The notes under the pieces were generated by a model. It ran no database searches and was not told the DNA's origin. It was given only the letters and a program-made list of their open reading frames with translations. From positions 1 to 47,865 of the forward strand of contig CAYPUL010000001.1 of the NCBI GenBank assembly GCA_964413975.1: DNA of 47,865 nt. The letters are read 5' to 3'. A program made the translations under genes and the position numbers. Below are positions 1 to 47,865 of the stretch, piece after piece (position 1 is the stretch's first letter; every line of letters starts with the position of its first letter). This stretch comes from Candidatus Woesearchaeota archaeon (GTDB lineage Archaea; Nanobdellota; Nanobdellia; Pacearchaeales; GW2011-AR1).

Positions 1-479
1 GTAAGACTCCTCAGGTTGCAACACACGAGATTCTTCATGCCTTGGGTTTTAATCATAACACAAATAAAACAAGTATCATTTATCCGGTTACAGACTGTAG
101 ACAAATAATAGATCAGTACATTATTGAGGAGATTAATACGCTCTACCGTGATTCTGCATTGAGTGATCTGGTTATCGAACGAGTAAAAGCAAACAAGACA
201 GGCCGTTATTTGAATATTGAGGTTATTATTGCGAATAACGGGTTAAAAGAAGCAAAGGATGTCTTCCTTGATCTTTCAGCGAATGAAGAGATTGTAAAAA
301 CCTTTGCCATCGGAAATTACTCTATCGGTACAAAGAGATTTATAACTGTTACCAATATTTATGTCCCTCGAGAAACCCAGCGTGTTTCTTTCGTGGTGCG
401 CCATCAAGAACGAGAGCTCTCAAAAGAAAATAATGGCGTTGTTATTAACATTCGACCTCGCCCTTCTAGTTCCCAATAA
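1..479 (+). CDS. Metzincin-type zinc metalloprotease, C-terminal part (5' end outside window)
   Basis: Frame 3 is open from base 3. Translation ...ATHEILHALGFNH gives an HExxHxxGxxH zinc signature, then SIIYP at the Met-turn position and a beta-rich CARDB-like tail. TAA stop at 477-479. Confidence 0.7.
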   Translation, partial: KTPQVATHEILHALGFNHNTNKTSIIYPVTDCRQIIDQYIIEEINTLYRDSALSDLVIERVKANKTGRYLNIEVIIANNGLKEAKDVFLDLSANEEIVKTFAIGNYSIGTKRFITVTNIYVPRETQRVSFVVRHQERELSKENNGVVINIRPRPSSSQ

Positions 480-518
480 CCTTTAAATAGAATCTTCTCT
501 ATACTAGCAAAGAGAAAA

Positions 519-1019
519 ATGGCTGATAAAGAGATGATCATTCGTGAGAAAGTAGACCATTCTGGGATCTTTGATTTTGCGGCATTTTATAACTATGCAC
601 ACTCATGGTTTCGTGACGAGGAATATGGTGTTGACGAGGAACAATATAACGAGAAAGTGAGTACAAACAAACGCGATATTCTTATCGGATGGAAGGCTGT
701 TAAACGTATCTCTGACTATTTCTCAATCGAGATGAGACTAAAATTTGAGATAAAAAACTTGACTGATGTTGAGGTTGAGATTGATGGTGTGAAGAAAAAG
801 ATGAATCGGGGAGATATTTCTGTTGATATTAAAGGAACGCTTGTAAAAGATCCTGAAGGGAAATGGGAGACCTCACCTTATGCGCGCTTTCTGAGAGATG
901 CGTACAACAAATATATTATACCCTCACGGATTATGGAATCGAAGCTTAAAACAGCTTCGGATGTCAAAACGATCAAAGAAGAAATGAAGGCTTTTCTGGA
1001 ACTTACAGGCAGGAGATAA
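519..1019 (+). CDS. Hypothetical protein (166 aa)
   Basis: Clean ATG ORF with TTTAAATA box at 483-490. Charged, soluble-looking sequence with no recognisable motif. Confidence 0.6.
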   Translation: MADKEMIIREKVDHSGIFDFAAFYNYAHSWFRDEEYGVDEEQYNEKVSTNKRDILIGWKAVKRISDYFSIEMRLKFEIKNLTDVEVEIDGVKKKMNRGDISVDIKGTLVKDPEGKWETSPYARFLRDAYNKYIIPSRIMESKLKTASDVKTIKEEMKAFLELTGRR

Positions 1020-1083
1020 CTTTTTCTTTTAACGCGAAAAATAACACACAAATATTTATATAACACTCCTCTTGAGTAAGACG

Positions 1084-2490
1084 ATGGAAAGAGTGTTGAT
1101 TTCGGTATTTTTCTTCCTTTCTTGTATGTTTTTACTCTTCTTGCTCGTTCTGGATGTTACCAGCGCTCAAGGAGTCGAGATAGAAAAAAAGGCAGAGAAT
1201 AGTATTGTGATATCAGAACTTAGTAATCCTGCGGTCTTTGAATTTAGTATCAACAATCTTGGGAAGCAAGACACTTTTGAGATCTATTCTTTCGTCGGCT
1301 TCTCGATGACTCCCAGAGGGACGTTTGATCTTCCACCAGGGAAGACAATACTTGAAGTAACAGCAAATCCGAACAAAGAGGTGCGAAAATCTCGAGGCTT
1401 CTATCAATTCGAGTACCAACTACGAGGTCAGAATGCCGGGATTACGAAAGACACGCTTCTTATCAAGCTCGTTTCACTTCAGGAAATCTTTGAGATAACG
1501 GCAGAGCCAATAAATCCTGAGGATACAGCAATAACTGTGCGCATACAGAACAAGGAGAATATTCCTCTAGAAAATTTGAGTGTACGACTTACCTCGCGAT
1601 TCTTTGACAAGGGAGAAAGACTAACACTTGGCCCTTCTGAGATAAGAGATATTTCGCTTCCTCTTGACCGAGAGAGAATGCGAGGTATTGCAGCAGGATC
1701 TTATCCTGCGACAGCTGCGATCATTCTCGATAACAAAGAAGTGGAGTTTGATATGTCTCTTGATTATCGGGAGCGGGAAGGCATTCGTGTTGAGCGTTTT
1801 TCTGATGGGATTATTATGCGAAGAACGAGTGTTAAAAAAACGAACGATGGAAATACACCGATTGTAGAAACTGTAGAGATAAGAAAGGATATTCTATCTC
1901 GTTTTCTTACTCTTGAGGAACCAATGCCTTACGGGATAGAACGGGAAGGACTGTTTGTTACTTATCGCTGGCGATTATTGCTCAACCCAGGTGAATCAAT
2001 GATCGTGTCAACTACTTCAAACTATACTCTTCCAACGATTATTCTTGCGATAATTATCCTTGGAGCGTTTGCTGTTAGAGTCTGTACCCGTACACCAATG
2101 ACTTTACATAAGAATGTATCATTCATAAAAACAAAAAGCGGCCATTTCGCATTCAAGGTTAAACTTAGTGTGAAAGCACAGAAAGATCTTGAGCATGTGC
2201 GAATAATTGACCGCTTGCCATCTGCGGCAAGGCTCTATGAACAGTTTGGGAGAATGCCTGATGAGGTTGATCAGAACGCGAAGAGACTTACCTGGAACAT
2301 AGAAAAACTTAATGCTGGAGAAGTACGTATATATTCTTATATTATCTATACTCCCCTTCATGTTATTGGTCGATATGAACTGCCCTATGCAAGCGCTTCA
2401 TTTATTTATAAGAACAAACATGCTAGTGTTGTGTCAAATAAGGCTTTTTTTATGGCAGAGACTATTCATACAAATATGTTTGTTCTGTAG
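1084..2490 (+). CDS. Membrane-anchored surface protein with beta-sandwich-like ectodomain
   Basis: The track ORF starts at TTG 1072. ATG 1084 lies 21-30 nt after the ATTTATATAA box (1054-1063). N-terminal signal/TM (VLISVFFFLSCMFLLFLLVL), a second TM (LPTIILAIIILGAFAV) and a C-terminal domain. Confidence 0.65.
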   Translation: MERVLISVFFFLSCMFLLFLLVLDVTSAQGVEIEKKAENSIVISELSNPAVFEFSINNLGKQDTFEIYSFVGFSMTPRGTFDLPPGKTILEVTANPNKEVRKSRGFYQFEYQLRGQNAGITKDTLLIKLVSLQEIFEITAEPINPEDTAITVRIQNKENIPLENLSVRLTSRFFDKGERLTLGPSEIRDISLPLDRERMRGIAAGSYPATAAIILDNKEVEFDMSLDYREREGIRVERFSDGIIMRRTSVKKTNDGNTPIVETVEIRKDILSRFLTLEEPMPYGIEREGLFVTYRWRLLLNPGESMIVSTTSNYTLPTIILAIIILGAFAVRVCTRTPMTLHKNVSFIKTKSGHFAFKVKLSVKAQKDLEHVRIIDRLPSAARLYEQFGRMPDEVDQNAKRLTWNIEKLNAGEVRIYSYIIYTPLHVIGRYELPYASASFIYKNKHASVVSNKAFFMAETIHTNMFVL

Positions 2491-2510
2491 AATATTGTTT
2501 GAGAACTCTT

Positions 2511-4799
2511 TTATCCTGCATAGACTGGGCTTGTGTTTTCTAGTCCTGCTTTTGCTTGCTTTAGATAATACTCTTCAATCTTTTTGTATCGTTGCGCAGT
2601 GTCGCGTGATACCGATGGTCTTACTCGCTTGAGTGCTTCTTCGAAGTCGTTAAAGGTTACCATACTTGCGTTGTGATCTTTTCGTAGTGCATTCAGCGCA
2701 GCTTCACGTACTAATGATTCTAGATCAGCGCCAACGAAGCCATCGGTTAGCTTTACGAGTTCATGAATGTCAACGTCATCTTTCAATGGTGTCTTCTTGG
2801 TATGGATCTCTAAGATTTTTTGACGACTTGTTTCATCTGGTACATCGACTAAGATAACACGGTCGAATCTTCCTGGTCTTAAGATAGCAGGGTCTAACAT
2901 ATCTGGTCGATTTGTTGCGCCGATGATTGTTACATCTTTTAAGTCTTCAAGACCATCAATTTCTGCTAATAGCTGATTCAAAACACGTTCAGTTACCTTT
3001 GTTCCTGCTTCTAACCCTCGTTTTCCTGCGAGTGCATCGATTTCATCAAAGAACACAATAGAAGGTGCAACCTGCCGCGCGCGCTCAAAGACCTTTCGAA
3101 CACCTTCTTCTGATTTTCCAACCCACATACTTAGGAGCGAGGGTCCTTTGATATGAATGAAATTTGCCTCAGATTCCTTTGCAACTGCTTTCGCTAATAG
3201 GGTCTTCCCTGTTCCTGGAGGTCCGTATAATAAGATTCCTCGCGGTGCTCTGATACCGAGTCTTTTAAAGCTTTCGGGATTCGTAATCGGCCATTCAACA
3301 GCCTCCTTCAATTCTTGCTTTGTCTTTTCTAGACCACCAACATCTTCCCAGGAGACATTCGGTGTTTCAACAAAGACTTCTCTCATTGCACTAGGTCGTA
3401 CAACCTTCAATGCATCTTCAAAATCTTCAACGCGGACAATAGCTTTTTCTAAGACTTCTTTTGGTATTGGTTCTTCACTGTCCAGCTTTAGCTCTGGCAG
3501 CATCTTCCGCAAAACATTCATAGCAGCCTCTTTTGTTAACGCTGATAGATCAGCACCTACGAAACCGTGTGTCTTTCCCGCGAGTATAATGAGACTGATA
3601 TTCTTCGCCAAGGGCATGTTTCGCGTATGAATCTTTAGGATATCTAAACGTGCTTCCTTTCCAGGTACAGAAATCTCAATCTCTCGATCGAATCTTCCTG
3701 GTCTTCGTAATGCAGGATCTAAAGAATTAACTCTATTCGTCGCTCCAATTACAACAACTTTTCCTCTTGATTTTAGACCATCCATCATTGTTAACAACTG
3801 ACTTACTACCCTTCTTTCGACTTCTCCTTGTACCTCTTCTCGCTTTGGCGCAATCGCATCAATTTCATCAAAGAATACAATAGAAGGTGCATGCTTTTCT
3901 GCTTCTTCAAAGATGTCTCTAATCTTCTTTTCAGATTCTCCGTAGAATTTACTCATGACTTCAGGACCATTTAACAGAATAAAATTCGCGTCTGATTCAT
4001 TCGCTACCGCTTTTGCGAGGAGTGTCTTTCCTGTTCCTGGCGGACCGTGTAACAGAACTCCCTTTGGCGCATCGATGCCAAGTCGTTCAAAGATCTCAGG
4101 ATGTTTCAACGGAAGTTCGACCATTTCGCGTATTTTCTTAATCTCGTCCTTTAAACCGCCAATATCTTCGTATGTAATCTCTAGTACTGCATCTTCAGAT
4201 ATATCCACAGCCTTCGGATTCAGCATTATTTCACTGTCTTCATTGATAAAACACTGCTGATTTGGTGTTGTTGAAACAACGATGAATCTTAGATGTTGGA
4301 AACCAGGGAATGCAAGATGCCCGCCGAACAAATCATGGAGATCGCCAAAGAAATCAGGGAAACCTTCATTTAGACTTTCTCTCCGACGATGCACTCCTCC
4401 TAATGAGATGATATCTCCCTTTGTGACTGGTCTTCCTAACAAACCTTGCTTTAACATTTCGGGATCACCTTGCACCATAATCCCTTGCTGTGCGGGTGCT
4501 ATAACGACCTTTGTTGCTGGTTTGCTATTCGCTTTCTTAACAATAACGTTCTCACCAACACCAATCCGCGCATTTTTTCTGATCAGGCCATCGATACGAA
4601 TAATACTCTCGCCGACATCAGCAGGATATGCACGGTCAACAATGGCCTGTGTTTCTCGCCCGCCTTGGATTGTGATGATATCGCCTCTCATTAAACCTAT
4701 AGATCGCATGATCTGGGGGTCAATTCTAGCAACTCCTTTGTATACATCGTCTTGTAATGACTCAACTACCTTTAGTTTAATCCCTGTGTTCTTTACCAT
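2511..4799 (-). CDS. cdc48: CDC48/VCP-type AAA+ ATPase (two AAA modules)
   Basis: N-domain [16 protein letters not shown], two Walker A motifs ([15 protein letters not shown] twice), two Walker B motifs (IVFFDEIDA twice) and two SRH regions (GATNRxxxLDPALxRPGRFDR). 762 aa. Confidence 0.95.
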
Positions 4800-5170
4800 T
4801 CGCGCTCCCTCCTTTGAGGATCATTGAAGAAACTAATGCTTAATTTTCCGAAATCCTCGAATCCTAGACGTACCATGTCGCTCATTTGTTTATGCATGCG
4901 TTGATGTGTTTCATTGATAAAATCAACAATCTCTTTTGGGATACTAATGGCGTGGCTGTTTCCCACCATGCGTAATTTTACATTGAACGTTTTCTGTCGT
5001 AAACCGTTATATTGTTCTAAATCGTGTAAATCTCCTGGATGAATAATTTTATCATTGCAGCGTGGACAGTGCATTGCTCGTAAATGAAAACCGGACTTCT
5101 CGATATTGGTTGGTTTCATTTGTACATCACACTGTTCGCACATGATCTTTGCATCAAATATATCTTTCAT
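4793..5170 (-). CDS. Zinc-ribbon plus AbrB/SpoVT-like (swapped-hairpin) domain protein
   Basis: CEQC...CPRC zinc ribbon followed by VGNSHAISIPKEIV, typical of AbrB/MazE-type DNA-binding folds. The 3' end overlaps the cdc48 start by 7 nt. Confidence 0.6.
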   Translation of the reverse strand: MKDIFDAKIMCEQCDVQMKPTNIEKSGFHLRAMHCPRCNDKIIHPGDLHDLEQYNGLRQKTFNVKLRMVGNSHAISIPKEIVDFINETHQRMHKQMSDMVRLGFEDFGKLSISFFNDPQRREREW

Positions 5171-5244
5171 TGTTATATATCTTTATTGTATACACAAAAC
5201 GTGTATACAATACTATTTAAATATTTCGGTTGTCAAGAAATATA

Positions 5245-5922
5245 ATGGATTATCGAGGTCTTCTGAGGGGTGTTGTAACGTATCTTACGAGAACGACTGC
5301 GAGCTGTTTTGATATGCTTATTCAGTCAACACCTTCCTATCAACGAATGGTTTATGATGAGAGTAAACGCTGTCTAGATGCTATTGGAGGATTGGAAGCG
5401 AGATTTCGTGGACTTGAAGAGCTTCATCAAAGAGAGCTAACTGAAGTGAGAAGAAGACTTGCCGAAGCTGAGCAACGAGCAACTCTTCATGCTGAACGTG
5501 CCATAATGTACCAAGAGGAAGCAGGATTAACAGATCCCTCGATACTGATTCCAAGATATGAAGAAATGAAAGCTAGACTAGAAAAAGCTAAACATCCTTT
5601 CATAATCACAACTCAAAGAGGAGAGGGTATTCTTTATCTCTCAGAAAGAATACAAAAAGGAATTACAACAGCATGCAATTTATTAGGTCGTTCCTTTAGT
5701 CAATTGAGAGCTAATTCTGCTTATTTATCCTCCTCCTCTGACAGATTTTCTGGGGATGTTATAAAAATTGGAGATCATGTATATAGAATAAGAAGAATTA
5801 GAGACATTAGGGGATTTAGGATAATTAATTTGGAGCATGTTGGTCAATTTGAAAGATTTGTCGAGATGATACACGCGACAATGAGAGAAGCACTTCCTAA
5901 AAAGAGTAAAAAAATTGGGTAG
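5245..5922 (+). CDS. Hypothetical protein with coiled-coil segment
   Basis: Long ORF with the first ATG at 5245 (the track start 5230 is non-ATG). Heptad-like region ELHQRELTEVRRRLAEAEQRA. No known motif. Confidence 0.55.
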   Translation: MDYRGLLRGVVTYLTRTTASCFDMLIQSTPSYQRMVYDESKRCLDAIGGLEARFRGLEELHQRELTEVRRRLAEAEQRATLHAERAIMYQEEAGLTDPSILIPRYEEMKARLEKAKHPFIITTQRGEGILYLSERIQKGITTACNLLGRSFSQLRANSAYLSSSSDRFSGDVIKIGDHVYRIRRIRDIRGFRIINLEHVGQFERFVEMIHATMREALPKKSKKIG

Positions 5923-5956
5923 TAATGTTTATTAAGAAAGTTGTACAAAACAGGCT

Positions 5957-7375
5957 ATGCAGAATCCTGCTAAAAAGATTCTTGACATAAAAGAGGTTGA
6001 AGCAGACGTTCGAGGAAAAACCTTGAAAGTAGTCCATGAAAAACAAAAAACACTAAAACGCAGTATGAATGAGGGCGCTGCTGCTAGCGTTACAACAGGA
6101 GTTGGTGATTCTTACATGACACCCTTTGCTGATGCACTCGGTGCACAACCGATCCATATCGGTTTTCTTAGTGCGATTACCGCACTCGCTTCGCCATTCG
6201 CGCAACTTCGTGGAAGTTATCTTATGGTAAAAAATCCACGGAAAAAAATAGTACTTGCCTTTGTCTTCTTCAATGCAATTATGTGGCTTGCACTCGCAGC
6301 AATAGCGATCTTAGCATACATAAAAACAAAAAATCTCTCGTTTGTCTATCTTCTTATCATTGCCTATGCGCTCCTTGGTATCTTTAATGGATTCGCATTT
6401 CCTGCTTGGTACTCTTGGATGGGTGATCTTGTTCCTGAGAAAGATCGGGGTCGCTATTTCAGCAAACGAAATGTTGTCACTGGTATTGTAAGCCTCGTGA
6501 CCTTTCTTGTTGGCGCGTTTATCCTGGATTTCTTCGGACAAAAAGAGATTATGCTAGGTTTTTTTCTCTTATTTATTTTCGCATTTCTCTTTCGCTTGTT
6601 ATCGTTTGCGAGTTTTCGGAAACACTATGCTCCGCCATTGAAGATCCATCGCTCAAACTATTTTTCATTCTGGCAGTTTATAAAACGTTTTGATAATTAC
6701 GGGAAGTTTTCTGTTTATCTGGCATTTTTTGAATTTGCGATTATGGTCGCTTCACCATTTTTTGCTGTCTATATGCTCCAAGAACTTGGTTATAATCAGA
6801 ACTACTTACTTTATACACTCGTTGCGATGAGTTCTTCACTTTTTTACTTACTTTTTACACCACTTGCTGGTAAATTCTCAGATAGATATGGTAATGCACG
6901 CCTTCTCGTTATTGCAAATGTTTGTTTTATTTTTACACCGCTTCTATGGCTTATATCTGAGAATCCAATCTATCTGATTGTTATACCACAGCTTATTGCT
7001 GGTATTGCGAACGCTGCATTTGTTATTGCATCAACGAACTTTACCTATGATGCTGTTTCTCCGGAAAAACGCGGTAGCTGTATCGCTTATACGAATGTTC
7101 TTATTGGCGTTGGTAGTTTTCTTGGTGCTATTCTTGGCGGTTATCTTCTTTCTGTCCTTCCTTCAGATACACTCTCGCTTAACAAGTTCTTTCTCGTTTT
7201 TATTCTCGCTTCACTTCTTCGACTTGGTGTCGCACTTATCTTCCTCCCCAAAGTAAAAGAGGTTCGCAGGGTCGAACGTCTTCCTCCGATGCATGTTCAT
7301 ATCGCACACCCATTCAGGACAATTCGTGCAGAGATAGGTTGGTTTCGGATACTCTTGAAGAATAAATCGGTATGA
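5957..7375 (+). CDS. MFS-type transporter
   Basis: 472 aa with about 12 hydrophobic spans in two halves and MFS-like loop motifs (GDLVPEKDRGRYF; GKFSDRYGNAR). Confidence 0.8.
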   Translation: MQNPAKKILDIKEVEADVRGKTLKVVHEKQKTLKRSMNEGAAASVTTGVGDSYMTPFADALGAQPIHIGFLSAITALASPFAQLRGSYLMVKNPRKKIVLAFVFFNAIMWLALAAIAILAYIKTKNLSFVYLLIIAYALLGIFNGFAFPAWYSWMGDLVPEKDRGRYFSKRNVVTGIVSLVTFLVGAFILDFFGQKEIMLGFFLLFIFAFLFRLLSFASFRKHYAPPLKIHRSNYFSFWQFIKRFDNYGKFSVYLAFFEFAIMVASPFFAVYMLQELGYNQNYLLYTLVAMSSSLFYLLFTPLAGKFSDRYGNARLLVIANVCFIFTPLLWLISENPIYLIVIPQLIAGIANAAFVIASTNFTYDAVSPEKRGSCIAYTNVLIGVGSFLGAILGGYLLSVLPSDTLSLNKFFLVFILASLLRLGVALIFLPKVKEVRRVERLPPMHVHIAHPFRTIRAEIGWFRILLKNKSV

Positions 7376-7431
7376 TGATCATGGCGTGAGATCGACGGAA
7401 AGTTTAAAAGTACTGCTTTCCTTGTTTCCCG

Positions 7432-8106
7432 ATGCTTTTCAATAAGAAAGACAAGCGTAGATGTGATCAGTGTGGAGAATCATCAAATCAGAACTACAAC
7501 TTCTGCCCTTATTGCGGAAACATCATAGTTGATCATCAAAAAGAACAACGCGATTATGGTCTCCTTGGGAGAAACGATTCTTTTCCTTCTGAGGAGGGGA
7601 TTGCTCTTCCGGAAGGATTCGGAATTTCGGATAGGATATTCAGTGCACTTGTCAATGGGATTATGAAATCATTTGATAAACAATTTAAACAACAAATGAA
7701 AGAGATGGAACGCGAGCTTAATAATGCTAATGCAGAGATAACAACGCTTCCTAATGGCGTCCGAATAAAGATTACGAGTCAACTACCATCTCGTACCAAT
7801 TCGCCACCGAAGCATCAACCTCAGCAACGGAGGATTTCTGAAGAACAACTTGAGCGTATCGCTCAGCTACCGAAAGAAAAAGCAAAAACAACTGTCAAAC
7901 GTCTAGGTAATAAGATAATCTACGAATTAATAACGCCTGGGCTCGTGTCAGTTGATGATATCTTTGTCTCGAAACTTGAGTCGGGTTATGAGATAAAAGC
8001 GATAGGTGACAAGAAGGTATATGTAAACTCAATTCCTGTTAATCTTCCTCTGAAACGCTATCTGATCTCAGATGATAAACTCTTTGTTGAGTTTAACAAT
8101 CACTAG
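7432..8106 (+). CDS. Zinc-ribbon protein with C-terminal HSP20/CS-like beta domain (tentative)
   Basis: CDQC...CPYC ribbon at the N-terminus. The C-terminal segment IYELITPG..DDIFVSKLESGYEIKA resembles alpha-crystallin-type folds. The stop abuts msrB. Confidence 0.55.
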   Translation: MLFNKKDKRRCDQCGESSNQNYNFCPYCGNIIVDHQKEQRDYGLLGRNDSFPSEEGIALPEGFGISDRIFSALVNGIMKSFDKQFKQQMKEMERELNNANAEITTLPNGVRIKITSQLPSRTNSPPKHQPQQRRISEEQLERIAQLPKEKAKTTVKRLGNKIIYELITPGLVSVDDIFVSKLESGYEIKAIGDKKVYVNSIPVNLPLKRYLISDDKLFVEFNNH

Positions 8107-8109
8107 TTG

Positions 8110-8511
8110 ATGAAAAGAAAGATCTCTGAAAACTCCTTTAAGAACAAACTCTCTCCTGAACAGTACGCGGTTCTGAGACAGAAAGCGACAGAGCCTGCGT
8201 TTTCAGGGAAACTTCTCTTTAACAAAGAGCAAGGTAACTATAGGTGTGCTGCGTGTGGTGCGATGCTCTTTTCTTCTGCGGAAAAATTTGATTCTGGTAG
8301 TGGTTGGCCTAGTTTCTTTTCTTCTCACAAAGGGAACCTAACGATAAAACCGGATTATTCGCATGGCATGATTCGAACAGAGGTACTTTGCAAACAATGC
8401 GGTAGTCACCTTGGTCATCTCTTTCATGATGGTGGTAAACGTTATTGCATTAACTCACTCGCGCTTGATTTTAGGAAAGATAAGAAAGGTCATGATCGTG
8501 CCCGGATTTGA
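8110..8511 (+). CDS. msrB: Peptide-methionine (R)-S-oxide reductase
   Basis: Two CxxC pairs (CAACG, CKQCG), GSGWPSF, and HLGHLFHDGGKRYCINS containing the catalytic Cys. ATG 8110 follows TTG 8107. Confidence 0.9.
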   Translation: MKRKISENSFKNKLSPEQYAVLRQKATEPAFSGKLLFNKEQGNYRCAACGAMLFSSAEKFDSGSGWPSFFSSHKGNLTIKPDYSHGMIRTEVLCKQCGSHLGHLFHDGGKRYCINSLALDFRKDKKGHDRARI

Positions 8512-8567
8512 ACCGGGGACCCCTGCCTTATCAGAGCAGTGCTCTAACCGGGCTGAGCTACACGATC
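8493..8567 (-). tRNA. tRNA-Ile (anticodon GAU)
   Basis: Minus strand reads GATCGTG-TA-GCTC-AGCCCGGTTA-GAGC-A-CTGCT-CTGATAA-GGCAG-GGGTC-CCCGG-TTCAAAT-CCGGG-CACGATC-A. Perfect cloverleaf, no encoded CCA. Confidence 0.92.
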
Positions 8568-8590
8568 TTCTCATTCTAAAAAACAATTCG

Positions 8591-8599
8591 TTTATAAAA
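8591..8599 (-). promoter_or_regulatory. TATA-like box for tRNA-Ile
   Basis: TTTTATAAA on the minus strand, 24-32 nt upstream of the tRNA 5' end. Confidence 0.45.
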
Positions 8600-8611
8600 C
8601 CTACTATGTCT

Positions 8612-9478
8612 TTATGGCCAATATTCTAATCTTCCTTTATAGTTTTGTCTCATTACGTTAATTGCATTGTACGCACGTTTACATACTGCTCCTCCATCTT
8701 TACATTCGTTTAGCGAGAAAGCTTCTCCGATCGTATGGAGTACAACACCTCTAGGAGCAATAAGACCCTGAACAAACCGGTTTGCAAACGCGTACAACTC
8801 AACACGCTGCCGTTGTGCTGTGGAAAGTTGCTTTATCTTTTTTGTAGGGAATAGTTCGGGAAATAAATAAGGAAAATACTTTTCCTCGATTGGATGATCA
8901 TAAGCAATATAATGTGGGACAACGATCATCTCTTTTCCATGCTCTCGTGCTGCACTATATATAATACGAATTCCTCCTCTTTGAAATTTTTTTAATGAAC
9001 CGTCGGTACTCCTGCTACCTTCTGGATACATGAGAATACTTTCTCCTGTCTTGACCAATCGATCAAAAACGTGATATAGAGAGCGCAAAGCATTAATATC
9101 TTTCCGAACAGGTGGGATTTCAAATGCGCCGCAGAGCCTCCAGATTTTTTCAATCCCTGGCAGAAGTGCATGGTTACTTGCTGCAATTCTAGGTATTGGT
9201 ACATTGTACTTCCAAAACGTGTATAGTTGTTGGAAGGGGTCATACTGACTACGGTGATTACTGAGATGAAGTACCTGCTTAGGGTTCTTAGCTAATGAAC
9301 TAAGCGTTTTGTATTTATCGATAACAATCGAGTCCCGTACAAGTATTCGTAGTAACTTGCTTCCTCTTCGACAGAGTTCATCAAAAAAACGTGGGCTGTA
9401 ATTCGTGATAAGATATTCTAGATCAGCGCTCGTTTTTGGAACGGTCTGTGGATGATCTCGTACATGAAAAGGCACCAT
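8612..9478 (-). CDS. Glycerolipid acyltransferase (PlsB/PlsC-GPAT superfamily)
   Basis: HX4D block (LSNHRSQYDP) and the FPEGTRS-like block (YPEGSRSTDG) at the appropriate spacing. 288 aa. Confidence 0.7.
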   Translation of the reverse strand: MVPFHVRDHPQTVPKTSADLEYLITNYSPRFFDELCRRGSKLLRILVRDSIVIDKYKTLSSLAKNPKQVLHLSNHRSQYDPFQQLYTFWKYNVPIPRIAASNHALLPGIEKIWRLCGAFEIPPVRKDINALRSLYHVFDRLVKTGESILMYPEGSRSTDGSLKKFQRGGIRIIYSAAREHGKEMIVVPHYIAYDHPIEEKYFPYLFPELFPTKKIKQLSTAQRQRVELYAFANRFVQGLIAPRGVVLHTIGEAFSLNECKDGGAVCKRAYNAINVMRQNYKGRLEYWP

Positions 9479-9510
9479 CGTGTGAATAGCAATTCTATTA
9501 CATCCGAAGT

Positions 9511-9519
9511 TATTTAAAA
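9511..9519 (+). promoter_or_regulatory. TATA-like box for the tRNA-Gly/tRNA-Pro pair
   Basis: TATTTAAAA, 22-30 nt upstream of tRNA-Gly position 1. Confidence 0.45.
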
Positions 9520-9540
9520 CTGACGATCATTCGTGTTTTG

Positions 9541-9611
9541 GCGCTGATGATCTAACGGTATGATGTCACCTTCCCAAGGTGATCGCCCGGGTTCAACTCC
9601 CGGTCAGCGCA
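9541..9611 (+). tRNA. tRNA-Gly (anticodon CCC)
   Basis: Acceptor GCGCTGA/TCAGCGC, anticodon arm TCACC-TTCCCAA-GGTGA, T arm CCGGG-TTCAACT-CCCGG, discriminator A. No CCA. Confidence 0.88.
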
Positions 9612-9616
9612 TGCAT

Positions 9617-9690
9617 GGGGCTGTGGGGTAGTTTAGTTAACCTTCAAGCTTCGGGGGTTTGCGACCCGGGTGCGAATCCCGGCAGCCCCA
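9617..9690 (+). tRNA. tRNA-Pro (anticodon CGG)
   Basis: Acceptor GGGGCTG/CAGCCCC, D arm GGGT-AGTTTAGTTA-ACCT, anticodon arm CAAGC-TTCGGGG-GTTTG, T arm CCGGG-TGCGAAT-CCCGG, discriminator A. Starts 5 nt after tRNA-Gly. Confidence 0.85.
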
Positions 9691-9740
9691 TTTAGGTTCG
9701 CGGTACGACAGTTTATAAATATCTAATTCAATACTATCTA

Positions 9741-10346
9741 ATGTCACTAAAAGATTTAATAAAAAAATTCTGGAACTACCTTAAAGAAGACAGCTGGCAT
9801 TCTTGGCTTGTCTCGCTCATTCTTATTCTCATCTTTATACGTTTTGTCTTTTTCCCGACACTTTCTTTTATTACGGCAAGTCCTTTACCGCTTGTTGTCG
9901 TGGAATCCTGCTCTATGTATCATGAATCAGATCTTAAAGCGTGGTGGACAAAGAACGCTGCCTGGTACAAAACGAACGACATTTCTGAGGGGGAGTTTAT
10001 TACCTTTCCTTTACGGAACGGTTTTACGAAGGGGGATATTATTGCGGTATGGGGAAGATCACCGTATAAGGTTGGGGACGTTATCGTCTTTACTGCAAAT
10101 CCTGACGCAAAAGCACGACATCCGATCATTCATCGGATTATTACTAGAGATCCGATTGCGACAAAGGGGGATAACAACGCCCAGCAACTCACACGTACTA
10201 ATAACAATCAGAATATTGATGAGACAAACATTTCTGAGGAAAGGATTATGGGGAAAGCGGTCTTTAGAATACCTCTACTCGGCTGGCTAAAACTGATATT
10301 CTTCGAACCATTTCGTGAGGATGCTCAACGCGGATTCTGTACTTAG
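9741..10346 (+). CDS. Signal peptidase I, archaeal/Sec11 type (S26B)
   Basis: N-terminal TM, catalytic Ser box (VVVESCSMYH), GDIIAV/GDVIVF beta-strands, and the His box HPIIHRII followed by TKGDNN. TTTATAAATA at 9712-9721. Confidence 0.85.
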   Translation: MSLKDLIKKFWNYLKEDSWHSWLVSLILILIFIRFVFFPTLSFITASPLPLVVVESCSMYHESDLKAWWTKNAAWYKTNDISEGEFITFPLRNGFTKGDIIAVWGRSPYKVGDVIVFTANPDAKARHPIIHRIITRDPIATKGDNNAQQLTRTNNNQNIDETNISEERIMGKAVFRIPLLGWLKLIFFEPFREDAQRGFCT

Positions 10347-10414
10347 AGAGTACTACTTTCGGAGTATTCCAAAAGTATAAATAAGCGCTTGCTATGTTAT
10401 TTTCTTAGAAGAAC

Positions 10415-10720
10415 ATGGAATTTTGTGAAAAATGCGGTGGTATGCTCATTGTAAAAAATGAAAAAGCGGTATGTGCGCGGTGTGGTCATCGATCGCAAAA
10501 AAAACTGAAAATAAAAGCATCGGAAAAAATTGGGAAGGCAGAAACTATTGCTGTTATCGAGGAGGGAGAAAATATCTATCCTATTATTGAGATGAGATGT
10601 CCTGTCTGTAAAAACAAGAATTGTTATTTCTGGACGCGACAAACCCGTGCTGCAGACGAATCTGAAACAAAATTCTATAAGTGTACTAAATGTGGTCATA
10701 CTTGGCGGGTTTATCGTTGA
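10415..10720 (+). CDS. tfs: Transcription factor S / RNA polymerase subunit M family
   Basis: N-terminal ribbon CEKCG...CARCG. C-terminal TFIIS-type ribbon CPVC...TRQTRAADESETKFYKCTKCGHTW with the acidic DE hairpin. Confidence 0.9.
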   Translation: MEFCEKCGGMLIVKNEKAVCARCGHRSQKKLKIKASEKIGKAETIAVIEEGENIYPIIEMRCPVCKNKNCYFWTRQTRAADESETKFYKCTKCGHTWRVYR

Positions 10721-10734
10721 CTTTATTCATTAGA

Positions 10735-11514
10735 TCAATCTAGGTATATTATTTCGTATAGCATTTGTGCTGCTTTTTCCGCACTATTCTTTGGCATACC
10801 ATAACCTTTATGTAAATCTCTAGCCATCTTTCCGACTATTTTTTTCATCCTATTTTCATCCAGTTTTTCTTTATCATTTTTTTCTGGTTTGATTTCATTA
10901 AGTGAACTAAATCCCTTACTGACTACAGAATCCAAGTCTCCTCTCCACCTGTCTGCATGAATATAAACTTGATCGGCCCCTATCTCTGGCTCACCTTCTG
11001 GAACAATTATAAGGCCCTCTAAACTATATGGTTTAAGGGGCAAAAGAGCTCTATCTGTAAGCCACTTGTAACCCATTTTAGAAGCTATTTTAACAGTGTT
11101 TATATCGAAATAATGATTGGGCGGAACATAAAGCTGTGGCTCGATACCTAATAATGCTTTAAGCTTTTTTCTGCCTTCATTCATAAATCTTTTTTGATCT
11201 TTTGAGGAAATTTGACCGAACCATAAACAGTAGTTCTCATGCCACGGGTCTATTCCTGGCCTTACTATCTTGTTATCTTTTTCTTCGAAGTGATAATCCT
11301 GACATTTAGTACATTTGTGATTAAGTCCTTGTTGTCCTAGTACATAACCTTCTCTCGAAAGTATTTCTTTTAATCTTGTTACTTGATAGTCTTTTATCCT
11401 AGTAATGTGACTGGGAGTGATAGAAACAGCGATAGGACCTTTTTTAGCTAGTTCTTCTACTCTTCTAAAACTTTCTTCATCAAACGTTTCGAGGTGAATA
11501 TTCATTACTATCAT
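10735..11514 (-). CDS. Hypothetical protein (possible polysaccharide-deacetylase/DUF2334-like fold)
   Basis: 259-aa ORF. The family guess is only weakly supported from sequence. Confidence 0.5.
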   Translation of the reverse strand: MIVMNIHLETFDEESFRRVEELAKKGPIAVSITPSHITRIKDYQVTRLKEILSREGYVLGQQGLNHKCTKCQDYHFEEKDNKIVRPGIDPWHENYCLWFGQISSKDQKRFMNEGRKKLKALLGIEPQLYVPPNHYFDINTVKIASKMGYKWLTDRALLPLKPYSLEGLIIVPEGEPEIGADQVYIHADRWRGDLDSVVSKGFSSLNEIKPEKNDKEKLDENRMKKIVGKMARDLHKGYGMPKNSAEKAAQMLYEIIYLD

Positions 11515-11615
11515 GTTGAGATTATCAACTATGAGAGCTTTAAAAGTATTTCTAGTTTCTCTTCTTTGTTGCAGAAACTTTTCTTTTGATCATTCGTCAA
11601 GAGACATAACATAGA

Positions 11616-11625
11616 TTTTTAAATA
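11616..11625 (+). promoter_or_regulatory. TATA-like box for tRNA-Lys
   Basis: TTTTTAAATA, 22-31 nt upstream of the tRNA start. Confidence 0.45.
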
Positions 11626-11646
11626 ATTCTCGATTTCTTCTTGAAA

Positions 11647-11720
11647 GGCTCCGTAGCTCAGTCTGGTAGAGCACTGGACTCTTAATCCAGGTGTCGGGGG
11701 TTCAAATCCCCTCGGGGCCA
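11647..11720 (+). tRNA. tRNA-Lys (anticodon CUU)
   Basis: GGCTCCG-TA-GCTC-AGTCTGGTA-GAGC-A-CTGGA-CTCTTAA-TCCAG-GTGTC-GGGGG-TTCAAAT-CCCCT-CGGGGCC-A. No CCA. Confidence 0.92.
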
Positions 11721-11729
11721 TTCAACCTC

Positions 11730-12161
11730 ATGAAATTCAATCAACAACTCAAAAAAGAAATCGAATCTTTTAAAGATTATACTATTCTCGTTGAAGGGGA
11801 AAAAGATCGAGATGCGCTTCATTTTTTTGGTTTCGGAAAGGTATATACGATTCACAAAACAGCTGTTCCTCTTAGAGAGAGAATAGAACAAATTGTCTCT
11901 AAGATAAACAAAAAAGAAAAGATTTGTATCCTTACTGATCTTGACAGAAGAGGAAAAAAACTCTATGAAACAATCAAACCAATCCTACAAGAGCTAGGAT
12001 GTCACATCGATTCAACACTTCGGGGTATTCTTATCAAAGCTAATATATCACACATCGAGGGCATTCATAATTTTATGACCAAGGTAGAAAACCTGGAAAA
12101 CACTAGATTACAACGACACATGATGTACAGACATCCCTTCCGCGAAAAAAGATTTAACTAA
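11730..12161 (+). CDS. Toprim domain protein (RNase M5/primase-like small Toprim)
   Basis: ILVEGEKDRDAL (conserved Glu) and ILTDLDRRGKKL (DxD). The track start 11691 lies inside tRNA-Lys, so the first ATG, 9 nt after the tRNA, is used. Confidence 0.75.
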   Translation: MKFNQQLKKEIESFKDYTILVEGEKDRDALHFFGFGKVYTIHKTAVPLRERIEQIVSKINKKEKICILTDLDRRGKKLYETIKPILQELGCHIDSTLRGILIKANISHIEGIHNFMTKVENLENTRLQRHMMYRHPFREKRFN

Positions 12162-12429
12162 TCGCCTTTTTAATATTCTCGATATTCTCAGCGACTTCTT
12201 GCCCTTTTTTTGTTAGTTTAATTAACTTTATCCTTCCCTTCTTCTCGAACATTACCAGTCCTAAACGCTCTAGGCTTTGCAGAATTTTGACCGCATGACT
12301 GTACGTACAATCTACTTCTTTTGCAAGAACACTTCCATAACGTACTCTCGCGATCCTTTTTAATGCAACCAACATCATCGCAGGCTTTCGCCTAAAAAAG
12401 ATGTCGAAATTGTCTCGTGTTTCATCCAT
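12154..12429 (-). CDS. Winged-helix transcriptional regulator (91 aa)
   Basis: GSVLAKEVDCTYSHAVKILQSLERLGLVMFEKKGRIKLIKLTKKG is a classic HTH plus wing. Convergent 8-nt overlap with the Toprim gene. Confidence 0.7.
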   Translation of the reverse strand: MDETRDNFDIFFRRKPAMMLVALKRIARVRYGSVLAKEVDCTYSHAVKILQSLERLGLVMFEKKGRIKLIKLTKKGQEVAENIENIKKAIS

Positions 12430-12544
12430 GGTTTTAACCTATATAGTGCAATCTATATATTAGACCCACAATATCAGATTTTTAAATCTTTCCCTATTTA
12501 TGTTACCCGCTAGAGTAGCAAATAAAAGGAGAATTTTGACTACT

Positions 12545-13066
12545 CTAAGTTAAGGAATCATAAATCTTCCAATAACCCTTGGATAATAACGTTGGTTTAT
12601 CCTCGGCAAGATCTATACTAGAACCTCCATCCTTGAACGATTTGACAACATACTCGCGATCACGCAACATCCGAACTACCTCCCTAGCGCTTGTCCGAAT
12701 GATAATATCTTTCTCAGAAAAACTACCGCGCTGCACACGAATCGTACCTTCGATAATCTCTGCAGTATATGAATTATTATCAACAAGAATCTCAATCTTC
12801 GGTGTACTATCACTCAAGGGAGGATTATGTAGCTTCTGAGCACTAATGCTGTATAACAAATACAACACAAATTCTTCATTAAACAAAGCAACTCCTTCCT
12901 CGTCACTCAAACCCTTAACTGGATTCTCTAAAACGCGACCGCCTTTTTTCGAAGATTTATTAGGTAAAAAATGCAGGTAAGTATATAAGAGAATGATAAT
13001 TGTAATTATCAATAACAAAACAACAAACACAACAAGACCAATTCGGTGATGTTTTCGCTTACCCAT
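12545..13066 (-). CDS. Membrane-anchored protein, SCP2-like C-terminal domain (tentative)
   Basis: N-terminal TM (IGLVVFVVLLLIITIIILLY). The domain guess is weak. Confidence 0.55.
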   Translation of the reverse strand: MGKRKHHRIGLVVFVVLLLIITIIILLYTYLHFLPNKSSKKGGRVLENPVKGLSDEEGVALFNEEFVLYLLYSISAQKLHNPPLSDSTPKIEILVDNNSYTAEIIEGTIRVQRGSFSEKDIIIRTSAREVVRMLRDREYVVKSFKDGGSSIDLAEDKPTLLSKGYWKIYDSLT

Positions 13067-13152
13067 CTCTTCTCTAAAAAAGATTATATTATAAAATTAT
13101 TGTTAGAATTAAAAAACCAAAATATTATAAGTAGCTCTATACTCAAGGAACA

Positions 13153-13767
13153 ATGACAAAAACAGGAAAAGGGTTTAAGATACTTGCAGCTTCGGATATT
13201 CATGGTGATTCAACGCTTGCGAAAAAACTCGCGATGAAAGCTGAGAAAGAGAAGGTTAATCTTGTTGTTTTATGCGGCGATATTACTGCTTGGACAGAAA
13301 CGAAGGATATTATAAAACCCTTTAAGGATAGAAACAAACCTCTTCTAATTATTCCGGGGAATCACGATTCCTTCGCGACAACAGACTTTCTTGCTGCACT
13401 TTATGGTGTGAAAAATATTCATGGGTATGCGGTTAAATATGAGAATATTGGATTTTTTGGTGCTGGTGGTGCAGATCTTGGTCCTGGGAGAATAACAGAA
13501 AAAGAACTCTTTAAGACACTTGAGCGAGCACATGCAGATCTTCAGGGCATTGAAAAAAAGATTATGGTGACTCACATGCATCCTGCAGGGAGCGTTTCGG
13601 AATTCTCTGGCATTCCGGGGAGTGAGGCAATTCGAAGAGCAATTAAACAATTCAAACCGGATATTCTTATCCATGGTCATATCCACGAGGCAGCAGGTGT
13701 TGAAGAGAATATTGAGGGAACACGGGTCATTAATGTCGGAAGAGAGGGTCGTGTCATTGAGATCTGA
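13153..13767 (+). CDS. Metallophosphoesterase (calcineurin-like)
   Basis: Motifs ASDIHGD, CGDIT, GNHD, THMHP and HGHIHE in canonical order. TATTATAA box at 13124-13131. Confidence 0.85.
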   Translation: MTKTGKGFKILAASDIHGDSTLAKKLAMKAEKEKVNLVVLCGDITAWTETKDIIKPFKDRNKPLLIIPGNHDSFATTDFLAALYGVKNIHGYAVKYENIGFFGAGGADLGPGRITEKELFKTLERAHADLQGIEKKIMVTHMHPAGSVSEFSGIPGSEAIRRAIKQFKPDILIHGHIHEAAGVEENIEGTRVINVGREGRVIEI

Positions 13768-13817
13768 TGGATCCAAAGTACTATATACTTTAAAAACTCT
13801 TTATTTTTACTTGAGAA

Positions 13818-16079
13818 ATGGCTGTAAAAGACTTTATTCCTGTCAAGGACTTTAAACAAACTGTAGAAAAAGAAGTAAAACAAAAACCAACACTTGCGGA
13901 ACTAACGACAATAGAGTCTCCGGGAAGACCGATTCCTGCCGATAGACTCGAGGAAACATCTTCTGAAAAACTGCCAAAGAAGATAAAAACTAGGAAGACA
14001 ACGTCTGATCCTACAAAAATAGAGCGCCCGAATACTAATACTATTCTTGTCATAACAGAAAAACCTCAAGCAGCGCAAAAAATAGCCTTCGCTCTCGGGC
14101 GCGCGAGAAAGTATACTGATCGCGGTGTCTCTTATTTTGAGGTTGCACGGGACAATAAGACAATTCTTATTGCGTCTGCTGTCGGACATCTCTTCGGGTT
14201 AACCTATAAGCAAGGCCAACAAGGTTGGCCTATCTTTGAATTAGAATGGCGTCCCTCATATGAAAAAGATACTTCTGCATTTACGAAAAAGTACTTTGAT
14301 CTTCTAAAAAAACTTGCGCGGAGAACGAGCGAAATTGTTATTGCAACAGATTATGATAATGAGGGAGAGGTCATTGGTTGGAACGTTCTCCGTTTCATCT
14401 GTCATCAAACTAGTGCAAGAAGAATGAAATTCTCTACTCTTACAAAATTGGAACTTGAGCACGCATATGAAAATCCTCTTCCGACTCCTGCTTGGGGTCA
14501 AGCGTATGCAGGAGAAGCCCGTCATATTCTAGACTGGCTCTATGGTATTAATCTCTCTCGCGCCTTAATGGCATCACTTAAAACAATCGGCTCATTCAAG
14601 ATCCTTTCTATCGGTCGTGTCCAAGGCCCTACATTGAAAATAATTGTTGACAAAGAACGTGAAATCGAGAATTTTAAACCAGAACCATTCTGGCAGGTTT
14701 TCGCACTTGTCAACAACTTCGAATATAAGCATCCTGAAGATCTCTTTGACAAAAACGATTTAGAAAAATTTAGAGATATCAAGGAAGGAATCGCGGTAAC
14801 CAAAGATAGTGAAGAGAATATCCTACCGCCACATCCTTTTGATCTTACGACGCTTCAACGTGAGGTTTATCGTCTTTACAAAATAAATCCCTCGCAGACA
14901 CTTGCTATTGCTCAACGTCTCTATCTTGATAGTCTCATTTCTTATCCTAGGACATCTTCACAAAAGATACCTTCTTCTATAGAACCAAAAAAAATACTCA
15001 AGGCACTCGAGCGACATTATGAGGAAGTAAAGTATGCGATTCGAAAAAAGCCAATCGAGGGAAAAAAGTCAGATCCTGCTCATCCCTCAATTTATCCTAC
15101 TGGTGAGTATGGAAAACTGAAGGAGCCTGATCAGAGAGTTTATGATCTCATTGTGAAAAGATTTATTGCTCTTTTCTCTCCGGATGCAAAAGTAACTAAT
15201 CGAAAAACGATAATTACCGCAAAGAATAATCCCGAACTAACTTTTCGTGCATCTGGTCTTAAAATCCTTGAGAAAGGTTGGGCTTTGGTTTATCCAACAG
15301 TATTTGAAGAGAAAGATATCCCAGAACTTCAGGGTTCTATTGCAATAGATGAAATAAAGATCGTTGAGAAAGAGACTCAACCGCCTAAGCGCTATACTCC
15401 CGCTTCACTTATTACGACGCTTGAGAAAAAAAACCTTGGAACAAAAACGACACGTTCAATGATTATCGATACACTTTTCGAACGTGGTTATCTTGATGGT
15501 ACCTCAATTAAGGCAACATCGCTTGGCCTTCGACTTGTTGAATCACTCGAGACATATTCTCCGATAATTATTGATGAGAACTTGACGCGCCAACTTGAAG
15601 ATGAGCTGGAAAAGATACAACTTGCGACAACTGACTACGAAAAAAAAGAACAGGAAGTAATTGAAAAAGCAAAACGTCTTATTCGTGATATCGCAAAAGA
15701 ATTTAAGGTACATGAGCGAGAGATTGGTAAGCACATCCTGAGCGGGATAGAACATCTTCGTGAAGAACAAAGAAACAATTTAACTATAATGCCTTGTCCA
15801 ACTTGTAAGGTAGGAAATCTTCGTATTCTCTACTCGAAAAAAACAAACCGCTCTTTCATTGCCTGCTCAAACTACCCGAACTGTACGCAGACATACTCAC
15901 TTCCACCAAATGCGCTTATAAAAAGATCAGAGAAACAATGTTCAGTATGCACTTTCCCGACTCTTCTAGCAATCCGGAGAGGAAGACGCCCCTGGGAATT
16001 CTGTTTCAATCAAAACTGTCCTAGAGTAAAACAACAACGTGAAGCTTATCTTGCACGAAAAAATCTTTCATATGGGTAA
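13818..16079 (+). CDS. topA: DNA topoisomerase, type IA
   Basis: Toprim (ILVITEKPQAA; ATDYDNEGE), active-site Tyr context (ISYPRTSSQ) and two C-terminal zinc ribbons (CPTC...CSNYPNC; CSVC...NQNC). About 75 aa of Lys-rich N-terminal extension. Confidence 0.9.
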   Translation: MAVKDFIPVKDFKQTVEKEVKQKPTLAELTTIESPGRPIPADRLEETSSEKLPKKIKTRKTTSDPTKIERPNTNTILVITEKPQAAQKIAFALGRARKYTDRGVSYFEVARDNKTILIASAVGHLFGLTYKQGQQGWPIFELEWRPSYEKDTSAFTKKYFDLLKKLARRTSEIVIATDYDNEGEVIGWNVLRFICHQTSARRMKFSTLTKLELEHAYENPLPTPAWGQAYAGEARHILDWLYGINLSRALMASLKTIGSFKILSIGRVQGPTLKIIVDKEREIENFKPEPFWQVFALVNNFEYKHPEDLFDKNDLEKFRDIKEGIAVTKDSEENILPPHPFDLTTLQREVYRLYKINPSQTLAIAQRLYLDSLISYPRTSSQKIPSSIEPKKILKALERHYEEVKYAIRKKPIEGKKSDPAHPSIYPTGEYGKLKEPDQRVYDLIVKRFIALFSPDAKVTNRKTIITAKNNPELTFRASGLKILEKGWALVYPTVFEEKDIPELQGSIAIDEIKIVEKETQPPKRYTPASLITTLEKKNLGTKTTRSMIIDTLFERGYLDGTSIKATSLGLRLVESLETYSPIIIDENLTRQLEDELEKIQLATTDYEKKEQEVIEKAKRLIRDIAKEFKVHEREIGKHILSGIEHLREEQRNNLTIMPCPTCKVGNLRILYSKKTNRSFIACSNYPNCTQTYSLPPNALIKRSEKQCSVCTFPTLLAIRRGRRPWEFCFNQNCPRVKQQREAYLARKNLSYG

Positions 16080-16313
16080 TAGTGTGTTTGAGATTATATT
16101 TATACTTTCATCTTTATTTATACTCTGATTTTGGACAATTGTACTTTTGACTATGTCTCCTTTGAAGGTACCTGGGCGGCTGTTTTTTTCTGCTGTTGTT
16201 TGAGGAAATAGTATATTGTAAAAGAAGATGCTAGTTATGATTAGAATAATTGAGAGTGCCAGTAATACGAACGTGATTATTTTTGGGAATACTGTCTTTC
16301 CGTCTCTTTTCAT
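16068..16313 (-). CDS. Small membrane protein (81 aa)
   Basis: Single TM (IITFVLLALSIILIITSIFFY). Convergent 12-nt overlap with the topA end. Confidence 0.45.
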   Translation of the reverse strand: MKRDGKTVFPKIITFVLLALSIILIITSIFFYNILFPQTTAEKNSRPGTFKGDIVKSTIVQNQSINKDESINIISNTLLPI

Positions 16314-16358
16314 TCTTCTTTTTTGTATCCTTTCTTTAAAAGAATATTGATCTTGGAA

Positions 16359-16934
16359 CTACTTTCCTTGGCGATGCCACGCACGTAAACTTGGCCTTAC
16401 TTTAAGATTATGACTCTTGCTTAACAAGCCGCGCGACTTCTTTGCTGCTGACGTTAAACCCCTTTCAGCCCGCATAGAATTCTTATTGTTACTGATCCAT
16501 TTTAAGACGTTATCATGTTTAATCTCGGGTCGTGAAGGATCAACCATGATGATTTCAAAATAATAATGCTTCCCGTCCTTTCCGACAAAATATGAATTTA
16601 ATACCTCTAGATTTCGATATTTTCGGGCAGCACGTATCTCTGCGACCCATTGATAGCTCATCTTCAATGTTTTTCTAGAGGTTTGTTTTCGTGATACACG
16701 TCCTTTTACACCCTGTCGCTCCCGCTTCCTCCCTCCTCGTTTTATTCTTACTCTTAGTATAACAAATCCTTTTTTTGCTTTGTATCCTAAAGCTCTGGCG
16801 CGATCTAATCTTAGCGGCTTCTCAACACGCTCTATGGAATTTCCTGCGCGCCAAGTAATCATCCGCTTTCCTAATAGTTCTTGAGTCGGTCTTTTCCAGA
16901 TCTCTCTTATTTGATGGTATAATCCGTGTGTCAT
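16359..16934 (-). CDS. rpl15e: 50S ribosomal protein L15e
   Basis: YHQIREIWKRP, RLDRARALGYKAKKGFVI, NLEVLNSYFVG and RGLTSAAKKSRGL match the L15e family throughout. ATG at 16934 (the track start 16949 is TTG). Confidence 0.93.
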   Translation of the reverse strand: MTHGLYHQIREIWKRPTQELLGKRMITWRAGNSIERVEKPLRLDRARALGYKAKKGFVILRVRIKRGGRKRERQGVKGRVSRKQTSRKTLKMSYQWVAEIRAARKYRNLEVLNSYFVGKDGKHYYFEIIMVDPSRPEIKHDNVLKWISNNKNSMRAERGLTSAAKKSRGLLSKSHNLKVRPSLRAWHRQGK

Positions 16935-17068
16935 AATCAATTCCAGCAAAACCTCTTTTTAAATCTTATCTTGGATTTAAATGCGTGTATTGCTCACGTA
17001 TCTCTCCCTCTTGCATGAGCTTTTCTTATTTTTGTACCTTCCTGTTTTTTTTCTTATCTGGCAATAGC

Positions 17069-17078
17069 CTTTTATACC
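17069..17078 (+). promoter_or_regulatory. TATA-like box for metG
   Basis: CTTTTATACC, 20-29 nt upstream of ATG 17098, which implies a leaderless or very short-leader mRNA. Confidence 0.4.
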
Positions 17079-17097
17079 TTATCTTTCTCTTATCGTT

Positions 17098-18549
17098 ATG
17101 ACAACGAAAAAATTTTACCTTACGACGCCGATTTATTATCCGAATGATATACCTCATCTCGGGCATGCGTATACGACAATTGCAGCTGATGCTCTCGCTC
17201 GCTGGCATAGACTGCTTGGTGATAGGGTGTTCTTCCTTACAGGGACTGATGAACATGGAAAGAAGATAGCACGAACTGCAGAAAAAGCTGGAAAAACACC
17301 TGAACAATTCACTGATGCGCTTGTTCCTGAGTTCAAGAAAACGTGGCAGACGCTCGATATAACCTATGACCGGTTTATCCGTACCACAGACTTGGACCAT
17401 ACGGAAGTTGTTCAATACATCTTAAAAAAAGTCAATGCAAACAACGATATTTACAAAGGAATCTATGAGGGATTCTATTGTACTGAATGTGAGGCCTATT
17501 ATACAGAAATAGAAGCTCCAGGTTCTCACTGTCCTATTCATAAAAAGCCACTAGAAACATTAAAAGAAGAATCTTATTTCTTTCGGCTTTCGAAATATCA
17601 GTCTTTTCTCCTTGATCTCTACGAGAAAAACCCAGAATTTATATCTCCAAAAAATAGAAAACAAGAAATAATCAATCGTGTAGAAGAAGGCCTGAAGGAT
17701 TTTAGTATATCACGGACATCATTTACATGGGGAATTCCGCTCCCCTTTGATAAAAAACATATTACATATGTTTGGTTTGACGCACTTATTAATTATCTCT
17801 CGGGAATCGGCTTCCTGAAAGATAAGAAACAATTCGGGACATTCTGGCCAGTAGATGTTCACATTATTGGTAAGGATATTCTGTGGTTTCATGTTGTTTA
17901 CTGGCCTGCAATGTTAAAATCAGCGGGTATTGAACTCCCAGAGAAAGTATTCGCACATGGTTTTCTAACTGTCCACAATGAGAAAATAGGAAAATCAGCA
18001 GGTAATGCAATTAGCATCCAGACAGTTATTGGTTATGCAGGCGTTGATGCTGCACGTTATTTTCTTCTTAGATCAACACCTTTTGGTGATGATGGCGACT
18101 TCTCAGAAAAAACACTAAAAGAGCGATATAATAATGAGCTTGCAAACAAACTAGGGAATCTGGTCGCTCGAACCACCACCCTCGCGGAGAAATACGGTAT
18201 ACAAAAAGTACGAGTTAAAACACTGTCTTCAATAACAACTCAAGTAAATCTGAGAAAATATTTTGATAGGCTAGAATTTGATAAAGCTCTTGCAGAGATC
18301 TTTGCTTACATCGATAGATGTAATAGATTTATCCAAACTAAAAAACCATGGGAAACAAAAGACAAAAAAGTTCTTTATGAACTATGCAATGCCTTGAAAG
18401 ATATTGCAATACTACTATCTCCGTTTATTCCAGAAACAGCACAAAAAATAGCCGAAACTATTAATACTCAAATAACATTCAAAAACCTTAAAGAACCACT
18501 TGCTATCAAGAAAATAAGAAGATCAGAGATCCTATTTAAAAAAATTTAG
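17098..18549 (+). CDS. metG: Methionine--tRNA ligase (short form, no C-terminal tRNA-binding domain)
   Basis: HIGH motif (PHLGHAYT), zinc knuckle (CTECEAYY...CPIH), KMSKS variant (KIGKSAGN) and anticodon-binding helices. 483 aa. Confidence 0.92.
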   Translation: MTTKKFYLTTPIYYPNDIPHLGHAYTTIAADALARWHRLLGDRVFFLTGTDEHGKKIARTAEKAGKTPEQFTDALVPEFKKTWQTLDITYDRFIRTTDLDHTEVVQYILKKVNANNDIYKGIYEGFYCTECEAYYTEIEAPGSHCPIHKKPLETLKEESYFFRLSKYQSFLLDLYEKNPEFISPKNRKQEIINRVEEGLKDFSISRTSFTWGIPLPFDKKHITYVWFDALINYLSGIGFLKDKKQFGTFWPVDVHIIGKDILWFHVVYWPAMLKSAGIELPEKVFAHGFLTVHNEKIGKSAGNAISIQTVIGYAGVDAARYFLLRSTPFGDDGDFSEKTLKERYNNELANKLGNLVARTTTLAEKYGIQKVRVKTLSSITTQVNLRKYFDRLEFDKALAEIFAYIDRCNRFIQTKKPWETKDKKVLYELCNALKDIAILLSPFIPETAQKIAETINTQITFKNLKEPLAIKKIRRSEILFKKI

Positions 18550-21248
18550 CTTAGTTTCTTTCTGCATCCAAATGGGTAATCGAACAACCAGAAGTTTAAA
18601 CACCGTTGACAAACACCAAAATCATCTTCATTGATACAAATATGGTTCTTTGGACACTTAAGCAGTTCATAGTCTAAAACATTTCCGGTACAGTAATATG
18701 CTTTCAGATAACGATCTGGATAATAATTAGGATTACAAATATCTTTTTGTTTAACATATCCCTCTTTTTGATTCCCAGTTACTGTATTCTTCTCCTTTTT
18801 TATTAAGTCGTATGAGAGTGGGTTAGATTCCTTTTGTTGAGCAGGACTGACTCGATTATCTGTTCTTGTGGGGAATACTCTTCCCGCAGGGTCATTGCAT
18901 GTGTATCCAAGTTGTCCTGCGTCAACAACAGCAGGCGCAGGCGGTGTTGTTGATCCTTCAACTCCACCACATGTAACACTAACGCTATTGCTATTCGCGT
19001 CTAATCCTTCATCACCGCTGTCAATGTAATAGGTATGACTCCCTGCAGAGGCTTCAAAACTAGTTGACAGCAAGGTCTGCCCGATAACTACATCACGTGG
19101 TTGCTCAACAAACTTCACAACTTGATTATTCTCTATAACATTATATCCACTAGCTGAATTAATACTAGCCCATGATAAATCAATGCGTGTTCCGCTGCAG
19201 AAGCCAGAGAGTGAGATCTCGAATTGTGTTGGTGGTGGTGTCGCAAGAGAAGGCTGAATATCACTGACAATAGTTGGTTGGATACCGCTAACTATATTCG
19301 CTTTCAGCTCTCGAAAGATGTTCATAGCTAAACCAGGGTCGCGTTGTGCGCCAAAAATACTAACTAACCCTCCTCCGGGTTTATCGAACAAGAAGTCAAT
19401 CAAACTCTCCTGAAACGCAACATCTATTCTGCCAGAATTCAAACGACTCTGTAAAGTATCAGCCATAGTATTACTTAATACGCGTACCCTCTGAACAGCT
19501 GTAGCACTTAGATCAGCACTCAACGTTGCATCATCAACAAGAAGTTCTTTCAATACCTTCTCGCCTAAGATAGCATTTCGTGGCGTATTGAAAAAGCCGC
19601 TAGCTCCATACAAATAATCCAACAGACTAATCTGAAACTCAATATCAATATTTTGTGCATTAAACTTTGTCTGCAAATTACTAGTCATACTAGGATTCCT
19701 GCTCTCTAGATAACTAATAACCTCTTCTTTTAACTCGCGACTAATTATATATCCATTCAAAACAATAACTGCCTCGCTATCTCTGTCTTGCTCCAGCTCT
19801 CTACTTCTTCCTGTTCTAATCTCTCCACTTCCACTTTCGCACTGCTGAGCAACGAATCTACTCATTCCTGAATTCATTCCATTATTTATCCAAAATGTGT
19901 AAGTAGCTCCACTATCTAATGTAAGTCCTCCTTGTTGAATATAACTGCCATCTTTTGCATGCCAGAATGTTCTGCCTCCGCCGTCTGGAGCAATGACATT
20001 CTTTCTCGAGGATTCTACGTAACTATCCCAATAATCAGTTGGATAGGTTGTGCTTGGACCAGGAAATATGGCGATCCAATATTTTCCACTAGAAGGAACA
20101 CTACCTCCTTCCCAAGTAATCTTCGCCTTAGATACACCATTTTCACAATAGCTCTCTGCAACACCAAGTTGTTGAACTGGTTCTAGTGTAGTTGGTGTTG
20201 GTGTTGGAGTAGGTGTTGGAGTTGGTGTTGGAGTTGGTGTTGGAGTTGGTGTTGGAGTTGGTGTAGGTGTAGGTGTAGGTGTAGGAGTTGGTGTTGGTGT
20301 TGGTGTAGGAGTGGATGATGTACATCGCTGAGCAACGAATCTACTCATTCCTGAATTAATTCCATTATTTATCCAGAATGTGTATGTAGCTCCGCTCTCT
20401 AAGACAAATCCTCCTTGTTGAATATAACTGCCATCTTTTGCATGCCAGAATGTCCTGCCTCCACCATTAGGAGCAATAACACTTTTTGTAGGAGCACTCA
20501 CATAAGTATCCCAATAATCAGTTGGGTATGTTGTGCTTGAACCAGGAAATATGGCGATCCAATATTTTCCACTAGAAGGAACGCTGCCTCCTTCCCAAGT
20601 AATCCTTGCCTTAGATACACCATTTTCACAATAGCTCTCTGCAACACCAAGTTGTTGAACTGGTTCTAGTGTAGTTGGTGTTGGAGTAGGAGTAGGAGTT
20701 GGTGTAGGAGTTGGTGTTGGCGTGGGGGTGGGTGTAGGCGTTGGAGCAGGAGTTGGTGTAGGTGTGGATGATGTACATCGCTGGGGAATAAAGTCTTGTA
20801 TTCTGGAGTTCACACCATTATTGATCCATATAATATAGGCGCTTTCTCCTAGGAATGTAAGTCCTCCTTGTTGAATATAACTTCCATCTTTTGCATGCCA
20901 GAATGTTCGCGCACCACCATCAGGAGCAATAACACTAGTTGTGGAAGATTCTACATAACTATCCCAATAATCAGTTGGATATATAGTAAGATCCCTGTGG
21001 CTAGGAAAAGGAGCTATAGCAATCCAATATCTTCCACTACTAGGTGAGCTGCCGCCTGACCAAGAAATCCTTATTTTAGTTAACCCATTCTCACAATAAC
21101 TCTGTACATCAATCCTACTAACAGGGTCGGGACTCAATTGTGCACGCTTAAATCCGAACCATTCTAAGATATCATCGCCGAGTCCTGCAGACACAAGAGG
21201 AATACATAACAGTAAAACAAGAAATCCGAAATAGATTGTGGTTCTCAT
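18546..21248 (-). CDS. Large secreted multidomain surface protein (3 tandem Cys-bracketed domains, PT linkers, helical duplication, FN3-like module, Cys-rich C-terminus)
   Basis: Signal peptide MRTTIYFGFLVLLLCIPLVSAG from ATG 21248 (the track start 21275 is TTG). Three repeats of C-ENG-x-K-x-I-W-GGS-PSSG-YWIAI...FWHAKDGSYIQQGG...WINNG...Q-C. Two (TP)n linkers. C-terminal CxxxxC-rich domain. Confidence 0.85.
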   Translation of the reverse strand: MRTTIYFGFLVLLLCIPLVSAGLGDDILEWFGFKRAQLSPDPVSRIDVQSYCENGLTKIRISWSGGSSPSSGRYWIAIAPFPSHRDLTIYPTDYWDSYVESSTTSVIAPDGGARTFWHAKDGSYIQQGGLTFLGESAYIIWINNGVNSRIQDFIPQRCTSSTPTPTPAPTPTPTPTPTPTPTPTPTPTPTPTTLEPVQQLGVAESYCENGVSKARITWEGGSVPSSGKYWIAIFPGSSTTYPTDYWDTYVSAPTKSVIAPNGGGRTFWHAKDGSYIQQGGFVLESGATYTFWINNGINSGMSRFVAQRCTSSTPTPTPTPTPTPTPTPTPTPTPTPTPTPTPTPTPTPTPTPTTLEPVQQLGVAESYCENGVSKAKITWEGGSVPSSGKYWIAIFPGPSTTYPTDYWDSYVESSRKNVIAPDGGGRTFWHAKDGSYIQQGGLTLDSGATYTFWINNGMNSGMSRFVAQQCESGSGEIRTGRSRELEQDRDSEAVIVLNGYIISRELKEEVISYLESRNPSMTSNLQTKFNAQNIDIEFQISLLDYLYGASGFFNTPRNAILGEKVLKELLVDDATLSADLSATAVQRVRVLSNTMADTLQSRLNSGRIDVAFQESLIDFLFDKPGGGLVSIFGAQRDPGLAMNIFRELKANIVSGIQPTIVSDIQPSLATPPPTQFEISLSGFCSGTRIDLSWASINSASGYNVIENNQVVKFVEQPRDVVIGQTLLSTSFEASAGSHTYYIDSGDEGLDANSNSVSVTCGGVEGSTTPPAPAVVDAGQLGYTCNDPAGRVFPTRTDNRVSPAQQKESNPLSYDLIKKEKNTVTGNQKEGYVKQKDICNPNYYPDRYLKAYYCTGNVLDYELLKCPKNHICINEDDFGVCQRCLNFWLFDYPFGCRKKLS
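19845..20686. repeat. Direct repeat: two ~359-bp copies (19845-20203 and 20328-20686) offset by exactly 483 bp
   Basis: The copies align without indels and show only scattered substitutions. They encode domains 3 and 2 of the surface protein. A third, more diverged copy lies at about 20790-21130. Confidence 0.9.
20188..20312. repeat. Hexanucleotide (GGTGTT/GGAGTT/GGTGTA)n microsatellite encoding a Pro-Thr linker
   Basis: Uninterrupted GTTGGTGTTGGAGTTGG... run that translates on the minus strand to (TP)n. Confidence 0.9.
20671..20765. repeat. Second Pro-Thr-coding microsatellite
   Basis: GTTGGTGTTGGAGTAGGAGTAGG... run that translates on the minus strand to TPTPTPAPTPTP... Confidence 0.9.
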
Positions 21249-21337
21249 TGTTTCCTCTTTTTCATGTACAATCAATCTACCTTAGTTTATATACCTTACT
21301 TTGTCTTGGGCTTTCGTGAGATTATTTTGATTTTTGG

Positions 21338-22084
21338 TTATTGTAATTGACCAACATGTGTACCACTGCCTTTCCACTCACGAAAGGCTTTTTCATACCG
21401 CTCCCAGGTGTCTGTTGGAAACCATTGTCCTTGAAATAAGAAACCTGCGAGTTGTTCGCGGGAAGCAAGGACGGGCCAGATTTCTCGTTCAATAGAAACA
21501 GCTCTTCCTTCAGGAATTAGATCGATTACAGAAGGCTCTAAGACATAAAGCCCTGAATTAATGAGTTTACTTGGCGCTTCGTGTGCTAAAGGCTTCTCAA
21601 CAAATCTCTTTATCTTATATTCCTCAAGATTTACGACACCGTAACCAGTAATGTCCTCAACCTCTTTCAATGCAATAGTCGCCAACATACCCTTGCTGGT
21701 GTGAAAATTATATAATGTAGCTAAATCCATATCACTGAATAAGTTATCTCCATTGCACATGTAAAATCTTTCGCGTAAAAGATTCTTAGCTAGTCGGAGC
21801 GAACCAGCAGTACCTAACGGTTTTTCTTCGATAATGTATCGTAAACGAACTCCAAACTTCGAACCATCGCCAAAATAACGCATGAATTGCGAGGCTTTAT
21901 ACCCAATAGAGAGAATGATCTCTTGGACATTGTGTTTCCTAAATAATTCAATCCAATGCTCTAAGATAGGTTTTCCATGAATTGGTATCATTAATTTTGC
22001 GATTTCATAGGTTAATGGTCGAAGCCGCGTACCTAATCCACCAGCAAGGATAAACGCCTTTACAGGAACTACTTTTTCGTCCAT
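21338..22084 (-). CDS. Sugar-1-phosphate nucleotidyltransferase (NDP-sugar pyrophosphorylase)
   Basis: N-terminal AFILAGGLGTRLRPLT signature plus the IPIHGKPILEH motif. 248 aa. Confidence 0.85.
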   Translation of the reverse strand: MDEKVVPVKAFILAGGLGTRLRPLTYEIAKLMIPIHGKPILEHWIELFRKHNVQEIILSIGYKASQFMRYFGDGSKFGVRLRYIIEEKPLGTAGSLRLAKNLLRERFYMCNGDNLFSDMDLATLYNFHTSKGMLATIALKEVEDITGYGVVNLEEYKIKRFVEKPLAHEAPSKLINSGLYVLEPSVIDLIPEGRAVSIEREIWPVLASREQLAGFLFQGQWFPTDTWERYEKAFREWKGSGTHVGQLQ

Positions 22085-22138
22085 ACATCAAACCAAAGTC
22101 AGAAGGATATAAACACTTTGCTTTTTAATCGCATATAA

Positions 22139-22846
22139 TCAGTACCTCCCTCCAAGATAAACCTGTTTGATTTTTCTATGGCGAAGAATTTTCTTTCCAG
22201 ATCCCTGAAGGACGATTGCGCCATCTTCAAGTAGGTATGTTCTATCAGCGATTTCGAGAGCTTTCTTCGCATTTTGTTCAACAATCAAGAGCGACATACT
22301 GTATATATCGCGAAGTTTCGCAATGGTTTTGAATAATTCAGTTTGTATTTTAGGAGAAAGTCCTAGGGAGGGCTCGTCTAGGAGGAGCAAGGAAGGTTGT
22401 TGTATTAATGCTCTTCCTAGTGAAAGCATTCTTCGTTCGCCACCGCTTAATACATACGCAAACTCTTTCCTCCGCTCTTGGAGAAAAGGGAATTGTTTGT
22501 AGACTAGCGTAAAGCGCGCTTCTCGCTCTGCTGGTTTTAGCTTAATACCTAACCTTAGATTTTCTTCAACACGAAGATTCTCAAAAATAACCCTTCCTTG
22601 ATTCACATAGCAAAGACCTTTTTTTATTAGCTCATATGGTTTCAAACCAACAATGCTTTTTCCTTCAAATAAGATATCTCCCTTGCTAATCTCTGCAAGA
22701 TTAAAGATTGATCGCAACAGTGTACTTTTCCCAGCCCCGTTTGGTCCAATGAGCGCAACAATCTCGCTTTTCTTGATACTTAGTGTTATTCTTTTTAGGA
22801 TATCTAATCCGTTATATCCTGCATGGAGATCCTTAATCTGTAGCAT
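22139..22846 (-). CDS. livF: Branched-chain amino acid ABC transporter, ATP-binding protein
   Basis: Walker A GPNGAGKST, ABC signature LSGGERRML, Walker B LLLLDEPS. Last gene of the liv-type operon. Confidence 0.88.
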   Translation of the reverse strand: MLQIKDLHAGYNGLDILKRITLSIKKSEIVALIGPNGAGKSTLLRSIFNLAEISKGDILFEGKSIVGLKPYELIKKGLCYVNQGRVIFENLRVEENLRLGIKLKPAEREARFTLVYKQFPFLQERRKEFAYVLSGGERRMLSLGRALIQQPSLLLLDEPSLGLSPKIQTELFKTIAKLRDIYSMSLLIVEQNAKKALEIADRTYLLEDGAIVLQGSGKKILRHRKIKQVYLGGRY

Positions 22847-23576
22847 TATTCCCTCCTAGATATGCATCTAGAACCTTTTTGTTCCTTCTAATCTCTTTGG
22901 GCTTCCCTTTCGCGATAACCTTGCCCTGATCTAATACATAGACATAATCTGCTAGATCCATTATAAAATTCATGTCATGCTCAATTAGTAGAATACTTTC
23001 TCCTTCTTTCTTTAATTGAATAAGAATATCTCGTATTTTTTTTCGTAGATTCGGATGAACACCAGCAACTGGTTCATCGAGGAGTAAGAATGAATGTTTT
23101 CTTGTGAGTGCTATTGCTAGATCGAGTAATTTTCGCTGCCCGAAACTTAGCGTTGTAGGGAGGGTATTAAGGTCTACTTGTAGACCAACACGCTGAAGAA
23201 TCTTCAGGATCCTTTCTTTATCTGGAACGCGTGGCACTAATAGGTTGTGTAATAATCTTTCGTAGTCCTCTGACAAAGCAAGCTCAAGATGCTCTTGTAC
23301 ACTTAAATTCTGAAATAATCTTACTTCTTGGAATGTCCGCGCTATGCCATGTCGCGCAACTTCATAGTCTTTCAACTCTTCATAATGTTCTCTATCAAAA
23401 ATAATCGAGCCGGTATCTTCTTCTTCGATCCGTGAAATTATGTTAAAGAGAGTTGTTTTTCCGCTTCCATTTGGTCCTATTAATGCGGTGATCTTTTTCT
23501 TTTGGACTGTTAATGTGCATGAATCAAGTGCGTGAACGCCTCCAAAGCTCTTCACGATTTTTTCTATTTTAATCAT
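22833..23576 (-). CDS. livG: Branched-chain amino acid ABC transporter, ATP-binding protein
   Basis: Walker A GPNGSGKTT, FGQRKLL signature, LLLDEPVAG. ATG 23576 overlaps the livM stop (ATGATTAA). The track start 23603 is GTG. Confidence 0.88.
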   Translation of the reverse strand: MIKIEKIVKSFGGVHALDSCTLTVQKKKITALIGPNGSGKTTLFNIISRIEEEDTGSIIFDREHYEELKDYEVARHGIARTFQEVRLFQNLSVQEHLELALSEDYERLLHNLLVPRVPDKERILKILQRVGLQVDLNTLPTTLSFGQRKLLDLAIALTRKHSFLLLDEPVAGVHPNLRKKIRDILIQLKKEGESILLIEHDMNFIMDLADYVYVLDQGKVIAKGKPKEIRRNKKVLDAYLGGNNATD

Positions 23577-24444
23577 GTATGTCAATCCTTCCGTATAGTC
23601 CACGTGGCTGTTTCATTAAGATAAAAAGTAGCACGAGTGCATAAACGATCTGTCTCCCTGGTCCGATAATGCTGCTCGGTAATTGAACAAATCTAACGAG
23701 TTCTGCTAAGGAAATGATAACAAATGTTGCTATGATTGATCCTTTCAATGAAGCAAGACCTCCAACAACTACAATTGTTAGAACGAGGATGAGCTCATGA
23801 ATAGAAAAAATGTTTGGGTCAATGTAGCTTAAGTAATGGGCTAATAAACTTCCTGCAATACCAACAAAAAAAGCGGAAATGCTCATGGTAACATACTTTA
23901 GTCGCTGGGTATTGATACCGAGCATTCTGAGCGCGGTTTCATCATCACGCATTGCAGCTAATAACACTCCAAACCCTGAACTAACAATTCTGGAGAGTAC
24001 TAATAAGGAAACAAGGGCAATAGCTGACACAAAGATGAGATAGAGAAGGTTTTCTTCGAGCATAAAACCGAAGAATGTAGCTCTAGGTATGCCTGGGATT
24101 CCGAGGGGGCCGCGGGTTATCTTGGTAAGATTTGAGAGTAAGGAATAAATCACGAACGCAAAGCCGAGTGATGCGAGTGCATAGTAATCTCCTTTTAACC
24201 TTTTTGTTGCGAACACTAAAAAAATACCAAAAAAGCCTGCAAGAAGTCCTGCTGCGAGAAATGCAACAAAGAAGGGGATGCCACGTAATACCAGTAATGT
24301 TGATGTATACGCACCAATACCAAATAGGGCAACATGTCCGAGATTTAATAATCCGGAATAACCTAAGGCAAGATTAAGACTTGTAATAACGATAAGATAA
24401 ATCCCAATTAGGATTAAGATATGGACAAGATAGGGTATGATCAT
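23569..24444 (-). CDS. livM: Branched-chain amino acid ABC transporter permease
   Basis: Polytopic membrane protein of LivM type (LNLGHVALFGIGAY). 4-nt overlap with livH. Confidence 0.85.
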   Translation of the reverse strand: MIIPYLVHILILIGIYLIVITSLNLALGYSGLLNLGHVALFGIGAYTSTLLVLRGIPFFVAFLAAGLLAGFFGIFLVFATKRLKGDYYALASLGFAFVIYSLLSNLTKITRGPLGIPGIPRATFFGFMLEENLLYLIFVSAIALVSLLVLSRIVSSGFGVLLAAMRDDETALRMLGINTQRLKYVTMSISAFFVGIAGSLLAHYLSYIDPNIFSIHELILVLTIVVVGGLASLKGSIIATFVIISLAELVRFVQLPSSIIGPGRQIVYALVLLFILMKQPRGLYGRIDIHD

Positions 24445-25319
24445 GAGATCCTCCGTTTTATACGAACAATTCCTTCAGGTTTCAACAAGAGAAATAAAAA
24501 CAGGAGAACAAACGAAATTGCATCTTTATACCCTGAAGGTAAAAATAAAAGGCCGATATTTTCTGCTAACCCGAGTAGGTATGATCCGAGGACAGCGGTA
24601 GGGACAGAGCTGATACCTCCAATAATTGCACCGGTAAAGCCCCTAATAATTAACTGCGTTCCACTATATGGCGTTATGTTCTGTTCAAGTGCAATAAAAA
24701 TACCTGCAATGCCTGCAAGAAAAGAACCGATTAAGAAAGAGAGATGAGAGATTTTTTTACTATTGATACCGATAAGCGAGGCTAGTTCTTTATTATCCGA
24801 AATAGCCCTCATTTCTCTTCCCCAAAGTGTTTTCTGCATGAACAAGAAGAGAAGAATAAGGAGAATTAGCGAGGAGGAGAATATAGTGAGTTGGAAAGGG
24901 GTTGCTTGAACACCAAGGAGCGTGATTCCTTCCTCGATTTTAATGTACCCGACGTCCTTGACTGTTGCGCCGTATATGAGTAACATTGTATTTTGCAACA
25001 GGATATGAAGAGATAGGGAGGCAATGAGTAGGATAACGCGACTTGCTTTCCTCTTTTCTAGTGGGTAATAGACTATGTTGTATATAAAAAAACCGAGAAA
25101 GCTTGTGTAGAACAATGCTAATAGTACTGAGAAAACAAAATGAAAGCCAACCAGATGAAAGAAGGTATAGACAAGGTATCCTGCAAAGATGACAATGCTG
25201 CCATGCGCAAAATGCATGAAGCGGTTAGTCATACTAATCAGGGTAAATCCTGAAGCAACTAACGCGTAAATCGATCCTGCGATGAGCCCATTCACAACGA
25301 GCTGTAAAATCAGCGACAT
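24441..25319 (-). CDS. livH: Branched-chain amino acid ABC transporter permease
   Basis: LivH-type permease (QLVVNGLIAGSIYALVASGFTLI; FAHGS). Confidence 0.85.
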   Translation of the reverse strand: MSLILQLVVNGLIAGSIYALVASGFTLISMTNRFMHFAHGSIVIFAGYLVYTFFHLVGFHFVFSVLLALFYTSFLGFFIYNIVYYPLEKRKASRVILLIASLSLHILLQNTMLLIYGATVKDVGYIKIEEGITLLGVQATPFQLTIFSSSLILLILLFLFMQKTLWGREMRAISDNKELASLIGINSKKISHLSFLIGSFLAGIAGIFIALEQNITPYSGTQLIIRGFTGAIIGGISSVPTAVLGSYLLGLAENIGLLFLPSGYKDAISFVLLFLFLLLKPEGIVRIKRRIS

Positions 25320-25333
25320 ATTCGTTGTATAGC

Positions 25334-26524
25334 CTACTCGACCAACACAAACGTGTTGTTTTGGAGTTGGTAAACATCGTATGTCCCTGAGACATCTCCT
25401 TGTTCATCAAAATCAATTGATCCTGAGGCACCCTCGAACTGTAGTGTTGTAAGTTGTTTCTGTATCTCAGGTCCTGTTTTTGCACTGTTCTTTATTGCGC
25501 GAGCTAGTGCATCAAAAGCGTCATATGCTTGTGGCGCGAATGGCTGTACTTCTAACCCGTGTTCGCGCATATATGCGTCTGCGAAACTCTCTGTTCCTGC
25601 TGATACTGAGGTGATTGTCAGTCCTTGTGCTGCCTTCTGCGCTGCGATTTCAGGTCCTTTTAGCCCTTCTGACCCAAATACACGTGTTTTTATCCCCATC
25701 TGCTTTAGCTGTTTTAGAATAGCGACAGATGAATCAGGGGAATTACTGATGATATAGATCGCATCAGGTTTTGCAGCACGGATTTTTGCCAACTGCGTTC
25801 GTAAATCAACAACACCGCGCTCAAATGTCTCTTCTGCAACAACCTTTCCTCCGAGAATCTCAAAATTCTCCTTGAGGACATTCTTGAATCCTATCCCATA
25901 TTCTTCGTTACTGAAGAGAATAGATAGATTTCGAAAACCTTCGCTAAAAACAAGTGCTGCACCGAACTTTCCTTGAAAACTATCACTTGGAATAGTTCGG
26001 AAGATATATTCGCCAGCTTTCGTTATCTCTGGGCTTGTTGAACTTGCAGAGATCATTACTACCTTATTTTGTTCTGCGATCGGTGCTGTTGCAAGTGTTG
26101 CTCCTGAACAAACCTCTCCTACAATAGCAACAACACCATCAACATCAATTAATTTACGGACAGCACTTACTGCCTCTTTCCCATCACATTTTGTGTCTTC
26201 GTAGATAAGTTTTACATTCTCTAATCCTGAGTCTTTCAATGCAAGTTCTACTCCACGTTTGATTGCATGGCCGTAACTTGCTGCATCTCCTGTAAGAGGT
26301 CCCATGAACCCTATTTTTATTTCATTCTTGCTGCTTTTCACTCCATCGAATAGCGAGCCTCCGGTTATTGTTCCGTAGGCGTAGATAAGAATAACAATTG
26401 CAACAACAGCTATACCAACAATAAATGCTGAGGTATTTGCGTCTTGGCGAGTGTCGCTTTCTTCCTCCTTTTTTTTGTCAGCAGCCTCCTCGCTTTCTTT
26501 TGGCTTTTCTTTCTTTTCAGCCAT
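25334..26524 (-). CDS. livK: ABC transporter substrate-binding protein (Leu/Ile/Val-binding family), TM-anchored
   Basis: Lys/Glu-rich N-terminus and TM anchor, then a type-I periplasmic binding fold (IKIGFMGPLTGDAASYG...). CTTTATATAG box at 26548-26557 on the minus strand. Confidence 0.85.
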   Translation of the reverse strand: MAEKKEKPKESEEAADKKKEEESDTRQDANTSAFIVGIAVVAIVILIYAYGTITGGSLFDGVKSSKNEIKIGFMGPLTGDAASYGHAIKRGVELALKDSGLENVKLIYEDTKCDGKEAVSAVRKLIDVDGVVAIVGEVCSGATLATAPIAEQNKVVMISASSTSPEITKAGEYIFRTIPSDSFQGKFGAALVFSEGFRNLSILFSNEEYGIGFKNVLKENFEILGGKVVAEETFERGVVDLRTQLAKIRAAKPDAIYIISNSPDSSVAILKQLKQMGIKTRVFGSEGLKGPEIAAQKAAQGLTITSVSAGTESFADAYMREHGLEVQPFAPQAYDAFDALARAIKNSAKTGPEIQKQLTTLQFEGASGSIDFDEQGDVSGTYDVYQLQNNTFVLVE

Positions 26525-26577
26525 GGTAACTCAGTGATACACCTCTATATAAAGTTTTATTTGTTCGTATATACACA

Positions 26578-27384
26578 TTATGGATATAGGAAACTGTACA
26601 GGAAAATACTGCCAACTAGGAGAGCGAGAATGCTGGTATACACACCAAACCACCAGAGGTTCTTTTTATTCTTTAGGAGATATTTTAGTAAAAGGTGAAT
26701 TGTTGTCATACCGACTATAAATGAGAGTAGTGTTGCCCAAACAAGGTTTGATGGTAGGGGTTGTGTTCCGATCACTAGGATATTCGCTCCGAAAATAACA
26801 GGGATTGACATAAGAAAAGAGAGACGAAGCGCTTCTTTTTCCTTTAATCCGGCAAGCAAACCAGCAGCAATGGTCATTCCACTTCGGGATATCCCAGGAA
26901 AAAGAGCAAATACCTGTGCAATGCCTACAATTAGCGCTTCACGATATCCGAAACTTTCCCTCTTTACAAATGCTATACGTTCGAAATCAAGTGAAGTAAT
27001 AAACAATACTAAGGCAGTTATCCCGAAACCAATTGCCACAAGACCAAGATTCTCAAACGTTAACTCAAAAATCTGCCGGAAAATAAAACCAACGGCTGCA
27101 GCAGGAATTGTTGCTATTCCTATTAAAGTTCCCAAACGACCATGTTCGCTTTTCCATCTCCTATGTAACAAAGCGCGAACTATGTCAACAATATCCCTGC
27201 CATAGTAAACAAACACTGCCATTAGTGTTCCTAGGTGTACAACAACTTCGAATACGAAATCAGCATTATGCCCTAATAGCCACTCTGCCACAACCAAATG
27301 TCCAGAACTAGAAATAGGTAACCATTCACTTACGCCTTGTACAACTGCTAAGATCAACCCTGCTAGGAAATTATACTCTATCAC
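26578..27384 (-). CDS. uppP: Undecaprenyl-diphosphatase (BacA/UppP family)
   Basis: GVSEWLPISSSGH and PGISRSG motifs, eight TM spans, GTG start. Confidence 0.88.
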   Translation of the reverse strand: MIEYNFLAGLILAVVQGVSEWLPISSSGHLVVAEWLLGHNADFVFEVVVHLGTLMAVFVYYGRDIVDIVRALLHRRWKSEHGRLGTLIGIATIPAAAVGFIFRQIFELTFENLGLVAIGFGITALVLFITSLDFERIAFVKRESFGYREALIVGIAQVFALFPGISRSGMTIAAGLLAGLKEKEALRLSFLMSIPVIFGANILVIGTQPLPSNLVWATLLSFIVGMTTIHLLLKYLLKNKKNLWWFGVYTSILALLVGSIFLYSFLYP

Positions 27385-27426
27385 CTCAAAAACGCAAACA
27401 TGGACTTAATAAGAATTCCTATACTC

Positions 27427-28296
27427 CTAATCAAATAGACTCATAAGCCACGAGATGAGGCGTCTAAAAAATCCCTCTTTCTTTTGTGGCAAACTACTCT
27501 CAGTTCTATTTATCGTGGTATTTGTAGCAGCATTTTGTGAAACATTCGTTGTAATAGAAAGGCTAGTATTCTCTTCTGTTCCATTTGTACTTTGATTTGA
27601 TGGTGTTACATTCTCGGTTGTATTCAATGCTAAGGTCTGATTTATTGTTTGATTGTTGCTTGTTGTTTGTTCACTGGTATTTATAGCAGCTTCCTTAATA
27701 TCTCCTGTCGCACACTTGTATACATTAACAAGAGCATTAGTAGCGGAAGCAGAACTTAACTCAATAACGAAAGACTTATTTCCAACAGTTATTTTTTCTG
27801 AAGGGTTCTGTTCTTCAGACAGAGAAAGCTTTTGCGCCCCGATAACTAACTTCACATTCGCTCCTTCAGGCCCTGATTCCTCTGCGTTATCAAGATATAC
27901 ATATAAACCCTTTATCGTAACAACCTCAGCCTCGTTAATAGTGCCTGATTCTCCTCCAATAGATATCTTCGCAAGAGAAGAAGACGCATTAAGCATGGAG
28001 ATAGTGTAACTACCACTAATCAGATTAAGTGTCTCAGATGAAGTTATATTCGTTAAGCTAACCCTACGACTATCAATAAGTAAATCAGCATAAAACTCTC
28101 TAAATCGACTTCCTTCCTGCGCCCGACTTACCCCAATGCCAATATCATTAATAATACGTGATGAACCAAGACTTACTTCTCCACCATCACTTGTTACAGC
28201 ACTCCCATCACTACACTCTGCTTTCGCTGAGATACGGCCAAGACCTAGAGTGAAAAATAGTATAAAAAACATAAACGTTATTATACTCTTTTTCAT
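27427..28296 (-). CDS. Secreted protein with Asn/Thr-rich, sequon-dense C-terminal region
   Basis: Signal peptide MKKSIITFMFFILFFTLGLGRISA. The C-terminal third carries many N-x-S/T sequons (NQT, NTT, NVT, NQS, NGT, NTS, NVS, NRT). TTTATAAT box about 25-30 nt upstream. Confidence 0.7.
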   Translation of the reverse strand: MKKSIITFMFFILFFTLGLGRISAKAECSDGSAVTSDGGEVSLGSSRIINDIGIGVSRAQEGSRFREFYADLLIDSRRVSLTNITSSETLNLISGSYTISMLNASSSLAKISIGGESGTINEAEVVTIKGLYVYLDNAEESGPEGANVKLVIGAQKLSLSEEQNPSEKITVGNKSFVIELSSASATNALVNVYKCATGDIKEAAINTSEQTTSNNQTINQTLALNTTENVTPSNQSTNGTEENTSLSITTNVSQNAATNTTINRTESSLPQKKEGFFRRLISWLMSLFD

Positions 28297-28557
28297 GTGA
28301 AGAGATAGTCATCCACAGATTATAAAGATTTTGGACATTTTGTAGCACTATACTAAGAAAGATTTATAGTCATTTTCTTATTACCTCCTTACAGATGGCG
28401 CGCTCATTTCATTCGCGCACCCATAGGAAAAAAATGCAAAAAGCAAACAATATGTTTTTAGCGAATGCGACCCTGAAAGGGGAAAAACTTATGATTTGGT
28501 TTTTGCATTTTTTTCGTACAAGAACCGAAGGTTCCAAATGCTCAAATAAGAAATAGG

Positions 28558-28607
28558 AAGTTTTGAAGGTTGAGGCATCGCAATTTATTGCGGTGTCTTC
28601 AAAACTT
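28558..28607 (+). promoter_or_regulatory. 50-nt compound hairpin/palindrome upstream of the HTH ORF
   Basis: Outer arms AAGTTTTGAAG (28558-28568) and CTTCAAAACTT (28597-28607). Inner arms CGCAAT (28579-28584) and ATTGCG (28587-28592). Ends 17 nt before ATG 28625. Confidence 0.5.
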
Positions 28608-28624
28608 AGTTAGGAATCACTACA

Positions 28625-28792
28625 ATGGTTGAGAAAAAGAGTATAAAGGTAGAATCTAAGAAAAAAATAACACATTACTCTGATGCAATAAAGGCGAGAG
28701 CTGTTCAGTTATATAGAGAAGGTAAAAGCGTCTTTGAAATTGTTGGAGAATTAAATGCACGATCGATTATTCACAATCCTCATAGCGGATAA
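28625..28792 (+). CDS. 55-aa HTH protein resembling the N-terminus of IS3-type OrfA transposases (possible IS remnant)
   Basis: Hand translation MVEKKSIKVESKKKITHYSDAIKARAVQLYREGKSVFEIVGELNARSIIHNPHSG*. The Y-S-x-x-x-K-x-x-AV-x-L...G-x-S pattern is typical of the transposase_8 HTH. Too short for the ORF track. Confidence 0.4.
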   Translation: MVEKKSIKVESKKKITHYSDAIKARAVQLYREGKSVFEIVGELNARSIIHNPHSG

Positions 28793-29081
28793 CTTTGGTG
28801 ATGGCGAGTATATGTGCATCGCTATTAAGAAAGGTCGAAGAGGTATGTGGAATTTTCTTATGTTGAAGATTAAAGAAGGTTGGTTTGTAAGAATAGAGAG
28901 AAGCACACGAAAGGTAGCTCGTAATCCTAACAAGGAAAAGAGGAAAGGACCATATCCTTACTTACAATCAGCACAACCAGTTTACAAAGCCCATAAGTTT
29001 GAAAGTTACGAAGTGAAGAAAGAAGAATTAAAAAATATTAATAATAATTTTACTGAAACTTATGAAGATTCAGTTTGGTAA
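28755..29081 (+). CDS. Hypothetical protein (108 aa)
   Basis: ORF overlapping the end of the HTH ORF in another frame. No motif recognised. Confidence 0.3.
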   Translation: MHDRLFTILIADNFGDGEYMCIAIKKGRRGMWNFLMLKIKEGWFVRIERSTRKVARNPNKEKRKGPYPYLQSAQPVYKAHKFESYEVKKEELKNINNNFTETYEDSVW

Positions 29082-29119
29082 CGGGATACAATTAAATAGA
29101 AGAATCAATTTTTATAATT

Positions 29120-29299
29120 ATGAAAGTTACAATCAATGTTCAGACTCTTAAAGGTAAAAAGTCTACACCAAAAGAGGTCGATAAAACTGTTGATCTATTG
29201 CAGAAGATTATGGAAAGAACAGAGAAACTGTTTAGAGGTTATAAGTGGAAAGAGTGTGTTTGTTCTTGTGATGGAACCAGTATTGTTTTGGAAAAGTAA
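29120..29299 (+). CDS. Hypothetical small protein (59 aa)
   Basis: Hand translation MKVTINVQTLKGKKSTPKEVDKTVDLLQKIMERTEKLFRGYKWKECVCSCDGTSIVLEK* looks more protein-like than the overlapping track ORF 29136-29318. Confidence 0.3.
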   Translation: MKVTINVQTLKGKKSTPKEVDKTVDLLQKIMERTEKLFRGYKWKECVCSCDGTSIVLEK

Positions 29300-29308
29300 A
29301 AATAGGAA

Positions 29309-29340
29309 AGATTTATAAACACATGGAAATTAATATTTCC
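29309..29340 (+). promoter_or_regulatory. TATA-like box plus 6-4-6 inverted repeat upstream of the MNT gene
   Basis: GATTTATAAAC (29309-29319), then GGAAAT-TAAT-ATTTCC (29325-29340) ending 2 nt before ATG 29343. Position fits an autoregulatory operator. Confidence 0.4.
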
Positions 29341-29342
29341 AA

Positions 29343-29873
29343 ATGGAAACAAAATTAACCATACTTAAGCCTTTTTTTGAAGACCCAAATAAACAATTTA
29401 GTATAAGACAGCTTTCTAGGATTCTAAAAATAAATCACACCACAATCAGACAACATCTAAATAAGCTGGTTAAAGAAGAAATTTTATCATTAAAAAAAGA
29501 AGGCGTATATTCTTTTTACAAGGTAATTTTATCAAAAAAGACGTTGAACTTAAAATTATATTACAATTTAGAAAAAATTAGAGCTTCTCGTATTATCGAA
29601 GATATGGAAAAAGCTTATGACCTTCCAATTATTGTTTTATTTGGAAGTTACTCTTCTGCCACAGATTCACTAGAAAGCGATATTGACCTTTGTATAATAT
29701 CCAACATAGAAAAGGTGTTTTCTGTAGGAAAATATGAAAAAATCTTGAATAGGAAGATAAGTCTGCATACATTCACCAAAACCTCTTTTGCTAAAGCAAA
29801 GAAATTAAATAAGGAATTAATTAACAATATCTGTAATGGAATCGTTTTATCTGGAGAATTGGAGGTTTTATGA
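29343..29873 (+). CDS. wHTH-fused minimal nucleotidyltransferase (MNT-type antitoxin-like)
   Basis: N-terminal winged helix (FSIRQLSRILKINHTTIRQHLNKLVKEEIL) and the NTase motif FGSYSSATDSLESDIDL (GS-x9/10-D-x-D). Confidence 0.8.
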   Translation: METKLTILKPFFEDPNKQFSIRQLSRILKINHTTIRQHLNKLVKEEILSLKKEGVYSFYKVILSKKTLNLKLYYNLEKIRASRIIEDMEKAYDLPIIVLFGSYSSATDSLESDIDLCIISNIEKVFSVGKYEKILNRKISLHTFTKTSFAKAKKLNKELINNICNGIVLSGELEVL

Positions 29874-30280
29874 ACTTTGAAAACAGTTTAAGAGAGGGAA
29901 AAGCAAGGAAAGTCGTTCCTAACAAAATTAGGGCTGCAAGTCTAATTAAGTCATCAACGCAGGCAATTGAGACTGCGAAGATTATACCTTTAAACGCTAG
30001 AAGTGCTAAAACTATTTTAAGAGAGTTTTATGAAGGACTCAGATAATATTGCGAAGCTATTGGTTATTCAAAAGGTTACAAGTTTTTGGATCATGAATCT
30101 ATCGGCTATTTTCTAAGAGATGTGCTAAAAGAGCAGTCAATCTATGGGAAATTTGATAGATACAGAAAATTGAGAAATGGTATCAACTATTACGGAGAAG
30201 ATATTGAAGTAGAAACTGTCAAAGAAGCAATTATAGAAATACCCAACATAATTAAAGAGCTAGAAAAATATAAGATTTGA
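29870..30280 (+). pseudogene. HEPN-domain partner of the MNT, interrupted by an in-frame TAA (30044-30046)
   Basis: ATG 29870 overlaps the MNT stop (ATGA). The frame reads 58 codons, then TAA, then stays open to 30280 in the same frame, covering the helical HEPN-like tail (...YRKLRNGINYYGEDIE...). Confidence 0.6.
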
Positions 30281-30455
30281 TTCTCTTATTTGCTTTGTTA
30301 AACAGCTCCAAATTAAGCCATAAACGCTCCTATTTTGCCGTATTTTTCCTTACTTAATGGAAAACTACTATGTAAGTAAAAAGGTGATAAAAAACGAACT
30401 TTTGTAGTATAGTGCTATTTTTAGAGCAACATATTATAAATATGTCGGACATTTA

Positions 30456-30758
30456 TTATTGTATTCTTTCTATTAGCTCTTCTTTTATTTTCTTCTTCTT
30501 TTCTTCCGAGATTGAGAACAAAGTTTTTTCAACCATCTTTTCGGATATTGTGAAAATGTAGTTTAATTTTATGATGCTATCTTTTATTGCCCCTTCTTTT
30601 TTGGTTAATAAAACGCCCTCCATCTTTAAATTTGAAGTGATCCCTAAAACTACTATATTGCCTTTTTCTTCAAATAGGACTAATGCAGGTCTTTTTTTAA
30701 TCTCAAAAGTATCCGTGTATTGTACCTGTGATAGAATTACTTCTCCAAACTTATGCAT
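30456..30758 (-). CDS. PemK/MazF-family toxin-like protein
   Basis: KFGEVILSQVQYTD...KKRPALVL...IVVLGITSN follows the GD-I-v...f...K-RP-alV...v-v-iTS pattern of MazF/PemK. ATG 30758 overlaps the upstream gene's end. Confidence 0.65.
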   Translation of the reverse strand: MHKFGEVILSQVQYTDTFEIKKRPALVLFEEKGNIVVLGITSNLKMEGVLLTKKEGAIKDSIIKLNYIFTISEKMVEKTLFSISEEKKKKIKEELIERIQ

Positions 30759-30978
30759 TTTCCCAGCTCTCATCCTCTTTATTATCCCAAAGTTCTTTCA
30801 TTTTCTCCTGTTGGATTTTATGGAGAAATTCGTCATATCGATTTCTTTCTTTCATTTTAATGAATATATTCGCCATTCTTTCCAGTAATTCGTTGTATGT
30901 CTGTCTGGGGTGCTCTCTTGCTTTCTTCAAGAGCACAATTACTCTTTTTTCTAATAAAATAGTTGATTGTTCTACCAT
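30751..30978 (-). CDS. Putative cognate antitoxin (75 aa from internal ATG; track ORF extends to 31023)
   Basis: Lies immediately upstream of, and overlaps, the MazF-like gene. Acidic C-terminus. TTTATATATT box about 25 nt upstream of ATG 30978. Confidence 0.45.
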   Translation of the reverse strand: MVEQSTILLEKRVIVLLKKAREHPRQTYNELLERMANIFIKMKERNRYDEFLHKIQQEKMKELWDNKEDESWENA

Positions 30979-31139
30979 ACATAATTGACTATGTATTAAT
31001 ATATAAAGCTTTCTTTTTTTCATTTTGTTACTCCAACGGAATTTCGTTTAAGGGGGGGTGCAGTTCAAAGTTCCCACCATATTAATTGTTAATAATCTGG
31101 GATATAAATAATTAAAAAACATATTTTGGTCTAAGTTCT

Positions 31140-32066
31140 ATGGATAGATTGTCAAATCTGGTGAAATCACAGCAGTTTTCTCGCGCCCTTTTAGAGGATT
31201 TATTCAAAGTTGCCGATTCTATTCGTTCTCAACCGAGCAAATATTCTAATTCTTTGCAGGGTAAGGTTATGTGTGCTCTTTTTTATGAACCTAGCACAAG
31301 AACAAGAATGAGTTTTGAGTCGGCTATGTTAAAACTAGGAGGCAAGGTAATTGGAACTGAGAATGCTGGAGAATTCTCTTCAGCGGCTAAGGGAGAAAGT
31401 TTAGAAGATACTGTTAGAGTAGTTTCCTCTTACTGCGATATCATTGTTCTAAGGCATAAAGATGAACATTCGTCAGAAAGGGTTGCTCCTCTCATTTCTA
31501 TACCTTTAATCAATGCTGGGGATGGAAGTGGGCAGCATCCGACACAAGCTTTATTAGATTTCTACACTATCTGGAAAGAATTTGGTAGAGTCGACGGATT
31601 AAAAATAGCTTTAGTGGGGGATCTTGCACATGGTAGAACAGTAAGATCTTTAGCGTATTTATGTACAAAGTTCAATAATATTAATCTAACATTAGTCTCA
31701 CCACCACACCTTAGGATTGGTGTTGATATAAAATCGCATTTAAGAGAACACAATCTTGAGTATAAAGAAGAGACAGACTTAATAAATATTCTCTCGCTTA
31801 CGGATGTTATTTACATTACAAGAATTCAAAAAGAAAGAATGAAGGCTTCTGATTACGATTTAGCAAGGGGAAGTTATATTATTAATGAAGATAGTCTTAA
31901 ATTAGTACGTGAGGATTCGAGAATTTTACATCCATTGCCACATGTTGAAGAAATTGATTTATTATTATCGACAGAAGCAGTGGATAAGAGAGTCGCTTAT
32001 TTTAGACAAGCAGAAAATGGCTTATATGCAAGAATGGCTTTGCTTCATCACCTTTTAAATAATTAA
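31140..32066 (+). CDS. pyrB: Aspartate carbamoyltransferase catalytic subunit
   Basis: FYEPSTRTRMSFESA, HPTQALLD and HPLP motifs. 308 aa. No pyrI or other pyr genes adjacent. Confidence 0.92.
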   Translation: MDRLSNLVKSQQFSRALLEDLFKVADSIRSQPSKYSNSLQGKVMCALFYEPSTRTRMSFESAMLKLGGKVIGTENAGEFSSAAKGESLEDTVRVVSSYCDIIVLRHKDEHSSERVAPLISIPLINAGDGSGQHPTQALLDFYTIWKEFGRVDGLKIALVGDLAHGRTVRSLAYLCTKFNNINLTLVSPPHLRIGVDIKSHLREHNLEYKEETDLINILSLTDVIYITRIQKERMKASDYDLARGSYIINEDSLKLVREDSRILHPLPHVEEIDLLLSTEAVDKRVAYFRQAENGLYARMALLHHLLNN

Positions 32067-32151
32067 AATATCACCTTCCGTCCTTTACTTTTTGAGATTT
32101 GAACACAGAAAAGGTGTTTATGATTTAAAGTCCTAAAAAAGTAATTTTCTA

Positions 32152-32168
32152 TTCGAAAATTGAACCAT
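32152..32168 (+). promoter_or_regulatory. 17-nt motif TTCGAAAATTGAACCAT directly upstream of the TATA box of the PepSY gene
   Basis: 16/17 identical to 32684-32700. Followed by the ATATATAAAA box, then the AAGGAGG SD (32214-32220) and ATG 32227. Confidence 0.5.
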
Positions 32169-32226
32169 GACATATATAAAATCTATTTATCTAGAAATAG
32201 TATGAGAAAATGTAAGGAGGTAAAAA

Positions 32227-32646
32227 ATGATAAAAACAAGCGATAAAATAATATTGGGAGTTCTTACTATCTTGTTGGTAGGAATGAGTGCTGTTTTTAT
32301 ATCTGCTGTTTCAAGTAGTGGACAAAAGAGAGCATCATTGAACGAACAACTTTCAGTAACGGACATAACTCCAGAAAAGACTAGTGCCACCTTAAAAAGC
32401 AATTTTGAAGAGGAAGACGATGAAGAAGATGTTCCAATAATAGGAACACCGCTTGAAAGAGCCAGTGCAGCTGCTCTCGCATACATTGGTAAAGGTCGCG
32501 TAACAGACTCTGAAATTGGAGATGAAGAAGGTTACTACGAGATTGAAATAACTTTAGACAACGGAAACGAAGTAGACGTACACTTGGATGAAAACTTCCG
32601 TGTGCTAAGTGCTGAATACGAAGACGAAGATGAAGAAGATGATTGA
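32227..32646 (+). CDS. PepSY-domain membrane-anchored protein with acidic tracts
   Basis: N-terminal TM. AAALAYIGKGRVTDSEIGDEEGYYEIEITLDNGNEVDVHLDENFRVL fits the PepSY pattern. Strong SD 6 nt upstream. Confidence 0.7.
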   Translation: MIKTSDKIILGVLTILLVGMSAVFISAVSSSGQKRASLNEQLSVTDITPEKTSATLKSNFEEEDDEEDVPIIGTPLERASAAALAYIGKGRVTDSEIGDEEGYYEIEITLDNGNEVDVHLDENFRVLSAEYEDEDEEDD

Positions 32647-32702
32647 ACTTTATGATTGAACTTTAATTTTTTTATTATTACATTTCGAAGATTGAACCAT
32701 TA
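32641..32702 (+). promoter_or_regulatory. Three further copies of the ATTGAAC core (two tandem GATTGAACTTTA plus TTCGAAGATTGAACCAT)
   Basis: Copies at 32641-32652, 32654-32665 and 32684-32700. The last abuts the CTTTTAAAAAC box upstream of ATG 32734. Confidence 0.5.
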
Positions 32703-32733
32703 CTTTTAAAAACCGAGACTAATCATTGATAAT

Positions 32734-33093
32734 ATGAAGAAAACAATGTTTGCCATTTCAGTCTTACTAATCTTATTTTCATCAATTCCCTTAACAATCT
32801 CCCAATCGGAAGACGGAAATTATTTAATAAAAGGCTTTGAATTGGAAAAGCTTGTTGCCTTGTTGAACGCCTGGATCTCAATTTTTCTTTTTGTGTTAGC
32901 TTTCTTAGCCTACAAAAGAGATGGCAGGAAAAGACTGCTTTATGTTAGTATAGCTTTTCTTTTATTTGCGATAAAAAGTTTTCTCATATCTTCGGAGCTA
33001 TTTTTCCCAGAAGTTGAATGGTTCGACCCACTCTCAACTCTGTTGGAATTAGGTGTATTGTTAAGTTTCTTTTATGGGGTGCTGAAGAAATGA
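32734..33093 (+). CDS. Small integral membrane protein (119 aa)
   Basis: Signal/TM plus three further hydrophobic spans. Followed 6 nt later by the regulator gene. Confidence 0.6.
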   Translation: MKKTMFAISVLLILFSSIPLTISQSEDGNYLIKGFELEKLVALLNAWISIFLFVLAFLAYKRDGRKRLLYVSIAFLLFAIKSFLISSELFFPEVEWFDPLSTLLELGVLLSFFYGVLKK

Positions 33094-33099
33094 ACTACG

Positions 33100-33630
33100 A
33101 TGATTGCAAAAAGCGAAAAAATACTCGAGCTTGAAACTAGAAAAAGAATATATGAGATTGTAAAAAAATATTCTGGTTGCCATTTTCGTGAATTTGAAAG
33201 AATAAGCAGAATTCCATATGGAACGTTGAAATACCATTTGAATTTTTTGATAAAGCACGATTTAATAATCTACAAAAAAGAAGACAACAGAGTAAGGTAT
33301 TTTCCAAAAGATTTTCAGACAGAAAATATAAAGCTGCTTAGTCTGTTAAGGCAGAAAGTAATCAGAAAAATAATTCTGTTTCTTGCAATAAACGAAAAAT
33401 CCGGTCATGAAGAAATTTCAAACTTTCTTGAGCTGTCTCCATCAACTGTTTCCTGGCATTTAAACAAGCTTGTCAGAGAAAATATAATGGTCTCTGAAAA
33501 AGAAGGAAGGAAAACAAAATACAAACTGGCTGTAGATAAAAATGAGATAATAAAAATCTTGGTTATTTACAAAGAAAGTTTTCTTGATTCATTTGTCAAC
33601 CGAGTTATTGAGATGTGGGATTTAAGTTAA
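33100..33630 (+). CDS. Transcriptional regulator with two ArsR-like winged-helix domains
   Basis: Two wHTH units: RKRIYEIVKKYSGCHFREFERISRIPYGTLKYHLNFLIKHDLI and IRKIILFLAINEKSGHEEISNFLELSPSTVSWHLNKLVRENIM. Confidence 0.75.
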   Translation: MIAKSEKILELETRKRIYEIVKKYSGCHFREFERISRIPYGTLKYHLNFLIKHDLIIYKKEDNRVRYFPKDFQTENIKLLSLLRQKVIRKIILFLAINEKSGHEEISNFLELSPSTVSWHLNKLVRENIMVSEKEGRKTKYKLAVDKNEIIKILVIYKESFLDSFVNRVIEMWDLS

Positions 33631-34080
33631 GATATATTTCTCGCAACCACAATTGTTGTAACATCCTAGTTTTTCTGTCAAAAATGGCAAGTAACGCTCC
33701 ACGAAACATATAGTTAAGTCCTACCTTAGACCTCATGTCTAGTTCATCATAAGATTATTAACTTGTGGTGAACCACCCCCACGAGATATTTAACCCTAGG
33801 TTAAGGTTCTCCCGCTAATTTTCTAATTTTTATCTACATGATCTATTCTATAAATTGCAGAGGCGATAAACTCCGGGCTAATTCTTAGGGGAATCTGCGC
33901 TGTACTTCCTTCTCCCATAAACTTGCTCTCATACATCGGACAATGCTTATTCATCAGCACAATAAGAACCATTTCTTTTTAAACATTTTTGCATTGTAGT
34001 ATACGGTTATTCTTGCATAAAACAATTTAAAAGAGTTTATTAAATAACTGATTCTATTAGGAAGGTAAGATAAATGTGAT

Positions 34081-34767
34081 ATGGTTAAAATAAAATTCTG
34101 GCATATTCTAATATTCTTAATTGTAGTCTTATCTATTTTATTGATTTTATTATTAATTCTAAATCCTGGCGATTTAAATCTAGGAAATCGTCTTGCTTAT
34201 CAATATGAGATATGTGACGATAAAGGTGCATGCAGAATGGTCCAGGTTGATAGAATTATACAACCAAGCAAGCAGACTTTTAATATTTGTAATGATAGAG
34301 GACTATGTGAAGATGTTCCTATCAACCGGTTATTGCTTAAAGAAGGGACAGATAAGAAATACTGTTCAAATGCGCCCTATCTTAAAACAGATTATGTTGA
34401 TAATTGGTGGAATGCAAATGGATTAATTGATGAATGTGAAATGCCTCCTAGATCTGATATGCAATTTACATTTAAACAGCATGACCAAAGCATCCTTAGC
34501 TATACTGGTACTATCCAGATTTCTCTAACTGCAATGAATTACGAGGATAATTATCTCGCACTTCAGATATTAACAGCCGAGGATAATGATGGCGATTATC
34601 TTCCAGATACATGGATTCATTGTGGTAATGTAGATGAAATAAAAGGAAAAGATATGAAGATAATTTATTGTGACGGGAATAATCTGAAATTTGTTAGATT
34701 GGTTAATCCTGAATGGAATCCGACAAGTATATTTATTGACAGGATTGAAGTTTTAAAAGTTGGTTAA
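34081..34767 (+). CDS. Membrane-anchored Cys-containing extracytoplasmic protein
   Basis: N-terminal TM. Duplicated motif YEICDDKGACRMVQVDRII / FNICNDRGLCEDVPINRLL. No family recognised. Confidence 0.6.
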   Translation: MVKIKFWHILIFLIVVLSILLILLLILNPGDLNLGNRLAYQYEICDDKGACRMVQVDRIIQPSKQTFNICNDRGLCEDVPINRLLLKEGTDKKYCSNAPYLKTDYVDNWWNANGLIDECEMPPRSDMQFTFKQHDQSILSYTGTIQISLTAMNYEDNYLALQILTAEDNDGDYLPDTWIHCGNVDEIKGKDMKIIYCDGNNLKFVRLVNPEWNPTSIFIDRIEVLKVG

Positions 34768-34805
34768 AGATGTTATAATTGCTGATAGGCACAGAGATGA
34801 GAAGA

Positions 34806-35057
34806 TTATTCATATTGGAGAATAACCGTATACGTGGATTCTTCGTTCGCATTTTCTTCGGCTTCTTCGCCCCAATCGCTCGATTCTTCTTGTGCTGCTT
34901 CACGGCAGCGCCAGCACAATGATTGGTCGCTAGTGTGTTGATACTCTTGCTCGTGTTCTAACTCTTGTAGATCGTACCAAAGGTCAAACACCGCATTACA
35001 TTGTTTGCATCGGACAGGTAATAGGCAGGTAGTTTGTTTCATGTTTTCTAGAAACAT
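34806..35057 (-). CDS. Small zinc-ribbon protein with acidic tail
   Basis: CKQC...CWRC pairs and a Glu-rich C-terminus. Composition differs from its neighbours. Confidence 0.45.
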   Translation of the reverse strand: MFLENMKQTTCLLPVRCKQCNAVFDLWYDLQELEHEQEYQHTSDQSLCWRCREAAQEESSDWGEEAEENANEESTYTVILQYE

Positions 35058-35269
35058 TTTGGATATAAAAAGATATATAGAATCTCAATTACTACATTCG
35101 TTTTCAATAAATTTTATATAGTAATTACCTCAAAAGTTACAAATTCTTAGTGAAGATAAAACAGCAATATTTTTATACTGCGTTACTTCTAAGTACTTAC
35201 TTTACTGGTTCGAGTAATGTATACTTAATGTTATTTTCTTTATCACTCGGATTAAACCCTTCTTGTGCA

Positions 35270-35590
35270 TTAAGGATATATCCTACCACTATCGAATTCT
35301 AATTCAATAGGTCCTTCTTCTGGCTGTACTATCTGAGCTATTAATACTCCTCTTCCTCTTCCAAGAACAAAAAGCTCATCAAAAGTTGTATGATAATGAT
35401 TCCCGAGAACAAGTCTGCCTTGACTATCAACTCCTTTTTCTGGATTATGGCTCAAGTCGAATATATTTGAGGCTGCTACGTTTCTTCCATGAAGATACCC
35501 TGCAGGAAGGTCGCCAATAAATCGCCGTGAGTCGCTGTGCTGACCGACAAAATTCTGTCGTATGATTTGTTCTAATTCTAATGCTGTCAT
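35270..35590 (-). CDS. Cupin-like small protein (tentative)
   Basis: GNHYHTTFDELFVLGRGRGV resembles the cupin/WxcM-like core G-x-H-x-H...E-x-F-x-v-x-G. 106 aa. Confidence 0.45.
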   Translation of the reverse strand: MTALELEQIIRQNFVGQHSDSRRFIGDLPAGYLHGRNVAASNIFDLSHNPEKGVDSQGRLVLGNHYHTTFDELFVLGRGRGVLIAQIVQPEEGPIELEFDSGRIYP

Positions 35591-35660
35591 CTTCTTCGTT
35601 ATTTTGTTATACCAAGATCTTTATAAGCTTTTATGTTATAGAGATGGTGTACCATCATAA

Positions 35661-35672
35661 CTTTTAATAATC
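35661..35672 (+). promoter_or_regulatory. TATA-like box for gatE-like gene
   Basis: CTTTTAATAATC, 20-31 nt upstream of ATG 35692. Confidence 0.4.
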
Positions 35673-35691
35673 TCTATAGTTTCTTCTTTTT

Positions 35692-37146
35692 ATGGAACCA
35701 CAGGAGTATTATCAGCTCGGTCTGAAGGCCGGTCTTGAAATCCATCAGCAACTTGATACAGGAACAAAGCTTTTTTGTAACTGTCCCTCCTTCTTGAGAA
35801 ATGACCCTCCTGAGATAACAATAAAACGAAAACTCCATGCAGTCGCGGGCGAAACAGGCGAGGTTGATAGTTCGGTTGAGTACGAAGCATCACGTAATCG
35901 CGAATTTTATTATCAAGGCTATCACGATAGTACTTGTCTTATTGAACTTGATGAGGAACCTCCAAGATTAATCAGTGAAACAGCTTTGAACGAAGCACTT
36001 ACGATAGCTCTACTTCTTAAGTGTGAGATCTATCAGGTTACACAAATTATGCGCAAGACAGTTATCGATGGCTCAAACACTTCTGGCTTCCAGCGTACTG
36101 TTCTCATTGCTCGTAATGGTATTCTTAAAACATCTAAGGGCGATGTAGGAATAGAAACTATCGCTTTGGAAGAAGACGCAGCTCGCATTATAGAAAAGGA
36201 TGATAAAAAATCTATTTATCGTCTCGATCGTCTTGGTATTCCTCTTGTAGAGATTACAACAACTCCAGCCCTTAGAGATCCCGAACATATTAAGGAAACA
36301 GCCCTTAAATTTGGAGAGATCCTTCGTGCTTGTAAGGTAAGACGTGGTATTGGTACTATTAGGCAGGATATTAATGTTAGCGTTAGGGGTCATGATAAGG
36401 TTGAGATTAAAGGTTTTCAGGATCCAGCTCTTATGGTTAAGACGATAGAATTAGAGGTCCAACGCCAGGTAGAAGATCTAAAAAACAACAAAAAAACAGG
36501 TGAGGTGCGAAACGCTCTTCCCGATTGTACGACTGAATTCCTTAGGCCTCTTCCTGGTAGAGCACGCATGTATCCTGAAACAGATCTACCGCTCTTAAGG
36601 ATACCTAGAGAGAAAATAAACACTATTAAAAAACAACTTCCAAAACTGAAACACGAGATACAATCGGAACTAAAAAAGAAAGGCCTTTCGGATGAACTTA
36701 TCTCTCTTGTTCTCGAGGGAAATCTCGATGAGTTTGAGACACTTCTTCAGGTTTATGGAAAAAATTCGAATCTTGTTGCAAAAATGATTACTCTCTGGCG
36801 CTCAGAACTTGCGACTAGACTTAAAAAACCGCTCGCTGAGATAAAAGAGATCCTTTCGGAAAGAATCTTGGAACAAATTCTTGAGGCCTTAAGAGAAAAC
36901 AGGATTGGTGAGTCAGATATCCGTTTAGTTATGGAGAAAGTTGCGATAGGTACCCCATTTGAAACTGTCCTCGGAACAGAAAAAATATCTGCTGATGAGC
37001 TTGAGGGGCATATTCGGAAGATAATCAAGGAGAATCCAGGTCTAAAACCAAACGCTTATATGGGGCTTATCATGCAACAACTCAAAGGTAAACTTAACCC
37101 TGGACAAGCTATGCAGATCGTACAAAAAATCCTTGCCACAGAATGA
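35692..37146 (+). CDS. gatE: Glu-tRNA(Gln) amidotransferase subunit E-type protein lacking the insertion domain
   Basis: GatE-diagnostic blocks: GLEIHQQLDTGTKLFCNCPS, CLIELDEEPP, RKTVIDGSNTSGFQRT, YRLDRLGIPLVEITT, RGIGTIRQDINVS, LRPLPGRARMYPETD, plus a YqeY-like tail. Only 484 aa. Confidence 0.85.
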   Translation: MEPQEYYQLGLKAGLEIHQQLDTGTKLFCNCPSFLRNDPPEITIKRKLHAVAGETGEVDSSVEYEASRNREFYYQGYHDSTCLIELDEEPPRLISETALNEALTIALLLKCEIYQVTQIMRKTVIDGSNTSGFQRTVLIARNGILKTSKGDVGIETIALEEDAARIIEKDDKKSIYRLDRLGIPLVEITTTPALRDPEHIKETALKFGEILRACKVRRGIGTIRQDINVSVRGHDKVEIKGFQDPALMVKTIELEVQRQVEDLKNNKKTGEVRNALPDCTTEFLRPLPGRARMYPETDLPLLRIPREKINTIKKQLPKLKHEIQSELKKKGLSDELISLVLEGNLDEFETLLQVYGKNSNLVAKMITLWRSELATRLKKPLAEIKEILSERILEQILEALRENRIGESDIRLVMEKVAIGTPFETVLGTEKISADELEGHIRKIIKENPGLKPNAYMGLIMQQLKGKLNPGQAMQIVQKILATE

Positions 37147-37646
37147 AAGTAAAGAAACCAAGTTACCGACGTGTTATTCCTTTCGTTCTAATCTTTTTTA
37201 TTATTCTTAGTATAATACTGTTAATTACATCCATCAAAAAAACAATACAAACGCAATCATTGTCAACGCTCACAATTCGAACACCGACACAAACACACAC
37301 AATAAACATAGAAATAGTAGATTCACCGAGAAAACGTGCACAGGGACTTATGTATCGTACCTCGTTGGAGCAAAACACTGGCATGCTCTTTGTCTTTCCT
37401 CATGAACAACAGCAGACTTTCTGGATGAAAAATACACTTATCCCTCTTGATATTATCTTCATAAACAAAAACCTAGAAATCACTGAAATCGTAACTGCTA
37501 ACCCTTGTTATAAAGATCCTTGTACTCGTTACACATCTTCCTTCCCAGCACAATATGTTCTCGAACTTAATGCTGGTTTCTCTCAGCGTAACAATCTTTC
37601 TCAAGGTGATAGAATCTTCCTTGACATGCTGTGTTGTATGACTTGA
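37143..37646 (+). CDS. DUF192-family protein with N-terminal TM
   Basis: RAQGLMYRTSLEQNTGMLFVF...FWMKNTLIPLDIIF...YVLELNAGF matches the DUF192 pattern. ATGA overlap with gatE. Confidence 0.75.
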   Translation: MKVKKPSYRRVIPFVLIFFIILSIILLITSIKKTIQTQSLSTLTIRTPTQTHTINIEIVDSPRKRAQGLMYRTSLEQNTGMLFVFPHEQQQTFWMKNTLIPLDIIFINKNLEITEIVTANPCYKDPCTRYTSSFPAQYVLELNAGFSQRNNLSQGDRIFLDMLCCMT

Positions 37647-37715
37647 TACAAACATGGGTTGTAATATATATAACGAATTAACTAGAAGTGTCTTTCCAAT
37701 ATCGCGAGGTCTTGC

Positions 37716-37982
37716 TCAATCATCGGCGCTGATCATATAAAGAGTGACCTCTTTGTTAAACTCTCGGATCTGTCGTATTGCTTCGATTCCATATATACCT
37801 TTTCCCATATCGTTATCGGTAAGGATTAAATCATAGGAGGCATGTTTAACTTTCTTAACTAGATCTTCTCCGGTACTCACAGTTTCGATAATCGCGTCTC
37901 GGTCAAAGAGAGACACCGTCTCAGCTAAAAAATATTTCATTTCTTCATAATCGTCAGCAATAATAATCCTTCTCTGAGGCAT
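37716..37982 (-). CDS. Short CheY-like receiver domain (88 aa, C-terminally truncated relative to canonical REC)
   Basis: IIIADD (acidic pocket), LILTDNDMG (phospho-acceptor Asp context) and MISAD (conserved Ser/Thr position). Ends before the conserved Lys. Confidence 0.6.
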   Translation of the reverse strand: MPQRRIIIADDYEEMKYFLAETVSLFDRDAIIETVSTGEDLVKKVKHASYDLILTDNDMGKGIYGIEAIRQIREFNKEVTLYMISADD

Positions 37983-38284
37983 CTTTCTATCTCCACGAGC
38001 AGTCCTATGTTTATGATTAAGTTGATTATATAAATTCTTGGTGATTAGTGCTATTTCGGACTAAACTCTCCTCCTTACACAAATATCACATAACAGTTTA
38101 AATAAATTCCTGTCTCTGTGAGTATCTCCGATATTTATACGAGTATTCCGCAGTTCGATCTCATCTAGAGAGCTATAACCACCAAGTTCTTTTAATAACC
38201 CCTATCATATAATCCGAGATATGACCATAACTATAAAGTAACAACAATAGAAAGACTTAAATACCCATTAATCCATTAAATATC

Positions 38285-38458
38285 ATGACAAAAAATTTAG
38301 AGCAAGAAGCAAGAACAGCTTTAGATATGGTTACTAGACATGGAGTAGCTGGAGCGGTCGTTGATAAAGAAGCCTTAGAATTCGGATTAAGTAGCAGATT
38401 ATATTCTCAATCAGATGTTGATAGTGCACAGAGAGCATACGAAGCCCGCAAGAAATGA
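38285..38458 (+). CDS. Hypothetical small protein (57 aa)
   Basis: Hand translation MTKNLEQEARTALDMVTRHGVAGAVVDKEALEFGLSSRLYSQSDVDSAQRAYEARKK*. It is the only plausible ORF in a 550-bp gap. Confidence 0.3.
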   Translation: MTKNLEQEARTALDMVTRHGVAGAVVDKEALEFGLSSRLYSQSDVDSAQRAYEARKK

Positions 38459-38505
38459 TACACAATGCAGTATCTACTTCACATAATTCTCTCGCTCAAA
38501 AATAA

Positions 38506-38517
38506 GGTTTAAAAACC
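38506..38517 (+). promoter_or_regulatory. TATA-like box for aspS
   Basis: GGTTTAAAAACC, 20-31 nt upstream of ATG 38537. Confidence 0.4.
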
Positions 38518-38536
38518 TCTCTCTACTCTCATTCAT

Positions 38537-39916
38537 ATGTTACGGACACATACTTGTAATGAGTTGAAGAAAAAAGATGCAGGTAAAAAAGCAACACTCT
38601 GTGGCTGGGTTGACACGGTTCGTGAACATGGAAAACTTTCATTCATAGATCTTCGAGACTGTTATGGTAAAACCCAGATTGTTGTTCGAGAAAAACACGA
38701 ACTAAGACCAGAATATGTTGTTCGAATAAAGGGAGATGTGAAAATACGTAAACCGGGTACAGAAAATAAAGACCTTGAGACAGGTGATATTGAACTTGTT
38801 GCTGAGAAAATAGAGATACTTGGAAAATCAAAAACTCCTCCATTTGAGATTCTCGATGAGAAGCCAGCTGGCGAGGAAGTTAGGATGCGATACCGCTTTC
38901 TTGATCTGCGTCGTCCTATCATGCAAAGAAATCTTGCCTTTCGAGCGCAGGTAGCATATGCGGTACGAGAATTCTTTTTGCAGAACGGTTTTATTGAGAT
39001 AGAAACACCGCTACTCGTAAAACCAACACCGGAGGGAGCGCGTGATTACCTTGTCCCGAGTAGAGTAAACCCTGGGAAATTTTATTCGCTTCCTCAATCT
39101 CCTCAGTTATATAAACAGATTCTTATGATTGCAGGTTTTGATCGATATTTTCAGATCGCGCGTTGTCTCCGTGATGAAGATCTACGCGCAGACAGGCAGC
39201 CAGAACACACACAAATAGATCTAGAGATGTCTTTTGTAGAGGTTGTGGACATAATTGAACTTGTCGAGTCACTCTACAAATATCTCTTCAAAAAACTCTT
39301 ACACATTGAACTGAAAAAATTTCCAAGAGTAACATATGAGGAAGCAATGAAGGTGTATAGGACAGATAAGCCAGATCTCAGAAAAAGTAGAACAGATAAA
39401 AAAGAGTTTGCTTTCTGCTGGGTATATGATTTCCCGCTCTTTTCCTATAACGAAGAAGAAAAACGATGGGAACCGGAACACCACATGTTTAGTGCTCCTA
39501 AAAAAGAACATCTTCATCTACTTGAAAAAGATCCTGCGAAGGTACAGGGTGATCTTTTTGACCTTGTTCTTAATGGTGTTGAAATCGGTTCTGGATCAAT
39601 TCGTATTAACAATCCAGAGCTTCAAGAACGGGTTATGCGGGTTATAGGTATGTCTAAGGAAGAGGCACATAAAAAATTTGGCTTTCTCCTCAATGCCTAC
39701 GAATATGGCGGTCCTGTCCATGGCGGTATGGGTCTTGGTCTTGATCGCCTTATCGCACTTATGCTTGGTTATTCTGACATTCGTGAAGTTATCGCCTTCC
39801 CTAGAAACAAGGCAGCGCAGAACCCAATGGACGAATCTCCTGCTGCTGTTTTACCGAAACAACTTAAAGAAGCTCATATTGCTCTTGATCTTCCAAAAAA
39901 ACAAAAGAGCAACTAA
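38537..39916 (+). CDS. aspS: Aspartate--tRNA ligase, bacterial type, without GAD insertion domain
   Basis: RTHTCNEL, RMRYRFLDLRR, FYSLPQSPQLYKQILMIAGFDRYFQIARCLRDEDLRADRQPEHTQIDLEMSF, DKPDLR, HHMFSAP and GMGLGLDRL align to bacterial AspRS. 459 aa. Confidence 0.9.
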   Translation: MLRTHTCNELKKKDAGKKATLCGWVDTVREHGKLSFIDLRDCYGKTQIVVREKHELRPEYVVRIKGDVKIRKPGTENKDLETGDIELVAEKIEILGKSKTPPFEILDEKPAGEEVRMRYRFLDLRRPIMQRNLAFRAQVAYAVREFFLQNGFIEIETPLLVKPTPEGARDYLVPSRVNPGKFYSLPQSPQLYKQILMIAGFDRYFQIARCLRDEDLRADRQPEHTQIDLEMSFVEVVDIIELVESLYKYLFKKLLHIELKKFPRVTYEEAMKVYRTDKPDLRKSRTDKKEFAFCWVYDFPLFSYNEEEKRWEPEHHMFSAPKKEHLHLLEKDPAKVQGDLFDLVLNGVEIGSGSIRINNPELQERVMRVIGMSKEEAHKKFGFLLNAYEYGGPVHGGMGLGLDRLIALMLGYSDIREVIAFPRNKAAQNPMDESPAAVLPKQLKEAHIALDLPKKQKSN

Positions 39917-39918
39917 AC

Positions 39919-40143
39919 ATGGACAAAAAAACAATCGAAGCAGACGCAAAACATTTACTTAAAAAATTTAGTCGGGCGTTACATACCATAAAAGAGAAGG
40001 AGCAGGAAATAAAAATAACGACTGATGGTATGAGAGAAGAGGGTCCCGGAGAAAAGGCGGATCCGGAATTCAAAAAGCTTATGTTTGCTAATGCTCCTAA
40101 AACGGACAATGGTTTTATTGTTGCAGAGAAGAGGAGATGGTAA
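39919..40143 (+). CDS. gatC: GatC-like amidotransferase subunit C (tentative)
   Basis: 74 aa, starting 2 nt after aspS. The C-terminal pattern MREEGPGE....LMFANAPKTDNGFIVAEK resembles GatC's LREDE...L.NAP...DG.F.VP. Confidence 0.55.
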   Translation: MDKKTIEADAKHLLKKFSRALHTIKEKEQEIKITTDGMREEGPGEKADPEFKKLMFANAPKTDNGFIVAEKRRW

Positions 40144-40151
40144 TCCAAATA

Positions 40152-40439
40152 ATGAATGGAGAAATAAGAGATATAAGAATAAAAGCTTCAAAACCAATGG
40201 GGGAGATAAAAAAAGGTGATAGGATAAGAATAGATTCTCTCTTTCTCGAGGTAGATTCTTACTCTGTCCTAATTGATCATGGTTCGACAAAAGAGATGGC
40301 AATTGAGCTCTTCGATCCTAAGACAGATAAGGACTACCAACTCCGCTACTTTTCAGATCAGGTTGAAACGAGCCTTGAGCTTTACGAACTCAATGAGATT
40401 ATTTACAACAAGCTAGATATTCATACCATTGAATGGTGA
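40152..40439 (+). CDS. Hypothetical protein (95 aa)
   Basis: ORF following gatC. The first ATG after the gatC stop is used (the track start 40137 overlaps gatC). Confidence 0.5.
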   Translation: MNGEIRDIRIKASKPMGEIKKGDRIRIDSLFLEVDSYSVLIDHGSTKEMAIELFDPKTDKDYQLRYFSDQVETSLELYELNEIIYNKLDIHTIEW

Positions 40440-40479
40440 GCGTCCAAAGATTTATTAACTGGGAGCCTTATTTGATTTA

Positions 40480-40860
40480 ATGGATAAAGTTATTCACTTT
40501 GAAATACCATATGATAATATTGATCGTGTAAAAACCTTTTATGAAAACGTGTTTGGATGGAAGATTAATGAAATCCCTATGATGCATTATCATATAGTCA
40601 CTACTGTTCAAACAGACGAAAAACAGATGCCCAAAGAATTCGGTGCTATTAATGGTGGTATGTATGAACGTAGTATGGGAGGTTCACAAACACCGGTTAT
40701 TGTTATTGGAGTGTCATCGGTAGATGCACACATAGAAAAAGTGAAAGCTGCGGGTGGTGCCATTGTCTTTGATAAGCGTAAGGTTGGTGACATGGGCTTT
40801 TATGCACAGATTCAGGATCCAGAGGGTAATATTATCGGTATCTGGGAGACGGTACGATAG
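40480..40860 (+). CDS. VOC (glyoxalase/bleomycin-resistance) family protein
   Basis: VIHFEIPYDNIDRVKTFYENVFGWKI ... FYAQIQDPEGNIIGIWE are the typical paired beta-alpha-beta-beta-beta modules. Confidence 0.8.
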   Translation: MDKVIHFEIPYDNIDRVKTFYENVFGWKINEIPMMHYHIVTTVQTDEKQMPKEFGAINGGMYERSMGGSQTPVIVIGVSSVDAHIEKVKAAGGAIVFDKRKVGDMGFYAQIQDPEGNIIGIWETVR

Positions 40861-40896
40861 ACAAAGCCTTATTAATATCCTTTTTCTTTTCTTATC

Positions 40897-42198
40897 ATGG
40901 ATTTCGAGCAGAAAGTAAAATCCTATCTGGAGAGAATAAAGAAAGGAGATAAGAAAATAAACGCTTTTCTCTATCTTAATGAGAACGTGCTTCGTGAAGC
41001 AAAGACTATTGACAAGAAACAAAAAAAAGGAAGGCTTTATCCGTATGTTATAGCGGTTAAGAGTAACATACATGTTCAGGGACTTCCTTGTACTTGTGCA
41101 TCAAAGACACTTGAGAACTATATTGCACCTTATGATGCAACAGTTATTGAAAGAATAAAAGCAGAAGATGGTCTGATTATTGGGATGACAAATATGGATG
41201 AATTTGCAGCAGGTTCGTCTGGTGAAAACTCTGCGTTTGGCCCAACGCAGAATCCTTCTGCTCCTGGCAAGATTCCAGGCGGTTCAAGCTCGGGTTCAGC
41301 AGCAGTTGTTGCAGCCTCATTTTCCGATGTTGCACTTGGTTCAGATACTGGCGGTTCAGTAAGGAATCCTGCGAGTCAGTGTGGTATTATTGGCTACAAA
41401 CCTTCATATGGACTTGTTTCGCGTTATGGTCTTATTGATTTATCAATGTCCCTAGATCAGATTGGCATCTTGGCAAAAAACCTTGTTGACATAACGCTCC
41501 TTCTCTCTGTTATTCAGGGTAAGGATAAGAGAGATACAACAACATTTGATGCGCTACCAATACAAGGAACAAACACGGACAACATAACGCTTGGTATTCT
41601 ATCGGTAAGAGGAACAAACAAGAAGATAGAGAATCATATAGCAGAAAAAATTGAATCTCTTACAAAAAAGCATAACTGGAAAACAAAAGATATAACAATA
41701 AAACACATTGATCTCGCGGTTCAAACATACTACCTTTTAGTCTATGCTGAGTTCTTCTCTGCAACTAGGAGATTTGACGGTAGACGTTACGGTAAAAAAA
41801 TCGAGGATGTTGCTGGTTCGGAAGTGCTCAGGAGAATCTTGGGAGGCAGCGAAACAACAAGAGCAGAATTTGAAGGCGCTTACTATGAAAAAGCACTTGC
41901 AGTAAAACAGATTATTAAGAAGGAATTCGAAAATATCTTTCAAAAGGTTGATTGCATAGCACTTCCTACTGTTCCTTTGCTCCCCTGGAAGGTCGGGGCA
42001 GGTAGTGTTATGAGCGCAGAAGAAATCTATGCTGCTGACGCCCTTACTATTCCTGTCAACCTTGCAGAAGCCTGCGCGATCTCTCTTCCTGCTGGAAAGG
42101 TCGATAACCTTCCTGTTGGCCTCCAACTCATCTGTGCAAGAACACATGACGTACAGTTACTCTCAATTGCAAGGAGAGTAGAGAAAACGCTATGGTAA
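40897..42198 (+). CDS. gatA: Glutamyl/aspartyl-tRNA amidotransferase subunit A (amidase signature family)
   Basis: IAVKSNIHVQGLPCTCASKTLENYIAPYDATV, NMDEFAAGSSGENSAFGPTQNP, GGSSSGSAAVVAA, GSDTGGSVRNPAS and LDQIG. 433 aa. Confidence 0.88.
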   Translation: MDFEQKVKSYLERIKKGDKKINAFLYLNENVLREAKTIDKKQKKGRLYPYVIAVKSNIHVQGLPCTCASKTLENYIAPYDATVIERIKAEDGLIIGMTNMDEFAAGSSGENSAFGPTQNPSAPGKIPGGSSSGSAAVVAASFSDVALGSDTGGSVRNPASQCGIIGYKPSYGLVSRYGLIDLSMSLDQIGILAKNLVDITLLLSVIQGKDKRDTTTFDALPIQGTNTDNITLGILSVRGTNKKIENHIAEKIESLTKKHNWKTKDITIKHIDLAVQTYYLLVYAEFFSATRRFDGRRYGKKIEDVAGSEVLRRILGGSETTRAEFEGAYYEKALAVKQIIKKEFENIFQKVDCIALPTVPLLPWKVGAGSVMSAEEIYAADALTIPVNLAEACAISLPAGKVDNLPVGLQLICARTHDVQLLSIARRVEKTLW

Positions 42199-42866
42199 CA
42201 ATAGGTAATGTATCTCTGGATTTCTTAGGACATGCTGGTTTTCTTATTCGACTTGAGAATAAGAAAACGATCGCAATCGATCCTTACAATATCTCACCAA
42301 ACATCGCTCCTGTTGATCTTATACTTATTACCCATAGTCATTATGATCATTGTAGTATTAAAGATATTGAAAGAATTACTCAAAGAGGAACGATTATTAT
42401 TATGCCACCAGATGCTCAGAGCAAGATAACAAAGATAAAGGATGTTGAGATGCAGATCATTGAAGTTGGAGATGAACTTTCATTTGATACAGTTCGGATC
42501 GAGGCTTTTCCTGCTTACAACATCAAAAAGGATTTTCATCCTAAGTCTGAAGGCTGGCTTGGTTACCTCATAAAAATGGGTGATGTTATTATATATCATA
42601 CTGGAGATAGTGATAAAATTCCTGAGATGGAAAAACTTACTGGCTATGGAAAACACAATAATGAATTTATTATTCTACTTCCTGTTTCTGGGACGTATAC
42701 CATGGATGTTGAAGAAGCTGTTGCTGTCGCAAAACTTCTTGGTCCGACTGTTGCAATTCCTATGCACTACGGTGCTGGTGTTGCTGGTTCTCGTGAGGAC
42801 GCAGAGAGATTTGTACAAGCGTGTTTAAAACTGGATATTCGGGCTCAAATACTTGAGAAGATATAA
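42192..42866 (+). CDS. Metallo-beta-lactamase-fold hydrolase (UPF0173-like)
   Basis: LITHSHYDHC motif with downstream H/D ligands (YHTGDS; PMHYG). 7-nt overlap with gatA. Confidence 0.8.
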   Translation: MVTIGNVSLDFLGHAGFLIRLENKKTIAIDPYNISPNIAPVDLILITHSHYDHCSIKDIERITQRGTIIIMPPDAQSKITKIKDVEMQIIEVGDELSFDTVRIEAFPAYNIKKDFHPKSEGWLGYLIKMGDVIIYHTGDSDKIPEMEKLTGYGKHNNEFIILLPVSGTYTMDVEEAVAVAKLLGPTVAIPMHYGAGVAGSREDAERFVQACLKLDIRAQILEKI

Positions 42867-43074
42867 TGGGTGCTTACTGATCTGATTCTACTCCCAACGT
42901 AGATCTTGATCGGATTGCTGCTGCGGAGATCGTAGATGAAAGTATTCATGGAGATCTTATGGACCTGTTTGGATGATTGGGTAGATGTTAGGAAGCCTGG
43001 CACTTTAGTGCCTAGAGGACGTCACTTTGCTATAAAATAGGGGGCGCTTATTATAACTCACTGAGTCCATAATT

Positions 43075-43587
43075 TTACTTGTAATTAGTTCTCACAGCAA
43101 GAATAGGAATTATTTTTGAATACCATGGATTGCCTCTTCTAACATTTATTATTCCAACTTGAATTCCCACACTACCTGGACCGCAATTATTTAATAAAAG
43201 CCCTAACTGTATCCCTATAAGTTTATTATAAGCATAATTAATTCCTCCAATCTGAACTCCTCTTGATTCTATAGCACCATTAAATGCTCCAATCTGAAAT
43301 CCATAACTTGATTCTTCAGCACCATTAACTGCTCCAATCTGAACTCCTCTTGATTCTATAGCACCATTAAATGCTCCAATCTGAACTCCTCTTGATTCTA
43401 TAGCATAATTACATGCTCCAATCTGAAATCTACAACTTGATTCTATAGCACCATTAACTGCTCCAATCTGAACTCCTCTTGATTCATAGGTAATATCTTT
43501 TAGTGCGGCCTCTAACATATTTTCTTTCCTCTTTTCTTCTTGAATTATTACTGATCTTGTTCCCATTAAATCTAAGATGTATATCAT
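43075..43587 (-). CDS. GxQIGxxN tandem-repeat protein
   Basis: At least six 14/15-aa units (RGVQIGAVNGAIES / SYGFQIGAFNGAIES ...), degenerating to GIQLGLLLNN and GIQVGIINV toward the C-terminus. No signal peptide and the start is uncertain (Met 1, 8 or 24). Confidence 0.7.
   Translation of the reverse strand: MIYILDLMGTRSVIIQEEKRKENMLEAALKDITYESRGVQIGAVNGAIESSCRFQIGACNYAIESRGVQIGAFNGAIESRGVQIGAVNGAEESSYGFQIGAFNGAIESRGVQIGGINYAYNKLIGIQLGLLLNNCGPGSVGIQVGIINVRRGNPWYSKIIPILAVRTNYK
43249..43490. repeat. Tandem 42/45-bp coding repeats
   Basis: Units at 43249-43290 (42), 43291-43335 (45), 43336-43377 (42), 43378-43419 (42) and 43420-43464 (45), plus a partial unit. Units 1 and 3 are identical. Confidence 0.9.
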
Positions 43588-43718
43588 TATTTAAACTTTT
43601 AGGGTATGTGCCCCATATGTAGTATCAATTATTCGACAAACTCTATACTACAATCAAATATATAAAGGTGATAGACCTCACAAAAAAGAAAAACTGAAAG
43701 GAGGCACAAAAAAGGTGA

Positions 43719-44798
43719 ATGGTCCTCGATATTGCGAAGGAGGCAATTGCAAGCGCGCAAACACATAGTATAAACTTTGATGAACTCCGTGCAGGAAAAG
43801 CTAATATTAAGGTCTTTGGTGTTGGTGGCGCAGGGTGCAATGCAATAACATGGCTTTTTAATAAGGGTATTGATGGCGCAACAATCTATGGTATAAATAC
43901 TGATGCCCTCCATCTTAGCATTACAAAGTCAGATGAGAAAGTTCTGATTGGAAAAGAGCTTACTCGTGGTCTAGGTGCGGGTGGTAAACCGAATGTTGGA
44001 CGAGAGGCAGCAAAAGAGTCGATATCAGAACTTAAGCGAGCTACAGGCGGCGCAGACATGGTCTTTGTCCTTGTTGGTCTCGGTGGTGGTACTGGTACTG
44101 GCGCGGCGCCTGTTGTCGCACAACTTGCTAAAGAATCAGGCGCAGTTGTTATAGCAGTAGCAACAATGCCTTTTGATTGTGAAAAAGTACGGCAAGATAA
44201 GGCAGAATTTGGCTTACAAGAGCTAGTTGAAGTGGTTGATACAGCAATCCTTATTGACAACAATCGTCTTGTTGATATTGCCGGCAATCTTCCTATGGAA
44301 CAAGCATTTGCAGTCGCGAACGAATTAGTGAGTACAATGATCAAGGGTATCGTAGAAACGATTAAACTTCCTTCATTGATCAATCTCGACTATGCAGACG
44401 TTGCTGCAATCATGAAAAACGGCGAGGTTGCAGTTATCGGTGTTGGCGAATCTGATACAACATCACGAGTCGACGAAGCAGTACGCCAAGCACTAACCCA
44501 ACCACTTCTTGATGTTGACTATAGGGGTGCAACTGGAGCATTGATTCACATTACTTGTGGTCCTGATTTCAAACTCGAAGAATTTTCAAGTGTCGGTGAA
44601 CTCGTTACAGAAAACATTAGCCCGGAAGCTCAGGTAATTATTGGTGCGCGCATCAATAAAGACTTTGCAAACCGCGTTCGTATTATTACCATTATGACTG
44701 GTGTAAAATCTCCCTATGTTCTCGGACGAGCAACATATAAGGAACAAGAACGCGCAGTGTCAGAAATGTCAGAGCTTGGTATAGAAGTTTTTAGATAA
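43719..44798 (+). CDS. ftsZ: Cell division protein FtsZ
   Basis: IKVFGVGGAGCNAI, GLGGGTGTGAAPVVA (tubulin signature) and NTDALHL. AGGAGG at 43699-43704. TATA-like AAATATATAAAGG at about 43657-43669. Confidence 0.95.
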   Translation: MVLDIAKEAIASAQTHSINFDELRAGKANIKVFGVGGAGCNAITWLFNKGIDGATIYGINTDALHLSITKSDEKVLIGKELTRGLGAGGKPNVGREAAKESISELKRATGGADMVFVLVGLGGGTGTGAAPVVAQLAKESGAVVIAVATMPFDCEKVRQDKAEFGLQELVEVVDTAILIDNNRLVDIAGNLPMEQAFAVANELVSTMIKGIVETIKLPSLINLDYADVAAIMKNGEVAVIGVGESDTTSRVDEAVRQALTQPLLDVDYRGATGALIHITCGPDFKLEEFSSVGELVTENISPEAQVIIGARINKDFANRVRIITIMTGVKSPYVLGRATYKEQERAVSEMSELGIEVFR

Positions 44799-44800
44799 TC

Positions 44801-44829
44801 TTTATTTTTTCTTCTTTTTTTTCTTTATT
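44801..44829 (+). terminator. Oligo-T tract downstream of ftsZ
   Basis: TTTATTTTTTCTTCTTTTTTTTCTTTATT immediately after the stop. Archaeal terminators are typically T-runs. Confidence 0.4.
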
Positions 44830-45184
44830 GACTTGTAGTATATAATCTGTAAAAAGCTGGGGTTTTGAGTGAACTAGATAGTGCAACGCCTGGACCATGC
44901 GCGAGACAAAAGCGTCACAAAGCCATAATCTTTTCTCTTAATCTTTCTATCCTCTCATTGTTTAGTTGATCAAGATATTTTCTTATTGAATGCTGAAAAT
45001 TAAAAACAAGGGATGATCTTTTTTTTGTTGTCCTATGGCTTGAGAGATTTTTCCTGATTTTTATAAAGGAATTATGGACTTTTTCAGGGTGGTTTATTTG
45101 AATACTTAAAATCCCTTAATAAAATATTGAAAAGAGCCTTTGAAGTGAAAGGTTGCAATTGTTACAGGAGGAATTAAAGGAATT

Positions 45185-45766
45185 TTAACTTGGTGGTCGA
45201 TAGTCTTCTTTGTCTTCTTCAAATATTGTCGGTCTTCTTTTATTTCCCCAGCGCTCCCAGTGAACTGTCGTCTCAAGTGATCGCTTTTTCCTTCCAGCGC
45301 TTCCTTTTTGCGGTAACTCGTATCCGACAGGAATAATCGCTTCAATCTGCATGTGCTGCGGGATCTTTAACTTCTCCTTTATGAGTTCATCAGGATATGA
45401 TCCTACCCAACATCCACTTAGTCCTGTATTAGTTAGTGATAGTAAGATTGTCTGAATTACTGCTCCTGCTTGTTGTCTGGAATAGACACGCCCTCGTTCT
45501 CCGTACATATTCTCTAAGTGAATATCATCAGAGACTACGATAATAAACAATGACGCTTCAGCCATCCATAACTGCTCAGCTAGCGAAGCTAGATCCTGTA
45601 GCATTTCTCTATCTTCTACAATAATGAATCGCATATTGGTATTATTTCCTGCAAATGGTCCTTGCAATGCTGCGTCGATTGCATCTATCGCGTCCTTCCA
45701 ACTCGCACGCTTTTTCAGAAAACTCCGAACAGATTTCCGTTGTTTTACTGCCTCATTAAAGTCCAT
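45185..45766 (-). CDS. Nitroreductase-family protein
   Basis: N-terminal AVKQRKSVRSF signature and overall length and pattern (193 aa). Confidence 0.8.
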   Translation of the reverse strand: MDFNEAVKQRKSVRSFLKKRASWKDAIDAIDAALQGPFAGNNTNMRFIIVEDREMLQDLASLAEQLWMAEASLFIIVVSDDIHLENMYGERGRVYSRQQAGAVIQTILLSLTNTGLSGCWVGSYPDELIKEKLKIPQHMQIEAIIPVGYELPQKGSAGRKKRSLETTVHWERWGNKRRPTIFEEDKEDYRPPS

Positions 45767-45799
45767 AGAGTAAAAAAGGAACTCCTCTATAAAAACCTT

Positions 45800-46900
45800 T
45801 CAGTGTAATCTCATCTCTCCCCCGCCGATAAGAGTTTTGTCATTGTATACTACCAGTGCCTGTCCTTCAGCGATTCCCCAAACAGGTTTCTTAAAAGTGA
45901 ATATGAATCTTCCTCCTCTTTTCATCAAGCTTCCTTGATATAATGCCCCTCGATGTCGTATTCTCCCTCTTAATTCTTGTCGTTGTATCTGATTGTTATT
46001 TGTGATAAACCGAAATCTCTTAAGGAATACTTTCTTCTGCTGTAGTAACTGATTTTCCCTAGGTGCAACTAGCATTTTATTCCCTATTTTTTTTGCTGCA
46101 ACATATAGCTTTATTTTTCTCCATCGCTTGGCTTTTTCATTGAAAACAAAATCTTTTCCTTCACCAATGCGTTCTCCAATCGTGAAATACATGGTTCCTG
46201 GATGCGTTCCGATTATCTCGCCCAAAGGCGAGATTATATCTCCTCTCTTTTTTTTAATTCTTTTCTCTAAAAATGCTTTCATATCTATTTTTCCAATAAA
46301 ACAGATTCCCCGTGTTCCTTGCTTATTCCAATTTGGAAATCTGTTCTTTCGTGCGAGTGCTCGAACTTCATTTTTCCGATAATTACCGAGTGGAAAAAGC
46401 GTATGTCTTAGATCTTCTTGAGTAAGTTCATGTAAAAAATACGATTGATCTTTCTCCTTGTCAATCCCGCGTAATAACTTGTATCCTCTTGTTGTATGCT
46501 TAACTTTTGCATAATGTCCTGTCGCGATAAGATCAGCCCCAAGCTTTCGTGCTTTTTTCCATAAGAATGGGAATTTGATAATGCGATTACATGCTATATC
46601 TGGATTCGGTGTTAGGCCTTTCGTATAGTCTTTGTACATACGATTGATTACTGTGCGTTTATATTCCTTTTCAGCGTCGATTGTTATTATTGGGATGTTT
46701 AGGATAGCAGCAATGTGCTGTGCCATTCTCCATTCCTCTCTCCAATGACACTCGCCACTTAAGGGATCTTTTCTGTCAGAGTAATTTTTCATAAACGCTC
46801 CGATAACTTTATATCCTTTTTTCTTCAACAGAAAAGCAGCTACACTTGAATCAACGCCTCCTGACATTCCAACTAGGACTGTTTTTTTCTGACTCTTCAT
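45800..46900 (-). CDS. mnmA: tRNA-specific 2-thiouridylase
   Basis: PP-loop VLVGMSGGVDSSVAA, TPNPDIACN, ATGHYA and DQSYFL motifs. First ATG at 46900 (the track start 46915 is TTG). Confidence 0.9.
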   Translation of the reverse strand: MKSQKKTVLVGMSGGVDSSVAAFLLKKKGYKVIGAFMKNYSDRKDPLSGECHWREEWRMAQHIAAILNIPIITIDAEKEYKRTVINRMYKDYTKGLTPNPDIACNRIIKFPFLWKKARKLGADLIATGHYAKVKHTTRGYKLLRGIDKEKDQSYFLHELTQEDLRHTLFPLGNYRKNEVRALARKNRFPNWNKQGTRGICFIGKIDMKAFLEKRIKKKRGDIISPLGEIIGTHPGTMYFTIGERIGEGKDFVFNEKAKRWRKIKLYVAAKKIGNKMLVAPRENQLLQQKKVFLKRFRFITNNNQIQRQELRGRIRHRGALYQGSLMKRGGRFIFTFKKPVWGIAEGQALVVYNDKTLIGGGEMRLH

Positions 46901-46950
46901 ACAACGAGCCAACAAAAAGACATTTATAATGATTACGCCTTTCTTTTTCT

Positions 46951-47172
46951 ATGGCAGAGAGCGTGTCAACTGGGGGTGTCAAGTCATTTACGTACCCTAA
47001 GGGGTATGGTCCCAAACTTACTTTAGAACAAAAGCGAGAGATTAGAGATGCTTACCTGCAATATGAGGAGCGAAGAGAACGTCAAAGAAAAGAGAAACGA
47101 GTGCGAATGATTATTATTGGTATTATTGTGCTTCTTATTATTCTTGTGATACTCTTCTTTTGGAGATCTTGA
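46951..47172 (+). CDS. Small tail-anchored membrane protein (73 aa)
   Basis: Charged N-terminal half (RRERQRKEKR) and a C-terminal TM (MIIIGIIVLLIILVILFFW). Confidence 0.5.
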   Translation: MAESVSTGGVKSFTYPKGYGPKLTLEQKREIRDAYLQYEERRERQRKEKRVRMIIIGIIVLLIILVILFFWRS

Positions 47173-47174
47173 TA

Positions 47175-47813
47175 TTATATACTCCGGAATCGCTGCGATG
47201 CAAGGATATAACCGATAAATGCGATATTTAGTAAGATAGCTGTCATCGCTTCAAGCGCCGCTATAAACTTGTTTGTCCTTATCGGAGTGAAGTCGCCATA
47301 CCCGACTGTCGTAAAGGTAATTGCGCTATAATAGAGTGAGTCAGGGAAGGATATTGTTGTTGGTTTGCTTAGATACAAGAATTGTGTATGGTTCGCATAG
47401 TATGCTCCAGCGAATAAAAGAATGATCATAGTCACAAAAAACCCGTAACTTATAATAAATACTACAACTCTCTTTGATTTCAATAGATGATCAATCCAGG
47501 GAATCAATCCAACCGAGTATATCATTACAAAGACTATAACCATAATGATAATCGAATTTATCTGTTCTCTTAAGATGAGATTGATGATACCAAAAGTAAC
47601 AATAATCGCGAGTGCTGTGTAGTCTTCAAAAATGCTTCCGCCGATGCGACGCATATCATAGATACGTAATCCAACAAAAGCTAGGATTAATAGTGTTGTG
47701 AACAATGGTGGCGCGTGTAAGTACTGTTCAGAAAACAAGGATCCTAATAAAAGAGCAGCGATAATAACTGCTAGTATGAACTCGGCTCTTTGGAAGGACA
47801 CTCTTTTTTTCAT
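47175..47813 (-). CDS. Potassium channel (ion_trans_2 family)
   Basis: Selectivity filter TFTTVGYGDF near the C-terminus, preceded by several TM helices. 212 aa. Confidence 0.85.
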   Translation of the reverse strand: MKKRVSFQRAEFILAVIIAALLLGSLFSEQYLHAPPLFTTLLILAFVGLRIYDMRRIGGSIFEDYTALAIIVTFGIINLILREQINSIIIMVIVFVMIYSVGLIPWIDHLLKSKRVVVFIISYGFFVTMIILLFAGAYYANHTQFLYLSKPTTISFPDSLYYSAITFTTVGYGDFTPIRTNKFIAALEAMTAILLNIAFIGYILASQRFRSI

Positions 47814-47865
47814 GCTCTCTTAACGTGCTTTAGCTTTATAAGGCTTGTCGAGAAAACGTCCCGAA

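Follow-up and report, generated by a model that had tools for sequence, protein, structure and literature searches.

The locus raises the question of how a GatE subunit can lack the domain that is treated as specific to it, and with which partner such a protein works. In the window (the whole stretch of 47.9 kb that was analysed) the original prediction noticed an ORF whose 484-aa product carries the core of GatE, with only about 10 residues at the point where characterised GatE has an AspRS-like (GAD) insertion, and with gatC and gatA as neighbours and no gatD. Two readings were left: a minimal GatE acting with GatCA, or a GatDE with an altered mode of tRNA recognition. Our analysis indicates that the ORF very probably encodes GatE of an otherwise ordinary, GatDE-type Glu-tRNA(Gln) amidotransferase from the DPANN Pacearchaeota/Woesearchaeota group, in a natural variant that is devoid of the AspRS-like, GAD-fold insertion. 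The features of the locus are listed in Table 1.

Table 1. Features of the short gatE locus, with positions in the window.
Feature	Position	Strand	Evidence or remark
gatE, short form (484 aa), predicted kinase/transamidase subunit of GatDE	35692..37146	+	GatE equivalog cut-offs passed; PDB alignments; AF2 model
N-terminal part of catalytic cradle (residues 1-262)	35692..36477	+	Gapless alignment to 2d6f_C residues 3-259
Deletion junction, 10-residue linker DLKNNKKTGE (residues 262-271)	36475..36504	+	Replaces the canonical GatE insertion of ~126-180 aa
YqeY-like tail domain (residues 348-481)	36733..37134	+	PF02637 GatB_Yqey, 29.3 bits (cut-off 27)
DUF192-family ORF	37143..37646	+	4-nt overlap with gatE stop codon; weak NF002996 match
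aspS, bacterial-type AspRS without GAD domain (459 aa)	38537..39916	+	NF001750, 654 bits, two stretches
gatC-like small subunit (74 aa)	39919..40143	+	3 nt after aspS; TIGR01827 gatC_rel 51.0 (cut-off 52.1); NF000681 52.8 (cut-off 64)
Conserved 100-aa ORF between gatC and gatA	40137..40439	+	7-nt overlap with end of gatC
gatA, amidase-family glutaminase subunit of GatCAB (433 aa)	40897..42198	+	Pfam Amidase 388 bits; TIGR00132 475.4 (cut-off 481.1)

Sequence and fold of the short GatE

By all sequence criteria but the insertion domain, ORF 35692-37146 is a GatE. The GatE-specific core blocks claimed for its product are present (RKTVIDGSNTSGFQRT, YRLDRLGIPLVEITT and LRPLPGRARMYPETD), and direct reading found MRKTVIDGSNTSGFQRT in the place of the GatB block RKxYxYPDLPxGYQ, which had been noted as missing. 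Scoring against gatE and gatB models, as had been proposed, demonstrated that the protein passes the GatE cut-offs of NCBIfam, in two stretches each (NF003107, 473.7 bits, cut-off 456; TIGR00134, 418.2 bits, cut-off 319.55), and fails all GatB models, by ~170 bits (best NF004012, 164.5 against 338; TIGR00133, 153.5 against 314.8); real GatBs from related loci reach 423-437 bits on NF004012. The models thus do not place the protein inside GatB. A Pfam search matched GatB_N and GatB_Yqey, and the GAD domain (PF02938) was absent.

Alignment to solved GatE structures located the missing segment. Residues 6-262 of the short GatE, the cradle, correspond to residues 3-259 of Methanothermobacter thermautotrophicus GatE (2d6f_C, 619 aa) with more than 50% identity, and residues 269-481 correspond to 396-611, leaving out ~136 residues (~260-395 of 2d6f_C). 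The alignment to P. abyssi GatE (1zq1_C) has the same single gap, so the claimed loss of a ~130-aa GAD insertion is borne out against both structures, and the junction reads ELEVQRQVE-DLKNNKKTGE-VRNALPDCTTEF, as described. The Mg2+ ligands H18, E160 and E187 align with His15, Glu157 and Glu184, three residues shown to be indispensable for the M. thermautotrophicus enzyme (PMC2330236). Across 145 aligned GatE sequences E160 never varies and H18 and E187 hardly do, and 20 invariant core residues are kept in the short protein.

The DNA at the deletion junction contains no Ns and the reading frame is unbroken. Comparison with an 89%-identical relative (L003) gave a dN/dS of 0.056 for gatE, showing that the short gene is under purifying selection. 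The AF2 model has a mean pLDDT of 83.9, is confident through the junction and is helical in the region of the YqeY-like tail; a fold search with this model returned the GatE chains 1zq1_C and 2d6f as best matches, followed by GatB. Model and fold search only confirmed the family membership.

The short GatE resembles the canonical subunits (M. thermautotrophicus 2D6F and P. abyssi 1ZQ1) in its cradle, Mg2+ ligands, helical and YqeY-like domains and GatE motifs and, in relatives of the window, in having gatD as a neighbouring gene, and differs from them in the ~136-aa AspRS-like insertion. With GatB of GatCAB it shares the cradle, the helical domain, the YqeY-like tail (a tRNA D-loop-binding module common to GatB and GatE), the absence of an insertion and a length of ~450-490 aa, and the AF2 model matches GatB folds with TM-scores of 0.56-0.71. 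Unlike GatB, however, it remains far below the NF004012 cut-off and carries the MRKTVIDGSNTSGFQRT block, and related genomes contain a real gatB as a separate gene.

In the literature the AspRS-like insertion is treated as the feature specific to GatE. Public annotation calls the short-form proteins plain "GatE". We found no description of an insertion-less GatE in full-text searches of the literature on GatE, GatDE, GatCAB, DPANN, Pacearchaeota, the insertion domain and GAD, and no usable table of gat genes per lineage in the supplements of the DPANN genomics papers searched.

Partners and predicted reaction of the short GatE

The claim that the window holds no gatD was confirmed by tblastn with two Pacearchaeota GatD queries (best E = 0.75). 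No GatD- or GatB-like protein was detected by Pfam among ten other large ORFs of the window, which is also without gatB, and neither gene is found within 10 kb in L003. GatA and the GatC-like ORF lie beside aspS as described, and gatE lies 1.4 kb upstream of aspS-gatC-gatA. This arrangement, together with the domain layout shared with GatB, would suit a protein that acts as the B-like subunit of GatC-GatA-GatE, or that serves both GatD and GatCA. Loss of the insertion would then have removed a steric block to AspRS, so that gatB could be lost, in agreement with published modelling in which the insertion keeps GatDE off ND-AspRS (PMC2943598). We regard such a protein as highly improbable, given the gene content of the relatives.

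On two large contigs, L001 (575 kb, Pacearchaeota) and L002 (886 kb), the short gatE is preceded by gatD at a distance of 2-6 kb and followed by aspS, gatC, a small ORF and gatA. Relatives of the short GatE are encoded by at least 591 stretches when one genome per GTDB species is taken. Of the best 80 of these loci (L010-L089), 56 extend at least 4 kb beyond the short gatE on its upstream side, and 49 of these have gatD closely upstream. The evidence favours the second of the original readings, taken as a GatDE with altered handling of substrate or partner.

In 27 of the 80 loci the contig with the short gatE carries a second gene of the GatB/E family. For L043, L044, L068 and L075 this second gene is gatB (429-437 bits on NF004012, cut-off 338), and the short protein beside it passes both GatE cut-offs in three of the four; that of L044 clears TIGR00134 and falls slightly under NF003107 (454.3 against 456). 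A search with the GatB of L043 yielded seven clusters whose longest contig exactly equals in size a contig encoding a short GatE, these GatEs being 62-65% identical to the window protein. One of the seven was verified, JAUSIK010000008.1 (L092, GCA_030648155.1, 341 kb), which carries gatB, proS, gatD, short gatE, aspS, gatC and gatA inside 21 kb; its GatE is 64% identical to that of the window. The GatB of L005, used as a query, had matched no such contig and first suggested that gatB is absent from short-GatE contigs, an idea overturned by the L043 query and by the 80-locus survey.

The presence of gatB in these species loci and in GCA_030648155.1, the six further contig-size matches and the regular neighbourhood of gatD all count against an enzyme made of GatC, GatA and GatE. 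The gatE/aspS/gatC/gatA synteny is also found in long-GatE relatives, indicating that it is independent of the deletion, and asnS has been gained in loci without gatC and gatA, which likewise speaks against such an enzyme. The cluster of the long form P0121 (618 aa) contains gatB, gatD, archaeal ND-aspS, gatC and gatA, and the long-form locus L009 likewise has gatB and gatD. As the full complement of GatDE and GatCAB occurs alongside either form of GatE, replacement of GatB by the short GatE is unsupported, and the minimal GatE acting with GatCA, as first suggested, finds no support in the relatives, which encode a short GatE and a genuine GatB and have gatD as the usual neighbour.

What still speaks for a role with GatCA is that gatB is seldom adjacent in the subclade nearest to the window (GatE at least 60.5% identical), in only three of the 20 loci with enough flank. 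In the sublineage of the window gatB was not seen beside gatD and gatE, and a bacterial-type AspRS without GAD domain adjoins gatC and gatA. An insertion-less GatE might there approach AspRS-bound tRNA(Asn), one kinase subunit serving two amidotransferases, an idea to which we give very little weight.

For the ordinary GatDE that we favour, gatD and gatB are presumably located elsewhere in this genome, as judged from the relatives. The window and the vicinity of gatE in L003 being without gatD, the partnership with GatD in this genome rests on relatives. The original prediction had named a full-length gatE or gatB, plus gatD, elsewhere in the genome as evidence against it; gatB and gatD were found in relatives and not in this genome.

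With cradle, helical domain and YqeY-like tail all preserved, the short GatE is assigned the GatDE reaction by homology. At the level of sequence and fold, the protein would bind the GatD dimer and take its ammonia, phosphorylate Glu on tRNA(Gln) with ATP and amidate it to Gln. Recognition of the tRNA by GatDE is ascribed to the first base pair and the D-loop, and the YqeY-like tail touches the D-loop (PMC2330236); this tail and the catalytic core are retained in the short form. For M. thermautotrophicus GatDE, Rampias et al. (PMC2943598) proposed that the insertion forms a concave pocket for ND-GluRS, and the same proposal is cited there from Oshikane et al. The pocket would permit a tRNA-independent GluRS:GatDE complex with a KD of 40-100 nM, and the insertion would clash sterically with ND-AspRS (PMC2943598). 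This docking role derives from modelling and binding data on one methanogen enzyme. By analogy, the DPANN enzymes with a short GatE would be without the tRNA-independent GluRS:GatDE complex of methanogens. Glu-tRNA(Gln) may then be handed over in a tRNA-mediated, GatCAB-like manner or by diffusion, and exclusion of Asp-tRNA(Asn) would depend on tRNA features alone. Formation of Asn-tRNA(Asn) would fall to a GatCAB of its own, encoded by the gatC and gatA of the window together with a gatB that presumably lies at another place in the genome.

Spread of the short form and loss of the insertion

The survey of related genomes for the same deletion found the short form in all of the best 80 GTDB loci, from MAGs labelled Pacearchaeota, Woesearchaeota or Nanoarchaeota. 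The best 120 homolog clusters listed come from assemblies of NCBI, ENA, JGI and Logan, measure 473-517 aa without exception and, where they are named, are called GatE of Pacearchaeota or Nanoarchaeota. Among 1.84 billion cluster representatives, searched exhaustively, there were 3227 matches; the best 150, minus ten fragments and plus four sequences of the query clade, were aligned. The junction region comprises 12-18 residues in 31 short forms and 126-180 in 112 long forms, with two intermediates.

Short forms are on average 0.427 identical to each other, against 0.421 between short and long forms. A bootstrapped NJ tree mixes short with long GatE and contains three groupings that join short and long forms as sisters with 97-100% bootstrap (the query clade with P0121, P0193 with P0208, and P0217 with P0246). 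P0121, the closest long-form relative, is 57% identical to the window GatE outside the insertion. Parsimony required 17-23 state changes in each bootstrap replicate, the tree being star-like at depth and the exact number of loss events accordingly uncertain. Named members of other short clusters are Woesearchaeota, Norongarragalinales (which we take to be Micrarchaeota) and one MAG labelled Methanobacteriota. The interleaving and the well-supported sister groupings indicate repeated loss: as read from the sequences, the insertion is lost many times, mostly in small-genome archaea. This fits the reductive evolution of a dispensable accessory domain.

The opposite course, in which GatE of this type never gained the insertion and the short form is an ancestral intermediate between GatB and canonical GatE, appears very unlikely to us. 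A deep position in the archaeal tree is sometimes given to DPANN archaea, and the short forms are alike in a G-K-K-V-like motif of the linker and in the length of this linker, which hardly varies (16 residues in most of them over the region compared). A constant linker, however, is to be expected where the inserted domain begins and ends at neighbouring points of the fold. Short forms are about as identical to long forms as to each other, several are nested beside long forms at 97-100%, with the 17-23 changes by parsimony, and P0121, the sister of the query clade, is a long form. A single origin of the short forms, considered for the shared linker motif, was rejected by the identity statistics and the bootstrapped tree.

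That the ORF is an assembly deletion, a pseudogene or a mis-called GatB, as might be thought from a length 136 residues below every characterised GatE and from GatA and GatC scores slightly under the curated cut-offs, has practically no chance of being right and, together with the reading as a decaying gene, is already refuted: the same architecture recurs in independent assemblies from four sources (NCBI, ENA, JGI and Logan) and in every one of the 80 GTDB loci, the gene combines its low dN/dS with invariant catalytic residues, GatE models are passed where GatB models are missed by a wide margin, and the AF2 model is confident over the junction. A search of the window and of 92 fetched loci for an insertion domain encoded by a gene of its own found none, which speaks against a split gene within this set.

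The insertion has been treated as the element that makes GatDE a dedicated archaeal Glu-amidotransferase, by docking ND-GluRS and excluding ND-AspRS (PMC2943598). The many DPANN species without it, the several independent losses and the retention of GatD and a separate GatCAB show that the insertion is dispensable, and that GatDE can persist as an essential enzyme in its absence. The short GatEs are ready-made natural deletion mutants for testing the role proposed for the insertion. GatE (TIGR00134) is also among the GTDB-derived archaeal marker sets evaluated for phylogeny (PMC7414124), hence the short forms bear on marker alignment; they score barely above one curated GatE cut-off, and L044 slightly below it.

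One 123-kb contig carrying archaeal gatD, short gatE, aspS, gatC and gatA (L025, VGJV01000002.1) belongs to a MAG labelled 'Candidatus Liptonbacteria bacterium' (CPR). Its tblastn scores equal those of L028 (VGKP01000013.1), from a Pacearchaeota MAG of the same study, and the contig is probably mis-binned or mislabelled.

Genes around the short gatE

The DUF192-family ORF also follows gatE in L003 and L004, where it is annotated PF02643. It is probably co-transcribed with gatE and not part of the amidotransferase. Further downstream, on the same strand, aspS, gatC, the 100-aa ORF, a glyoxalase-like ORF, gatA and the gene for an MBL-fold hydrolase are tightly packed, with gaps of 3 nt or with overlaps.

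The AspRS of the window aligns with T. thermophilus AspRS (1efw) from residues 1-285 (1-297 in 1efw) and from 287-448 (414-575). The GAD insertion of bacterial-type AspRS is of the same fold family as the domain missing from GatE, and the AspRS of the window has lost it at the corresponding point of insertion. On the sequence evidence both GAD-fold insertions of the amide aminoacyl-tRNA machinery are absent in this organism, in different proteins and by separate events. Of 60 short-gatE loci with a typed AspRS, 21 encode the bacterial type without GAD and the other 39 the archaeal ND type. According to a published proposal, the GAD domain renders the bacterial Asn-transamidosome less stable (PMC3367201), which makes a GAD-less AspRS beside gatC and gatA worth attention.

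An ORF in the gatC position is present in related loci as well. The 100-aa ORF that follows has no Pfam or NCBIfam match and is found by tblastn at the same position in most related loci, with 49-79% identity; L005 and L092 have an ORF of 160-162 aa in this slot. The 100-aa product may be an accessory protein, so far unrecognised, that belongs to the archaeal GatCAB cluster.

In two loci (L061:15083-17739 and L024:11510-14211) the gene directly after a bacterial-type aspS without GAD is a genuine asnS (477 and 476 bits on NF003037, cut-off 414), and no gatC or gatA follows; 13 loci of this kind extend at least 8 kb on the downstream side. In L027, L032, L034, L038, L053 and L082 the asnS position is occupied by an untyped second class-II aaRS. 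In the asnS loci the direct Asn pathway seems to have taken the place of the indirect one, and the window, with bacterial-type aspS, gatC and gatA, is a mixed state.

Four tRNA genes lie at 8493-11720 (Ile-GAT, Gly-CCC, Pro-CGG and Lys-CTT), and neither tRNA(Gln) nor tRNA(Asn) is among the tRNA genes of the window. The G+C content is 0.33-0.35 at 28001-36000, against ~0.39-0.41 elsewhere, and a gene for an aspartate/ornithine carbamoyltransferase lies inside this low-G+C region (31140-32066). From a conserved 289-aa ORF to gatE the distance is ~7.4 kb in the window and ~2.7 kb, with different small ORFs, in L003, indicating that the region just upstream of gatE is variable; it may be an insertion. 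The spacer between gatE-DUF192 and aspS varies as well, holding an 88-aa ORF in the window (37716-37982, minus strand) and a MazE/PIN toxin-antitoxin pair in L003 and L004 (L003:12008-12597), and in L092 VapB/PIN and ParE modules are found around gatE.
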